55,578 nt of DNA. Origin: a virus. Its lineage: Duplodnaviria; Caudoviricetes. Every line of letters begins with the position of its first letter. Position 1 is the first letter of the stretch. The translations under genes and the position numbers were made by a program. This document shows positions 1 through 55,578 of this stretch, piece by piece. The notes beneath the pieces are model-generated. The model was not told the origin of the DNA, ran no database searches, and saw nothing but the letters and a program-made list of their open reading frames with translations. The DNA lies in IMG/VR virus record IMGVR_UViG_3300032069_000014, positions 1-55,578 of that record; one strand, written 5' to 3'.

Positions 1-42
1 TGGGGCAGCGACGGCGGCCTGATAGCAGGCGGCAAGCGACTG

Positions 43-285
43 ATGCTGATGCTGGTCCTGATCGGGTTGATGCTGCTGCCGGGATGCTCCGGCGTGTGGA
101 TGAACGCGGAATACTCCGCGCTGCTGAGCTCGACGGCGAGCCTGTCGGCGGAGACTGCGCACAGGGCACAGACCGGGCAACTCTCGCCGGATGAGATGAA
201 GAGTGCGCTCGTGGATCAGGCCAGCACCTGGGCGAAGTTCGTCGCGGCTCGGGACGGGTGCGCGAGCACGCAATCGGCCAAGTGA
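43..285 (+). CDS. Putative lipoprotein (possible o-spanin-like lysis accessory); may start upstream of the window
   Basis: Hydrophobic stretch ending in lipobox-like LPG|C; the frame is open back to position 1; lies next to a holin-like gene. Confidence 0.5.
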   Translation: MLMLVLIGLMLLPGCSGVWMNAEYSALLSSTASLSAETAHRAQTGQLSPDEMKSALVDQASTWAKFVAARDGCASTQSAK

Positions 286-320
286 GCGATCCTTGAGGCC
301 CTTATGGGAAGGTGCACACA

Positions 321-659
321 ATGAGTGACGCAACGATAACCCTCAACGGCCTGCTGGCCAAGACGCCGGACCTGTTCAAGCCGGTGGTGCAGAAGTACGG
401 GCCGAGCCTGGTCGCTATGACGGCCCAGGAGTTCTGCGACTGGCTGGACATGATGCTCGCGGGCGACGTCGACGCGGCCTGGCGGGCGTTGCTGGCGAAG
501 ATGCCCAACGCGGACCTCCTCCAAGCCTGGAAGGACAAAAACGCTGAGTGGGACGCCGCCAACGCCAAGAACGCCGCGCGCGTGGCGCTGCAAAAGGAAG
601 CGACACTGGCGGTGCTGAAGGTGCTGCTTGCCGGGGCGCTGGCATGGGTGGGTCTTTAG
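321..659 (+). CDS. Hypothetical protein with C-terminal hydrophobic anchor
   Basis: ATG at 321 after GGAAGG; C-terminal LAVLKVLLAGALAWVGL. Confidence 0.6.
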   Translation: MSDATITLNGLLAKTPDLFKPVVQKYGPSLVAMTAQEFCDWLDMMLAGDVDAAWRALLAKMPNADLLQAWKDKNAEWDAANAKNAARVALQKEATLAVLKVLLAGALAWVGL

Positions 660-699
660 CTCCCTGACAACCTGGAAACTCATAGGAAAGGCATGGATC

Positions 700-918
700 A
701 TGGATAACGCAAAAGTCATTCAATGGATCGCGACCGCCGCGGCCCGTGGAATCGCGTGGTTCCTGGCCGGCAAGCTTGGGCTGGAGGCCGTCCAATCCAA
801 CGAACTGGGTGCGGCCATAGCGCAGGCTCTTGCCGCGCTGGTCATTGCCGGCGTGAGCATCTACACCAGCGTTAAAGCCCGCAGCAAATTGCTAGCGACG
901 GAGCCGCCGAAGAAGTGA
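700..918 (+). CDS. Putative holin
   Basis: 72 aa, two hydrophobic helices and a basic C-terminus (KARSK...PPKK); RBS AGGAAAGG. Confidence 0.55.
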   Translation: MDNAKVIQWIATAAARGIAWFLAGKLGLEAVQSNELGAAIAQALAALVIAGVSIYTSVKARSKLLATEPPKK

Positions 919-922
919 ACGC

Positions 923-1126
923 ATGGCCGAGGAGCCGAACAACCAGGCCGAGGAGATCGACATTGGGCCTCTGACGCTGCCGGAACTCCACGGCCTGGCG
1001 CGCGACGCGACGCTGCAGCTGAGGCGGTTCTGGCAGGAGATTTTGGTCCGCGAGACGTGGGTCGACGGCGAGAGCGTCCTTGACCTACTGGACATGCTCG
1101 ACGCGGCGATTGCGAAGGAAACATGA
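923..1126 (+). CDS. Small acidic hypothetical protein
   Basis: Tightly packed ORF with an ATGA overlap into the next gene. Confidence 0.55.
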   Translation: MAEEPNNQAEEIDIGPLTLPELHGLARDATLQLRRFWQEILVRETWVDGESVLDLLDMLDAAIAKET

Positions 1127-1647
1127 AAATCGAAACCCTGAGAATCTGGCTTCCGCGAACCGGCGTGACGGCCTCCCAGGCCACCGGCGATGATGGCTAT
1201 TACAAAGCGGGCAATCCGCGTGTTACGCGGTTCGTTGCGATTGGGAATAACACCATCCGCGATCGCGCCACGGGCCTGCAGTGGATTCAGAACAACACGA
1301 CGCTCGGGTCGCCATTCAACGGCACAAGAACCTGGGCCAACGGCCTGGCGGACTGCGAGGCTCTCACGTATGGCGGATTTTCCGACTGGCGCATGCCCAA
1401 TCTGATGGAGATGCTGTCAATCTGTGATTGGTCCATAGCGACGGGCGTGCGCGTGCCCTCTCCGTTTGCGATCATCGGGAGCACGTACATCTATTACTGG
1501 ACCAGCACCCCCTACGGCAACGCTCCTACAAGCACGGCGATGATCGTCGGCGTCGGTGCAGCCTATGGGTACGTCGTGAGTACCGAAGCGATGACCGCAA
1601 CCAACAAATATACCCTACCCGTGCGCGGCGGGCGGATCAATGCATGA
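1123..1647 (+). CDS. DUF1566 (Lcl C-terminal, C-type lectin-like) domain protein
   Basis: Motifs D..TGLQW, TW..G...CE.L..GGFSDWRMPN..EM.SI, YWTST and C-terminal LPVRGG. Confidence 0.8.
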   Translation: MKIETLRIWLPRTGVTASQATGDDGYYKAGNPRVTRFVAIGNNTIRDRATGLQWIQNNTTLGSPFNGTRTWANGLADCEALTYGGFSDWRMPNLMEMLSICDWSIATGVRVPSPFAIIGSTYIYYWTSTPYGNAPTSTAMIVGVGAAYGYVVSTEAMTATNKYTLPVRGGRINA

Positions 1648-1659
1648 CAGGACCTGACA

Positions 1660-3363
1660 ATGGCAAATGAAATTCAACTGATACACGACGACGCGGCGGA
1701 GACCATCTACGCGATTGTCCGCGAGACGGCGTCGACGGGACGGTGGTACGACAACACAACCGACCACGCGCTGGAGACGTTCGACTCGGCCAATTGGGCG
1801 ACCTACGCGATAACGCTCGCCCAGGTCGATGTCAGCAGTCCGCCGACGACGGGCAACGCGGCGTACCAGGGCACGTTCCCGGCACTCGCTGCCGGGTTCT
1901 ACTGGCTGGACGTCTACGTCCGGGCCGGCGCTGCGGCGGCGCAGACGGACGTCCGAACGGCCAGCTACCTGTTTTACTGGAACGCGACGGCGCTTGTCCC
2001 GGCTGGCGGCGCGGCGGATGCGCAGCAGGTCAGTGGCAGCGCCACAGCGGCCGATCACATCGAGAGCGTGTTCCTCGGCACTGGGCACACCGACGACGTT
2101 GACATTTCGGTTCGGAAGTTTGATGTGACGAACGATGCGGGTCCGGCAGTGACCTTGAGCGGCACGACGTATGGAATGAGGATCATCGCATCCGCCGGCA
2201 ATGGGTTAAGCGCCCAGGGCAGCGGTGTTGGGCTGGTGGCTTTGGGGTCGGCAGGTGCGGGAGCGAGATTTGCGGCAAATGCTGACGGCGTCGATGGGCT
2301 GCAACTGCTTGGTGTCGCTTCTGGAAGTGGTTTGCGCTGCTTCAACACCGCTGGCGGCGGGGATGCTACCGGACACGGGATATACGCCACGGGCGGTGCT
2401 ACAAGCGGAGACGGCATTCGCGCGACGGCTGCCAATGGCAACGGAATGATAGTAGTGGGAGCGGGCGTCGGGTACGACCTGAACGCCGACATTCACGGCA
2501 CGCTGGACACGGCGGAATCTTCCGTGGCCGCCGCGCTGGCCGCGTACCCGGTCCCCCTGGCGACTGACGTGCAGGACTCCGCCGCTGCCGCGCTGGAGGC
2601 GTACAACTCTACCGGCGTCGCCAAGGAGGACAGCGTCGGGGCAATCGCAACAATCCTGGCCGGCATTTCGTCTCTGGCGCACTGGCTGCGGGGGCTATAC
2701 AACAAGCGCGCCATGGACTCCACGGCGCTGACGGAAATCCGAGACAGCACAGGCACATTCGACCCGACAACCGATAGCAATGAGGCCATCGCGGATAAGA
2801 CCAGCGGATTGACCGCTCAGCAGACCCGCGACGCCCTGAAGCTCGCCCCGTCCACGGGCGATCCTGCGGCGGGCAGCATCGACGCGGAACTGGACACGCT
2901 CGATACCGTTGTCGACGCGATCAAATCGAAGAGCGACTTAATCGGTTCAGCGAGCATAACTGTTATTAGCCCAGTAGCTCAGTCGGGTAAGGTCGAGATT
3001 TATAGCGGCAACGACTATCTCCTCTCTGAAAGTAGAGCACTACCGTGGGTTGTCACTGGAGCCGAAGTAGCTTTCCTTGACGGAGCAACAGTGACTTTAC
3101 GTATTCTGCGGGCTCCTCTATTCCATCGTGGTCATACATTCGAAGATCTCGAAGCTGATGCTGAGTTCGAGGGTGACGTAGTAGTCGCAGACGAAAAAGC
3201 TACGATAACCGTTGAATTACTAGCAGCGGATACTAGCGCGCTAGATGCCTCCAGTTCTGGCTACGTCTACCAGCTCGTTGCAGAAACAACTGATAAAACG
3301 ACTCATACAATAGCGGCGGGTGTGTTTACGGTCGTGAAGACTATCCAGGAGCCGGGTGCCTGA
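1660..3363 (+). CDS. Virion structural / tail fibre-like protein
   Basis: 567 aa, Gly/Ala-rich beta-repeat middle (GxGxxA) and a BppU-like C-terminal beta domain. Confidence 0.55.
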   Translation: MANEIQLIHDDAAETIYAIVRETASTGRWYDNTTDHALETFDSANWATYAITLAQVDVSSPPTTGNAAYQGTFPALAAGFYWLDVYVRAGAAAAQTDVRTASYLFYWNATALVPAGGAADAQQVSGSATAADHIESVFLGTGHTDDVDISVRKFDVTNDAGPAVTLSGTTYGMRIIASAGNGLSAQGSGVGLVALGSAGAGARFAANADGVDGLQLLGVASGSGLRCFNTAGGGDATGHGIYATGGATSGDGIRATAANGNGMIVVGAGVGYDLNADIHGTLDTAESSVAAALAAYPVPLATDVQDSAAAALEAYNSTGVAKEDSVGAIATILAGISSLAHWLRGLYNKRAMDSTALTEIRDSTGTFDPTTDSNEAIADKTSGLTAQQTRDALKLAPSTGDPAAGSIDAELDTLDTVVDAIKSKSDLIGSASITVISPVAQSGKVEIYSGNDYLLSESRALPWVVTGAEVAFLDGATVTLRILRAPLFHRGHTFEDLEADAEFEGDVVVADEKATITVELLAADTSALDASSSGYVYQLVAETTDKTTHTIAAGVFTVVKTIQEPGA

Positions 3364-4691
3364 TGAGTAATACGATTACATATGAATGCCTACCGAAACA
3401 GCAGGTATTCTTTCAGAACTGCGATGAAGTACCTTTTTCTGCTTACATCGGCGGCTTCGGGAGCGGTAAAACACACGGCCTCGTTCTCCAATCGCTTCGT
3501 GCGTGTACACGATCGGCTCCTTCGTTCGGATTGATCGGAGCTCCTACGTATCGCATGCTTAGTGACACAACTCAACGAAAGTTCTTCGAGCTCTGTCCGC
3601 CTGCGTGGATAGAGCATTTCATCAAGTCAGAGAATCGTGTTGTGCTCAAGAATAAGACGGAGATCATCTTTCGTTCACTCGAAAGCCCCGAAAGACTGAC
3701 GAATCTCGAATTAAGTTGGTTCGCAATCGACGAGATAGGTGAAGTTATTCTCGATACATTCCGAATGCTTCAGGGCCGCCTGCGAGATCCGCGGGGTTGC
3801 CTAAAGGGATTCTGTGTAGGCAACCCTGCAGGTCCCGCACACTGGACCTGCATGTACTTTCTCCTTAAGAAAGAACCATCGTATCGTCTCGTGCAGGCGT
3901 CCTCCTACGAGAATACATTTCTTCCACAGCAGTATTTTGATGAGATGGAAACAAGCTTTGGGAAAGACTCTGTTTACTATAAGCGCTTTGTTCTTGGCCT
4001 CTTCGTAGCGCCCGAAGGAGCTATATGGCCGAACTTCTCCCCTCGGCCTTATCCGGGCGGCCACATCGTTAGCGACGAGCAAGTTCGGGCACTACGCCCT
4101 GTCCGCTTTGGTCGAGTAATAGACTTTGGTATCGAACACCCCTTTGTCTGTATGTGGTGGGCTATTTCAGCGTCAGGACGCGAGATAGTTTTCCTGGATG
4201 AATATGCGGAGTCACATAAGACGATTCGCTATCATTGTCTCCGCATTAAAGAGAAGGAGAAAGAGATCCGGGAACGCTTCGGTCCCTTTGATATAGATCT
4301 CTCTGTTACCGATCATGATGCTGTTGCGCGCACGGAAATTGTTAATTGCACGGACGAGAATGGAGACTATATCGGTTTTGACGTAACACCCGCTGACAAA
4401 GCGGTGCTCGAAGGGATTCTTTTGGTCTCATCGCTCTTCGAGCAAAAGCGTTGTCTTCTCTCAGGTCGATGTGAGTTAGCTCTTCGTCAGGTAGTCTCCT
4501 ATCACACGAAATCAAAAGATAATGTTGCTACTCCTATTGCAGCCAAGGAACAGCCGGTCAAAAGAGACGACGACACCTGTGATTGTATTCGTATGGCGTG
4601 TAAGATGGTGATGCCAGAGACGTTAGGCTTTTTGAGGAGCTCCGGCCGTTATCTTAGCGCGAGCGACATTTACGACGGAAAAATCGAATGA
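3363..4691 (+). CDS. terL: Terminase large subunit
   Basis: Walker A GGFGSGKT, Walker B FAIDE, coupling motif GNP, nuclease IDFG...HPF and DDTCDCIR. Confidence 0.95.
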   Translation: MSNTITYECLPKQQVFFQNCDEVPFSAYIGGFGSGKTHGLVLQSLRACTRSAPSFGLIGAPTYRMLSDTTQRKFFELCPPAWIEHFIKSENRVVLKNKTEIIFRSLESPERLTNLELSWFAIDEIGEVILDTFRMLQGRLRDPRGCLKGFCVGNPAGPAHWTCMYFLLKKEPSYRLVQASSYENTFLPQQYFDEMETSFGKDSVYYKRFVLGLFVAPEGAIWPNFSPRPYPGGHIVSDEQVRALRPVRFGRVIDFGIEHPFVCMWWAISASGREIVFLDEYAESHKTIRYHCLRIKEKEKEIRERFGPFDIDLSVTDHDAVARTEIVNCTDENGDYIGFDVTPADKAVLEGILLVSSLFEQKRCLLSGRCELALRQVVSYHTKSKDNVATPIAAKEQPVKRDDDTCDCIRMACKMVMPETLGFLRSSGRYLSASDIYDGKIE

Positions 4692-6103
4692 GTGGCGAAC
4701 AAGAACTTCTCTTAAATAACTACGCGGAAATCCGTGAACGCTATCGCAGTCTTACTCAAGCAGCGCCGGCGTCGCAGATCCTAACAGATCCGCACGGACT
4801 TTATCGCGTCTCGCCGAATTATCTGTCGCAGCAGTTCGCAGGTTTTGATAAGCTCTTCCTCACGCTTGTCGAAGGTATTGTTGAAGATCCTGATTTCGCG
4901 CTTCGTAAAGATTCACGCATCTACGAGCGGATGATGCGGGATCCCCAGATCTACTACTGTCTCGCTGTGCGACGTGCAGCGACAGCGGGACTCTCCTGGA
5001 GTATTACGCCTCCGGATTCCGCGGAGAAAGATCCGCAAGCACAGGAGATAGCGTCAGCGGCGGAGAGACGTATCCGACGCATCCCCCAGTTCAACGAGTT
5101 CCTCGATAATATCCTTGATGCGTTCCTCTCTGGTTTGAGTGTCAACGAATTGTGTTGGCAACTCGTCGAGAAAGAATACGTCATCACTGAGCACTACCCG
5201 AGAAACAAAGATCGTTTTGTCTTCGATAAAGACGGCAATCCTCGGCTCCGTACACGAACGTCCCCTACGACCGGCGTCCCCGTGCCTCCATATAAGTTCA
5301 TCGTACACCGATTCAACATCTCGGATGGTTCATGGGCTCGCCCTGATGAAGCAGGCTACATCTACTTCGGTCGCGGTTTAGCTGATACTCCATTGTATCA
5401 CTACTTCTACTTCAAAGTGCAAATCCTCCGCTTTATGATGCGCGCGCTTGAGCGATATGGTACTCCACAGAAGATCTTCTACACCTCGTCACAAAGCAAG
5501 GCGCTTACTGATAGAGTACACGAAATTCTCTCCTCGCTCGAGAATGACGCAAGCGTAGTAATCCCAGGCAAGAAGGGCGAAGTAAACGTTGATGTCGCGA
5601 AAGCGATGATCTCTGCGCAGATGTTCTCCTCCTCGATAGAATACATCGACCGCTTAATCACGCGATCTATCCTGGGCCAAGAATTGATGACGGAGATGCC
5701 CGAAACCGGCTCGTATGCTGCGGCGCAGGTACATGCGTCGGTGTTCGATCGCATCACTGAGTCAGACCGCCTCTTAGTCCAGGACACGCTCAATCGCTCA
5801 CTGATGTTGTTCGATACGCAACTAAACACACCGAAGCTCCCCGAGGCGCTCCGGCCAAGATTCGAGTTCAAGCGTGCACCCCGCGTAGACATTCCCCTCT
5901 TCTTGGAGTCAGTTGCGGCGGCATCTCGTCTTGGCGTTGAAGTCAGCGAAGTTCAGTTCCGCGAGCTCACCGGTCTACGCGAGCCGCGTGAAGGCGAAGG
6001 TGTGATCGGTGGCATGGAACAACAGATGATGCAACAGCAACAGCAGCAACCAGAAGCCCCACCCACCTCAAAGCAAAGAGGAGAAGCGAAGCGTGGCGAA
6101 TAG
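4688..6103 (+). CDS. Portal protein, DUF935 / Mu gp29 family
   Basis: Follows TerL; motifs GLSVNELCW, ERYGTP, ILGQELMT..GSYAAAQVH. Confidence 0.9.
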   Translation: MSGEQELLLNNYAEIRERYRSLTQAAPASQILTDPHGLYRVSPNYLSQQFAGFDKLFLTLVEGIVEDPDFALRKDSRIYERMMRDPQIYYCLAVRRAATAGLSWSITPPDSAEKDPQAQEIASAAERRIRRIPQFNEFLDNILDAFLSGLSVNELCWQLVEKEYVITEHYPRNKDRFVFDKDGNPRLRTRTSPTTGVPVPPYKFIVHRFNISDGSWARPDEAGYIYFGRGLADTPLYHYFYFKVQILRFMMRALERYGTPQKIFYTSSQSKALTDRVHEILSSLENDASVVIPGKKGEVNVDVAKAMISAQMFSSSIEYIDRLITRSILGQELMTEMPETGSYAAAQVHASVFDRITESDRLLVQDTLNRSLMLFDTQLNTPKLPEALRPRFEFKRAPRVDIPLFLESVAAASRLGVEVSEVQFRELTGLREPREGEGVIGGMEQQMMQQQQQQPEAPPTSKQRGEAKRGE

Positions 6104-9100
6104 ACGAAAGCATCCTCATGTGTTTGCTGTATGCCCGCGATGCAATCACAAATGGTCTGCCCCTGGCGGAATACGTGTCGGAGCTGTTATTTGTCCGTTA
6201 TGTGGAAGTGTACTAGAACGTATACCTTCACCGAACAAAGGCGAAAAGGGAACGTTTTATGCTCGTGTGTATCCACGAGAGCATCCCGAAGAGGCGATTC
6301 GAGAGGTGAAGAGACTACAGAAGCTGATCGGCTTACCTCATCAGCGCGGAATGAAAGATATGAAGGTAGCTGATATAAAAATGACAAGTGGCGGCGGGGC
6401 AAGACGCATAGGACAAGCGGGTCCTTCTGGCGAGCCAATAGATCTGGTTTCTCCGCGCTGGTTTCGGGCATATAAGAAAGCAAGAAATATAGGACAGCGG
6501 CCAAAAACATTGCGTGAGGTAACCGCACATGAAGTTGCGCATCAATTGGTTCATACGTCATCGCGTTTACCCAGAGATCTAGGGCATGCTACGCCTTTTA
6601 CTTCGGTGCGTCGTTATGTTACGCGCGTCGCGAAGAATGCGGGTATCAATAAGAAATTAGCTAAGCTCGGATATGCTCGTACGCCCTTAGCTCCTGTGTG
6701 GACTAATCCGTTACCTAAGATAGCGCGGGAGATGAGCAAGGTGACAGTTCGGCCGGCTATACCACTCATGAAACGGATCAAACAATTACCGCGCAAGCTA
6801 CAAAGAAGTTGGCGCCGTTTTTGGTTTATTACACCTGATGAGCGATATGCATTGGAGCGACGATCGCAGTATGATCCTGAGAATGTTCGTACTCTTGAGA
6901 AAGAGATGCGTCAGCATAATGTACCTTCTAAAACGAGACTGCAATGGCATTCACGGGTCTTTGGCGGCTCGGGAGGCTTGAAAAGTGAAGATATATACAA
7001 AATCTCACGTAAGAAAGAGGCGAAGAAAGGTGTGTACATCTTTCCATATGTCAAGACTGCGCCGCCGGAGGTCAATCGGATCCTAGAGGAGACATACCGC
7101 CGTCATCGTAAAGATCTTTCCTCGCGTGTTAACGCAGGTGATCTAACTGAACGCGAAGCTAAACAGCGGGCAGCTATTGCATCTTGGGCTGCAGTAAAAC
7201 GAGCCGGATACAGAAAGGTAAAGAAACCTATGGATGTCTGGGAAAAACAACAGCAGTACTTTCTCTCGGAGCAGGCTCAATCGCAAGCTCTCTGGAAGCA
7301 GGCGCGGCAGCGGTGGCTTAAACACGGGCGTATGCCGAAAGCTCTAATGGTGCCAATAGGTGGTGGACGCTTCGTGCGTATGAGAACAGTTTTTCCCGCG
7401 AGCGAACCTGCTGCGCGCGCCTCGAGTCTTTCCGTACGTCATAAACTACTGAATAACCCGCAAGTCCAGACCGAGATGGCTGATATGATCGCCGGCGAAA
7501 TTCATAAAGCGACCCATGAGCCTACGCCCGCGCGACGTATGATTCGTTTTAAGAAAAAGCCCACAGGCCATTTAACAAGTGCGCTCCTTGTTGGTGGTGG
7601 CGCTACTGTTGGCGGCGCTCATCTCGCTCACAAGCGTCGCCGCGAGCAAGAGCAAAAGCAGTACGCTCGTTTCGCTAACGTGCGTGAGGGATTTCCGATT
7701 ATACTTTCGGAGTTGGGGTTTTCTAAATATCCGCGAGCGGCAGCTTTAGCAAAAAAAGCAATGACAGCTGGAATGTTAGCATCAAACGAGGTGCGCGTTC
7801 GAACTCCGCGCGCCGGATCTATTAGGCGCCTTTTTGGTAAATGGGCGAATCAGGGTACGCCAGCGCTTTCATTGACTCCTCGTTTTAATGCTTCAGTCAA
7901 GGTATCGCCGCGTTATACGACGGATCAGCAAATGCAGCGTCTAACGAAAAGAGTATCAGGAGGTGAAGTTGAACATGAACGAAGATTACTTCAAGTAGGA
8001 AAGGGACTGATGAATCCCCAAACAAGGCGAGAGTTCGAAAAAGTTGCCCGTAGTTGGTACTCACCAGATGAACTTGCGAAGATGTCACATCAAGGAGAAT
8101 CCGCCGTACAATACAGTGTAAAGGGATTCACTTCGTGGCTGGGAAAACATCCGAACCTTCTCCTCTCGGCGGCGGCTGGATCAGTTACAGCTGCACACCT
8201 TCGCCGAATGTGGAGAGAACATCAGGAGAAGAGGATGAGAGAAAGATATAGCCTCCGTACAATAGGACATCAAGCGCTCGAGGGAATCAGAGGCGGGTTC
8301 CGCGATAGTCTCCCTCCTCCACCCACTAGGCCCCTAGCAGAACGCATGGGTAGAGCAATAGGAGCTGCACCGAATGAGATGCTCGTGGGCGTAAAGAACA
8401 CTGTAGCAAAAATCCCTGGAGGAATAGCAAAAGGTGCTTTTCTGATGGGGCTGGGGTTAGCCCTTGCAAAGCTCCTCGAGAGCGGCTCGAAGTACTGGCC
8501 TGGAGCTCCTGTTGTACGTGCTGATGTAGAAGGTCTAGAACCTTACTATCTGCGCTTAGCGCGTTACTACGCGCGACGTCTCTGCGCTGAGGGTTCCGAG
8601 CAGGAGCTCCACTATGCTGCTATAGCTACGACCGGCTTCGCCGTGAAAGCCCGCAATGCTTTTCTGCGTCATGCAGTGTCGTTCCTCGCAGGAATGATTA
8701 CTGCTGAGCTCCTCGGTCGCGGGATCGGGCGAAAGAAAGAGACGCATCAGCTGGAGCATATTCGTCAACCGCGTGAGTATTCAGCACACTATGTAATGCG
8801 TGCACGGACAGTTCCGCGTCATGGAATGCATCTGATCCCACCAGCGCAGATCGCCGAAGGAGAAGCTCGGAGTATCCTCCGCGGTAACAAACGCCAAGCA
8901 CGGTCAGCAAAGCTTCGTAAAGCTGCGAAACTTGGCGTCCCTGTAGTTCTCTTGAGTGGAGGTGTTGGTTATCTCGGGTTACGAAAGAAACGAGATGGCG
9001 AATCAGCGAAGCAATATCAGGTAGCTAGCTGGTTCGGTAAAACACTCAGTAAAGCTGGAAAGTGGCTCGGGATAGGAGCTACAGGAGCAGCTAAGTCGCC

Positions 9101-9335
9101 CTGGGGAGCGGGTGTGATCCCGAAGGGTATGCGCGGCGCGAAACGAACAGCTTATGTCGAACGCATGTTCGGTGTTCCTAGACCTTCGACCACCCCGTGG
9201 ACGCAGCGCGCTATGAAAACAATGAAAGAGAATCCCATGATACCGGCGTTCGGTATAATGACTGCTGCGCCTCTATTGATTCCGCCGCCAGAGCAGCGGG
9301 TTAGGCATATCTATGATGATGATGAGGAGAGATAA
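6093..9335 (+). CDS. Giant basic modular protein (putative internal head polyprotein) with Zn ribbon, HExxH and ChaB-like modules
   Basis: 1080-aa ORF between portal and protease; CPRC/CPLC, HEVAH...GH, AAIASWAAVKRAGY; repeated Gly/Ala hydrophobic segments followed by K/R clusters. Confidence 0.7.
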   Translation: MANRRKHPHVFAVCPRCNHKWSAPGGIRVGAVICPLCGSVLERIPSPNKGEKGTFYARVYPREHPEEAIREVKRLQKLIGLPHQRGMKDMKVADIKMTSGGGARRIGQAGPSGEPIDLVSPRWFRAYKKARNIGQRPKTLREVTAHEVAHQLVHTSSRLPRDLGHATPFTSVRRYVTRVAKNAGINKKLAKLGYARTPLAPVWTNPLPKIAREMSKVTVRPAIPLMKRIKQLPRKLQRSWRRFWFITPDERYALERRSQYDPENVRTLEKEMRQHNVPSKTRLQWHSRVFGGSGGLKSEDIYKISRKKEAKKGVYIFPYVKTAPPEVNRILEETYRRHRKDLSSRVNAGDLTEREAKQRAAIASWAAVKRAGYRKVKKPMDVWEKQQQYFLSEQAQSQALWKQARQRWLKHGRMPKALMVPIGGGRFVRMRTVFPASEPAARASSLSVRHKLLNNPQVQTEMADMIAGEIHKATHEPTPARRMIRFKKKPTGHLTSALLVGGGATVGGAHLAHKRRREQEQKQYARFANVREGFPIILSELGFSKYPRAAALAKKAMTAGMLASNEVRVRTPRAGSIRRLFGKWANQGTPALSLTPRFNASVKVSPRYTTDQQMQRLTKRVSGGEVEHERRLLQVGKGLMNPQTRREFEKVARSWYSPDELAKMSHQGESAVQYSVKGFTSWLGKHPNLLLSAAAGSVTAAHLRRMWREHQEKRMRERYSLRTIGHQALEGIRGGFRDSLPPPPTRPLAERMGRAIGAAPNEMLVGVKNTVAKIPGGIAKGAFLMGLGLALAKLLESGSKYWPGAPVVRADVEGLEPYYLRLARYYARRLCAEGSEQELHYAAIATTGFAVKARNAFLRHAVSFLAGMITAELLGRGIGRKKETHQLEHIRQPREYSAHYVMRARTVPRHGMHLIPPAQIAEGEARSILRGNKRQARSAKLRKAAKLGVPVVLLSGGVGYLGLRKKRDGESAKQYQVASWFGKTLSKAGKWLGIGATGAAKSPWGAGVIPKGMRGAKRTAYVERMFGVPRPSTTPWTQRAMKTMKENPMIPAFGIMTAAPLLIPPPEQRVRHIYDDDEER

Positions 9336-10973
9336 ATGCCAGCGAACTTGAAAGCTATTAGTGTCAGGCAGCTTATGCGACAGAAGCCGCCAGGGTGGTT
9401 TGAGGAGCTCTTGATACGACTCGGGGCACGTGCTGCTGCGCCTATAGTCACTGGTACAGCATCCTATGTCGGCGGCCGTCTTGCCGAGAGGCGACGAACA
9501 AGAAAGAAGTTGGGTTTCGCTATGGACGAACAAATTGAAATGTACCCAATGAAATCGCAAGCTCAGAGACGGTTTCTACACGCAGTGCATCCAGACATCG
9601 CCGAGGAGTTTGAGTCAAAGACGCCTGCAGGCAAGAAGCTCCCCGAGCACGCGAGGAAAAAGAAGAAGTATGCTTTGTCTCCTAAGTCCAATATAACGAT
9701 AAGACATGCAGTCGACGAAGCTATAAGAGCCGCACCCCAAAGAATTATTCCTGCCGGGGTATTAGCGAGCGCAAACTTAGCTGCCGCTCTGCTCGCTAAT
9801 CGGCGAAAAGAACAAGAGCTTCAGGGAAAGAAGCCCGAGATGACAACTGGCGGTAAGGTTTGGAGAGGCGCTGTTACAGGCCTAACGGGAACGTGGCCGG
9901 GATATCTTATCGGGCGTAAGATCGGTGGGATGGAAAACGCGACACCCACTAAGCATGCGAAGAAGAAGAAGAAATATGAGCTTCCGCTCGGGTCGAGGCT
10001 CAAGTGGGGAGCGAAGCGATGGGCCAAACGAGCAGCTCTCGTCGGCGGAGGAGCACTCGGCGGTGCTGCGTATGTGAAAACACGTCGAGCCAAGAGAGAA
10101 TATGACGTCTTACGTTCTGCGGGTTTCACTCCTCAAGAAGCCTCCGAGATCGCTACTGCTGGCATATTAGGGAAGTATTCTCTTAACTATCAAGCACCTT
10201 CCGCGACCCCGATCAGAACAGGCTTAGGACAAGTCTGGAGCGGCCTCAAGTCAGGTTATGAGACAGCTGCTCCCCATGTCCAAGAGTGGCTTAAGAGGCC
10301 AACGTCTCGTAGGTTAGCTCTAGCAGGTGCAGGTGCAGGCTATTATCTAGGTAGAAGAAAGAAGAGAGAGCGCGAGGGATATTCTCTTAGCTACGCTAAG
10401 AAAGAAAAGACCTATCCTATTCGACGCGCTATTCTCGGGGTAGCCGACATGCATACTAAAGATCTGGTAAGGACATTGCAATCTCATGGAGGCCCGACCG
10501 GCTTCTTCGGTAAAGCCGCAGCGCATGAGCTTAAGAAACGTGGCTTTTCGGACCAAGAGATCCAAAAAGCAATGAAGAAAGTATACAGCTTGCAGGGGTA
10601 TTCTCTTTACCAGCAGTACAAGAATAACCCCGATCTTATGCGTGCGATAGCTGCTCGTGACGGCGTCGAACTCGATGTCCAGAGATACGCAATACAGGAT
10701 GTCCTCACCGGCTGGCAACTCGGCTATAAGCACGGAGAAGAGGAAGCGCAGGGGATCCGTCCTGCTCCGGGGGCTTTGAGGTTGGCGGCACTAATGACGT
10801 TGCACGGAGAGAGCTATGTCCTTGGGCGTCAGAAAGCTCTTACAGAAGCAGGGATGCATGGTGGTACGCGTCAGAGCGAGTCCTTCCTGGAAACACTAGT
10901 CAAGTCGGTCGACAGACTCCTTGGCGGAGAAACGAAAAGTGCCGAAGCTCTTGAAACAACGGCAAGCGCATGA
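9336..10973 (+). CDS. Basic modular protein (putative internal head polyprotein)
   Basis: 545-aa ORF abutting the previous stop; same module architecture. Confidence 0.7.
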   Translation: MPANLKAISVRQLMRQKPPGWFEELLIRLGARAAAPIVTGTASYVGGRLAERRRTRKKLGFAMDEQIEMYPMKSQAQRRFLHAVHPDIAEEFESKTPAGKKLPEHARKKKKYALSPKSNITIRHAVDEAIRAAPQRIIPAGVLASANLAAALLANRRKEQELQGKKPEMTTGGKVWRGAVTGLTGTWPGYLIGRKIGGMENATPTKHAKKKKKYELPLGSRLKWGAKRWAKRAALVGGGALGGAAYVKTRRAKREYDVLRSAGFTPQEASEIATAGILGKYSLNYQAPSATPIRTGLGQVWSGLKSGYETAAPHVQEWLKRPTSRRLALAGAGAGYYLGRRKKREREGYSLSYAKKEKTYPIRRAILGVADMHTKDLVRTLQSHGGPTGFFGKAAAHELKKRGFSDQEIQKAMKKVYSLQGYSLYQQYKNNPDLMRAIAARDGVELDVQRYAIQDVLTGWQLGYKHGEEEAQGIRPAPGALRLAALMTLHGESYVLGRQKALTEAGMHGGTRQSESFLETLVKSVDRLLGGETKSAEALETTASA

Positions 10974-12651
10974 AGGCGTATCGGATTGGATTCGCATCTA
11001 TACCGAATCCCTTCATGCTTTGAGTGGGCGTCATAAGGACGCGCCGATAGCTAAACAGGCGCGGCGCGTCCTTGACGATCTTGCTCGAGAAGCCCTCTCT
11101 CTGGGGCGAGGGAATGTTTGGCTGCCGGAACCAGGCGCTGAAGGGTATTATCCGACAATAGGCGAGATTGCCTACCCCGATCTCAGAACCGCACTTCGCA
11201 AGGGTGCTCGGAGCCAGATAAAGGAAGCGGCTTGGGCAAGAGCACGCAAAACCGAAAGCCCGTATACCCCACCACCTCAAAGCACCCAGAATATACCCGA
11301 GCACGGGTTAGGAGCGCGTTCTTTCGGTGAGAAGAAGACTTTACGTTCGCAGCTTACTGCGTTAGGAATGATCGACGAAAACGGGAAGTGGCTTATAGAC
11401 CCTCGTGGTCATACATCAGAAGCTGCGATGGCGCGGGAGTTGATGGTTGCAATGCCTGTAGCTGAAGGAAGATACCCAGAGTTTCTCGGAAGAAGAGTAC
11501 CGGGGACCCTGTTTCGTAGAGAACGTGGCTCTGTCCTGCGTTGGGACGAGATATCCCCCGAAGATGTTCAAATAGGCGGAGGTTTTTCACCAATGAAATT
11601 CGCGCGTGTTACGTCATATGCTAAATTCGCTCCGATAAGAGAAGCTCTGCCCGCCTGGATTTCTGAATCAGGCGGCTCGCATTTGTCTCCTCGTGCGCTG
11701 AAAGGGTTGAGTCAAGTCACTCGTGGTACCATGGGTCTCCTTGGGGTCAAAGAGATGCGGACCCCGAGAGCAGGGAGTTATCGTCGGTTACGCCTCAAGT
11801 GGGCTCGGCAGGGTATCTCTCCTACTGAGCAACAAATAAGAGAAAAACTATTAACGGTGGCACCTAATTATACAGGTCTTGATCTAGAGATGAAGGCGCA
11901 GAAGCCTAGGTTCCTAAAAAAAATTATGCGCGCATCAACAGGTGAAGGATCGCCGCGCGAGCAGGCGCTCGGAGGTCTTTTAAACCGTGGCGTCGAGAAC
12001 GTGAATGCTGGTTATAAACAGCTTCAGCAGCAGCTTCTGCAGCGACGAAGAGGCGCGGGGCCAGCACAGTATCGTATTGGGGCAGGAATGCAGTATGCTC
12101 TGGTGCGGAAAAAGACATCGCACGAGACGGTTAATGTAGTTATGCCCCAGTCGAGTCTTGGCTCGCAGGCAGCTTCCAGTGTGATAGGCGGAGCAGCTGG
12201 TGCTTCAGCGGCGTTGCTCGTTGATCGAATTGTGAAAGCGATAGGGAAACGCGTCAAGAGATTTGCGTTGAAGCCTAAAGAAAAAGTGTGCTTCTACGCC
12301 GGTTTCTTCGAGCAGCTAAAGGAAGCGGGGCTCCCTGCGTTATCTCGGGGAGCACTGATGGGACTTCTTGACGCTGTACACCAGGAGCTCGGGATACTTC
12401 CGGCGATAACCGTAGATAACATTCCTATACACCGTAAATCATTCGATTCAAGGTTTGAGCGGCTCGGTAACATGGAGCTCCGGGCAAAAGCGCGACGTCT
12501 CGCCGAACATCCCTTGCTGCAGCAAGAGCAGGATCTCCTAGCTCAACCAAATGTATCGAAACAGGCAATAGATGCAATACGAGTCAAGAGCGCCCCCTAC
12601 AGAAAGACACTGGAGGAACTTATGAAGGAGGTTATACACCGCGAGGCATAA
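10939..12651 (+). CDS. Basic modular protein (putative internal head polyprotein)
   Basis: Long ORF, probable GTG start at 10939 after GGAG; contains a module paralogous to one in the 1080-aa ORF. Confidence 0.7.
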   Translation: MPKLLKQRQAHEGVSDWIRIYTESLHALSGRHKDAPIAKQARRVLDDLAREALSLGRGNVWLPEPGAEGYYPTIGEIAYPDLRTALRKGARSQIKEAAWARARKTESPYTPPPQSTQNIPEHGLGARSFGEKKTLRSQLTALGMIDENGKWLIDPRGHTSEAAMARELMVAMPVAEGRYPEFLGRRVPGTLFRRERGSVLRWDEISPEDVQIGGGFSPMKFARVTSYAKFAPIREALPAWISESGGSHLSPRALKGLSQVTRGTMGLLGVKEMRTPRAGSYRRLRLKWARQGISPTEQQIREKLLTVAPNYTGLDLEMKAQKPRFLKKIMRASTGEGSPREQALGGLLNRGVENVNAGYKQLQQQLLQRRRGAGPAQYRIGAGMQYALVRKKTSHETVNVVMPQSSLGSQAASSVIGGAAGASAALLVDRIVKAIGKRVKRFALKPKEKVCFYAGFFEQLKEAGLPALSRGALMGLLDAVHQELGILPAITVDNIPIHRKSFDSRFERLGNMELRAKARRLAEHPLLQQEQDLLAQPNVSKQAIDAIRVKSAPYRKTLEELMKEVIHREA

Positions 12652-12675
12652 TAGAAAGGATTTTATGTTTTCTTC

Positions 12676-12704
12676 TTGCAAGAAGCGGAAAGACCAAGGA
12701 TAAT
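12676..12704 (+). promoter_or_regulatory. Sigma70-type promoter for head genes
   Basis: TTGCAA-17bp-GATAAT preceded by TTTCTTC, the same context as the promoters at 33254 and 52781. Confidence 0.6.
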
Positions 12705-12721
12705 AGGAATAGGATAGAAAG

Positions 12722-14359
12722 ATGGCAAAGTTCAACATAATACCAGAGGATGAAAAAGGTGAATTCTTCACCGTCAAGGAGATTCCCGTCTTCGAGATGC
12801 ATACTGATAGGGGCTTCGCTTGCGATGCTGCGTGGATGGCCGATGCGATTAAGAACCACGAACATTATGCCAGCCAAGACTGGAGACCTCCCATAATCGT
12901 CGGTCATAACACGAAGGGAGCTGAAAAGGAATCGGTGGGGTTCCTCGATAACTTACGTCTCAAAGGTGCACGGCTCTACGCGGATATGGTGCGGGTTCCG
13001 AAAGAGATAGTGCAGAAGTTCAAGCGCAATGCATGGCCCTCAAGAAGCGTCGAAGTCCTCCCGAAAGCAAAGCGTATCTTAGCTCTTGCTCTTCTCGGAG
13101 GCACTGCACCTCATTTTGCTTTACCTCAAGTAGCGTATGGTTTGGAAACAGATGAAGAACCAGTTTGGTATAGGAGCCCAACAATGGGAACGAACATGTT
13201 CACTGACGAGCAGCGCAAAGAGCTTTTTGGAATGATCGGCGAAGCGGTTACTCAAGCCGTCCCCGTCGCACTCCAGGAGGCACTACATTATGATGACCCG
13301 GAAGAAGACGAAGACGAAGTCGAAGAAGACGAGGACGAAGGTGAGTACTCACTTCAGGAACTCGTCGAGATATACGCAAACCCGAAGACGCCACCCAGCA
13401 TGAGAGAGCGAGCAATGGCGGCAATTACGGGTTTGGGTGAGAAAATAGGCGGAGCCGCTCAAAGCGCTCGCTTCGGCGCGCGTCGCTTAGCTGGCCGAAT
13501 GACGGGTACTCGCGGCGGCGGGCGCTATGGGCCGGCTTTCCGGCGCAGCGCAGAGGCTGCCGGGCGACAGCTGAAAGCAGGTGCGCGAATTCATGCGGGG
13601 CAGCTCGCTACAGCGGGTGTTGCTGGTGCTGCGGGTGCCGGACTCGGAGCTGCTGCTGTTGGTGGCCGTAAGCGCCGCAAGCATGAATATGCCCTTGACG
13701 AGAACAACCTGGTGCTCTACGATGAGCAGGGCAATGTTGTAGGGCAGGTCGTGCCTACTGCACCTGACCCGACAGATCTCCCGCCGACGATGGACGATGA
13801 TCCTTCGCTCGAAGCCGACGAGGGGGCAGTCGGAGTAGGATCGGGAATCGACTCAACGCTTCAGAACGATCCGGGCGACCCCGAGACAGACTTGATCGAG
13901 GAAGTGGGTCGTGAGGATTCGGATCAATTCGCATCAGAGGAAGACGCTATGCAATATGACCTACAGCGAAGAGTCGATACGCTCGAGACAGCCAACGCGC
14001 TTCTGCAGACTGGCCGTAAGGCCGAGCAACTGAAGACATATTTGCTGCATCAGCAGCAGAACGGGGCACCTATTAAGGACGTCGAGCAAACACTCGCGTT
14101 TATGATGAGCCTCGATGACGGTCAGCTCGAGACTTTCCAAAAGCAGCTCGAAAGTTCTCCGAAGGTATCGTTAGGGCGAATTTCCGAAGACGCCGTTACG
14201 AACTATGACCTCCGTACATCAGAGATCAAAGAAGACTATGCTCGAAACAGAACTGTCTATCGTGGCCTTGGCGTCACCGAAGAAGACATGAAGTACGCCG
14301 ATTTCGTGCGGTCGGGTCCGTTCAACGCTGGCGGAAACAACAGTGGTGTTAAGCGCTAA
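12722..14359 (+). CDS. Prohead protease/scaffold fusion (Mu gpI-like)
   Basis: N-terminal PIIVGH...VGF...RLYAD...SRSVE...LALLGGTAP protease pattern; acidic helical C-terminal scaffold; upstream of capsid. Confidence 0.8.
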   Translation: MAKFNIIPEDEKGEFFTVKEIPVFEMHTDRGFACDAAWMADAIKNHEHYASQDWRPPIIVGHNTKGAEKESVGFLDNLRLKGARLYADMVRVPKEIVQKFKRNAWPSRSVEVLPKAKRILALALLGGTAPHFALPQVAYGLETDEEPVWYRSPTMGTNMFTDEQRKELFGMIGEAVTQAVPVALQEALHYDDPEEDEDEVEEDEDEGEYSLQELVEIYANPKTPPSMRERAMAAITGLGEKIGGAAQSARFGARRLAGRMTGTRGGGRYGPAFRRSAEAAGRQLKAGARIHAGQLATAGVAGAAGAGLGAAAVGGRKRRKHEYALDENNLVLYDEQGNVVGQVVPTAPDPTDLPPTMDDDPSLEADEGAVGVGSGIDSTLQNDPGDPETDLIEEVGREDSDQFASEEDAMQYDLQRRVDTLETANALLQTGRKAEQLKTYLLHQQQNGAPIKDVEQTLAFMMSLDDGQLETFQKQLESSPKVSLGRISEDAVTNYDLRTSEIKEDYARNRTVYRGLGVTEEDMKYADFVRSGPFNAGGNNSGVKR

Positions 14360-14804
14360 TCTTGGTACGACGCTCCGCGCTAAGCAAGGCGACATTTTCG
14401 GCTATAAGGTCGCTGGCGGGGTACATATCTATGTTGGAGCAACAGTAACGGTTGCGTTAGCTGGTGCCACAGCGGGATATGCACGTCCCGCGCTGAGCAA
14501 TGATACCGGATTGTCCCAACTAGTTGTGGGAGTAGCGCGAAAAGAAGCAAATGCTGTTGGAAAGAATAACGGTGATCTGGAAGTTCTTGTCCAACGCGGT
14601 CGATGGCGACGCGAGAAAGCGGGTGCGGTACAATCCGATGTTGGAAAGCTCGCTTGCGTGGCTGATGATGAGACGGTGCGTCTTTATGACCTTGCTGCTG
14701 AAAGCAACATTGTTTGTGGGCGCATCACTGAAATCGATGGGTCGCGTGTATTCGTCGATTATGATATGCAAAATGCACGGGTAGCAACAAGCCTAACACA
14801 ATGA
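14343..14804 (+). CDS. Head decoration / capsid cement protein
   Basis: Position before the capsid gene; IYVGA.V...GYARP...VVGVA...DVGK....DDETV pattern. Confidence 0.7.
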   Translation: MVLSANLGTTLRAKQGDIFGYKVAGGVHIYVGATVTVALAGATAGYARPALSNDTGLSQLVVGVARKEANAVGKNNGDLEVLVQRGRWRREKAGAVQSDVGKLACVADDETVRLYDLAAESNIVCGRITEIDGSRVFVDYDMQNARVATSLTQ

Positions 14805-14817
14805 TAGGAGACTAATC

Positions 14818-15990
14818 ATGGCAGGCGGAAATATTGGAAACGCACTTCAAGTGAGACTGAAAGGTGATATCCTTTCGTTTCCAGTGAAGATAGCGACGGC
14901 AATCTATCGCGGCGCTCCAGTTGCAGCAGATTCGACAGGATACGCTGTAATGGCAAGCGACGAAGCCGCGATGAAATTCCTCGGTATAGCGGAGGAAAGC
15001 AACACAGTCGCTGAAGCAGTCGCAAGCGGGACCGTCAGTGTAAAGGTTCGCCGGCGCGGTATTTTCCGGATGAAGTTAACAGGCGTGGATATCACGCACA
15101 TAGGTCTTCGTGCTTATGCTGAGACAGCTCAGGGCGCATCGACGGATTACGCAGTTGCGCTCGCTGCTAGCTCAGCGTACAAGAACCTAATCGGTACCAT
15201 CGTCAAGTTAGACGCCACAGACAATTACTGTTGGGTTGACATCGCCCCTGAATATGGCGTCGACATGGATGTGACAGCGCACGAAGCGTTACATAGCGGC
15301 GACGCGCATGTAATTAGCGCAATTGCGGGCGAGGCGTATACGCTAGCGGGAACGGATCCATCCATTACATTTGCGATGGCGCTAAAGCGCGCTGTGGTCT
15401 TGTCTGATAATACGCCGAATGTTGTTACGTTGCCTACGGCAGCCGCAATGGACGCATTAGGTGACGGACTGACATTTCGTGTAGTTAAAGGCGGTACGGG
15501 TGTTGACGCTGTTACGTTCACACCAGGAGCAGGTTCGGTTATCGCAGGTGATGGTGTTATCAACAATAGTACGCTCGTGCGTACTATGGCGCCCGGCGAT
15601 TCGATTACCTTCACTTATACAAAGACAACACCTGCTACAACCTATACTGTTGTTGCCGAGACACATGCTCCTTACGGAGTCAAGGTAACTGAAACAGGTA
15701 CGATCTCGCTTGCGCAGATGCGAGCAGGTGGTGTAATCGAAGTCGCTAACGGCGCCGCTGCGACGTTGGATCTAGCTACTCCGACGGGTGTCTTTGATCT
15801 CTACCGTCGTGTCAGTTTCGTGAAGACAGCGGGCAACAGTTTTGCTATTACGCTTACCACAGCCGGCGCAGAGACAATCGACGGCGCAGCGAATGACGGC
15901 GCAGACATGGATGCTCTCTATGACTCAAAGACACTGACTTGGATGGGCGCGACAGTTGGATGGGTTACGACAAGTAAGAACATTCATTAA
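14818..15990 (+). CDS. Second cement-like protein with C-terminal extension
   Basis: N-terminus paralogous to the previous gene (GDILSFPV...IYRGAPV...GYAV...FLGIA); C-terminal TLPTAA/ETIDG fibre-like repeats. Confidence 0.65.
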   Translation: MAGGNIGNALQVRLKGDILSFPVKIATAIYRGAPVAADSTGYAVMASDEAAMKFLGIAEESNTVAEAVASGTVSVKVRRRGIFRMKLTGVDITHIGLRAYAETAQGASTDYAVALAASSAYKNLIGTIVKLDATDNYCWVDIAPEYGVDMDVTAHEALHSGDAHVISAIAGEAYTLAGTDPSITFAMALKRAVVLSDNTPNVVTLPTAAAMDALGDGLTFRVVKGGTGVDAVTFTPGAGSVIAGDGVINNSTLVRTMAPGDSITFTYTKTTPATTYTVVAETHAPYGVKVTETGTISLAQMRAGGVIEVANGAAATLDLATPTGVFDLYRRVSFVKTAGNSFAITLTTAGAETIDGAANDGADMDALYDSKTLTWMGATVGWVTTSKNIH

Positions 15991-16094
15991 CAGCGTGAAA
16001 TGAAGATTGAGCCTCGAAGCCTAGAAATGGCGGTAAAGCAGCTTCAAGCTAGCGATACGAGGTAGAGTGAATAGAACTAGCTAGGAGAAATGAA

Positions 16095-17162
16095 ATGCTA
16101 CCGTATGATGTCGGAATATTGGAGCGCGGGATTCGAGGCATCTTTGCTCGCGAATTCCTCACTCGGCAGAAGAGAGTGAAGTATACTCGCTTCACCTCGA
16201 TTGTGAATAGCGACAAAGAGGAAGAGAAGTACGCAATGATAGGTACGCTCCCGCAGCTCTCGGAGCTGATCGACGAGCGTGCCTTGGCGGGCTTCTCTTC
16301 GTACGACTACACCCTTAAGAACAAGACGTATGTAAGCGGTGTCAAAGTTCCTCGTCAAGTCTTCGACTTTGACCAGACCGGGCAGCTGCGTACACTTGTT
16401 CAGAGCCTCGGGGCTCGCGTTGCTAACTTCCCCGATAAGCTCGTCGCAGCGTTGCTGCGGAACGGAGACCAAGCAACATATATCGGTTACGACAAAGCGA
16501 TCTTCTTCAGCTCTTCACATGATTTAGGGAATGGGACGAACCAGATCAACAAGTTCACCGGAAACGTGACTGATAATATGTTGGATGCGGTTGTAGGTAG
16601 CTCGACCGACAAAGCCGACAGGGATAACGCAATCGCCGGCTTCCAGATGGACCTGATGAAGGCGAGAGCACAGCTTTCTGGGTTCACTGATGATCGTGGT
16701 GAGCCATGGCATGACAGCCTCGATGCTGCAGGACTTATTATTGTCTGCGCACCGAAGATGGAAGCGATCGCTCGAGTAGCTATTGAAGGTACGCTGATTA
16801 GCGACACCACCAACATGACGCTGAAGTTGGCTGGCGACATTATTACCTCCCAGTATTCGCTCGACGCGGGTAGCTATATGAGCTCGTGGTATCTACTGAA
16901 GGTAGATACGCCGATCCAGCCCTTCATCTTCCAACGCTTCGGACCAAAGACAGATTTCCCTGATGTCATTCCCGAAGCCGACCAGGAAGTACTCAAGGCG
17001 CTGAATGCTGTCGAGATCCAGACCGTCATGCGTGGTGGGCAGAACATCGATGCCCATACGTTCTTCAATGACGAGTTCCTCTTCGGTGCTCGAGTCATCT
17101 ACTCGGCCGGATATGGAATGTGGCAGAACGCGATCAAGATCCAAGGGTCAACAGGCTCGTAA
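16095..17162 (+). CDS. Major capsid protein, Mu gpT family
   Basis: YTLKNKTY..GV.V.R, GYD..IFFSSSH, WYLL....PIQPFIFQ, FLFGAR....AGYGMWQ. Confidence 0.9.
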   Translation: MLPYDVGILERGIRGIFAREFLTRQKRVKYTRFTSIVNSDKEEEKYAMIGTLPQLSELIDERALAGFSSYDYTLKNKTYVSGVKVPRQVFDFDQTGQLRTLVQSLGARVANFPDKLVAALLRNGDQATYIGYDKAIFFSSSHDLGNGTNQINKFTGNVTDNMLDAVVGSSTDKADRDNAIAGFQMDLMKARAQLSGFTDDRGEPWHDSLDAAGLIIVCAPKMEAIARVAIEGTLISDTTNMTLKLAGDIITSQYSLDAGSYMSSWYLLKVDTPIQPFIFQRFGPKTDFPDVIPEADQEVLKALNAVEIQTVMRGGQNIDAHTFFNDEFLFGARVIYSAGYGMWQNAIKIQGSTGS

Positions 17163-17180
17163 GAACGGCTGGAACGGAAT

Positions 17181-17235
17181 GGGTGGCTTCATGCTATATG
17201 TCCGTGTCATATGACGCGCGTGCATGAAGCCACCC
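17181..17235 (+). terminator. Stem-loop after the capsid gene (terminator or mRNA stabiliser)
   Basis: 14-bp perfect inverted repeat GGGTGGCTTCATGC / GCATGAAGCCACCC; no U-tract. Confidence 0.5.
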
Positions 17236-17251
17236 GCAATGTAAGTGAACT

Positions 17252-17683
17252 ATGGCTATAATTACCAAGGACATTCTTCGGCTTGCATATACATCTACGC
17301 GCATCGATCAACTAAGTGATAACGGCGGCGGGCCTGATGACACTGTATTAGATCAGATCATAGCAAGAGCCGAAGGTGTTATCAAAAATGCTCTTGCGAA
17401 GATCTATACAACAGCGGAGATCGAGGCCGACGACGGAGTCAAACGTATCTGCGAGATCTTCTCTGTCTACTACCTCGAAGCAAGACGCGGAGATGTACCC
17501 GCGCAAGTCTTTGCGGACTATAAAGAAGCCACGGAAATACTTGGATCGCTTGTTCGTGGAGAAACCGCGCTCGCGAGCGCAACTGAAGTGTTACCCTCGA
17601 TAAGCTTAGATACAGGGCGTGGGCCACTTTCACAAGACTCATTCTTTGATGGACTCCCGACTGAACGTGTTGAGGAGTACTAA
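17252..17683 (+). CDS. Head-tail connector, Mu gp36 / DUF1320-like
   Basis: DQLSD......D..VL...I..AEG.I...L and DYKEA..IL..LVRG; position after capsid. Confidence 0.75.
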   Translation: MAIITKDILRLAYTSTRIDQLSDNGGGPDDTVLDQIIARAEGVIKNALAKIYTTAEIEADDGVKRICEIFSVYYLEARRGDVPAQVFADYKEATEILGSLVRGETALASATEVLPSISLDTGRGPLSQDSFFDGLPTERVEEY

Positions 17684-17685
17684 CA

Positions 17686-18204
17686 ATGGCAGTTGTACAT
17701 AGAGTTCCTGGACCGATAAGCGTTTCGGTAGCAAAAGGAAGCGGTGGCTGGCTACCTTTGGGGCTCACAAAAGCCGGGGCGATCATACGCATCGAAAATC
17801 GCTGGGAGCCTATAGTTTGTGATGCGTTCGGTTCAGAACCTGTTGACTACGTCGCTTCGGGCGGCGGGTGCCAAATAGAAATCATTGGTCTCGATATAGA
17901 ACACGTCGCGACTGCTTTAGCAGGTATTTTAGAAGAAACGTGGGGTACAATTCAGAAAGTCGGTTATCTCATAAGCGGAGAGACAAATAGCGTAGCAGCC
18001 GATTGCATAAAAGTGAAAATAACCGAAGGGACTCTTATTGGTAATCAAGCTCAGGTTTGGGAAGCCGATAAGTGTACTGTAGCCAACACTCATGAGATAG
18101 CACTCCGTTCTACTCAAGAGTTTCAGATACCGCTGATCTTTAACGTTCTCCCAGATAGCGGCGGCAGCCTTTTCCAGGCGCTCCCGAGCTACATTCGAGC
18201 ATGA
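17686..18204 (+). CDS. Putative tail tube protein (paralogue 1)
   Basis: PGP..V...PLG.T..G.IIR pattern typical of tube proteins; tail module position. Confidence 0.55.
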   Translation: MAVVHRVPGPISVSVAKGSGGWLPLGLTKAGAIIRIENRWEPIVCDAFGSEPVDYVASGGGCQIEIIGLDIEHVATALAGILEETWGTIQKVGYLISGETNSVAADCIKVKITEGTLIGNQAQVWEADKCTVANTHEIALRSTQEFQIPLIFNVLPDSGGSLFQALPSYIRA

Positions 18205-18216
18205 GGTAAGTGAACC

Positions 18217-18678
18217 ATGGCTATATTTCGGATTCCGGGACCTTGTGAAGTCGAGTGGGGCGGAGAACCTCTTGGGGTCACGCGTCAGGGAGTCATAATA
18301 AGAATCCGGCATACACTAACTCCTATAACAGATGACGCGCACGGAACTGCACCAGCAGCATTTATCAACACAGGAAAAAGCGCGCTCGTTACGCTCGAGG
18401 CACTCGATGTGGGTGCATTCAAAACCGCGTGGGATAGTTTACTAAATCTATACGCTGTTGGGACCCTAGCTTCTGCCGTGAGCGACGAGCTCAATATCTA
18501 CGAGCGCGGCAATAATGAACCCGATTGGACAGCTGAGCAAGCGACCTGCATCGACCCATCCAACATAGAGCTACGAGCGACTCAGGAGCTAAGGCTCGAT
18601 GTGTCGTTCTTGATTACTCCGGCACCGTACGGTGAAGAAGGTTATCACAGACTATTCTCGAAGTACCGCCTTACATAA
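18217..18678 (+). CDS. Putative tail tube protein (paralogue 2)
   Basis: Clear similarity to the previous ORF along its length. Confidence 0.55.
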   Translation: MAIFRIPGPCEVEWGGEPLGVTRQGVIIRIRHTLTPITDDAHGTAPAAFINTGKSALVTLEALDVGAFKTAWDSLLNLYAVGTLASAVSDELNIYERGNNEPDWTAEQATCIDPSNIELRATQELRLDVSFLITPAPYGEEGYHRLFSKYRLT

Positions 18679-18698
18679 CTATATAGCAAGGAGAAGAC

Positions 18699-19043
18699 AT
18701 GGCTATTGACTTAGATGCTGTTCCGCCTCCATTTGAGGTAGTATACGAAGGAAACACAAGGAGCTTTGATGTCTGCGAACTCTCTCTCAAACTGGCATCA
18801 TTGCGTGAAACCCCTAACATTAACCCAGAAGCCGCGCTAACGTCAGTTCGAGAGATCACTGGGATGCCGAATCTATCACCCTACCAAATGATGATTTTCC
18901 TAGGCGAATTCAATAAGTTCGCCGAGGAGCATCTCGGGCCCCCTTTTCGAAGGCTTTTCGGGGATGCGCTCTTCTCTGCGCCTACTATGGGCTTTCCCCC
19001 AAAGAGCAGCGAGAGCTCGCCCCCAACGAATATATTGGGTTGA
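18699..19043 (+). CDS. Tail assembly chaperone (gpG-like)
   Basis: Follows the tube genes; contains slippery heptamer C CCT TTT at 18941-18947. Confidence 0.6.
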   Translation: MAIDLDAVPPPFEVVYEGNTRSFDVCELSLKLASLRETPNINPEAALTSVREITGMPNLSPYQMMIFLGEFNKFAEEHLGPPFRRLFGDALFSAPTMGFPPKSSESSPPTNILG

Positions 19044-19213
19044 TGATGAATTTGAACTACATCCAACGATTGCGTACACTCGAGATTCTAAGCGCTGTCG
19101 CGTTAGCAACGAACACACAGAAAGCCCAGGACTTCATAGAGGACTTTAGAGAGCAGCCTTCTCTACCTCCGGGTGTTCTAGCGGCTCTCTTAGGAGGCGA
19201 GAAACCGAAATGA
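18947..19213 (+). CDS. -1 frameshift extension of the tail chaperone (gpT-like part)
   Basis: The -1 frame is open for 88 codons (SKAFRGCALLCAYYGLSPKEQRELA...EKPK*) and ends in an ATGA overlap with the next gene. Confidence 0.6.
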   Translation, partial: SKAFRGCALLCAYYGLSPKEQRELAPNEYIGLMMNLNYIQRLRTLEILSAVALATNTQKAQDFIEDFREQPSLPPGVLAALLGGEKPK

Positions 19214-20667
19214 ACTACGAGAACTTATTTAATAGACTCCGCGTTCTCACGGGTGCTTTCTTCGATCTCGAGTATCACCAACAGCAAACAGCTGGAGCTA
19301 GACGTCCTCTCCCTTATTTGAGAGATACGGTACTCGCACCTTTCGAGGCACAGGATGTCCCCGAGCAAGTTAGTACCTTCTTCGCTTCCATCTCCACAGC
19401 TATTTCGGGGCTGACAAACTCTAAGCAGGCACTCCAGGCATCTCTCAGCTCCGTGTGGGATTCGGTTCTAGGCGAACTTAGAGTCCCTAGCAGGAGCGCT
19501 CTTTTTCAGCAGCTGAATATAAGCATGGAGGATGAGAGCGAATCCCTTCGCAAAAGACACCTAGAAATCCCCGCAGCAGATATCGAAACGGACAACACCC
19601 TCAAAGCAAACGGAAATAACATCGGGGACGGGAAGCTTGTGTATACCTTTGCCGAGAGAGAAATCGCTATCGAAGATCAGTTCCAGTGTATATGTACTTC
19701 TTCTACTGGCGGGCGTTATGCGTTTAGCATCTCGGGTGGCCCACGCGTATCAACTATAGGTCCCGACGTACAAGGAGCAGGGAGCAGCAGTACTCTTACG
19801 CCTCTATATGAGACGGAAATAACAAACGGTACGTTCGAAACCTGGTCGGGTGATCCTGAAGGTGCAGATGAATGGACGCTCCTAAGTGGTGTTTGGGCAA
19901 CAAACGCGAAGAAGTCAGACGTAGCTTTTGCGGGGACCCACGCTCTCGAAAGCGTCAAGGACAGTAATTGGCAAGCTTACCAAACCGTTAGCTTGATACC
20001 CGGAGATGTATATGCTTTTGGATGCTGGGTGCGAAAAGCCACTGGGGCAACCGGAAACATATATGTCGAGGTGCTTGACGAAAGCAATGTTCAGCAAGTC
20101 ACCGAAGAACTCGACATCGTCTTAGGTGACTTAGCAGCACCGAATACCTGGTACTTTAAGTTCTTTACCTTCATAGCGCCCCCGAACGCGACCGCGACTT
20201 GGCGATTATCGATCCGCACGGCTAGTCAGGCTGCAGCTTCGGCGTTTCTTGATAACCTCCAGTTCGGTAAAATGAGCGCGTTCAATAACATGTACTTCGC
20301 GCTCTTCAGCGGCTCGGTGGCGTTTAGTGAAGGCGATCGATTCGCTTTTACCGTTCAAGTCACTCCTGCTGGGAGTGCGTACACCGTAGACGACGGCGAT
20401 CAGGAGACTATCGAGTTATCGGAGCACGTAGACGATGAGTTTCCGGTCGGAGCAAGCATACAGAATAGCACCGATAAAACATGGCATAGAATAGTCACAT
20501 CTGAGTGGACGGATAAGACAACAGTTGTAGTGACTCCGAAAGCTTTCACTCCATGGACTGGGCTATCAGTGCAGGCTTTCTACCACGGGAGGATCCAAGA
20601 ACTCATAGGGAGGCTCTTTGGTGAGCAGCTACCTTCAAGTAATACACCCACACGAGAAGATCCGTAA
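19210..20667 (+). CDS. Virion protein with carbohydrate-binding (CBM4/9-like) domain
   Basis: ITNGTFETW...W...G.HAL......YQTVSL.PG..Y.FGCWVR...FLDNLQF jelly-roll pattern. Confidence 0.6.
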   Translation: MNYENLFNRLRVLTGAFFDLEYHQQQTAGARRPLPYLRDTVLAPFEAQDVPEQVSTFFASISTAISGLTNSKQALQASLSSVWDSVLGELRVPSRSALFQQLNISMEDESESLRKRHLEIPAADIETDNTLKANGNNIGDGKLVYTFAEREIAIEDQFQCICTSSTGGRYAFSISGGPRVSTIGPDVQGAGSSSTLTPLYETEITNGTFETWSGDPEGADEWTLLSGVWATNAKKSDVAFAGTHALESVKDSNWQAYQTVSLIPGDVYAFGCWVRKATGATGNIYVEVLDESNVQQVTEELDIVLGDLAAPNTWYFKFFTFIAPPNATATWRLSIRTASQAAASAFLDNLQFGKMSAFNNMYFALFSGSVAFSEGDRFAFTVQVTPAGSAYTVDDGDQETIELSEHVDDEFPVGASIQNSTDKTWHRIVTSEWTDKTTVVVTPKAFTPWTGLSVQAFYHGRIQELIGRLFGEQLPSSNTPTREDP

Positions 20668-20669
20668 AC

Positions 20670-21113
20670 ATGAGGAAAATCCTAGCTGCGACCAAGATGC
20701 TATTAGAGCAAGCGTTCCAAGGGAAAGACGCTCTGATATACCTCGCCCCGCGGACGACGCCCTACAATGCATCGAAAGATCTCGAGATCCAGGTATTTCT
20801 TGGGGAGCTCGGTGTGGTTGATCACGACGGAAGCGTCCGCCGAGATGACTTTCAAATACATGTTAGCGTACTGAAAAAGACGAGATTGGATCACGCGGCG
20901 CGATACGACACGGCGCTCACGAACGAAGCTGAGTCGCTGCTAGAAATAGCGCAGACTATAAGCGATACGCTCGATGGTGTTTTTCTTGAGGCGCGACTCA
21001 TACGGCCTCTCATGTTAGCTCGTATATCACCTGTGGGTGATGCGGCAAGCGTGCCTGGACTTTTAGTACAAACACTAACTTTTGTAGGCGGTATAAACAA
21101 GGCGCTCATATGA
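20670..21113 (+). CDS. Putative tail completion/terminator protein
   Basis: 147 aa; fold-like pattern IHVSV...LLEIAQTISDTLDG; tail position. Confidence 0.45.
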   Translation: MRKILAATKMLLEQAFQGKDALIYLAPRTTPYNASKDLEIQVFLGELGVVDHDGSVRRDDFQIHVSVLKKTRLDHAARYDTALTNEAESLLEIAQTISDTLDGVFLEARLIRPLMLARISPVGDAASVPGLLVQTLTFVGGINKALI

Positions 21114-22321
21114 TTGATCCCGGAAGAGAGATAAGGAAAGAGATATTCGGAGCCACAATGGCTTCGCCTACGGGAAACGCACTAAGCGGAGCGTTCCGCG
21201 GTGCTCTTTGGGGAGGAGGCGGTGCTGCTGCAGCGCAATTTCTAGCTACGGGGAGCGTCACTTCGGCTGGTGTGATTGCCGGAGCTGCTGCAGGAGCTGC
21301 GTTGGGTGGCCTCGCTTCAGCTGCTCTTTCTCTCATACCGATCTGGGAAAGACTCTCCCGCGTCTCGATAGGACTCGTCGATAGTTTAGCGAGTGTCCAT
21401 CCAGTGTTTCGTGCTATGAGTCGGATAGCTGCGGTACAAGAACGAATGCAAGGATTCCAGTGGGGCGAAGCTATTCGTCCTCTCATGGAAAAATGGTTCG
21501 CCTGGTCCATGGAATTCCAGCGATCTTGGACGGACCTGAAGATAGCTTTTTACCAAGCATTAGCACCTTCGCTTAAGAGCTTACTTAACAGTATTACAGC
21601 ATTATCTCCAGCGATAATAGGTCTCGCAAATATCGCTGTAGGGTTTATTAGCGGGATAGTAAAAGTAGGTGCTATTATTATGCGCCTGGTAGATATGCTC
21701 GACAGAGTAATTAGCGCGGTTGCTAAACTAGCTCCTGGAGGAACTACAGGGGAGCGAATGGCTCATGTAGGGCTGACCTCCGCTATTGCTGGAGGTTTGA
21801 CTCTAGCTGTTACTAAGAGTCCCGCTCTTGCAAGCAGAGTAGCACTCGGTACAGCCGGAATAGGAGCAGCTCTTGGTTTAGGCGAAGCCGCAGGTGAAGG
21901 AAAAGGTGTCGGGTTGGGCGAGGTAATAGGTGCTGCTTTAGCATCTCTTGGAATCAAAGCGCTTTTAGCTGCAGCGCTGGTTAGACTCGGAGTGGCGTCT
22001 ACTGCTGCGGGCCCGATAGGATGGTTTGTAGGCGCCGGTCTTGCTGCCGCCAGTCTTTTACTGAGCAGCGGAGGAGGCCAAGGAACGTTATCGAACGGAC
22101 CTTCTTTTGGCCAAGGAGGCATAAGCCGAGGGGTAGCAGGAACACCCTCTCTAACACAAACTATTGGTGGCGCAACAGCGAATGTTACTGTACAAGTACA
22201 AGACCACACCGAGCTCACGCGAGCTTTCGAAGAGGCCTGGAGTAAGATTAGAAGAACGCTCATGGAGCGCGAAGCTGAAATGGTAATTTCCAGTATGCGT
22301 CTGAGAGAGTCGATTTTATAA
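21110..22321 (+). CDS. Short tape-measure-like protein
   Basis: Ala/Gly-rich helical protein with hydrophobic segments (AGPIGWFVGAGL); tail position. Confidence 0.6.
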   Translation: MIDPGREIRKEIFGATMASPTGNALSGAFRGALWGGGGAAAAQFLATGSVTSAGVIAGAAAGAALGGLASAALSLIPIWERLSRVSIGLVDSLASVHPVFRAMSRIAAVQERMQGFQWGEAIRPLMEKWFAWSMEFQRSWTDLKIAFYQALAPSLKSLLNSITALSPAIIGLANIAVGFISGIVKVGAIIMRLVDMLDRVISAVAKLAPGGTTGERMAHVGLTSAIAGGLTLAVTKSPALASRVALGTAGIGAALGLGEAAGEGKGVGLGEVIGAALASLGIKALLAAALVRLGVASTAAGPIGWFVGAGLAAASLLLSSGGGQGTLSNGPSFGQGGISRGVAGTPSLTQTIGGATANVTVQVQDHTELTRAFEEAWSKIRRTLMEREAEMVISSMRLRESIL

Positions 22322-24045
22322 TGGCTAGCTCCGTAACATATACTCTCCCGAGCGGCGTGACAGCAGTGATTAGTTATCCCTCGGTCTCGCTTGCACATGC
22401 GCCTATAATAAGCGCGCAAGGTCACTTCACTTCCGTCATACGATACAATGTCCATGTACGAGGCTATGTTACAGCCGCATCAGGTGGTCAGCCTTTAGCT
22501 AATAAAATAGTAGACTACCGTAATATCTTATCTACCCCCGGCGGCGACCTCAGCATCAGTATAGGGGACTACAGCAAAATCTTTCTCGCTAAAGAGGCTT
22601 CAAACCTAGGACCTCACCCCACAACTTTCGAAGTTCTCGAGATGCCAGGAGGGAAAATAGCAAAAGTAACGTGGCAGCTTGCTATTGAAGTTATAGGAAA
22701 CAGAAAAAAAGGAGGGGAGAATTGGTGGGCCGAGTTTGCGTACACAATCGAAACCACAGTGGACGTGAATCTCTTGGCCACACGCGTAATCGCAGGGATA
22801 CTAAGAATAAATCCACGGGACGCGCAGCTGAATCAAGGCCTTACGCATGCCTCAGCTGACGCTTGTCGGAAAGCGGTAGAAGCGAATGTTTGTGCTTGCC
22901 CCGATCCTGCTTACTGGGAGAGGCAATGGACATTTAAGCTTTCAGAGGACGAGACGCAGCTGTGGTTTACTTGTGTCGACCGAGAACGACATATGCCGCT
23001 CCCGCAAGATGTCTCTTCGGGCGACTTTTCTATCTCTGTTAACGCTAATTGGTTAGAATGGATAGTGACTGTAGAGCTACAATGTTCCTATCATGGTTTG
23101 GCAGCTGCCCTTGCCTGCGCGGAAATCGAAGAAAGACTAGGAGCGTATCTAGTAGAATACTCTCATTGGGGGTTGGGGCTCGTAGACTTGATTCGCTCTC
23201 AGCTGAACTTGAGTGAAAGAGGCTATCGCGCCGACACGAGAACTGAATGGGCGATACATCTTTGGCCAGACAGAGAAAAAAAGACGCGGCTCGAATCAGC
23301 CCATAATGCGCAGGTTGTCTTCACCGAATGGATGGAACGAAACCAACATACTCAAGACACCCTACGGGAAATATCTACCGATTTCTTCGAAGAGATGCAG
23401 CACCAGTACGAAGAAGAAAAAGTATTTGATACGTGGAAAACCGGCGACGCTGTCCTTACTGGAAAATGGGGTCTCGTAGGTAGATGCGGCTCTGAGAAGC
23501 TTTTGCAGCAACTTCTCATTACTATACCCGATAAACTTCCCCCGGAAGAACCTCCGGGCGACAAAAAACCTGATGGCAAGCCGACAGATAAACCCGCAGG
23601 TACTCGAGAGGAAGAGGAGCCTGTTTTCTATCTCTCGTGGCATGAGCATTTCGCGTACAAGATCGATTGGGGATATAAGTTTATCCCTACCATAGGGGGT
23701 GTCGATGTTGTGCAGCAATGGCATAAACCTACGGTTTGGTTGATAACAACCGGCGAAATGACGACAATGGAGATAATGCCGCGGCCTAGGCCACCTGCAT
23801 ACCAACTCGGTTCAGCGGAGCGAAAAGCTGACCCTAACATCAAGTCAGCATATTTGGTAAACGCGGAGTTCGCTCTTAATGAACCAACACGCGATGGGCG
23901 TTGGAATTCGTCTTGGCGTTATATTGTAAAGCTCGGAGTCGAGAGTATTCCCACAGCATGGGAAGTCCTTTTCCCTTATACCCCATTCTTTGAGTTTGAG
24001 GAGACTCCGGTTTTCAAGCTCCCGGAGCTCACCGATGGAGCTTAA
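22321..24045 (+). CDS. Putative tail tip/baseplate protein
   Basis: 574-aa ORF directly after the tape-measure-like gene. Confidence 0.5.
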   Translation: MASSVTYTLPSGVTAVISYPSVSLAHAPIISAQGHFTSVIRYNVHVRGYVTAASGGQPLANKIVDYRNILSTPGGDLSISIGDYSKIFLAKEASNLGPHPTTFEVLEMPGGKIAKVTWQLAIEVIGNRKKGGENWWAEFAYTIETTVDVNLLATRVIAGILRINPRDAQLNQGLTHASADACRKAVEANVCACPDPAYWERQWTFKLSEDETQLWFTCVDRERHMPLPQDVSSGDFSISVNANWLEWIVTVELQCSYHGLAAALACAEIEERLGAYLVEYSHWGLGLVDLIRSQLNLSERGYRADTRTEWAIHLWPDREKKTRLESAHNAQVVFTEWMERNQHTQDTLREISTDFFEEMQHQYEEEKVFDTWKTGDAVLTGKWGLVGRCGSEKLLQQLLITIPDKLPPEEPPGDKKPDGKPTDKPAGTREEEEPVFYLSWHEHFAYKIDWGYKFIPTIGGVDVVQQWHKPTVWLITTGEMTTMEIMPRPRPPAYQLGSAERKADPNIKSAYLVNAEFALNEPTRDGRWNSSWRYIVKLGVESIPTAWEVLFPYTPFFEFEETPVFKLPELTDGA

Positions 24046-25432
24046 TAAACTTACGTATAAGGACCGCGCTCTTCAAGCCGGGCCACATAACTTTTTTCGT
24101 TTAGAATCTGGCGCGCGCCCCTCATTTGGTATTTTTCAATGCGATGAGGGTACCTACGGTTACCTTTTCGACAACGCGCGATTACCGAACGGGGGCAACT
24201 TAGTCTTTTCAGATGGTATTCGTACAGTAACTCTCCACGATATCTACGTCGTCGAAGCACGCCCCGCCCGAGGATATGCTAGCGCCGGATTCCCTTCGGG
24301 CAATGACTGTGGTCTATATGACCTAATTCTTGCTGACGCCCGCATCCTCTGGTTGAACACAGCAGGTGACAAGAATTATAACATGTACAAAGCCGATCGA
24401 ACGCTTGAAGTCCAGGAGGGCTACTCCGAGTCTGAAAACTGGACCTGGGTCGACATGATTGATGACCTCGCGACGCTCGCGGGAGCAACGATCGAGGATA
24501 ACTTCGCCCGTCTAGCAGCATTAACCTCCGAGCCACGAAACATAATGGCAAAGGGGCGTCCTGTAGCTGATGTACTCGAGGAGACTCTCTCTTTTCTTGG
24601 TTTGGTTATGATTCCCGGTATAATCGAATCATCTACATACTACATCCAGTATGCGAATGACTACAACAAAGATTGGTTAACCAATGAGAGAAAGAAGCTC
24701 GTCTTCGAAGGAGGCCCTGTATCAAGAAACGATTTAATCTTACCAAAAAATATCGGGCTCCGAGTTAGCAGCGGCCCCGTCGCGAAGATAGAACTCACAG
24801 CTACCGCTGAATACGATGCGAAGGGCTCGGGGTCACTTTACCTCGATGTCAAGCACGCTGGTGAACTCGACGAAAACGGCGAACTTCAAAACACCGACGA
24901 GCTAACGGCTTTGAGGGGTGATTTGATAGCCTCGCATTCTCAACCCAACCCAGAGCTAATGGTTACGCTCGTAGGAATCCATGACTTAGTATCTGATGGA
25001 TTCACTGACGTCGAGTGGAGATCGACGAGCGAAGGGGCTTTCACACGTGGGTTGGTGCGAAAGCCAAAAGTCAAGGCAACTCGCCCCGAAGATGGTCTTT
25101 TTAACTACGGGGCTTTCTATCTGGATAACAGAAGTGTGTTCCCAGTGACCCTTTCCCCGACCAGTGAAACTGAGGGTGATCACGGAGATTCTACAACTCA
25201 ATGCGGCTATGAATATGATGTCGCGGACGCAATTACAGGCGAAAAGCTTGCAGGAGCCGGTACGGACCCAGCGGTTGACCCGATCGACCCGATCTCCCCT
25301 CCGCATAAGTGGGTTCGGCCTACAGTAGGTTATATGATCGCAGCCTCATTCGGCTACGCTTATCGAGACAAAAGCAACACGCTTATCATCAGCTGGATAA
25401 ACGAAGTCGCTGATCAAAGTCCTTGCAGCTAG
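24035..25432 (+). CDS. Putative tail hub protein
   Basis: ATG at 24035; YDLILADARILW...WTWVDMIDDL hub-like pattern. Confidence 0.5.
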   Translation: MELNKLTYKDRALQAGPHNFFRLESGARPSFGIFQCDEGTYGYLFDNARLPNGGNLVFSDGIRTVTLHDIYVVEARPARGYASAGFPSGNDCGLYDLILADARILWLNTAGDKNYNMYKADRTLEVQEGYSESENWTWVDMIDDLATLAGATIEDNFARLAALTSEPRNIMAKGRPVADVLEETLSFLGLVMIPGIIESSTYYIQYANDYNKDWLTNERKKLVFEGGPVSRNDLILPKNIGLRVSSGPVAKIELTATAEYDAKGSGSLYLDVKHAGELDENGELQNTDELTALRGDLIASHSQPNPELMVTLVGIHDLVSDGFTDVEWRSTSEGAFTRGLVRKPKVKATRPEDGLFNYGAFYLDNRSVFPVTLSPTSETEGDHGDSTTQCGYEYDVADAITGEKLAGAGTDPAVDPIDPISPPHKWVRPTVGYMIAASFGYAYRDKSNTLIISWINEVADQSPCS

Positions 25433-25442
25433 GAGGCGCAGC

Positions 25443-26039
25443 ATGGGTACTCCCGGCAAAGCGATGATTCGGACAGACGGTAAGCGTGGGCTGCTTTCGA
25501 ACGGTAAGGTTGCGGTCTTCGACGCCAACGGCAACTGCCCGGAGTGTTGTGAAGAAGGATGTGAGTTTTGTTCAGGTACTACTCCGGAGACGTTCGAGGT
25601 CGTGTTCAGCGACATCGATGGGTGCTGCAAGCCAGGAGTGTTCTTTTACCGGCCGGCAATTGGAACTTGGCTGACAGCAGCCTTTGTCAATGGTACTCAC
25701 GAGCTTGTCAGAAGCGGACCCTGTACATGGAGCAAGTTAATATCTAACGTGGGTTATTCAACTTATCTGGAAATCTATACCTGCGATACGTTTTTCCAGA
25801 ACTTGTCGAGTGCCACGATAGGGATAACGCTTAAAAAGACAGCAAACGACACATGGACATTGTCAGTTTCGTTCACCACAACTATTTACGATGACTACGG
25901 TTTATATGGCTTTATCTTTTATAAGAAAATAACCGGGCAGGTAGCCGAATGCGATGGCGATTTGGCGTTTACTAATGACATCACAGATTGCAGTGGTGGG
26001 ATTTGCCAGGATGGAACGGCAACAGTAGGCTTGCCATGA
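25443..26039 (+). CDS. Cys-rich putative tail tip/adsorption protein
   Basis: RBS AGGAGG; CPECCEEGCEFC motif. Confidence 0.55.
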   Translation: MGTPGKAMIRTDGKRGLLSNGKVAVFDANGNCPECCEEGCEFCSGTTPETFEVVFSDIDGCCKPGVFFYRPAIGTWLTAAFVNGTHELVRSGPCTWSKLISNVGYSTYLEIYTCDTFFQNLSSATIGITLKKTANDTWTLSVSFTTTIYDDYGLYGFIFYKKITGQVAECDGDLAFTNDITDCSGGICQDGTATVGLP

Positions 26040-26305
26040 GAGACTTCACCAGGACAAGCCACTGCCTCAACCGGGCGCACTGCAACGCCTGCCGGAACGA
26101 CCTTGCTTGGCGGGCGGTGATGAGCAAATCGTTCATCATGCCGGACAAGTGCCCGCATCAGGCGGGCCTTGGCGATAAGGTTGCGGCCTTCCTGAAGCGC
26201 CCGTTGGTCGCGGGTGCGGTAAAGCGTCTGACCGGAATCGACACACACAAGCCCTGCGGCGGATGCCGAAAGCGTCAGGCATGGTTGAACAAGATCAAGC
26301 TCTAA
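26036..26305 (+). CDS. Small Cys-rich protein ending the tail operon
   Basis: ATGA overlap; GLGDKVA...CGGCRKRQAWLN. Confidence 0.6.
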   Translation: MRDFTRTSHCLNRAHCNACRNDLAWRAVMSKSFIMPDKCPHQAGLGDKVAAFLKRPLVAGAVKRLTGIDTHKPCGGCRKRQAWLNKIKL

Positions 26306-26323
26306 GACGCTTCATTTCTCGTT

Positions 26324-26594
26324 TTTACCCTGTTTCATTCTATGATCTCTAGATGTTTTATGTACCTATATTATTGTTTTGAAAAATCTATTAAACAATA
26401 GGATCTAGAGATCATAGAATGCTTCTTACCGTGTTTTTAGGGTATTTTCACTTTCTCGTCCCCTGCTTTTACCTCGTTTCATTCTATGATCTCTAGATGT
26501 TTTATGTATCTATAATATTTTTTTGAAAAATCTATTAAACAATAGGATCTAGAGATCATAGAATACTCTTTACCGTGTTTTTTAGGGTATTTTC
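26324..26594. repeat. Two AT-rich direct repeats (period 144 bp), each with an internal 18-bp inverted repeat; candidate origin
   Basis: ATTCTATGATCTCTAGAT...ATCTAGAGATCATAGAAT at 26337-26420 and 26481-26564. Confidence 0.9.
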
Positions 26595-26644
26595 GCGGCA
26601 TTTTATTCCTATCCTACACCACCTCAAAGCAGGCGAAAAAGGCC

Positions 26645-26742
26645 AAAAATCCGCGGTTTTGACGCAGAAATCTGCGGTTTTCGCGCAGAAAACGCGGATT
26701 TTTCGGGGTTTTCTTGTAAGAATACGCGGTTTTATAGGTAAT
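26645..26742 (+). promoter_or_regulatory. Repeated (C)GCGGTTTT boxes and a weak sigma70 promoter
   Basis: Four related boxes; TTGTAA-17bp-GGTAAT at 26714-26742. Confidence 0.4.
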
Positions 26743-26802
26743 AATAGAAGGATCGCGTGATTCTTCAATTGTTGTGGTTAACTAACTAGAAGGAGAAAAA
26801 CC

Positions 26803-27084
26803 ATGTTAACCCCATCGCAAACAAGCAGTGCTGTAGTCCCGGCGCAGACGAAGACCGGAAAGAGCAAGAAGGCGAAGACGCAGACGCGGAAGGCGATTGT
26901 TCATCTGCGTCCGAAGGACGAGCCCAAGAAGTGGGTTCAAGTTCTCAAGGGCGTTGCTATTGTCGCCGGTAGCATCGGCGCGATGGTAGCGTTCTTCATC
27001 TTGGCTCCAGTTGCGACAGCGGCTGGGGTCGCAGCTGCTTCGGCGATCGCGCCGAAAGCGACAAAGATGATGATGCAGCCGTAG
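26803..27084 (+). CDS. Small basic membrane protein (first early gene)
   Basis: Strong RBS AAGGAG; Lys-rich N-terminus plus a TM segment. Confidence 0.7.
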   Translation: MLTPSQTSSAVVPAQTKTGKSKKAKTQTRKAIVHLRPKDEPKKWVQVLKGVAIVAGSIGAMVAFFILAPVATAAGVAAASAIAPKATKMMMQP

Positions 27085-27097
27085 TAGTAGTAGGTGT

Positions 27098-27190
27098 GCG
27101 CAGCACAGAACGTTGCTGATCAATAGGATACCGGTTGTTCGTGGTGTATTCCGCGGTTAGTTGTGAAGCGTTCTGTGCTGCGCTTTTATT
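27098..27190 (+). terminator. Long-loop hairpin followed by a U-tract
   Basis: 15-bp perfect inverted repeat 27098-27112 / 27169-27183, then TTTTATTTT. Confidence 0.5.
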
Positions 27191-27223
27191 TTGCCTGACT
27201 TCTGTTTAAGAAGGAGAATTACA

Positions 27224-27775
27224 ATGAGCGACAGAATTGCTGCTCGGTGGCCCGGCGACAAAGACGCTGAGCTCGATGATGCTGCATGGGCGGGGATCAT
27301 TACAGTTCAGGGAATTCGTTATCATCGCCATCCAAATGGAGGCGGTTATGTTGCTGAGACCGCTCGCGTAGATGCAACTGCTTTCGTTGGATTGTTTGCA
27401 CGGGTCTGTGACAATGCACGGGTCTGCGTCAATGCACAGGTCTGTGACAATACACGGGTCTGTGACAATGCACAGGTCCGCGGCAATGCACTGGTCCGCG
27501 GCAATGCACGGATCTGCGGCGATGCACTGGTCTGCGGCGATACACTGGTCTGTGACAATGCACGGGTCTGCGTCAATGCACAGGTCTGCGGCGATGCACT
27601 GGTCTGCGGCAATGCACAGGTCTGTGACAATGCACGGGTCTGTGACAATGCACTGGTCTGCGGCAATGCACGGGTCTGTGACAGTGCACTGGTCTGCGGC
27701 GATGCACTGGTCTGCGGCGATACACAGGTCTGTGGTAGTGAGCGAGTTTGCGGCGATATAGGTATTAAGGAGTGA
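27224..27775 (+). CDS. Hexapeptide-repeat (left-handed beta-helix) protein
   Basis: RBS AAGGAG; HPNGGGYVA then 20 xVC[DG][ND]A hexapeptides. Confidence 0.85.
   Translation: MSDRIAARWPGDKDAELDDAAWAGIITVQGIRYHRHPNGGGYVAETARVDATAFVGLFARVCDNARVCVNAQVCDNTRVCDNAQVRGNALVRGNARICGDALVCGDTLVCDNARVCVNAQVCGDALVCGNAQVCDNARVCDNALVCGNARVCDSALVCGDALVCGDTQVCGSERVCGDIGIKE
27401..27760 (+). repeat. 18-bp coding tandem repeat, 20 units
   Basis: Variants of CGGGTCTGTGACAATGCA / CTGGTCTGCGGCGATGCA. Confidence 0.9.
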
Positions 27776-27778
27776 ATC

Positions 27779-28003
27779 ATGTATCCGACAGGAACATCAT
27801 GGATACTACCAGCGGATAAGTTCTGGAAAAGACAAGCGTGGGATGCGATCCGATATGCGCGACATAAAGGGTTTAGCGTCGGTATGATTATTCTCGCGTC
27901 GCTCGGAAAGATGCGAGACCAGCTTATGGAAAATGATGTTGTCTTCTATATGTGGCCTCTCTCGAGCGGAGATGGGGCCGCAGCAGTAGTAGGGCGAAAG
28001 TAA
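27779..28003 (+). CDS. Hypothetical protein
   Basis: RBS AAGGAG, ATG start. Confidence 0.55.
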   Translation: MYPTGTSWILPADKFWKRQAWDAIRYARHKGFSVGMIILASLGKMRDQLMENDVVFYMWPLSSGDGAAAVVGRK

Positions 28004-28006
28004 ATG

Positions 28007-28067
28007 AATGCAGCACATGCGCTGCTAACCAGCAATGGTTGGCAGCGCATCGTGACTGCATTTTTTT
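28007..28067 (+). terminator. Rho-independent terminator
   Basis: Long stem with GCAA tetraloop followed by T7. Confidence 0.75.
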
Positions 28068-28115
28068 ATGCTCGGAAGGAGGTGGTGAAGCGGAAAAAAC
28101 TTTTTCATTTTGTTG

Positions 28116-28144
28116 TTGCTTTTTGATCACTTCTAGGCTAGAAT
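28116..28144 (+). promoter_or_regulatory. Sigma70-type promoter
   Basis: TTGCTT-17bp-TAGAAT with an AT-rich upstream element, just after a terminator. Confidence 0.6.
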
Positions 28145-28326
28145 AGGTTAATAATGAGAAAAGGGCTTTGGCTGGCTGTGACAGATGTCTTGATGTACAT
28201 AATAACAAAGGTAACGGAGTTGATGCAATCGTGGCCAGAGAAAGCAGGAAGGAGAAAGTCAAAGACAAAGAAAAGATGATAACATGTCGGTGATTTACGG
28301 ATCTCGAAGGTTAGATAGGAGCTAGT

Positions 28327-28662
28327 ATGTCCCCAACAGCAGAAGAAGTGTCGAAGAAGAACGAGAAGAAAAGTAAGAAGAAAGAAGGTCTTCCCGCTCT
28401 TGCGGCGTTCAATGTGAAGATGCCTTTGGCTCTTCGCGCGCCATACGCGCAAGAGTGCGTCGATCGTGAAATAAGCGCTAATGCATTGGCGATATGGATG
28501 ATCGAGAAGCATCTCAAGAGCACAGGCAAGATCCCGAAGGATCTCGTGGTCGAGATTCCGAAGGGCGGAGGTGGAAGACTCCGCGAGAAGATCGCAGAGA
28601 AGGATACTAGGATCGCCGATCTGGAAGCCCAGATCGCGGCTCTTAAGGCTAACAAGAAGTAA
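28327..28662 (+). CDS. Putative DNA-binding protein (RHH-like plus coiled coil)
   Basis: FNVKMPLALR...ISANAL pattern; C-terminal heptads; RBS AGGAG. Confidence 0.55.
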   Translation: MSPTAEEVSKKNEKKSKKKEGLPALAAFNVKMPLALRAPYAQECVDREISANALAIWMIEKHLKSTGKIPKDLVVEIPKGGGGRLREKIAEKDTRIADLEAQIAALKANKK

Positions 28663-28675
28663 TCGGCGCTGTCGC

Positions 28676-28711
28676 GATGGGTGAGCTCGAAAGGGTTCAC
28701 CCATCATTTTT
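28676..28711 (+). terminator. Rho-independent terminator
   Basis: GATGGGTGAGCTC-GAAA-GGGTTCACCCATC followed by ATTTTT. Confidence 0.7.
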
Positions 28712-28721
28712 AAGGAATAAT

Positions 28722-29051
28722 ATGCCGCGTGAGCTCCCTGATACATTAGAGTCAGTCGTACATAAAGTAGAGCATTGTGGTTTTGAGCTTTACATAACAA
28801 CGACTTTTCATGATGGTCCAAAAGAAGTATTTGTGACGATAGCTCGCGAAGGGAGTACTCTTCGCGGTATGCTCCATGTTATCTCGATGCTAGTGAGTGT
28901 CGCATTGCGTGCGGGTGTACCTTGGAGTGAGCTGAGCGAAAAGCTTAAGCGGCATAAGTTCGATCCAATTGGTCTAGAGTATGATTCTATTGTGTGCGCA
29001 GTTGCAGCTGCGGTTGATACCTGCGTAGCTTTTCATGAGAAGGAGAAATAA
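28722..29051 (+). CDS. Stand-alone TSCPD domain protein (class II RNR NrdJ C-terminal/NrdJb-like)
   Basis: LYIT......PKEVFV.IAREGS....ML..IS.LVSVALRAGVP...L..KL....FDP. Confidence 0.7.
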   Translation: MPRELPDTLESVVHKVEHCGFELYITTTFHDGPKEVFVTIAREGSTLRGMLHVISMLVSVALRAGVPWSELSEKLKRHKFDPIGLEYDSIVCAVAAAVDTCVAFHEKEK

Positions 29052-29052
29052 A

Positions 29053-29310
29053 ATGTCGGTAGCCGGGAATGCGCATTACAAAAAAGGAAAGATTGAGCCG
29101 TGGGAAGTGATTGAGGATTGGGGGCTTGACTTTCATCTCGGGAACGTGATAAAGTACATCGGGCGTCATCGCGCTGTTCGTGCGCGGAAGAAGAGAGAGG
29201 ATCTTCTCAAGGCGATTCATTATTTAGTGCGATTCGCTTTGCGTGAAGACCCTACGCTACGGGCGGAGATTCGTGCTTATATGGCAGCAGAGATAGGAGA
29301 AGAAATATGA
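29053..29310 (+). CDS. DUF3310 family protein (T7 gp1.7 nucleotide kinase-like)
   Basis: HYKKGKIEPWEVIE...F.LGNVIKYI.R...EDLLKAIHYL. Confidence 0.85.
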   Translation: MSVAGNAHYKKGKIEPWEVIEDWGLDFHLGNVIKYIGRHRAVRARKKREDLLKAIHYLVRFALREDPTLRAEIRAYMAAEIGEEI

Positions 29311-29612
29311 ACGGAAGTGTTCCTCCTCATACGATGCGTGCTATTCAAAGTTATGTCAAAGATCATGTTCCGCCTGGCTCGTTCCTCCGAGCTGTTTTCG
29401 AACACGAGTTGTTCGATGCTTTGGGACGCGCGGATTTAGAGAATCGGTACGCGATATTTGATATTGTGAGCTACATCTATAATAACGTACCCAATGCGTG
29501 TCATGGTAGTCCCGAAGTAGTTGCTGAGTGGCTAAAGAGAAGATGGGAGCCCATTGATAATGAAACTACCGCCGATGTACCCGTTTCAGGAAATGGTGGC
29601 GAAGGCGATTGA
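29307..29612 (+). CDS. Conserved phage hypothetical protein
   Basis: PPGSFLRAV...L..A.GRAD..N...P..CHGS. Confidence 0.65.
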   Translation: MNGSVPPHTMRAIQSYVKDHVPPGSFLRAVFEHELFDALGRADLENRYAIFDIVSYIYNNVPNACHGSPEVVAEWLKRRWEPIDNETTADVPVSGNGGEGD

Positions 29613-30921
29613 GAGAAAGAAAAGAGTCGGTTTTTTGGTCTATTATGGCGGAGGGAAAACTTATCTTTCACTTCGCTGGCTCGAGGAGTTAGGGGCTGAG
29701 GCATTGCCGTGTCTCGTTCTGTGTCCTAAGACTGCAATCGTTCAATGGGGAACGGAGATCAAGAAGTTTACCGATTTCACTTGTTCGCTTGTAGAGGGGA
29801 CGCCGGCGCAGCGTGTCGAGGCAATTGATGAACAGCATCAAGTATATGTGGCGAACTATGATGCTATACGAAGTGACTCGGTCTTTTCTGCGTTGAGACT
29901 AAGGGATTTCAAAACGATCATTGCAGACGAGTCGACGATGCTTAAAGAGCGAAGAACATTGCGATTCAAGCGCTTATGGAGTTTCTGTTGTCATATCCCG
30001 CATCGTGCTCTTCTTACGGGTCGTGTGATAACAGAGCGCCCCGAGGAACTCTTCGCTCAGTTTCTTTTTCTGGACGGAGGAGAGACCTTCGGTCGATCTT
30101 ACTGGCGTTTCCGATTCACGTATTTTGATGAGCCGCCGCCATGGAAGCCATATAAATGGGAGTTGAAAGAAGGAGCTGAGAAAGTGATAGCAAAGAAGCT
30201 CGAGTCGTCTTGCGTTCGTGTTCCAGAAGAGGTAGTGTCAGCGCAGTTGCCTCCGAAGCAGTACATGCGAATCCATTTTGACCTTTCTTCAGAAGAGAGC
30301 GCAGGATATAGGCAGCTACGGGATGAGTTTGCTCTCGATTTTCCCGAAGGAGGGCGTTACGAGACGCAGTGGGTTTTAGCTCGCTCGGCGAAGATGCATC
30401 AGTTCGCGAGCGGCTTCGTCTATCGTGAGTTAGATGAGCCGTTAATCTACAACACACGAAAGGCTGAATGGATCAGTGAGAATCTCCCTGAGATGCTATT
30501 GCGTGGCCCGTCAGTTATCTGGACAAGCTATTTGGTGCATCAGGTAGTTATTGAACTGGAGCTGTTAGCGAAAGGGTTCTCTTGTAGCAAGCTCAACGGT
30601 GAAATGAAGCAAGAAAAGAGGCAGCAGCAGCTCGATGCATTTTTGCAAGGGAAAACAGACATCTTGCTTATTATGGAGCAGCTCGGGGCTGCTGCGCTCA
30701 ACCTGCAGCGAGCCTGCAATGCTATCTTTGCTGATTGTGCTTACAGCGCTGCGATGAGAGAAAACGCCGAACATCGTACTTACCGCATAGGAACAGCGAA
30801 GACTGTTTTCTACTATGATCTAGTCACGCTCAAGACCTTAGACGAAGCGGTGCTAAACGCAATTCGCGACAAGAAAGAAATCTCCGACACGATTCTTCAA
30901 CACATAAGAGGAGTAGAGTGA
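29560..30921 (+). CDS. SNF2-family helicase
   Basis: GGGKT, ANYD, IIADES, LLTG, ALNLQ, AEHRTYRIG. Confidence 0.85.
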   Translation: MKLPPMYPFQEMVAKAIERKKRVGFLVYYGGGKTYLSLRWLEELGAEALPCLVLCPKTAIVQWGTEIKKFTDFTCSLVEGTPAQRVEAIDEQHQVYVANYDAIRSDSVFSALRLRDFKTIIADESTMLKERRTLRFKRLWSFCCHIPHRALLTGRVITERPEELFAQFLFLDGGETFGRSYWRFRFTYFDEPPPWKPYKWELKEGAEKVIAKKLESSCVRVPEEVVSAQLPPKQYMRIHFDLSSEESAGYRQLRDEFALDFPEGGRYETQWVLARSAKMHQFASGFVYRELDEPLIYNTRKAEWISENLPEMLLRGPSVIWTSYLVHQVVIELELLAKGFSCSKLNGEMKQEKRQQQLDAFLQGKTDILLIMEQLGAAALNLQRACNAIFADCAYSAAMRENAEHRTYRIGTAKTVFYYDLVTLKTLDEAVLNAIRDKKEISDTILQHIRGVE

Positions 30922-31109
30922 TGACAGAAGAATATGGTGACGATAACGCTTCAATGGAGCGTTATTGGCAATGTCAAGAATGTGGGTATACGAGCTATAC
31001 GAGACCGATGCCGCAAGACCGCACAGCTTTCTATCGTCGAGTCGACGAACAAGGAAGCCCAAAATGCCCGAAATGTAAATCAGATAGTTTTATGCCTGTA
31101 GGCTTTTAG
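30918..31109 (+). CDS. Zinc-ribbon protein
   Basis: CQEC...CPKC; RBS GAGGAG. Confidence 0.6.
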   Translation: MMTEEYGDDNASMERYWQCQECGYTSYTRPMPQDRTAFYRRVDEQGSPKCPKCKSDSFMPVGF

Positions 31110-31121
31110 AGGAGTAGAATA

Positions 31122-31397
31122 ATGACTGACGCTATGCGTATTCTAAAAGCGCTTTATGAGCTCGGCGCCACCGAAGGAACAGGTAAGTGGGTCACGAAAA
31201 AAGAGATTGGTAAAGTATCTTGCGCGCAGGCTATGCCGCATGCAGTTCTCGAGTACCCCGATCGTTTCGCGTTTACTATGTGGGCAACTCTCGTAGATGG
31301 GTTTGTTTCGATAAAACGCGAAAATTGCCGGCTTTTGCTGCGTCTGACGCCTTTTGGTGAACTTAAGGTAATAAACCAGAACAAGCAAGGAGAATAA
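31122..31397 (+). CDS. Hypothetical protein (possible winged helix)
   Basis: RBS GAGGAG; LRLTPFG wing-like motif. Confidence 0.55.
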   Translation: MTDAMRILKALYELGATEGTGKWVTKKEIGKVSCAQAMPHAVLEYPDRFAFTMWATLVDGFVSIKRENCRLLLRLTPFGELKVINQNKQGE

Positions 31398-31399
31398 CA

Positions 31400-31744
31400 A
31401 TGGGTCTCGACTTTTCACATTGTGACGCGCACTGGAGTTATCTAGGTTTTCATCGGTTTCGGCGACGTATAGCGAAAGCTATCGGGGTCGATCTTGACGA
31501 GATGTCCATTTTTGGGTCGGAGGGTAAACCATGGTCAGGAGTGGACTCACCGCTTGTAGCGCTTCTGATCCGCTCAGACTGTGAAGGCGAATTGTCTCCT
31601 TCGCAATGCGCTTTAATGATAGAACCGTTAAAAAAGATTCTTTTTCAATGGTCAAGGGATGACTACGATCGGCAGCAGGGACTGCAGCTTGTCAAGGGGA
31701 TGGAGAGTGCTGTTGCGTCGAATCAACATCTACATTTCCATTAA
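31400..31744 (+). CDS. Conserved phage hypothetical protein
   Basis: MGLD...WSY.GF..FR...SDCEG.LSP.QC; RBS AAGGAG. Confidence 0.65.
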   Translation: MGLDFSHCDAHWSYLGFHRFRRRIAKAIGVDLDEMSIFGSEGKPWSGVDSPLVALLIRSDCEGELSPSQCALMIEPLKKILFQWSRDDYDRQQGLQLVKGMESAVASNQHLHFH

Positions 31745-31756
31745 GGAGACTATTCG

Positions 31757-32230
31757 ATGACTGATAAACAACGAGGTTTTAGTTATTATGCCGGTCATAT
31801 GTATATGGTTAGCACAGCAGTTGTAGCATCGGTGTTGCTTTTTGCGGCTGTATTCTTTGGTAAAACAAATACTCACCAGATGACCTTTTATTATTTGCTG
31901 TCGGTGATTCGACAGGTCGAAAGCGCAGGTGATGATCGAGCTGTTGGCGACAACGGAACAAGCCGCGGACCATTCCAGATTAAGCGCGCCTACTGGCGAG
32001 AAGCCGTGGTCGGAACAGACGCAGCGAAGTGGGACTACGACGTATGGGTTTGGGATCCTGATCGCGCAGGGTATGTCGTTTATTTACGTTGGTGTAAAAT
32101 CTGTCCAGAGGCGTTGAGGACTAGCAATTTAGAGCTGCTAGCTCGCTGTCATCGGTTGCCAAATGATCCATGGCGAAAAGACAATGATGATTATTGGCAA
32201 CGAATCAAGACTAGGATAAAGAATGAATAA
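31757..32230 (+). CDS. Lysozyme-like (transglycosylase / i-type-like) protein with N-terminal anchor
   Basis: IRQVES.G...AVGDNG.SRGPFQI...YW; N-terminal hydrophobic helix. Confidence 0.7.
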   Translation: MTDKQRGFSYYAGHMYMVSTAVVASVLLFAAVFFGKTNTHQMTFYYLLSVIRQVESAGDDRAVGDNGTSRGPFQIKRAYWREAVVGTDAAKWDYDVWVWDPDRAGYVVYLRWCKICPEALRTSNLELLARCHRLPNDPWRKDNDDYWQRIKTRIKNE

Positions 32231-32430
32231 TGAGAAAAGATAGCAGCAAATGCCCGAAGTGCGATGTAGAGATGTCCTGTCCTGGTGGGTCTCTATTGTG
32301 CACGCGGCATGAGGTAGATGGGTTAGGGTGCAAGAAGCGTCAAATCGATCGGCTGACACAGAAATGCGCCGCCCTACAGAAACTCTATAATCGATGCCGT
32401 AAAGAACAAAATCGGCGACGAAGGAGATAG
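32230..32430 (+). CDS. Small Cys-rich protein
   Basis: CPKC motif; coupled start. Confidence 0.5.
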   Translation: MRKDSSKCPKCDVEMSCPGGSLLCTRHEVDGLGCKKRQIDRLTQKCAALQKLYNRCRKEQNRRRRR

Positions 32431-32434
32431 AGCG

Positions 32435-33292
32435 ATGAGCGACAACAGAATCGGGCAGTGGTTTGTGGACGCGACAGATCCGAGGAAATGGTACGGGCCG
32501 GTAACGGCGCAGGGTGCTGGGGCCGTCTATGGTCGGGATTGTTGGGCTGGTGACACAGAGTGGGCGATTTCTTACGGCGATATTGATAGCCGCGGGTATA
32601 TTCGCATCACGCCAAAGCCGGTCCTGCCGCGGGGGCTGCGGACGCGCGAGTGCAGACTACCGAAGAAGGATGAGAGATATGCGGGTTTCTACGAGGACAT
32701 TTGTTATACGAGAGAGGATTGGATTGCGATCACCGCCGGCGGGGACATCTATGGCTGGCGTCGCTGGATCATCGAGGATGACCCGGACGCGAAGCCTGCG
32801 TCGCAGGCACGGGAGATGGCTCAGTATGATGATGACCTGCCGTTGACGGGAGACACAATGAGTGATTATGCTTATGGTAGGCTGAGTAAGAGTGACACCG
32901 AGATCGCGAACCTGACTCGTGAGCGTGACGAAGCGCGGGCGGCATGCGCAGGGTGGAATGAGGTCGTCGAGACTATCCGGGACACTGTACTACACGAACG
33001 CGGTCCTATGGCAGAAATGGATTTTGGCTCTGATCGCATAAATGCCGTGTTGGCGGTGATAGATGAAGCAACACCTGACGTTAACCCAGGTTATGACCTA
33101 TGCGCTGAACTCGACCAGCTGCGCGCTGAGTGTCGCAATACCCAAGCGTCGGTGATGGATAGGCTAATAAAGAACTCCCCGGCTGACGCAGGAGCTTCTC
33201 AAGGCGCGGACGACAAGAGAAAGCGCATAAGAAAAATTATTTTCAGTTTCTTCTTGCAAATCTGGCAGAGGATCCGTATAATAAAAGAATGA
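32435..33292 (+). CDS. Hypothetical protein
   Basis: 285-aa ORF with RBS AAGGAG; mosaic with a coiled coil (TRERDEAR). Confidence 0.55.
   Translation: MSDNRIGQWFVDATDPRKWYGPVTAQGAGAVYGRDCWAGDTEWAISYGDIDSRGYIRITPKPVLPRGLRTRECRLPKKDERYAGFYEDICYTREDWIAITAGGDIYGWRRWIIEDDPDAKPASQAREMAQYDDDLPLTGDTMSDYAYGRLSKSDTEIANLTRERDEARAACAGWNEVVETIRDTVLHERGPMAEMDFGSDRINAVLAVIDEATPDVNPGYDLCAELDQLRAECRNTQASVMDRLIKNSPADAGASQGADDKRKRIRKIIFSFFLQIWQRIRIIKE
33254..33282 (+). promoter_or_regulatory. Sigma70 promoter (probably leaderless mRNA)
   Basis: TTGCAA-17bp-TATAAT; ATG 6 nt downstream of the -10 box. Confidence 0.75.
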
Positions 33293-33483
33293 AGATGCCC
33301 TATACAATCGTACGAGCGCAGAGCCAGTATACCTGCACGCGTTGTGACAAAGAGATCGAGAAAGGCGAAGAATACGTTCGTCAAGGGAGCCTCCCTTTCC
33401 ATGCACGATGTTTTCGAACCAAGATAAAAGAAAGCCTCGCACGCTATCGCGAGACACTGGAGCAGCTTGATCGACAAATATAA
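33289..33483 (+). CDS. Small zinc-finger protein (CxxC...HxxC)
   Basis: CTRC...FHARC; paralogue of 49968-50168. Confidence 0.7.
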   Translation: MKMPYTIVRAQSQYTCTRCDKEIEKGEEYVRQGSLPFHARCFRTKIKESLARYRETLEQLDRQI

Positions 33484-33859
33484 GAAAATACGAGTCGGTA
33501 ATAAGCTCATACCAGAGCATCTGGTCGTCGCCAGTCAAACAGTCGGGCGAGAACTCAGGGTCTCGGAAGTTGTTCATCACATCAACGGCGATGAAAAGGA
33601 CAATCGCGCAGAGAATCTGCTCGTACTTCCCTCACGAAAGGCTCATTCGTTGCTAGCGAGTATTATAGGGTGCTTCTTGGAAGAAAAGGGTTTAGTAGAT
33701 TCTTTCCGAGATTGGTACGATACGACGCAGCGCGAGCTCGCTGAGAAAGAAGAGGAGCTCCGTGTTGCGCTGGAGGAAAGAGCCAAACTCGAGAAAAGAG
33801 CCAAGAGGTATAAACAAGAGGAGATCACCTATGTCTTTAACACGCGTAATATGTTATAA
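33467..33859 (+). CDS. HNH endonuclease
   Basis: EH.VV....GREL...EVVHHINGD..DNR.ENL...H. Confidence 0.85.
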   Translation: MIDKYKKIRVGNKLIPEHLVVASQTVGRELRVSEVVHHINGDEKDNRAENLLVLPSRKAHSLLASIIGCFLEEKGLVDSFRDWYDTTQRELAEKEEELRVALEERAKLEKRAKRYKQEEITYVFNTRNML

Positions 33860-34253
33860 GTCAACTCTCGAGCGTCTCGTGCAGGCAAGCGGGTTGAGTG
33901 AATTCCAGCATCGGCCAGAAATGCAGATAGCTTCGAGGATGCTCCTCTTACCCGAGATGAATCAACATATCGAAGGAAAGACAACCCAGCTCAGAAAAGG
34001 AAAAGAGGTTCTAGCTGAAATTAGCGGTATAGATAAAGGTCCTTCTAGCTGGATTTTATGTAATAAGATTACCCCCGGCTGGCGCGGGGGACCTGAGTAC
34101 TACCCTGAGCAGAAAAGACCTTTAGCTTTGCTTCTAACAGACATATATCACCCGTCTTATACACCAGCGGAGCGTCGTCTAGTTGCTCAACATGCACGAC
34201 AACTTCGTAAAGTGGGGTTTCGGGTCGATACTCACAGTTTTGAAGGTTACTAA
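33831..34253 (+). CDS. Hypothetical protein
   Basis: ATG at 33831 after GAGGAG. Confidence 0.55.
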   Translation: MSLTRVICYKSTLERLVQASGLSEFQHRPEMQIASRMLLLPEMNQHIEGKTTQLRKGKEVLAEISGIDKGPSSWILCNKITPGWRGGPEYYPEQKRPLALLLTDIYHPSYTPAERRLVAQHARQLRKVGFRVDTHSFEGY

Positions 34254-34262
34254 GGAGAGCCA

Positions 34263-35159
34263 ATGGTCGTGACAGTGTCATTACGAAACATGTTTTTTGA
34301 CTGTCCGCGAAAGTTCTTCTTTTTCTATGTTCGGCGTCTTCAACGCAGGCAGACTCCGCACGCGCTGCAGTGGGGCTCGTTAGTACATCGAGCATTAGCG
34401 GTGCTCGACAATATGGGACTCGAAGGGGTCGATCTATGTGTGGCTGAAATCAGACATGAAATCGAAGAAGGGCTTTTCGCTGTTGAAGATCTCAATCAGC
34501 TTGACTCGATGCTCCGTGTTCTCCCGCACGCCATAGGAGCATACGCGTTGCGATATAAGGACGACGTATACGAGAACGTCGAATTGGAGCGGGAGTTCTC
34601 ACTTACTCTACCCAGCGGAAAGCATACCTTTCGAGGGAAAATTGATGCAGTCGTCAAACGCAAGGGTGAGGACGTTCTCTATCTTAAGGAGCGAAAGACC
34701 GCAGCACGTACGGGTGATGCTTACTATGAGCGATTACCTCGGGATCCCCAGCTAAGAGGATATGTTGCGGGTGCGCGGAGAGCTCTTGAGCTCTCTGTGC
34801 AGAATGTTCTCTATGATGTGTTGAAGAAACCGCAGCTCTATCGCCGTGTCGGAGAATCAGACGAAAGCTACGACGTGCGCCTCGGAGAAGAGTATCTGCT
34901 CAATAAAGATGAGCTGTGCGAGCGGCGTATCATCCCAATGGCGTCTATGAATGAAGATGCTTATTTCGCTGAGATGGATGAAGTAGCTGACATGATCGAA
35001 TGGTGCATTGCTCGTGGCGCTTTTCCCGAGCAGTGCGCAGGGAATCGTTTAGGGCGTTGTTCGTACGAGCCTCTGTGCAGTCAAGGCGCAGAGCATCTGT
35101 ATAGCCAACGTCCACAAGAAGAGCTCCATCCTGAGCTCGAAGCCACCGAAGGAGACTAA
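34263..35159 (+). CDS. PD-(D/E)XK exonuclease (RecB/Cas4-like)
   Basis: CPRKF, GSLVH, ELE..F, GKIDAV, KERKT, QLRGY and C-terminal cysteines. Confidence 0.85.
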   Translation: MVVTVSLRNMFFDCPRKFFFFYVRRLQRRQTPHALQWGSLVHRALAVLDNMGLEGVDLCVAEIRHEIEEGLFAVEDLNQLDSMLRVLPHAIGAYALRYKDDVYENVELEREFSLTLPSGKHTFRGKIDAVVKRKGEDVLYLKERKTAARTGDAYYERLPRDPQLRGYVAGARRALELSVQNVLYDVLKKPQLYRRVGESDESYDVRLGEEYLLNKDELCERRIIPMASMNEDAYFAEMDEVADMIEWCIARGAFPEQCAGNRLGRCSYEPLCSQGAEHLYSQRPQEELHPELEATEGD

Positions 35160-35201
35160 CATGACTGACTTAGTACGAGACGAAAAGTATAGTGCGAAGA
35201 G
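35149..35201 (+). repeat. RBS + 12-codon leader repeat, copy 1 (others at 35510-35557 and 37510-37561)
   Basis: AAGGAGACTAACATGACTGACTTAGTACGAGACGAAAAGTATAGTGCG is near-identical in all three. Confidence 0.95.
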
Positions 35202-35511
35202 AAGGATCGTATCCGCTGCTGTCGTCGCTGCAAATGCGATAGAGCCTATTGAGGTGGCGTTAGAAAAACTACGCGAACAAAGGCATATACACACACCTCG
35301 TCGTTGGACTGATCCGTTCGAACCGTATATTGACGATCTCTCCGAGTTTAGAGCAGAAGGAGAAGCAGATAACACTGAGATACATGATTGGTGCTTGGGG
35401 GGAGCAGTACATGTTCGGTGTACAGAGGGAATTTTTAATGAAATGATGGCGCGCAGGTACGACAAACCCAAATTCAAACCACCACCAATTACTAAGAAGC
35501 AATACGGCTAA
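35161..35511 (+). CDS. Hypothetical protein with MTDLVRDEKYSA leader
   Basis: ORF track plus shared leader. Confidence 0.75.
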   Translation: MTDLVRDEKYSAKRRIVSAAVVAANAIEPIEVALEKLREQRHIHTPRRWTDPFEPYIDDLSEFRAEGEADNTEIHDWCLGGAVHVRCTEGIFNEMMARRYDKPKFKPPPITKKQYG

Positions 35512-35521
35512 GGAGACTAAC

Positions 35522-35851
35522 ATGACTGACTTAGTACGAGACGAAAAGTATAGTGCGGAGAAGAAAACTCCAGCAGGGACGTTCGGCAGCAAAAAGCGCT
35601 ATACTGAAGATAGCGTACTCATGCGCCCGGGTATGACGATATATGTGTTAGGTAAAGAGCCTTGGCCAAATCTTCTATATGGCCCAGTAGTTATAGAACG
35701 CTTACAAGAAACGTATCTTATACCTGCGGAGCCTAGTAATGATACAGGATATAAAGACAGGCTTTATTATGACAGCTGCACTTTCTTCAGCACGCGTAAA
35801 GCCACACTGAATGCGATCGGTGAATGGCGGAAATCTCACGGATACCTCTAA
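35522..35851 (+). CDS. Hypothetical protein with MTDLVRDEKYSA leader
   Basis: ORF track plus shared leader. Confidence 0.75.
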   Translation: MTDLVRDEKYSAEKKTPAGTFGSKKRYTEDSVLMRPGMTIYVLGKEPWPNLLYGPVVIERLQETYLIPAEPSNDTGYKDRLYYDSCTFFSTRKATLNAIGEWRKSHGYL

Positions 35852-35861
35852 GGAGACTGAC

Positions 35862-36056
35862 ATGTTCAATTGCGCTATCTGCCTAAAACCAAGCAAACCA
35901 GGAGAGAAGATGAACAAGCAAACACTACTGGAGAGAGAAAGGATTTACCCGAATGGAAGTCGAGGAAGAGAGATAGTGCTCGAAGTGGGTATCTGTACTA
36001 GCTGCAAAAAAGCCGTTGATAGTCTCGAAGGTGTCAAGGAGACGATCAGTGCTTAA
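35862..36056 (+). CDS. Small zinc-binding protein
   Basis: CAIC...CTSC; RBS AAGGAG. Confidence 0.6.
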   Translation: MFNCAICLKPSKPGEKMNKQTLLERERIYPNGSRGREIVLEVGICTSCKKAVDSLEGVKETISA

Positions 36057-36873
36057 ACAAGAGCTCACACCGCCGGTAGAGGATCCAAAGAAGTGGTTGA
36101 TACTAATTCACGGTGAGAGTGGTGTAGGGAAGACTTCATGGGCAGCACAGATTCCTGGCCATTACTTTGTGCGAACTGAAGAAGGATGCAAGGGTCTCTT
36201 TACATATGGGGAGACTGTGACTTCCTGGACTCAATTCGTCAATGATATTGTAGGTGAGATACTCAAGGGAGCCGACAAGAACTGGGAGGGACAGCGCCGC
36301 ATCGAGACTCTCATCGTTGACGTCGCAGAGAAACTCTGGTGGCTCTGTGCGGATTGGATCGCGAAAAACAAACAATTCATGGTGCGTGGCGTCGCTCAAT
36401 CTTTCACTGACATTCGCCATGTACCTTACGGGCTCGGTTACTCTGATACAACGGTGGAGTTCATGCGTATCATTCGGCTGATACAGCGCACGGGTGTAGG
36501 TGTCGTTCTTATCTCGCACACGAACTACCGTCACTTCAAGTGGGGTACAGAGGATCTACGCCGAGCGGAGCCCGACTTTAGCGCAGGTACAGTAGACGAG
36601 ATCGTGGGGGAGTGTGATGCAGTCGGCTACTTCGCTATAGATGAGAAAGTGAAAAAAGAAGCCCAAGGAGAGAGCCTTGTCATTGTCTCTACCGAGCAAG
36701 GACGCTTCCAACATTGGCAACCTCAGTTTCTTCGAATCGCAAAACATCGATTTGATCTACCCGAGGTGATTCCTCTTCCTAAATATGAAGGTTGGGGTGT
36801 GTATTGTGAGGAATTCGAGAAAGGAGCCGCACGCGAACAAGAAAGGCAGATGAAAACTAGTATCCGAACATAG
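36049..36873 (+). CDS. AAA ATPase (AAA_24 / Sak4-like recombination protein)
   Basis: HGESGVGKT, TLIVD, VLISH; lies between the exonuclease and SSB. Confidence 0.8.
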   Translation: MLKQELTPPVEDPKKWLILIHGESGVGKTSWAAQIPGHYFVRTEEGCKGLFTYGETVTSWTQFVNDIVGEILKGADKNWEGQRRIETLIVDVAEKLWWLCADWIAKNKQFMVRGVAQSFTDIRHVPYGLGYSDTTVEFMRIIRLIQRTGVGVVLISHTNYRHFKWGTEDLRRAEPDFSAGTVDEIVGECDAVGYFAIDEKVKKEAQGESLVIVSTEQGRFQHWQPQFLRIAKHRFDLPEVIPLPKYEGWGVYCEEFEKGAAREQERQMKTSIRT

Positions 36874-36896
36874 CTTTTGAGAACAAGGAATCAAAC

Positions 36897-37379
36897 ATGA
36901 GCGAAGATGTAACAAAAGCACTAGAAGAGTCACAAGCAGCTTGGGCCGAGGCGCGTGAGCAACCGAGGCAGGCGACAACGCTACCTTTAGGTAGCTATCT
37001 ATTCAAGATCACCAACGCTTTCGTCGGTCGATCTACGGGTGAAGCACAAAGACTTCAGCTCCGCATTGACCTCCAGGTTCTTAGAGGACCGAACGAGGAA
37101 GTAGTCGGACGTAGCTACTTTAAGACCTGGGGACTTGAAGACGCTGAGCAGATGAAGTGGCTTGCAGGTGACCTCTTGAATCTTGGTCTTGAGCTCCCTA
37201 CCGAGGTTAAGAAGATTCCGACGGAAACCTGTCTCGCGTTGATCAATGTGTGCTTTGAAGCTCAGGTCCGTCCCTCGCGGGATCCGCAATACGGCCCGAA
37301 CGTGTGGATCTCGAAAAATGCAAGGAGAACACCCGAGGGCGACCTCGCGGGTAGCGGTGAAGGCGGCCTAAGATACTAA
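36897..37379 (+). CDS. Putative single-stranded DNA-binding protein (DUF669-like)
   Basis: LPLGSY.FKI....V..S pattern; exonuclease-AAA-SSB synteny. Confidence 0.65.
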   Translation: MSEDVTKALEESQAAWAEAREQPRQATTLPLGSYLFKITNAFVGRSTGEAQRLQLRIDLQVLRGPNEEVVGRSYFKTWGLEDAEQMKWLAGDLLNLGLELPTEVKKIPTETCLALINVCFEAQVRPSRDPQYGPNVWISKNARRTPEGDLAGSGEGGLRY

Positions 37380-37418
37380 TGGTTTAGCGTAGCGTATTCT
37401 CCTTCCGCTGCGCCCAGA

Positions 37419-37503
37419 GGAGCTGTGGTGAGTGAAGCACCTGGGAGTTCACCCGAATCCGCTGAGCGGACCGAGGTAGGTTCAAATCCTACTCACAGCT
37501 TCA
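37419..37503 (+). ncRNA. tRNA-like element with intact acceptor and T arms but a degenerate anticodon arm
   Basis: GGAGCTG(TG) pairs with (CA)CAGCTTC; T-arm GTAGG-TTCAAAT-CCTAC; variable hairpin TCCGC-TGA-GCGGA. Confidence 0.5.
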
Positions 37504-37520
37504 TCTTTTAGGAGACTAAC

Positions 37521-37862
37521 ATGACTGATTTAGTACGAGACGAAAAATATAGTGCGAAGAGGAAAACGATCGAAAACGAGTATGTCGCTATTGTGCGAGT
37601 CCCTGCTGACATAGACAGAGATAAGTTACCTGAACCACTAAATCATTGGACAGATATGGGTATATTTAATCATGAGCGTCAGTTAGGCGCCAAATTTCAT
37701 GCTACTCTACGTGAAGCCCAGGAGGATCAAAGAGTTCATCGCCGGTTATTTCCGAGATTTCGTAGCTGCATAGAATATTGGACCGACGAAGAAATAGAGG
37801 AGTTAAACAGAGAAGATGAGAAGACGGGATCGTTACCTATTGGGATGAGGAGCTATCTCTGA
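37521..37862 (+). CDS. Hypothetical protein with MTDLVRDEKYSA leader
   Basis: ORF track plus shared leader. Confidence 0.75.
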   Translation: MTDLVRDEKYSAKRKTIENEYVAIVRVPADIDRDKLPEPLNHWTDMGIFNHERQLGAKFHATLREAQEDQRVHRRLFPRFRSCIEYWTDEEIEELNREDEKTGSLPIGMRSYL

Positions 37863-38134
37863 TGCACGAGAGCAAAGAAGAAATACTGCAGCGCGTCTTG
37901 AAAGAAGATCTCGGAGTAAGAGAGGCGCGTCTTCATATGCTCATGAATCACGAACTCGCGAAATGCAGACTCTGCAAAACACGACTCGATATCAAAGAAG
38001 CATGGGAGGCTGATAAGCATTCGTTACCCCAAATAGCTTTTTGTCCAACATGCGGTTTGTGGTTTCATACTAACCTACCCGAACAGAGCGGTGACTTTTC
38101 AAAAAGGAAAGTGGAAAATGTACATTCAGATTGA
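37862..38134 (+). CDS. Zinc-ribbon protein
   Basis: CRLC...CPTC. Confidence 0.6.
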   Translation: MHESKEEILQRVLKEDLGVREARLHMLMNHELAKCRLCKTRLDIKEAWEADKHSLPQIAFCPTCGLWFHTNLPEQSGDFSKRKVENVHSD

Positions 38135-38525
38135 AGATGCTTTCGCAGCCGCACATCATTTAGTAGGCTACGAAGGTAAATGCGCACGAATACACGGGCA
38201 CCGATGGGTTGTTAAAGCTGCATGGTGTGGTACCGTAGATAAAACTTCGGGAATGATCTGTGACTTTGCGGTACTAAAAGAAATACTGCGCGGTACTCTT
38301 GATAGCTTCGATCATCGTGACTTGAACGACTATCTCGAAAACCCTACAGCAGAGCACGTCGCCGAAGAGATCTTCCGCACCCTCAGAGCACGGAAGATAG
38401 GTTCTCTTACTCTCGCTTATGTCATTGTTGCTGAAACACCCGGATGCCAAGTCATGTTCAATGAGAAGGACTACGGCTGCTGTGGTGTTCACTCTACGTC
38501 GGAGCATGCTCTAGCGGGGAGTTAA
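38118..38525 (+). CDS. queD: 6-carboxy-5,6,7,8-tetrahydropterin synthase
   Basis: FAAAH.L..Y.GKC.RIHGH.W, DF..LK, FDH.DLND, NPTAE, V.ETP. Confidence 0.95.
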   Translation: MYIQIEDAFAAAHHLVGYEGKCARIHGHRWVVKAAWCGTVDKTSGMICDFAVLKEILRGTLDSFDHRDLNDYLENPTAEHVAEEIFRTLRARKIGSLTLAYVIVAETPGCQVMFNEKDYGCCGVHSTSEHALAGS

Positions 38526-38526
38526 C

Positions 38527-40086
38527 ATGTTTTACCTCGACGAGATCTTTCGCGGCATACAATTCGAAGGAGCGCTATGCGGAACGCCAGCGCTTTTCAT
38601 CCGTTTCCACGGATGCAATCTCCGCTGTCCCTATTGTTTCGGCGAAGGAACTAAAATCTTAATGGAGGATTTCACACAACGAAATATCGAAGAAGCCAAG
38701 ATAGGAGATCGGCTCATATCTGTTACGCGCCACCGACCAAAAGGTGAACATCTTCGCTTCTGCGTCGGAACTATAACACAAGTGATAAGTCGCTTTGCAG
38801 AGACAGTTAAAATCGGAAAGACGTGTGTTACGCCTTCGCATAAGTTCTTAAATCCCACTCATCGAGAATACTGGCAATCGGTAAGCTCTTTGAACAAGAA
38901 AAGACTTTATCACCTTCCTTTTCAAGAACAAACCGTTTTCTCCTCGAGCGAATACAAAAGAGGTTATCTCGCGGGTGCTTTTGCAGGTGATGGATGCTTT
39001 ACTCTTTTTCAGAAACGTTGGCTCCGTGCTTTACTTTTCGCTAAAGATCAGGAGATGATCGAGACAGCAAAAAAGTACATCGAAGATGAATTTGGGTTTT
39101 CTCCTCGAATTGCGCTGCACTACACCCCTATGCTCACTCTTCGCGGAATAGAGGAAACACAGAGCGGACGAGCTAAGAAAATCCTGGAGGGGATAAAAGA
39201 GCTCGACAGCCAGAATTACAAAACGGGTTTTCTCGCTGGTTTCTACGACGCCGAAGGTACTATAGGCACGAAAAATGAGATAAGGATCTCCAATAAAGAA
39301 GAAGGACTAATTAAGCGCGCAGAACGTTACGCACGGGATTTAGATTTCAAAACTCAATTGAGATTCGAAGAGAGCGGAATGTTTAACTTAAGAATTCTCA
39401 ATCCCGCGGGCTTTTTTTGTTTGACTCAACCGAAGATTCTTCGGAAGCTCATTGCTTCGCATAGTCTTCGAACTTTGAACAAAGAAGAAGTCGAGGTAGA
39501 ACAAGAAAGACACACACAAAAAGTCTTTAACATCGCTGTCGATACAGGCGCTTACATTGCAGATGGCTTTATCGTTTCTAACTGCGACACCCAATATGCA
39601 AGAGAAGGCAAAGGATGGCCTTTGGACGGAGGGGGATTAGCGCGAATCGTAGCTGAAAGTGTCCCTTTGAAAACAGTCATCCTTACTGGAGGTGAGCCTA
39701 CATTACAGCCGCTTGTTGAGGAACTTGTGCCGCTACTTCCTGCGGAGCCTTTTATCTGTATCGAGACGAACGGAACACGCCCGAGCGTGATTAAAGCACT
39801 TCGCGAATTAATTCCAGATCTGTGGGTTACCTTTTCTCCGAAAGCTATTAAAGACGCAGAGAAGATCTACGCACCTATGTGGGAGTTAGCGAGCGAGATC
39901 AAAGTGATCTTCGGGTCACTGGATGAAGCGTTCCTGGTACGCGCAACAGGAGAAAGAAAACCCCTTTTTATGCAACCAATGGAACGTGACGGCACGATCG
40001 ACTGGGAACCCGTGGTACAGTTCGTAGGAGAACATCCAGAATGGCGAATGAGTTTTCAAACACACAAGATACTGGGCCTAAAGTAA
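38527..40086 (+). CDS. queE: 7-carboxy-7-deazaguanine synthase (radical SAM) interrupted by an intein
   Basis: EIF..IQ.EG...GTP..FIRF.GCNLRCPY|...|CDT, LTGGEP, IETNGT, SPK, WRMSFQTHK. Confidence 0.93.
   Translation: MFYLDEIFRGIQFEGALCGTPALFIRFHGCNLRCPYCFGEGTKILMEDFTQRNIEEAKIGDRLISVTRHRPKGEHLRFCVGTITQVISRFAETVKIGKTCVTPSHKFLNPTHREYWQSVSSLNKKRLYHLPFQEQTVFSSSEYKRGYLAGAFAGDGCFTLFQKRWLRALLFAKDQEMIETAKKYIEDEFGFSPRIALHYTPMLTLRGIEETQSGRAKKILEGIKELDSQNYKTGFLAGFYDAEGTIGTKNEIRISNKEEGLIKRAERYARDLDFKTQLRFEESGMFNLRILNPAGFFCLTQPKILRKLIASHSLRTLNKEEVEVEQERHTQKVFNIAVDTGAYIADGFIVSNCDTQYAREGKGWPLDGGGLARIVAESVPLKTVILTGGEPTLQPLVEELVPLLPAEPFICIETNGTRPSVIKALRELIPDLWVTFSPKAIKDAEKIYAPMWELASEIKVIFGSLDEAFLVRATGERKPLFMQPMERDGTIDWEPVVQFVGEHPEWRMSFQTHKILGLK
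38635..39582 (+). mobile_element. Intein with LAGLIDADG homing endonuclease (316 aa)
   Basis: Starts CFGEGTKI; block B TPSH; YLAGAFAGDG and FLAGFYDAEG; ends VFNIAV...IVSN|C. Confidence 0.92.
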
Positions 40087-40124
40087 GTCGAGCACAGAAA
40101 AAAGTACTCTCCAACTGGGAGAAT

Positions 40125-40685
40125 ATGGGTTTAGGAAAGCTGCTGCTCTCTCTTGGCGAGGATCTGACGCGGCAGGGACTTCTAGAAACGCCGGCGAGAG
40201 TTATTCGTGCTTGGAAGGAGCATCTCTCCGGATACACTATGGATCCGGACGAGATTGTCGCAAAGGTCTGGGACGCTGAAGGCGGCGGCGATATTATCGC
40301 CCGCAATATCTTCTTCAGTTCTCTCTGCGAACATCATTGCCTGAGTTTCTTCGGGTATATCGACGTCGCTTATCGCGTATTACCAAGAGGCAAAGTTCTT
40401 GGTTTAAGTAAGATCCCGCGTCTCATTCATTGTTTCTCCCATAGACTACAGATCCAAGAGAGGCTGGCGAACCAAATCGCAGATACCATCGCGAAGAAGA
40501 TTCATCCTCGGGGTCTTGTTATTCGTGTAAGTGCGCGGCATCTCTGCTGCACAGGGAGAGGCGTAAGAACAGAATCGATGCAGATGACCACTATCACAAC
40601 ACGCGGCCCTTCTCGCGTATGCGAAACTTTACTACAACGAATAGGAGACAAACGAAATGGAACGGAAATTATATCTGCCGAATAA
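40125..40685 (+). CDS. folE: GTP cyclohydrolase I
   Basis: GLLETPARV, SLCEHH, GLSKIPR, RLQIQERL, HLC...RGV. Confidence 0.93.
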   Translation: MGLGKLLLSLGEDLTRQGLLETPARVIRAWKEHLSGYTMDPDEIVAKVWDAEGGGDIIARNIFFSSLCEHHCLSFFGYIDVAYRVLPRGKVLGLSKIPRLIHCFSHRLQIQERLANQIADTIAKKIHPRGLVIRVSARHLCCTGRGVRTESMQMTTITTRGPSRVCETLLQRIGDKRNGTEIISAE

Positions 40686-41172
40686 TGGTATCGTCGCGCT
40701 TACGCGCTGGCTCGCGCGCTCGATAAACGCCGCTCTTCCTATATGCTTCGATTATCGTCTTCCCATAACTCTTATGGGAATTGCGGAAGGAGGACTCCCG
40801 TTTACTAAGCTCCTATCATCTTTTCTCGAGATGCCTCATTACCAAGCTTTTCTCCAGAAAGATACGAATGGCTCGTTCCTTCTTCCGCCCGGAGTACCAC
40901 ACAATCAAATAATTCTTGCCGACTGCATTTTCGACACAGGAAAAACGTTCGTTAAGGCGCACGAGCTATTCGCTTTAGTAGAAGCAACAGTAAGCGGTGT
41001 GGTCCTTCTGCAGCGATGTGAGAGAGAACTTAACATAAATCTCCCGCATCCTCGTTTTACCGGCTTCTTGGTTCCCGGGCGTGAGTTCTTCGTCGGCTTC
41101 GGTCTCGATGATAAAGAAGGAAAAAACAGAGAGCTACCCGACATTTACAGCGAAGGAGAAATTGAATTATGA
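40657..41172 (+). CDS. Purine phosphoribosyltransferase (HGPRT-like, divergent)
   Basis: GG.PF, ILADCIFDTGKT PRPP loop, FFVGFGLD...RELPDI. Confidence 0.8.
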   Translation: MERKLYLPNNGIVALTRWLARSINAALPICFDYRLPITLMGIAEGGLPFTKLLSSFLEMPHYQAFLQKDTNGSFLLPPGVPHNQIILADCIFDTGKTFVKAHELFALVEATVSGVVLLQRCERELNINLPHPRFTGFLVPGREFFVGFGLDDKEGKNRELPDIYSEGEIEL

Positions 41173-41453
41173 CGCTAGACTACAACGAGGCGGAAAGGCG
41201 TCTTAAGGAATTGTGTTGTGTAATTCTCAAAGACGCACGTACAGCAGCGCCAATGGCGATTGGTTATGCAGAAGACGTTTTTCGAACAATGATTCAAACA
41301 AACCACTACCTGGAAGTTCAGATATTGTATATCCTATCGAACTTAGAGTCGTGGCGCGGCGATTTGGCGCGTGAGACGAAAAAGCGACTGAGGGAACTAC
41401 TCAGGGAGTTACAAGATGGACCTCTCATTGATTACACCCCCGGCATTCGTTGA
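41169..41453 (+). CDS. Conserved phage hypothetical protein
   Basis: QILYILSNL..WRG..ARE.K..L motif; RBS AAGGAG. Confidence 0.6.
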   Translation: MTLDYNEAERRLKELCCVILKDARTAAPMAIGYAEDVFRTMIQTNHYLEVQILYILSNLESWRGDLARETKKRLRELLRELQDGPLIDYTPGIR

Positions 41454-42237
41454 ATATACCTCACTATTACCGGGTCGTTTCTGTATCGGTTCAGCAGCAG
41501 TATGTAACAACAGATACAGAGACTTCTTCAAAAAGTCGGCAGCGCAAGGGTATCGTGTCATTCTCGACAACGGAGCTTTCGAAGGAAATCTTCTCGCTCC
41601 CTCGATGCTACATGAGCTCGCGTGTGAAATTGGAGCCGCAATTGTTGTTGCACCGGATATTTATAACGGCGATACACAAGAGAGCTTGTCTCTATCACAG
41701 CGCTATCTGGACGAGTATTTAGGAGAAGCCTCTTATTCGCTGATGCTTGTACTGCAGTGTGCGCCAGGTCAGATTTTGATCGATGAAATGATTGAAGGAT
41801 TACCGAAAGGTTTCGATTGGATTGGGCTCCCTCGGATACTCGCTCATAATCTGTATGCTCGACAAACGCATTGCAACAAACAAGAGTTGCTGCGTTTTCT
41901 TCTCGCGGCCAATTTACAATCGGGCGCAGCTTTTGGTAAGTTAAGAGAAAGAAAGATTCACTTTCTCGGTTTGGGTGACGAGCTTTTCATGCTCCCGTAT
42001 TTCTGGTGGGTAGATTCAATCGACACTGCTTCGCTTTTCTGGCAAGCAATGTGCGGTAATAGAGTTACGAAAGACGGATTTCTCCACACGCGTATTTCTC
42101 GTCCTTCTAACTACTTCTCTCTTACTCACGCCGGGCCCCAATTCGAAAGCTGCCTCGAGCATAACTGCAAATATGCTCTTGAATGGGCCGAAAAAGCGAA
42201 CGAGCGGCGAAGAGAAATTACCGGCAATCTTTATTAG
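41416..42237 (+). CDS. TGT/DpdA-like TIM-barrel protein (candidate DNA 7-deazaguanine transglycosylase)
   Basis: VILDNGAFE, VAPD, IHFLG, VDSIDT motifs; located inside the que cluster. Confidence 0.65.
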   Translation: MDLSLITPPAFVEYTSLLPGRFCIGSAAVCNNRYRDFFKKSAAQGYRVILDNGAFEGNLLAPSMLHELACEIGAAIVVAPDIYNGDTQESLSLSQRYLDEYLGEASYSLMLVLQCAPGQILIDEMIEGLPKGFDWIGLPRILAHNLYARQTHCNKQELLRFLLAANLQSGAAFGKLRERKIHFLGLGDELFMLPYFWWVDSIDTASLFWQAMCGNRVTKDGFLHTRISRPSNYFSLTHAGPQFESCLEHNCKYALEWAEKANERRREITGNLY

Positions 42238-42246
42238 GAAAAGAAA

Positions 42247-42576
42247 ATGATAACCACAGATAGCGAACCTGCAGGATACGCGTTCAAGATGTTGATAAAT
42301 GGAAGAATCAATGGTATAGAGCACTTTATGTTGGACCTAGAAAACATGTTGCACGCATTGTTTGGGCCTCAACGAGTTTTATGGCAAGGATGGACTTTCG
42401 AGGATACGACAATATTTATATTTACAATAGCTTCGCCTACTGCGCATGAGTCGGCGAAATTTATCAAACTCGCAACAACAATACCGCTAGATCAGAGCAG
42501 CGCCTATTTTGCGCCCACGTACGTCTCTCTTTCTGATCCAGGTACGTTCAAAACCTTAGCTGAGGTGGCATCATGA
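42247..42576 (+). CDS. Hypothetical protein
   Basis: ORF fills the gap and has an RBS. Confidence 0.5.
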   Translation: MITTDSEPAGYAFKMLINGRINGIEHFMLDLENMLHALFGPQRVLWQGWTFEDTTIFIFTIASPTAHESAKFIKLATTIPLDQSSAYFAPTYVSLSDPGTFKTLAEVAS

Positions 42577-42710
42577 TCGTTCTGTTCGCGTTAATATGCG
42601 TTCTCTTCGGGGGACCGTGGGTAGCGCTCCTGGGATTCTTTATACTCCTCTGGGTAACGGTGAAAGAATGCTTCAAAACATCTGCCCCTATCCCACCCAA
42701 GAGCAAATAG
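42573..42710 (+). CDS. Small membrane protein (not in ORF track)
   Basis: ATGA overlap, RBS GAGG; MIVLFALICVLFGGPWVALLGFFILLWV..., 45 aa. Confidence 0.45.
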   Translation: MIVLFALICVLFGGPWVALLGFFILLWVTVKECFKTSAPIPPKSK

Positions 42711-44476
42711 ATGCTTCCGATAAACCGATTGCTCTTGATACTGAGACTGAAGGTGAGACGAGAGACACGAATATCCCTGTCTACTTCAGCTGGGCTGCAC
42801 GCGACTTTGGTTCGGGAGCCGGTCCGCTTCTTACACCCGAGGGCTTCGAAGCAGCGCGACGACTATGTGAGAATTCGCGCCCAAAGATATGCCATAACCT
42901 AAAGTTCGATGCTCAGTGCTTCGATTATCTAGGATTCAATCTGAACGGGGAGCTCCACGATACCACGTTACTGCACGTTCTCCTTGACGAACACCATCTC
43001 GAGCATCACCGCCTCAAAGCACTTTCGCGCGAGCTGTTAGGTCGTTCGCGAAGCGATGAGTACGTAATGGATCGCGAACGCGAGAAGCACTATTTCACCG
43101 AAATACCGCAAGAGCTTTCGCATCCATACGCGGTGAGTGATGCAGAAGATGCCTTGGAACTCTTTTATCTCTTTGCTCCGCAGGTAAAAGAGATAGGCTG
43201 TTGGGATCTCTATCGTAATGAAGTTGCTGCGGCGCTTGCTTATAAGAGAATAGAGCAAAGCGGAGTGGGAGTAGATCTCGATGCGCTTACTATTGCTCTG
43301 GGACGTATAGATGAGGCGCTCACTAAACTATCAGAGCAGATCTATGCGGTCTTTGATGAACAATTTCTGATAAGCAGCGCGGAGCAATTAGGGGATGTCC
43401 TCGTAAAACATTTTCCTCTTTTAGAAAGAACCGCAACAGGGCAGGTTGCTACAAGTAAAAAGATACTGGAACCTTTCAAGAGTGACTCGCGAATGCAACT
43501 TGTGCTTGCGTTTCGCTTTCTCTTCAAGTCAGCGTCGACGTTAAGGGGTTATTATCGAAGAGTAAGAGAAGGGAGAGTACACCCGGAGTATCGCCAAACG
43601 ACCACAACAGGAAGAAGTGCAGCAAAAGATCCGCCCGTACAGCAGATTCCGAAACAACGAGGTCGCATCACAGAAATCGAAGTAGGTTCCAAGGAGCTCG
43701 CGCAGATATGCGCAGATGCATTTCGAAGTGTACGCGCAGTGTTCATCCCCTCACCGGGCGCTTTTCTGCTCGCAATTGACTATTCCCAGATCGAGTTCTG
43801 CGCCTTCGTTCACTACACAGGAAGTAAGCGCTTGGCTGAAGCTGTGGTGAACGGTACAGACATTCATCGCGCAATATGCGAGATGGTCTTCGGTACATAT
43901 GACGATCGTCTCCGCCACATCACAAAAATGCTCAACTATGGCATCCTTTACGGAATGTCTGTTAAACGAGCGGGGCAGCAGCTCGCGGGCGAGAAACTAG
44001 GAGATATAAAAGTCGAGGATATTATTCCAAGATATGAGCGCGCGATTCCCGAAATGAGAGGAACACAGAAACTAATTCAGACCGTAGGTGAGATGAGAGG
44101 ATATGTCAAGGACATTTTTAGTCGGCGTTATCGTTACGCCGAGCATATTGGTTCCTATACCTTAGTCGCTTGGCTTTGTCAGGGTACTGTCGCGAATATG
44201 AAGAAACATGCGCTGGTGCGTTGCGACCGCCTATTAGAAGGACGGAGAAGCCGAATATGCTTAGATATTCACGATGAGCTGGTCTTCGATCTCTTTCCGG
44301 AAGATATCTCTCTTATTCCTCTTATCAAAGCCGAAATGGAACGATTTCCTGAACTGTGTGTTCCGACGAAAGTCGAGATAAGTGGCGGCCCTAATCTGCT
44401 ATTGCTAAAGAAAATGACCGTTGAACAACTAACAGGCCCCGAAGAGCCTTGGAAGGAATGGATCAATGGGCGATGA
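42668..44476 (+). CDS. polA: Family A DNA polymerase with 3'-5' exonuclease
   Basis: Exo ALDTET, HNLKFD, YAVSD; pol motifs IDYSQIE, RHITKMLNYGILYG, IHDELV. Confidence 0.93.
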   Translation: MLQNICPYPTQEQIDASDKPIALDTETEGETRDTNIPVYFSWAARDFGSGAGPLLTPEGFEAARRLCENSRPKICHNLKFDAQCFDYLGFNLNGELHDTTLLHVLLDEHHLEHHRLKALSRELLGRSRSDEYVMDREREKHYFTEIPQELSHPYAVSDAEDALELFYLFAPQVKEIGCWDLYRNEVAAALAYKRIEQSGVGVDLDALTIALGRIDEALTKLSEQIYAVFDEQFLISSAEQLGDVLVKHFPLLERTATGQVATSKKILEPFKSDSRMQLVLAFRFLFKSASTLRGYYRRVREGRVHPEYRQTTTTGRSAAKDPPVQQIPKQRGRITEIEVGSKELAQICADAFRSVRAVFIPSPGAFLLAIDYSQIEFCAFVHYTGSKRLAEAVVNGTDIHRAICEMVFGTYDDRLRHITKMLNYGILYGMSVKRAGQQLAGEKLGDIKVEDIIPRYERAIPEMRGTQKLIQTVGEMRGYVKDIFSRRYRYAEHIGSYTLVAWLCQGTVANMKKHALVRCDRLLEGRRSRICLDIHDELVFDLFPEDISLIPLIKAEMERFPELCVPTKVEISGGPNLLLLKKMTVEQLTGPEEPWKEWINGR

Positions 44477-44588
44477 GTTAAAAGAAATCGCAGACCGACT
44501 AGAGAACGCGATCGACGGCACAGATAACGAGGAGCTTCAGGATATTCTCGATGATCTGCGGGAGTACATAGCTAACACGGAGGGATAA
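44466..44588 (+). CDS. Small acidic protein (not in ORF track)
   Basis: MGDELKEIADRLENAIDGTDNEELQDILDDLREYIANTEG fills the gap exactly. Confidence 0.5.
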   Translation: MGDELKEIADRLENAIDGTDNEELQDILDDLREYIANTEG

Positions 44589-44592
44589 CTTC

Positions 44593-45192
44593 ATGAAGAG
44601 CCTCATTCTCGGTACAGGTGGAATCTGTAGCGCAACAGTAATGTCTTTGGCAAGAAAAGAAGGCGAGGCTATAGCTCTCTTCATAGAGCACGACCAAGAT
44701 AACATAAATCGGGACCACGATGCTTTTTTGGCTCTTTGCGGATACTTCGACATAGGTGCGCTCTCTGAGCCTTTACGCGCTCCGAAAATATGGCTCCCTT
44801 TCAAGCTAACGCTTTTCATTTCTTACGCTCTTGTACGTGCGCAAGAGCTAGGATGCGGAATCGTATACTATGGGGCGAGCCAAGACGATCTATTGATCGA
44901 GAGTAGTGAGACGTACTTGTCTACATTCCGTCTCCTTGCACGAAAATTCCAAGAGGAGGAAGAAAAGGAACCGTCGGTTGATGCCGAAGCGCCTCTTGCT
45001 CTTCTGGATATAAAACGCATTATCCGCGTCGGTTCAGATCCTGCCTATAAGGTTCCTTGGGAGCTAACCTATAGCTGCGAAAAAGGAGGCGAGAAACATT
45101 GTGGTGAATGCACTCATTGTAAACGAAGACGCGCAGGCTTCGCCGCATGTAGAATGAAGGATCCTGCAAAATACATAAGGATAAGGAAATAA
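44593..45192 (+). CDS. Divergent QueC-like protein
   Basis: TGGICS in place of SGGLDS; VPWELTYSC...HCGECTHC..R zinc site retained. Confidence 0.75.
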   Translation: MKSLILGTGGICSATVMSLARKEGEAIALFIEHDQDNINRDHDAFLALCGYFDIGALSEPLRAPKIWLPFKLTLFISYALVRAQELGCGIVYYGASQDDLLIESSETYLSTFRLLARKFQEEEEKEPSVDAEAPLALLDIKRIIRVGSDPAYKVPWELTYSCEKGGEKHCGECTHCKRRRAGFAACRMKDPAKYIRIRK

Positions 45193-45206
45193 CAAGGAGT
45201 TAAGTA

Positions 45207-46061
45207 ATGGAACATAAAACGGTCCTTTTTCTTGTGGTTTTAGTTCTCCTCGGCCTAGCTGTATGCATCATTGTGATGGAATCAGATCCAGTAACGCGAG
45301 ATTTGCGTCTCGAAATAGCGAAACGACAAGTCGAATACAGAGAAAAAGCTATAACCGAAAGAGAAAAAGCAGAGCAGGAAATTGCAGCCATAAGAGAAAA
45401 TGCGGCGGCGAAAAAGGCACAACTACTCGAACCGCGTGAAGAACCGACTAAGATTGAAGCACCGCCTAAGATTGAAGGCCCGGGTTTCTTTGAGAAGCCC
45501 ACCGCTTCAGCACCCACTCCGGCGCCGGCACTGACACCTCCACCAGTACCCGCTCCGGCTACAGCACCGGCTCTAACTCCACCAGTTCCTACCACGACGC
45601 CACGACCCAGCATACAAGCCAAGTGCGCTTATTGTCGTGGCTTAGGGACCATACAGTGCCAGGCTTGTATAAACACCGGTGGTTTCTCTACTGGCCTTAT
45701 GGCGTGCCCTATATGTAATACAGCTCGAACAGTTGTATGTCCTTCTTGTAATGGTCACTGGGATGAACTCTGTACCCGATGTTCGGGCAAAGGATATATT
45801 CTAGTCCAAGAATATCGACCTGGTACGGAATATATACCAGGTTATGGTCGTGTTGCTACACGAGTTCTGTGCACGGTTAGAAAAGACTGTACGGCTTGCG
45901 GATCAACGGGTAGAATCATTCTATGTAGAAAATGTATAAAGGGTCGTATCCAATGTCCTAATTGTAAAGGTGCTGGAAGAATTGGTGTGTGCCCGGTATG
46001 TAAGGGAGAGAAACGTGTGCCCTGCCCCAAATGCAGTTCGACCACCGACTCAATGAGGTAA
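45207..46061 (+). CDS. Membrane-anchored protein with Pro-rich linker and DnaJ-type CxxCxGxG zinc fingers
   Basis: N-terminal TM, coiled coil, PAP repeats, many CxxC(xGxG) motifs. Confidence 0.75.
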   Translation: MEHKTVLFLVVLVLLGLAVCIIVMESDPVTRDLRLEIAKRQVEYREKAITEREKAEQEIAAIRENAAAKKAQLLEPREEPTKIEAPPKIEGPGFFEKPTASAPTPAPALTPPPVPAPATAPALTPPVPTTTPRPSIQAKCAYCRGLGTIQCQACINTGGFSTGLMACPICNTARTVVCPSCNGHWDELCTRCSGKGYILVQEYRPGTEYIPGYGRVATRVLCTVRKDCTACGSTGRIILCRKCIKGRIQCPNCKGAGRIGVCPVCKGEKRVPCPKCSSTTDSMR

Positions 46062-46065
46062 GAAA

Positions 46066-46284
46066 ATGAAAACCAACACAACAATAGAAGGTCAGCTTGA
46101 GATTGATCACGATCGTGGTGTGATCTACTTCCATAGTCTCACTGGGCAGACAGAGTTGCGTATTTGTCGTTTGCCTCGTCCGATTCCGAGATACAAGGCG
46201 CTTGACATCACGCATATGTACGGATGCAGTTGGAACGAAGAGAAGGACTCGAGCAAAAATGAAGATCATAGCGATCGATCCTAG
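46066..46284 (+). CDS. Hypothetical protein
   Basis: GQLEIDHDRGVIYFH; RBS GAGG. Confidence 0.55.
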   Translation: MKTNTTIEGQLEIDHDRGVIYFHSLTGQTELRICRLPRPIPRYKALDITHMYGCSWNEEKDSSKNEDHSDRS

Positions 46285-46858
46285 CTACGAGGACGGAGGA
46301 CTGGGCTATGCTATTTTAGAAAGCCCAGAGAAGTTACTGCTGTGGGGTACTACTCACTCTGACGCACCTAAAGATGCGCCTTTCGAGCAAAAGGTCGCTG
46401 CAGCGCTTGTTGTGCTAGAGAGAGATATCCTGCACTGTGGATTGATGGGTGAAAGAGGACGGCTCGTCATAGAGATGCCGGAGGTTTGGGGCGGGTTCAA
46501 AGCAGCGATGAGTACAAAAACCGGAGTGTTACATAAGCTGTTCTTTTTCGTCGGGGCTTTATGGCAATGGGGGCGGGAGCGACAACTTAGTCCGGTACTA
46601 ATCCCTGTACGAGAATGGAAAGGACAATTACCGAAGGAAGTAACAAGAAAAAGAGTCGAGGACACGTTCGGCATCAAAACCAAAAATACACACGAAGCAG
46701 ATGCGATTGGTCTAGGTTTATACTATCTAAAAAAGGCGACACAGAATGACAACACAGGAATTCTTCAAGGAGCTTCCCGGATGCAACCTCTGCAAGGAGC
46801 GAGCACTCGTTCAGAGCTGTCTGCGAGCAAAAGGGGAACCCGTCCCAGCGAAAGGTAA
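46259..46858 (+). CDS. RuvC-like Holliday junction resolvase
   Basis: IIAIDPS..G.A, LVIE.P, P..WKG, HEADAIG. Confidence 0.8.
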   Translation: MKIIAIDPSYEDGGLGYAILESPEKLLLWGTTHSDAPKDAPFEQKVAAALVVLERDILHCGLMGERGRLVIEMPEVWGGFKAAMSTKTGVLHKLFFFVGALWQWGRERQLSPVLIPVREWKGQLPKEVTRKRVEDTFGIKTKNTHEADAIGLGLYYLKKATQNDNTGILQGASRMQPLQGASTRSELSASKRGTRPSER

Positions 46859-47348
46859 CTTCAATGCTCGGGCAGTACTTATAGGCCGTAATCCAGGAGC
46901 GACCGAAGCACGCGAGCTAGTGCCTTTTTGCGGCGCAGCAGGAGACCAACTTAATGTAGCACTTTTTGCTGCGGGGATAAAACGGGCAGAATGTTATGTT
47001 ACGAACGTGGTGAAATGTTTTACTCCTACTGGTGTTTCGCCTAGTATCGCTTGCCGCAGGAGATGCGTCGGCCGCTGGCTCGATCGCGAACTTGCCCAGC
47101 TTGAGGAGCTAAAGCTGATCGTTACATTCGGTAACGAAGCCTTACAGTATTTCGATACCGAGGCAACTGTAGGGCAGCTCCACGGAACATCCTTTTCGGT
47201 TTACGTCAAACAAAGAACGCAGCCAACAATGTTGTTCGTAATGTTTCATCCAGCCGCTTGTCTCCACGATCCCCGAATCATAAAACGATTCGAAGAGGAT
47301 GCAAACGAATTAGGTAGAGTAGCCAAGGAACTAGGAGTAACACAATGA
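46746..47348 (+). CDS. Uracil-DNA glycosylase family 4-like
   Basis: CNLC, IGRNPG..E...PFCG.AG, YVTNVVKC, TFG..A, FHPAA. Confidence 0.85.
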   Translation: MTTQEFFKELPGCNLCKERALVQSCLRAKGEPVPAKGNFNARAVLIGRNPGATEARELVPFCGAAGDQLNVALFAAGIKRAECYVTNVVKCFTPTGVSPSIACRRRCVGRWLDRELAQLEELKLIVTFGNEALQYFDTEATVGQLHGTSFSVYVKQRTQPTMLFVMFHPAACLHDPRIIKRFEEDANELGRVAKELGVTQ

Positions 47349-48007
47349 AAATTGTACTTTTACTTTCGGGCGGACTTGATAGCACGGTACTGCTATATCA
47401 TTTATTAAGTTGTAAGCATGAAGCCATAACTCTCTCTGCTTGGTACCTACAACGTCACGCCAGAGAGTTAGACGCAGCACAGGAAATCGCTGATTCAGCT
47501 AAGGTTGAACATCACTATATGAATTTCTCAAATTTCGGGAGCATAGTAAATTCCGCTCTTACGACGCCCGAGATAGAAGTGCCTCAAGGAGACTACACAC
47601 CGGAAGTACTCAAAACCATTATAGTCCCAAATCGGAACGCATTACTTCTTAGTGCCGCTTTCGGGCTCGCTTTCACCCGAAACGCATTTGCTGTTGCGTA
47701 CGCAGCGCATAGCGGGGACCATGCGATATACCCTGACTGCAGACCCGAATTCATCTACGCTTTCGAAAAAGCTATGGAACTAGCTTGGTTCCCTGAAAAG
47801 AGAGTGAAGCTCATAGCACCTTTCGCGACTTATACGAAAACACAGATTGTTCGGCTTGGCTCTGAACTCAATGTACCTTTTGGGCTAACCTATAGCTGCT
47901 ATGTAGGTAAGAAAAAACATTGTGGGCAATGCCCAACTTGCAGAGAGAGAAGAAAAGCTTTCGCAGAAGCACATGTTCTTGATCCCACAGAATACGAGGA
48001 GAAATAA
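47345..48007 (+). CDS. queC: 7-cyano-7-deazaguanine synthase
   Basis: LSGGLDS, VPNRN, YPDCRPEF, TYSCY, HCGQCPTCRER. Confidence 0.95.
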   Translation: MKIVLLLSGGLDSTVLLYHLLSCKHEAITLSAWYLQRHARELDAAQEIADSAKVEHHYMNFSNFGSIVNSALTTPEIEVPQGDYTPEVLKTIIVPNRNALLLSAAFGLAFTRNAFAVAYAAHSGDHAIYPDCRPEFIYAFEKAMELAWFPEKRVKLIAPFATYTKTQIVRLGSELNVPFGLTYSCYVGKKKHCGQCPTCRERRKAFAEAHVLDPTEYEEK

Positions 48008-48153
48008 ATGGGTGTCGACGCACGAAGGAAGAATCGCGCCCGACCTCTTTGAGAGAACTGGTGATCACCGCGTATCCGTCGCTTTACTGGACCAGTTAGA
48101 TGAATATGCGAATTGCGCTTTCCTCTCAGAGCCCGGCAATTCCGGAGATAAAA

Positions 48154-48654
48154 ATGAAATATCTTGAACAATTTCTTCGCCATCCCCGAATATCTGAGCT
48201 TGCTCCGCATATGCGAAACATCACAGATATCGACCTTAACTTCGCAGCAGCAGAAGAAGCAGCGCGTCTCTGCAATAGAACACACAAAGCCAGAGTAATC
48301 TGCATAGGTGACGGAGCAAAAAGTATCACAGGTAACATCTTCAGAATACTCTTTCCGTATTGGATTGTATCTAGCATAGACCCGCGCGCCGAAACAAAAG
48401 CAACCTGGGTACATCGGGAGCAAGCAACTCTGCAGCATATACTATATTGGCGCGGCACGATTACTCCAGCTCTCATCGTCGCCGTTCATTCACATGCACC
48501 TCTCCCAGATACAGGAGATGCTACAATCGCGATTCCTTGCTGCGTAAAACAAACGCTACCGCGAAAATGTATAACAAAGAGGCTTCGCGGAGTGCACGGA
48601 ACAAAACACAGAACAATCAAGATTTGGCCTTCAATAGGAGTAAAGCATGGATAA
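48154..48654 (+). CDS. Putative SAM-dependent methyltransferase-like protein
   Basis: VICIGDG...SIDP...VHSHA...AIPCC Rossmann-like pattern. Confidence 0.45.
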   Translation: MKYLEQFLRHPRISELAPHMRNITDIDLNFAAAEEAARLCNRTHKARVICIGDGAKSITGNIFRILFPYWIVSSIDPRAETKATWVHREQATLQHILYWRGTITPALIVAVHSHAPLPDTGDATIAIPCCVKQTLPRKCITKRLRGVHGTKHRTIKIWPSIGVKHG

Positions 48655-48967
48655 TCGAGTAACGGTTAACATAGGTCAAACTACTATTAGGATCAACCCC
48701 AACGGAGCTTATGAGACAATCTGGTGGTATAACGGAAATTGGAGTGTTCCCACAAAGAAGTTTCAAGATAAGAAGCCAGAAGAAGTCGCTGCATACTTAG
48801 ACGAGCATCGTATCTGTAGCGACTGCGGCGAGGAGCTACCTAATAACGAAGTTGCGGGAAAACATTTTGCAGGTCACTACTGCGCGGCCTGCTGGGAAAA
48901 ATACAAAGCAAGAAACAGCCGCCGATGCGGTATCTGCGGTCGACCTCTTTACATCTGCACGTGCTAA
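48647..48967 (+). CDS. Zinc-finger protein
   Basis: CSDC, CAAC, CGIC...CTC. Confidence 0.6.
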   Translation: MDNRVTVNIGQTTIRINPNGAYETIWWYNGNWSVPTKKFQDKKPEEVAAYLDEHRICSDCGEELPNNEVAGKHFAGHYCAACWEKYKARNSRRCGICGRPLYICTC

Positions 48968-48985
48968 CAAGAAGGAGACAGCAAA

Positions 48986-49231
48986 ATGTATCTGCGCATC
49001 GCTCGGGAAGAACTAGAGTCAGCGGGCCACCTCAATATATTCGAGATCACCCCAGAAGGAAAGTTGACGATTGCTTGGGATCCTTCATTTCTTTGTGGAA
49101 CTCGACCTCTCGTCGGAGAAGACGTAGTGAAGATACTGGAGACAGAGCTAGGAAAAGACGAGACTTCACACCTGATCGAAAAGTTCGCTGATAGTCTCGG
49201 ACGCGCCGCTTTCATGAAACATGTGAGCTAA
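48986..49231 (+). CDS. Hypothetical protein
   Basis: RBS AAGGAG. Confidence 0.55.
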   Translation: MYLRIAREELESAGHLNIFEITPEGKLTIAWDPSFLCGTRPLVGEDVVKILETELGKDETSHLIEKFADSLGRAAFMKHVS

Positions 49232-49233
49232 AG

Positions 49234-49566
49234 ATGGAAGATCCTCAAATCACAGCGCTACAACGACGCTTGCAGCTACTGAGGCAATTACCCGCTGACT
49301 TTCGAGACCTTGAGCCAAGTTCACCCTCATGGATGCTCTGGTGGAATGAATATCCTATGTCGCAGGAGATGATGGCTAAATGGGCTCACGGTCCCGTGAC
49401 TCAGCTCACTTCTTTCGACAACTTCTATGATCTTGTTGACGCAATCGAAGAAGCCGAGAAACAAGGATGCTCATTCATTGAAACCACGGACGCAGCGCTG
49501 CTTGGTCTCAATAAGGTGCTGAGCTTTTTCAGCTATAATTGTCGGCTCCGGTTTCAACAAGTCTAG
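49234..49566 (+). CDS. Hypothetical protein
   Basis: Tightly packed ORF. Confidence 0.5.
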   Translation: MEDPQITALQRRLQLLRQLPADFRDLEPSSPSWMLWWNEYPMSQEMMAKWAHGPVTQLTSFDNFYDLVDAIEEAEKQGCSFIETTDAALLGLNKVLSFFSYNCRLRFQQV

Positions 49567-49577
49567 GGAGAATAGCA

Positions 49578-49790
49578 ATGTACATCAAGCTGGAAATCAA
49601 CGAACTCGACCCGACACACACAAAGATTCGCATTTTCGACGGCCCAGACAAGGATCATCTCGGTTACTGTGGGTATCTCTGTATGACGCCAGGAGGCGCC
49701 GAAAGGCTTCTGCTGGCTGTGCGGAGAGACAATAAAATAGGCGATTTTGGCGTAGTTGATTCACTAGATCGAGTAAGAGCAGCGCAGTAG
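49578..49790 (+). CDS. Hypothetical protein
   Basis: ATG at 49578 after GGGAG. Confidence 0.55.
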   Translation: MYIKLEINELDPTHTKIRIFDGPDKDHLGYCGYLCMTPGGAERLLLAVRRDNKIGDFGVVDSLDRVRAAQ

Positions 49791-49803
49791 TAGCCCTTGA
49801 GAC

Positions 49804-49848
49804 AGCAGGTGACCCACCGAAAGGTGGGTCACTTGCTATTTTTTTTTT
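49804..49848 (+). terminator. Rho-independent terminator
   Basis: AGCAGGTGACCCACC-GAAA-GGTGGGTCACTTGCT followed by T10. Confidence 0.9.
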
Positions 49849-49915
49849 ATTTGCTCATTTTTTCAAGCTACTCTTTTTTATTTACCTTTATTTTTAATTT
49901 TTTGCAAAAAAGATG

Positions 49916-49944
49916 TTGAAAAATTCATTTTTAGACCTTATAAT
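49916..49944 (+). promoter_or_regulatory. Sigma70 promoter of the primase operon
   Basis: TTGAAA-17bp-TATAAT with an AT-rich upstream region. Confidence 0.75.
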
Positions 49945-49967
49945 ATAAGAAGATAGAAAGGACTCAA

Positions 49968-50168
49968 ATGAGACCAATGGTATTCCACACACAAAAATCA
50001 AGGGTTACGAGTATCTGTGTGCAATGCAAAAGTGATCTCCCTCGCGGAGTCTCTATTGTACGCCAAGGTGCGCTCTGTTTTCATCGGGAATGCTTCGAAG
50101 AGCACCTCACAGAACAGATGATGCGATATAAACAAGCACTCGCGCAGCTAAGGAGAGAGCATGAGTGA
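49968..50168 (+). CDS. Small zinc-finger protein (CxxC...HxxC)
   Basis: CVQC...FHREC; paralogue of 33289-33483. Confidence 0.7.
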   Translation: MRPMVFHTQKSRVTSICVQCKSDLPRGVSIVRQGALCFHRECFEEHLTEQMMRYKQALAQLRREHE

Positions 50169-52305
50169 ACTTCTCAAAGCGGCGTTGGATTATGCAAAGC
50201 TTGGCTGGAAGATTATTCCCTTACACGGTGTGAGTGAAGATGGTCGTTGTCTATGCCGAGAAGGCTGTACAGGCAAAATTGTAGGCAAGAAGCCACACAT
50301 TAAAGAATGGCAGGAGAAAGCTACTACAGATGAAACAACCATTCGTTCATGGTGGAGTAAGTGGAAAGACGCTAATATAGGTATAGTCACTGGTGGACCA
50401 TTGCTCGTAGTTGATGTCGATCCAAGAAATGGAGGCAACGAGACACTCGCGGCAATCGAAAAAGAACACGGACGATTGGCTACAGCGCAGATACTCACCG
50501 GAAGCGGAGGAGCACACTATTATTTCCTCAAAGACAAAGAGAAGAGGATCAAAGGAGGCACAGGTCTCTTAGGACCAGGGATCGACATCAAGTCCGAAGG
50601 AGGATTTGTCGTCGCACCGCCAAGTCGGCATTTGAGCGGAGAAATATACAAGTGGGTCTCCGACCATCTCAAAGCACTTCCAGCATGGCTTCTCGAAGAG
50701 ATTAACAAAAAGCATACGAAGAACCCCGAAGTTCTTCCCGACCGAATTCCCGCAGGTGAAAGACATGATGTTCTCCTTAGCTACGCCGGTCGCCTCCGTC
50801 AAGCAGGTCTTACATACGATGAGATCTCACAGAAGCTAAACGAGGCTAACACAAGGTGTGTTCCGCCCTGCTCGTTATCTGAGGTTGACGAAATCGCGCA
50901 GAGCATCATGAATTATCGTGTTGCTGACTATACATTTGATGGTATCGGTAATGCTCATCGTTTTCGCGACGAACACAAGCACGTGATACGACGCTGTATA
51001 GATGAAGGGAGCTGGTACATCTGGCGCGGGAATCGTTGGCGCAGAGCATCCGATGACGAGATCACACAACTCAGTATAGCGACGATCGAACGTATACGTA
51101 CCTTCGCTTCATTATCGGGTGATCTCGAAGAGAAGATGAGAAACTGGGCGCGAGCCTGCCGCACAGAAAGACGCGTTCGCGAACTCTGCTACTTGAGCAC
51201 CGCTACAGAGGAATTTCATGTACGCTCGCCCTCTTTCAATAACGATCCATTTCTCCTCAACTGCAGTAACGGCACACTGCAGCTGAAGTCACTCCGTCTT
51301 CGTGAGCATCAACGCGAGGACCTACTGACGAAAATAACAAAAGTCCGATTCAACCCAAACGCGCACAGCGAACGCTGGGACAAGTTCCTCTATGAAGTGT
51401 GTCGCGGAAAGCAGGATCAGATTAACTACTTGCAACTCGCTGTTGGCTACTCCCTGACCGGTGTAACTGACGAGGAGAAGGTCTTTTTCATTGTTGGTCC
51501 AGGAGGCACAGGTAAAACGACATTTGTTGAAGCCATCCGACGCATTATGGGCGAATACTGCACCACGAGTAGCCCTCAGGAGTTTCTTTCTGCTACACGG
51601 AGTAGCTCCGCTCCGACACCAGGGATAGCAAAACTCGCAGGCACACGTTTAGTCATTAGTAGCGAAATACCTCACGGCGCCCGTTTAGCTGAGTGGGTAG
51701 TTAAAGCGCTCACAGGCGGTGAGGTAATAACAGCTCGGCATTTGTACAGAGAGGAGTTTGATTTCCTACCGCAATTTAAGTTGTGGATGACAATGAATGA
51801 AGCTCCTCGCTTCAACTACAAAGATAGCGGGATTAAGCGCCGAATTATCATTATTCCGTTTGAATTCACACCGCCGCAGCCTGACCCTACATTAAAACGC
51901 GCTTTTCGTATAGATCCTACTGAGCAGGAAGCCATTCTCGCTTGGGCCGCGCACGGTGCTTTGAGGTGGTGTGAGGGAGACGTTTTAAGTGAACCTGAAT
52001 GTATTATCCAAGCTACACAGTCATATCAGATGGAGCAAAATCCACTCTCGCTCTGGCTTGATGACGAAACTTCACGAGACGAGGATGCTTGGACACCCAC
52101 AAAGAAACTCCGCGAATCCTTTAATTTATGGGCGTCCCGAAAAGGAGTGCGTCTATCGGACTTCGGTTTAGTGAGCGATCGTGCTTTCGCCGATGCACTC
52201 CGGACGCTCAACTTCCGCAAGGGAAATAGTGTCGACAAGGAGTCTGGGCGTCAAGCGAATGGGTGGTCCGGTATAAGGCTTAAGACGGAGCAAGAGAGAT
52301 TTTAG
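50161..52305 (+). CDS. Primase-polymerase / P4-D5 family SF3 helicase fusion
   Basis: Prim-Pol NIGI.TG, VVDVD, TGSGGAH, GFVVAPPS; PriCT GERH; helicase GPGGTGKT, KALTGG, PQFKL. Confidence 0.93.
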   Translation: MSELLKAALDYAKLGWKIIPLHGVSEDGRCLCREGCTGKIVGKKPHIKEWQEKATTDETTIRSWWSKWKDANIGIVTGGPLLVVDVDPRNGGNETLAAIEKEHGRLATAQILTGSGGAHYYFLKDKEKRIKGGTGLLGPGIDIKSEGGFVVAPPSRHLSGEIYKWVSDHLKALPAWLLEEINKKHTKNPEVLPDRIPAGERHDVLLSYAGRLRQAGLTYDEISQKLNEANTRCVPPCSLSEVDEIAQSIMNYRVADYTFDGIGNAHRFRDEHKHVIRRCIDEGSWYIWRGNRWRRASDDEITQLSIATIERIRTFASLSGDLEEKMRNWARACRTERRVRELCYLSTATEEFHVRSPSFNNDPFLLNCSNGTLQLKSLRLREHQREDLLTKITKVRFNPNAHSERWDKFLYEVCRGKQDQINYLQLAVGYSLTGVTDEEKVFFIVGPGGTGKTTFVEAIRRIMGEYCTTSSPQEFLSATRSSSAPTPGIAKLAGTRLVISSEIPHGARLAEWVVKALTGGEVITARHLYREEFDFLPQFKLWMTMNEAPRFNYKDSGIKRRIIIIPFEFTPPQPDPTLKRAFRIDPTEQEAILAWAAHGALRWCEGDVLSEPECIIQATQSYQMEQNPLSLWLDDETSRDEDAWTPTKKLRESFNLWASRKGVRLSDFGLVSDRAFADALRTLNFRKGNSVDKESGRQANGWSGIRLKTEQERF

Positions 52306-52410
52306 GTAAAGAGTATTCTATGATCTCTAGATCCTATTGTTTAATAGATTTTTCAAAAAAATATTATAGATACATAAAACATCTAGAGATCATAGAATGA
52401 AACGAGGTAA
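52305..52410. repeat. Perfect 106-bp inverted copy of 26469-26574; candidate origin
   Basis: Exact reverse complement by manual comparison; immediately downstream of the primase-helicase stop. Confidence 0.92.
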
Positions 52411-52433
52411 CAACCTCAAAGCAGGAGCAAAAC

Positions 52434-52760
52434 ATGGAAAGAACATTGAATGAGATCCAGAAAGAAGTTAGGGATTGGGCAAACTATAATTTTGGGTATA
52501 GAGAAGATTGGCATCCACTAATGGGAGCCGTAGAGGAGATAGGCGAACTTGCTCACGCTTTTCTTAAGCGCGAGCAAGGAATTCGTCATAGTAGAGCCGA
52601 GTGCGACGCTATGATTCGAGACGCTCTTGGAGACATAATGATTTATCTTTTTGATTTCTGTGATATGCAGGGTATATCACTCTCCGACGCAGTAGAGGAG
52701 ACATGGTCGAGGGTGAAGAAGAGGGACTGGACAAAAAACCTCGTTGACGGCAGTAATTAA
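52434..52760 (+). CDS. mazG: MazG-like nucleotide pyrophosphohydrolase
   Basis: EEIGELA...DALGDIMIYL. Confidence 0.85.
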   Translation: MERTLNEIQKEVRDWANYNFGYREDWHPLMGAVEEIGELAHAFLKREQGIRHSRAECDAMIRDALGDIMIYLFDFCDMQGISLSDAVEETWSRVKKRDWTKNLVDGSN

Positions 52761-52780
52761 AAGGTTTTTTACTTTTCTTC

Positions 52781-52809
52781 TTGCAAAACGCGGCGGCGGC
52801 TTCTATAAT
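52781..52809 (+). promoter_or_regulatory. Sigma70 promoter (probably leaderless mRNA)
   Basis: TTGCAA-17bp-TATAAT; ATG 6 nt downstream at 52816. Confidence 0.75.
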
Positions 52810-52815
52810 GAATAT

Positions 52816-53274
52816 ATGGATCAGGAATCTGCAATCTACAGGAAGAAAATTGGTATTCATTGTATGTTGCCTCGCTGGCTGATCGACCTGCTACCTGTTA
52901 GCGGGTTCTGGATCAACAAACAATACATTTCGCGACGGGAGCTCCTCTGGGCGGCAGCGATTAATGGGGCACAGCGTGGAGCAGAAGCTGTAGTAGGCCA
53001 AGTAAGTTTTGAGAGCGGCTTCTTGGTAAACGTGAAGTTCCGCTCCGAGCGTGAGATAGAACTGATCCGCAACTTCGCACAAGCGCTTTACTTATCGAAA
53101 CCTGCATCGGTGCTAAGGACTGCGATAATGCTCGGCCTGCGCTTGCCTCGAGTGGAGGAGGGGGTGATGTCGCAGATCCGAACTGAGAAGTTCACTCATC
53201 GTGAGCTGCGCGATATCTGGTCCTCTGCAATCGCGTGGTTGAACGAGAATATAAAGGAAAAGGCAAGTGCCTGA
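52816..53274 (+). CDS. Hypothetical protein (possible RHH regulator)
   Basis: VNVKF...E.ELI...A......PASVLR.AI pattern. Confidence 0.55.
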   Translation: MDQESAIYRKKIGIHCMLPRWLIDLLPVSGFWINKQYISRRELLWAAAINGAQRGAEAVVGQVSFESGFLVNVKFRSEREIELIRNFAQALYLSKPASVLRTAIMLGLRLPRVEEGVMSQIRTEKFTHRELRDIWSSAIAWLNENIKEKASA

Positions 53275-53548
53275 GGAAGTAAGACATGTGAATGGTCGAA
53301 GGGCAATGCTCCAGGCGCTTGATATACTCTGGAATGAAGAAGCCAATATCCGTAAAGTCACTGCAGCGATGCAAGATCACCTCGACACCCATCCTCTCGA
53401 ACACCTTAAGCTTTTTATTTATCCGTTGCTCCCTAAAGCAGAGGGACTAAATGAAGAAAAGGGTGACGAGAGCATTCCTGAAATAAGAATAGTATCTGCG
53501 TCACCGAAATCTGATAAGGATAAGGAGATAGAAAGTGACCTTGCATAA
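53267..53548 (+). CDS. Candidate terminase small subunit
   Basis: Helical ...HPLEHLKLFIYPLLPK followed by the C-terminal strand IPEIRIV; upstream of TerL on the circular map. Confidence 0.4.
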   Translation: MPEEVRHVNGRRAMLQALDILWNEEANIRKVTAAMQDHLDTHPLEHLKLFIYPLLPKAEGLNEEKGDESIPEIRIVSASPKSDKDKEIESDLA

Positions 53549-53939
53549 TCTCTCTCGTCTCGATAATAAGCTCCGTTTCGCTTTTAACGACGAGACAAAA
53601 CAAATTCATGTTGTGAGAGTAACCTCGGGAAACGAGGAGGATCTCGGGGCCATTGGAATACCGTCCGGAATCACAGCTCTGAAGACCGAAATGATCACGA
53701 TGACCGCGGCATCGGCAACGCTTAAGAGCCTCCTGGCCGGCGGCGCATATCAGGCCGGCGTTAAACGAGTCTTCATAAAAGCCGCCGCGCCGTGGAGTTT
53801 CGCCATCGGAGCGGCTGCCGTGATGGGTGCGGTCACCCTTGACGCCGGAATCGGACATGAGATTCCATGTACGGAAGACACCGACCTGCGAGTTATCGCG
53901 GGCGGCTCCGTCGCGGCCTTTGTGGAGCAGGAGGGCTAA
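53535..53939 (+). CDS. Putative virion protein
   Basis: Beta-rich small protein at the start of the GC-rich module. Confidence 0.5.
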   Translation: MTLHNLSRLDNKLRFAFNDETKQIHVVRVTSGNEEDLGAIGIPSGITALKTEMITMTAASATLKSLLAGGAYQAGVKRVFIKAAAPWSFAIGAAAVMGAVTLDAGIGHEIPCTEDTDLRVIAGGSVAAFVEQEG

Positions 53940-53941
53940 TC

Positions 53942-55423
53942 ATGAAAACCTACTTTGGCTTGACTGACAACTGCATCACGGGGCCGATGCTGGAGCAGCG
54001 CCTGCGCACGAGCAGGCTCGATGACATGGTGCCGGAGTTTCGGGATGTCTACAACCCGGACCTTGACGGGGCGGGGACGGGAACCGGTCTTACTGCGGCG
54101 CTGGACACGGGCGTTTACAAAACGGGGGCATCTTCGCTGAAACTGACGTGCGCTGCTGAAGGCGCTGGCTATGTTTCAATCAACCTGAATAGCAGCCGGT
54201 ACGTCAAAAGCGGTATCGTAATGCGAGTACGCTGCGATCATTGGGACTACATAGAGAAGGTGTACGTGCGGCTTTACGAGGCTACTAGCGGGGCCGGTCA
54301 TCACTATGTGAGCTTGGCCGAACTCTCCGGGGGTGTGGTCTATGACCGCAATGGAATGGCGGCATATCCGTGGGAGAATGACACATGGCGGATTATCCGG
54401 CTGCCGAGGTCGCTATTCGCCGCCGACAGCAGCCCGACGGGTTGGGGGACGAGCGACAGCAACGCGGTAAAGACTGTTGCCAAGCTTTACATCAATCTGG
54501 ACGCGAGCGCCGATGGTGGGCTCAATCTATATGTGGACCGCATCTGGGAGGAACGCTGGCCGCTGCCGTGGGTCAGCATCCTAAGTGATGGGTTCTACGC
54601 GGGGTTCCGCGACTATATATGGACTCCACTGGCCGCGAACGGCCTGGCACGTGGTGTGAACGCCAGCATGCGTACAGTATCGGGCACGGGGATTTACCCG
54701 TCGTGGGCGCAGCTTCAGGCACTGTTGGACGCCGGAGGCTCTCGTGCGGTACATATGGCCACTGCTGCAGGTGGAACGTTTACTACCAGCAACACCGCCG
54801 CCGAGGTCGCCACGGCATACGCGAAGTGGTTTGCGGAGGGAGATGCAAATTTGGTGAACTGGCGGCGCGGAAAACACTTCACGCAATTCCTCGGCAATGC
54901 GGGGAAGTACAATCAGCATGATATGGCCGGGGTATTGCGAGCGTGCGGCGTCTTCTGTAGTCGAGGCACGGTTTCGGATGGGACGATGAAGTTTTCGATT
55001 GATAAGGCTATACAAAACAAGCCGCGCACGACCACCTATAGTCCACAGTCTATGCTGATCCTTGACGGTCAAGTGCCGTTCCTTGGACAGTACAACTATT
55101 CCTGCACGGGCTGGCGCGACCTTGGGGATACCTACAAGGATGACTGGACCAACCAAGGGCTTGCGATTATAGATCAGGCGCGCCGGCACGGGCTTTACCA
55201 GTTGGGATACGTCCACAACGTAGAGGTCGGGACTGTCGGCGCTGGCAATATGGGCAGCCAGTGGGCCGCAGGGTTTGTCGCGTACTTGTTGGCGTATCGA
55301 AACAGTTTTGTTTTCCTGACGCCGGAAGATGCGTGGCTTATGACCTACGGCCGCGCCGGGCCGATCTATGTTTCCAGCACGAACGAGTGGCTTAACAGAC
55401 AGGACGGCAGTCCGGTGATGTGA
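53942..55423 (+). CDS. Virion-associated protein with a divergent polysaccharide deacetylase (NodB-like) domain
   Basis: N-terminal jelly-roll (LYVDRI); VSILSDG...SWAQLQALLDAGG...H and a late YVH motif. Confidence 0.6.
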   Translation: MKTYFGLTDNCITGPMLEQRLRTSRLDDMVPEFRDVYNPDLDGAGTGTGLTAALDTGVYKTGASSLKLTCAAEGAGYVSINLNSSRYVKSGIVMRVRCDHWDYIEKVYVRLYEATSGAGHHYVSLAELSGGVVYDRNGMAAYPWENDTWRIIRLPRSLFAADSSPTGWGTSDSNAVKTVAKLYINLDASADGGLNLYVDRIWEERWPLPWVSILSDGFYAGFRDYIWTPLAANGLARGVNASMRTVSGTGIYPSWAQLQALLDAGGSRAVHMATAAGGTFTTSNTAAEVATAYAKWFAEGDANLVNWRRGKHFTQFLGNAGKYNQHDMAGVLRACGVFCSRGTVSDGTMKFSIDKAIQNKPRTTTYSPQSMLILDGQVPFLGQYNYSCTGWRDLGDTYKDDWTNQGLAIIDQARRHGLYQLGYVHNVEVGTVGAGNMGSQWAAGFVAYLLAYRNSFVFLTPEDAWLMTYGRAGPIYVSSTNEWLNRQDGSPVM

Positions 55424-55456
55424 GCCAGGCCGTGGGCCCAGAATGAGAACTGAACG

Positions 55457-55578
55457 ATGGTGATAAAGGTGAGCGATTGCGGCAGAAAACACCTGGCACT
55501 GGTGCTGTCGATCCTGGGGCTGATTGCGGTTCTGCTCGCCGGGTTCTGGTGGAATCAACAGGCCAGCGCGACCTTGCT
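55457..55578 (+). CDS. Partial membrane protein running off the window end
   Basis: MVIKVSDCGRKHLALVLSILGLIAVLLAGFWW... Confidence 0.45.
   Translation, partial: MVIKVSDCGRKHLALVLSILGLIAVLLAGFWWNQQASATL

Follow-up and report, generated by a model that had tools for sequence, protein, structure and literature searches.

The three giant proteins encoded by genes A, B, and C, between the portal gene and the head protease gene of the analysed window (the whole stretch of DNA, 55,578 nucleotides), are probably cargo chains that the capsid protease of 12722–14359 cuts after tyrosine, yielding basic head-internal peptides. Cutting of the joints, this protease as the cutter, packaging of the products, and a function of the peptides are what we infer from the sequences; gene position and composition suggest head packaging and a membrane-active or DNA-binding role. 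The region is organised as follows:

4688–6103, plus strand, Mu-type portal gene (Pfam Portal_Mu PF06074, 3.5e-68; phrog_113), its 3' end overlapping the start of gene A
6093–9335, plus strand, gene A, 1080 aa, GTG start, net charge +118
9336–10973, plus strand, gene B, 545 aa, ATG start, net charge +47
10921–12651, plus strand, gene C, 576 aa from TTG at 10921, net charge +38
12722–14359, plus strand, head protease/scaffold gene, 545 aa
16095–17162, plus strand, Mu gpT-type major capsid protein (Pfam Mu-like_gpT, 2e-36)

The products of A, B, and C sum to 2201 aa of very basic protein placed between the Mu-type portal and the head protease, which is the map position of F in phage Mu; an earlier note on this DNA had put about 2200 aa of very basic protein at that position, in agreement with these lengths, charges, and flanking genes. 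The sequence AGAGGAG sits 8 nt upstream of the GTG of gene A, and the probable start of gene C is GTG 10939 (the gene call on record), which gives a protein of 570 aa. The gene order TerL, portal, cargo genes, protease/scaffold, two phrog_1731 genes, and major capsid protein was found in the window and in all relatives with enough flank. The 55.6-kb record was estimated by CheckV to be 37% complete, and this completeness suggests by arithmetic a full genome length near 150 kb and, with it, a capsid of large size.

Neither gene A nor the head protease had a tblastn match among 50697 phage records, and on this basis the clade is one without a cultured member. Among GenBank phages, the major capsid protein was at most 27% identical to those of Mu-like phages. 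A search of IMG/VR with the single protease sequence returned no close relatives, a search with the protease alignment returned two loci, and no relatives were found in the GTDB genomes searched. The proteins A, B, and C matched no Pfam or PHROG family, and no effector enzyme domains (ART, nuclease, methylase, kinase, and others) were detected in them by Pfam or PHROGs. The MuF/SPP1 gp7 family (IPR006528) was matched neither by A, B, and C nor by single modules (Pfam at E ≤ 10), nor by any of the 15 members of the C1–233 family; hhalign of C1–233 against Mu F likewise gave no sequence relationship (probability 0.07).

According to our proposal, A, B, and C would be head-cargo polyproteins, i.e., strings of independent cassettes of 25–230 aa, mostly basic, many of them finishing with an uncharged helix rich in Gly/Ala, followed by a cluster of Lys/Arg and by Tyr. 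The joints between the cassettes were placed as follows:

Gene A, strong joints after Y56, Y194, Y252, Y389, Y524, Y674, Y719, and Y841
Gene A, weaker joints after Y896, Y975, and Y1074
Gene B, strong joints after F61, Y112, Y281, Y349, Y417, Y422, and Y451
Gene B, weaker joints after Y214, Y256, and Y353
Gene C, joints after Y233, Y392, F448, and Y459

The cassettes of gene A are the following:

6093–6260, plus strand, A1–56, zinc-ribbon cassette (CPRC...CPLC; weak zinc-ribbon Pfam matches), ending in GTFY|A
6261–6674, plus strand, A57–194, HExxH cassette, possibly a SprT-like zincin, ending in KLGY|A
6675–6848, plus strand, A195–252, basic cassette of 58 aa, pI 11.9, ending in DERY|AL
6849–7259, plus strand, A253–389, conserved cassette of 137 aa, found more widely in the family than any other module
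7260–9314, plus strand, A390–1074, seven more cassettes of 45–150 aa, pI 9.6–11.6

Most cassettes of A390–1074 consist of a Gly/Ala-rich uncharged helix, then a K/R cluster, with Tyr at the end, and most pieces of the three proteins are strongly basic (pI 9.4–11.9). The module A253–389 was the best-conserved stretch in 13 of the 21 matches of the representative search; it matched zero Pfam families at E ≤ 10, and a resemblance to ChaB was not supported by this search. In the ESM Atlas, C18–234 and A253–389 gave unnamed clusters only, or no usable match. The cassette A525–674 is paralogous to C234–392, and both C1–233 and C460–576 are conserved across nearly all relatives.

The succession of a Gly/Ala helix and a K/R cluster, pointed out before in the window, is real: a strict detector found five such elements in the window and 34 across nine loci. 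Five of the 34 stand at an ORF end; in 25 of the remaining 29, Tyr lies within 20 aa (41% expected, p = 8e-7), and this Tyr is followed by Ala, Ser, or Thr in 15/25 cases versus 90/325 for other Tyr residues (Fisher, 0.0013). A K/R cluster stands after the uncharged helix in 31 cases and before it in 19, and the argument that K/R always follows the helix, which would exclude a polytopic membrane protein, was abandoned on this count.

In A+B+C taken together, 20 of the 67 Tyr residues are followed by Ala or Ser versus 11.2 expected (112 of 20000 shuffles as high). The longer pattern Tyr-[AS]-Leu occurs eight times versus 1.02 expected (0/20000 shuffles), and among 20 X-[AS]-Leu patterns compared in these proteins X = Tyr alone stands out (7.8-fold). 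In the remaining window (49 plus-strand ORFs, 13087 aa) the pattern was found six times versus 5.97 expected and so was not enriched; in the protease it was found twice versus 0.19 expected. The replication in relatives is important because the pattern was picked post hoc, after viewing the data. Afterwards, in the cargo ORFs of the distant relatives (21 ORFs in eight loci), Y-[AS]-[LI] was counted 23 times versus 6.25 expected (0/28760 shuffles), with no enrichment in their control ORFs (20 versus 18.2 expected). Some relatives show the signal only weakly (L029, 1 versus 0.67; L017, 1 versus 0.56; L007, 2 versus 0.94).

The supported joint is Tyr (rarely Phe) followed by Ala or Ser (in some cases Thr, Gly, or Gln) and then by Leu or Ile. 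All 15 tripeptide joints quoted in the earlier note are present, and its seven nucleotide coordinates correspond to A Y252, Y524, Y674, Y719, Y841, and Y896 and C Y233; of its motif [EQKRH]-Y-[ASDE], Tyr with Ala or Ser held, while Asp or Glu after Tyr is unsupported. The P1' position is loose: other criteria also place borders at A Y389|F, A Y975|Q, and B Y214|E. The prohead-protease motif A-x-E was not enriched in A+B+C (13 versus 16.0 expected), nor was A|S (13 versus 13.5); [LI]-x-E (26 versus 18.9 expected, 97 of 2000 shuffles as high) was counted as not enriched, and E-[AS]-L occurred four times versus 2.15 expected.

The reading of the Tyr joints as module borders and probable cut sites, made earlier from the window, has been strengthened by cassette insertions and deletions, stop codons, tandem arrays, and joints in the protease. 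Between A and the P0037 relative (82–86% identical), three cassettes differ by a 196-aa deletion, a 106-aa insertion, and a non-homologous swap, each bounded by Tyr on both sides; the zinc-ribbon cassette A1–56 is kept in P0037 and fused straight onto the next-but-two cassette. In L004 nothing is inserted after C Y233; the window has a 159-aa cassette at this joint, and L005 has another one, unlike it, of about 250 aa and with HExxH. Each of the 15 copies of the A253–389 module has a Tyr|small joint or a protein end on either side, except for Y389|F of gene A itself. On the 3' flank, Y-[ASGT] was found within 30 aa in 13/15 copies, the others being a natural C-terminus and Y389|F, and on the 5' flank, [YF]-[ASGT] was found within 14 aa in 12/15, the other three starting at the protein N-terminus; the chance of one Y-small site per 30-aa stretch is about 0.27. 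The F61 joint of gene B ('...KKLGF|AMDE') corresponds to an ORF end ('...KKAIG-stop') in five relatives and to '...KILGY|SE' in L007. In L003, seven helix-plus-RRRRGY peptides alternate with seven acidic spacers of 9–12 aa (ALDD[IL]PE[ML]Y), Tyr|Ala or Tyr|Gly stands at the borders of all units, and the array lies directly upstream of the scaffold domain. In total, 43 of 100 HSP ends fell at joints versus 13.3 by chance, the ends being mutually dependent.

These borders could also be read as joints that stay uncut, serving as structural caps or as linkers that tolerate recombination, with A, B, and C remaining intact giant internal head, core, or membrane proteins, which we consider unlikely. 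Uncut multidomain proteins also swap cassettes at fixed linkers, and some conserved Tyr-small pairs occur inside folded modules (e.g., the invariant C Y27-T), so the tripeptide alone is insufficient to define a cut. However, ordinary linkers need not retain a pair of an aromatic and a small residue, relatives have stop codons in place of joints, and modules begin or end at protein termini exactly at the joint positions of others. The seven-peptide array of L003, with its acidic spacers and Tyr ends, also looks like a precursor and not like a folded repeat protein.

Cutting after Tyr is the preferred reading, and the predicted maturation enzyme is a serine protease of the gp21/assemblin fold fused to an acidic scaffold. 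Its features are as follows:

About aa 1–150 of the 12722–14359 product, protease domain with invariant H62, S109, and H131
13346–13348, plus strand, protease joint Y209
13373–13375, plus strand, protease joint Y218
13688–13690, plus strand, protease joint Y323

The gene is matched by phrog_976 'head maturation protease' at 6.3e-7. Among the candidate catalytic residues, H27, H62, S109, E111, and H131 are invariant in 20/20 sequences, and H62 and S109 in 31/31. The assemblin catalytic triad is His...Ser...His, which the order of H62, S109, and H131 resembles. The AF2 model of aa 1–155 had a pLDDT of 80. When it was compared with 48161 PDB chains independently of Foldseek, T4 gp21 was the best match (Z 8.2, rmsd 3.7, 119 residues aligned), followed by the VZV (Z 7.7) and HCMV (Z 5.8) proteases, with Z 2.6 at rank 50. 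The VIA Z was 8.3 to 5jbl_B (rmsd 3.7, 120 aligned) and 5–7.7 to herpesvirus proteases; Foldseek E-values for this model alone were weak (best 8.5e-3), and a sequence-profile search of the PDB with the protease family returned nothing relevant. As modelled, the catalytic domain folds like T4 gp21 and herpesvirus assemblin. The enzyme, called Mu-type in the earlier note, is not detectably so: no Pfam family, that of the Mu I-type protease (IPR012106) included, was matched by the whole protein (E ≤ 0.01) or by aa 1–160 (E ≤ 10), and the family alignment reached an hhalign probability of only 0.1 against Mu gpI.

Residues 219–323 of the protease form a hypervariable, basic, Gly/Ala-rich insert (net charge +16) with joints on both sides, and an acidic, scaffold-like region makes up the C-terminal half. 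In 31 homologues, the Y323 column holds Y in 26, F in three, and L in one; it is followed by A/S in 22 and Q in six at P1', by I/L/F in 30 at P2', and by D in 27 at P3'. The Y218 column holds Y in 28 of the 31, with Ala next in 20. The protease would cut itself at the same signal on either side of its own basic insert. The conserved Tyr of the protease family could instead be structural, as it opens a conserved stretch 'Y-x-I-D-E-E-T-G-E-V-Y' that may be a fold element, which would suit uncut joints; the flanking of the insert by the same signal argues against uncut joints. A complex prediction for the protease domain and a 50-residue stretch around Y323 gave a score of 0.01 (mark, 0.32), which weighs in neither direction. 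A word-based search for fused long protease forms (955–2725 aa) found none, which is weak evidence. We know of no protease of the gp21/assemblin fold with Tyr at P1, and this counts against cutting after Tyr.

Another enzyme might cut the joints, namely the embedded HExxH (SprT-like) cassette or a host protease, which is very improbable. In A57–194, the HExxH and a His 15 residues later are invariant in 4/4 aligned cassettes, and the match to the Pfam SprT-like family is weak (E 0.0039, 17.5 bits, below the cut-off of 25.6). The AF2 model of this cassette (pLDDT 53) was too poor to use, and its PDB profile search returned nothing relevant. Zincin domains have been proposed as processing enzymes of polyvalent proteins in the available part of PMC5512222. 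Against such a role, HE..H was found between portal and protease in only 4/10 loci (the window, L007, L014, and a small ORF of L002). The 46.8-kb record of L003, which is 38% complete and carries the richest Tyr-joint array, had no match to the cassette profile (window control 3e-51). The cassette is itself mobile and joint-bounded, being absent from P0037 and present as the same type within gene C of L005, whereas the head protease occurs in all loci and itself bears joints.

With the head protease as the cutter, cleavage would take place after Tyr (rarely Phe) when Ala or Ser is next, usually followed by Leu or Ile. The basic precursors would be drawn into the procapsid along with the acidic scaffold. 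On maturation, A, B, and C would be chopped up to give about 25 peptides; the pieces of the acidic scaffold would then exit, and the basic peptides would remain on the DNA and reach the host along with it. Since each cassette has its own joint, its insertion, loss, moving, or multiplication would be harmless to its neighbours, and such a design would explain the fast cassette turnover. The head protease might instead produce fragments that serve as scaffold or core and are expelled before or during DNA packaging, neither kept nor delivered, which we regard as distinctly unlikely. The three genes do lie directly upstream of the protease/scaffold gene, a large capsid for a genome of the estimated size may require a core, and the T4 core proteins gp22, gp67, and gp68 are each cleaved to numerous pieces, most of which exit the head, according to the available part of PMC9026906. 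Strongly basic pieces, however, would tend to remain with DNA, and the fast turnover, the zincin-like cassette, and the zinc ribbon fit an arms-race cargo better than they fit a conserved assembly core.

The proposal of retained basic peptides can be extended, more tentatively, to a scheme that we rate at slightly below an even chance. The clade, made up of uncultured phages with Mu-type heads, may have re-tuned an assemblin/gp21-fold protease to Tyr, the code serving as a plug-and-play cassette grammar: a cassette with Tyr at its end and Ala/Ser-Leu next could go in at any place in the cargo genes, and even within the protease-scaffold chain. The cassettes would be arranged in tandem as in a neuropeptide precursor and be freed as peptides in the capsid; many of them would be membrane-inserting or DNA-condensing (a Gly/Ala zipper-like helix with an Arg/Lys tail) and be injected with the genome. 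Should the joints be cut, the enzyme would be the first known capsid maturation protease with the assemblin/gp21 fold that prefers an aromatic residue at P1, and the chains would be a clear natural phage polyprotein whose cut sites double as a recombination grammar for cargo evolution. The rule Tyr|Ala/Ser-Leu/Ile would then predict the mature head-internal peptidome of a metagenome-only clade, and the joints would offer a portable tag-and-release system to load foreign peptides into capsids.

Among known systems, Mu F (gp30) and SPP1 gp7 are alike in position, directly 3' of the portal gene, with no sequence match to A, B, and C. The herpesvirus assemblin-scaffold precursor is alike in its N-terminal protease on a scaffold, short conserved self-cut sites, small P1' residue, and fold; it differs in having neither a basic cargo insert between protease and scaffold nor cargo polyproteins. 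Herpesvirus release and maturation sites are Ala|Ser, i.e., with Ala at P1.

The available parts of PMC9026906 and PMC10052503 describe the head proteases of T4, phiKZ, and SPN3US as cutting after Glu. The T4 internal proteins (IPI–III and Alt) and core proteins are similar as procapsid cargo cut by the same-fold gp21 at a very short motif, and, as proposed here, some products are retained in the head and injected, and the cargo set differs among related phages (PMC9026906, available part). By the same account, T4 differs in cutting after Glu in L/I-x-E, whereas Tyr|Ala/Ser is found here and Glu motifs are not enriched, and in encoding each cargo protein in a small gene of its own, with a targeting peptide at the N-terminus, whereas about 25 cassettes are strung in three giant chains here. 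The giant-phage proteases phiKZ gp175 and SPN3US gp245 likewise cut many head-internal proteins, among them inner-body and ejection proteins, cut propeptides several times, and cut themselves; they differ in the A-x-E motif, with Glu at P1 and Ser preferred at P1', and in substrates that lose propeptides and are not cassette strings (PMC10052503, available part). No sequence relation of phiKZ or SPN3US proteins to A, B, and C was found.

A literature search found no Tyr-specific prohead protease or Tyr-delimited head polyprotein, and the available part of the JBD30 paper (PMC11445458) gives no cut site for the Mu-like protease. The earlier remark that no such arrangement was known in a Mu-type head module needs narrowing, as polyvalent proteins (PMC5512222, available part) and T4 internal proteins are close concepts. 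Polyvalent proteins (Iyer, Burroughs, Anand, de Souza, and Aravind 2017) are likewise large, quickly reshuffled multi-module chains, with genes next to those for portal/MuF proteins. Packaging and injection are presumed for them, and the authors compare them with viral polyproteins; a zincin-like peptidase is frequent in them, and an assemblin-like peptidase stands at the end of a few. No cut-site motif was found in the available part of this description (PMC5512222), and its supplementary architectures might include similar proteins. The proteins A, B, and C share with them several distinct modules per chain, a head/packaging gene context, and mosaic architectures among relatives. Polyvalent proteins are defined by enzymatic effector domains, in contrast to A, B, and C, where none is recognisable; here each chain is made of small basic modules that bear helices and meet at explicit joints, and a separate head protease is the likely enzyme.

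The window spans an entire IMG/VR virus record (55578 bases), which CheckV estimated to be 37% complete, and all genes of interest in it lie on the plus strand. The head module is laid out as follows:

3363-4691 (+), large terminase
4688-6103 (+), Mu-type portal (PF06074, 3.5e-68)
6093-9335 (+), gene A, 1080 aa, net charge +118
9336-10973 (+), gene B, 545 aa, net charge +47
10921-12651 (+), gene C, 576 aa, net charge +38
12722-14359 (+), protease/scaffold, 545 aa, N-terminus matching phrog_976 'head maturation protease' (6.3e-7)
14343-14804 and 14818-15990 (+), a pair of neighbouring paralogues assigned to phrog_1731 'virion structural protein', between the protease and capsid genes
16095-17162 (+), Mu gpT-type major capsid protein
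following the major capsid protein, Mu gp36-type adaptor

A, B and C matched no Pfam or PHROG family. The gene call on record places the start of C at GTG 10939, which a GGAG precedes by 10 nt. The earlier note had described these ORFs as very basic, as their net charges show, and as sitting where Mu carries F. The gene order of phage Mu (portal gene, then F, G, I (protease)/Z and T) agrees with this, since F lies there right after the portal. The phrog_1731 pair is kept in all relatives, and its second member (390 aa) is greatly extended at the C-terminus. The region that follows the head genes (17686-26039, +) yielded no recognisable family of tail sheath, tube or tape-measure proteins; it holds ORFs of 403, 574 and 480 aa without a Pfam or PHROG match and one 485-aa ORF with a weak CBM_4_9 match.

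Elsewhere in the window, a 7-deazaguanine synthesis gene set (38091-48007, +), interleaved with the DNA polymerase and other replication genes, points to putatively modified DNA:

38091-38525 (+), QueD-like
38527-40086 (+), QueE-like radical SAM gene, 519 aa
40041-40685 (+), GTP cyclohydrolase
42596-44476 (+), DNA polymerase
44593-45192 and 47345-48007 (+), two QueC-like genes

In the QueE-like product the CxxxCxxC cluster motif is split by an intein-like insert at about aa 38-363 ('CNLRCPY|C...VSN|CDTQY'); the product matched Pfam LAGLIDADG_3 (5.3e-12), Hom_end_hint weakly (0.0059), and Radical_SAM only past aa 376. Positions 1-2000 have a GC of 0.63 versus about 0.47-0.56 elsewhere, and an Lcl C-terminal domain protein (PF07603, 1.8e-16) is encoded at 1123-1647.

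Homologues of the protease numbered 31 in a large protein collection (33-88% identity), and their profile recovered two IMG/VR loci and 26 metagenome loci. The same profile found nothing in GTDB genomes, neither A nor the protease had a match among GenBank phages, and the identity of the major capsid protein to its counterparts in Mu-like phages does not exceed 27%; the clade is therefore known solely from metagenomes. All loci with enough flank share the order TerL, portal, basic ORFs (4-6.7 kb), protease, two phrog_1731 genes and major capsid protein. The basic stretch is split into two to four or more ORFs, with borders varying from locus to locus.

Tyr was followed by Ala or Ser at 20 of its 67 occurrences in A, B and C, against 11.2 expected (112 of 20000 shuffles reached the count), and Tyr-[AS]-Leu occurred eight times against 1.02 expected (0/20000 shuffles). 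Among the 20 X-[AS]-Leu patterns in these ORFs, only X = Tyr was unusual (7.8-fold). The protease protein contained two Tyr-[AS]-Leu (0.19 expected), and the 49 other plus-strand ORFs of the window (13087 aa) contained six (5.97 expected). The earlier note had read the three ORFs as Tyr-delimited polyproteins: the Tyr motif was enriched in A, B and C and not in the 49 other ORFs of the window, and the joints (proposed Tyr|Ala/Ser cassette borders, "|" being the proposed cut position) that it quoted were all found to be correct, as were their coordinates. The motifs that known head proteases use showed no enrichment in A, B and C: A-x-E (13 vs. 16.0 expected), Ala|Ser (13 vs. 13.5) or [LI]-x-E (26 vs. 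18.9; 97/2000 shuffles).

Since the Tyr pattern had been chosen after inspection of the window data, independent sequences of relatives were used. Nine relative loci, the window excluded, contained 33 Tyr-[AS]-[LI] against 8.9 expected (0/300 shuffles), and 23 against 6.25 remained without the frameshift-ridden locus L002 (21 ORFs, 8 loci; 0/28760 shuffles). The control set of 80 other ORFs from relative loci gave 20 against 18.2. The excess per locus was clear in L009 (5 vs. 0.60) and L013 (6 vs. 0.97) and negligible in L029 (1 vs. 0.67) and L017 (1 vs. 0.56). The tripeptide alone is insufficient to define a joint because a conserved Tyr-Thr was found inside the C1-233 module, and the joint pattern is not strict because three borders (Y389|F, Y975|Q, Y214|E) deviate from it.

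The joints coincide with borders at which related proteins differ. Where aligned, A and its relative P0037 are ~95% identical, and three differences separate them: the loss of 196 aa (A57-252, '...GTFY|' through '...DERY|'), a 106-aa insertion right after 'QQQY389|' and, between 'Q-x-Y524|' and 'VQY674|', an exchange of non-homologous sequence. All three start after a Tyr and end with a Tyr. The C proteins of the window, L004 and L005 are 85-89% identical apart from the joint after Y233, which is empty in L004 ('ARVTSY|ARTRKR'), occupied by a 159-aa cassette in the window and by a different cassette of ~250 aa with an HExxH motif in L005. The most widespread module, A253-389, has its best-scoring stretches at varied positions among the search matches. 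Tyr-[ASGT] lies within 30 aa past the end in 13 of the 15 copies examined (background chance of a Tyr/small site ~0.27 per 30-aa stretch); of the two others, one stops at the natural C-terminus of its protein and one is the copy in A itself, with Y389|F; [YF]-[ASGT] lies within 14 aa ahead of the start in 12 of 15, and the other three start at the protein N-terminus.

In divergent loci, 43 of 100 tblastn match ends of A, B and C lay no more than 6 aa away from a Tyr|[ASGT] joint, against 13.3 by chance (2/5000 random placements), these ends not being independent of one another. A strict detector found 34 elements consisting of an uncharged helix and then a K/R cluster in nine loci, five of them at an ORF end. 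A Tyr lay within 20 aa of 25 of the 29 others (41% expected, p 8e-7) and was followed by Ala, Ser or Thr in 15 of 25 cases, versus 90 of 325 other Tyr (Fisher 0.0013). In five relatives, an ORF terminates as '...KK[AL][IV]G-stop' directly past such an element, and the counterpart of this stop reads '...RKKLGF61|AMDE' in B and '...RKILGY|SEHY' in L007.

The protease itself carries joints. In the window, its acidic run ends with 'GEY209|SLQELVEIY218|ANP'; residues 219-323 are Gly/Ala/Arg-rich (net +16), ending with 'GGRKRRKHEY323|ALDENNLVLY', and the sequence past Y323 is acidic and scaffold-like. Across the 31 homologues, the Y323 site has Tyr at P1, the residue before the cut, in 26 (Phe 3, Leu 1), Ala/Ser at P1' in 22 (Gln 6), Ile/Leu/Phe at P2' in 30 and Asp at P3' in 27. 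The Y218 site has Tyr at P1 in 28, Ala at P1' in 20 and Pro at P3' in 25. What lies between these sites is unalignable, can be nearly absent or hundreds of residues long, and contains whole cassette arrays in L003 and L029. A fold was predicted for the N-terminal 155 aa (pLDDT 80), and a Foldseek-independent search of 48161 PDB chains ranked T4 gp21 first (Z 8.2, rmsd 3.7, 119 aligned), with varicella-zoster (Z 7.7) and HCMV (Z 5.8) proteases as same-fold runners-up and Z 2.6 at rank 50; Foldseek E-values for this model were weak. Residues H62, S109 and H131 are invariant, and their order presumably resembles the Ser-His-His triad of assemblin. The polyprotein reading was supported in part: joints are cassette borders and recur in relatives, but the protease, taken earlier as Mu-type, has no recognisable relation to Mu I.

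The alternative cutting enzyme is the HExxH cassette (A57-194), which has an invariant HExxH with a His 15 residues on and a sub-threshold SprT-like match, but occurs in only 4 of 10 loci and is missing from the whole L003 record (itself incomplete), whereas the positive control, the window, was matched. The cassette is itself mobile: it lies in gene A in the window (6261-6674) and in gene C in L005 (about 1490-2240; 85-89% identical relative), is absent from the A relative P0037, and is flanked in each place by aromatic|small joints. Its structure model was too poor for use. The head protease is favoured because it is universal in the loci and marked with joints of its own, and it rather probably cuts A, B and C at the Tyr joints.

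A tandem array in L003 (10796-12889; also in L028) comprises seven basic helix peptide units of 45-78 aa, each of the form W-Q-Q-L-K...P-W-K, a Gly/Leu/Ala helix and RRRRGY. They alternate with acidic spacers, likewise seven in number and 9-12 aa long (ALDD[IL]PE[ML]Y), and Tyr|Ala or Tyr|Gly bounds every piece. Two array copies share 84% DNA identity with a period of 192 nt. The array lies between the protease and scaffold domains, in the ORF just upstream of the latter; the protease domain (ORF 9944-10546) is in a different frame, indicating a frameshift or two genes. The array looks like a putative multi-copy peptide precursor.

Strong joints in A, B and C predict ~19 cuts, or ~25 with weaker joints added, giving pieces of 4-233 aa, most with pI 9.4-11.9. 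The recognisable predicted pieces, which matched no known family, are:

A1-56, zinc ribbon
A57-194, HExxH cassette
A253-389, conserved module
B62-112 (9519-9671, +), small conserved module
C1-233 and C460-576, modules found ahead of the protease in almost every locus

Eight loci, seven of them distinct, carry a copy of B62-112 ('...YPMKSQAQRRFLHA...PDIAEEFE...LPEH...KKKKY') at 45-69% identity, as does the related protein P0046. From map position only, we infer that the pieces would be packaged in the head. In the window the net charge of the scaffold ORF is -29; most relatives likewise show a negative value, the exceptions being L003 (+9) and L029 (-3). These charges suggest that basic cargo would co-assemble electrostatically with the acidic scaffold, the basic pieces then staying on the DNA. 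A membrane-active role of the Gly/Ala helix pieces is possible; the helices are borderline as membrane spans because their Kyte-Doolittle mean is just 1.0-1.9 over 17 residues.

The Tyr-joint observation is confirmed and extended, and literature searches found nothing on a Tyr-specific prohead protease. T4 gp21 is described as cutting core and internal proteins after Glu, at L/I-x-E; a capsid-targeting peptide of 10 residues is present on the internal proteins (PMC9026906). In SPN3US, gp245 cleaves behind A-x-E, frequently at more than one point in a propeptide, and processes itself too (PMC10052503). In the abstract and Peptidases section of Iyer et al. 2017 on 'polyvalent proteins', no cut-site motif for them was found (PMC5512222). 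The paper describes these proteins as mosaic, multi-domain and adjoining portal/MuF genes, a few having a C-terminal assemblin-like peptidase, proposes embedded zincin peptidases as their processors and compares them to viral polyproteins (PMC5512222).
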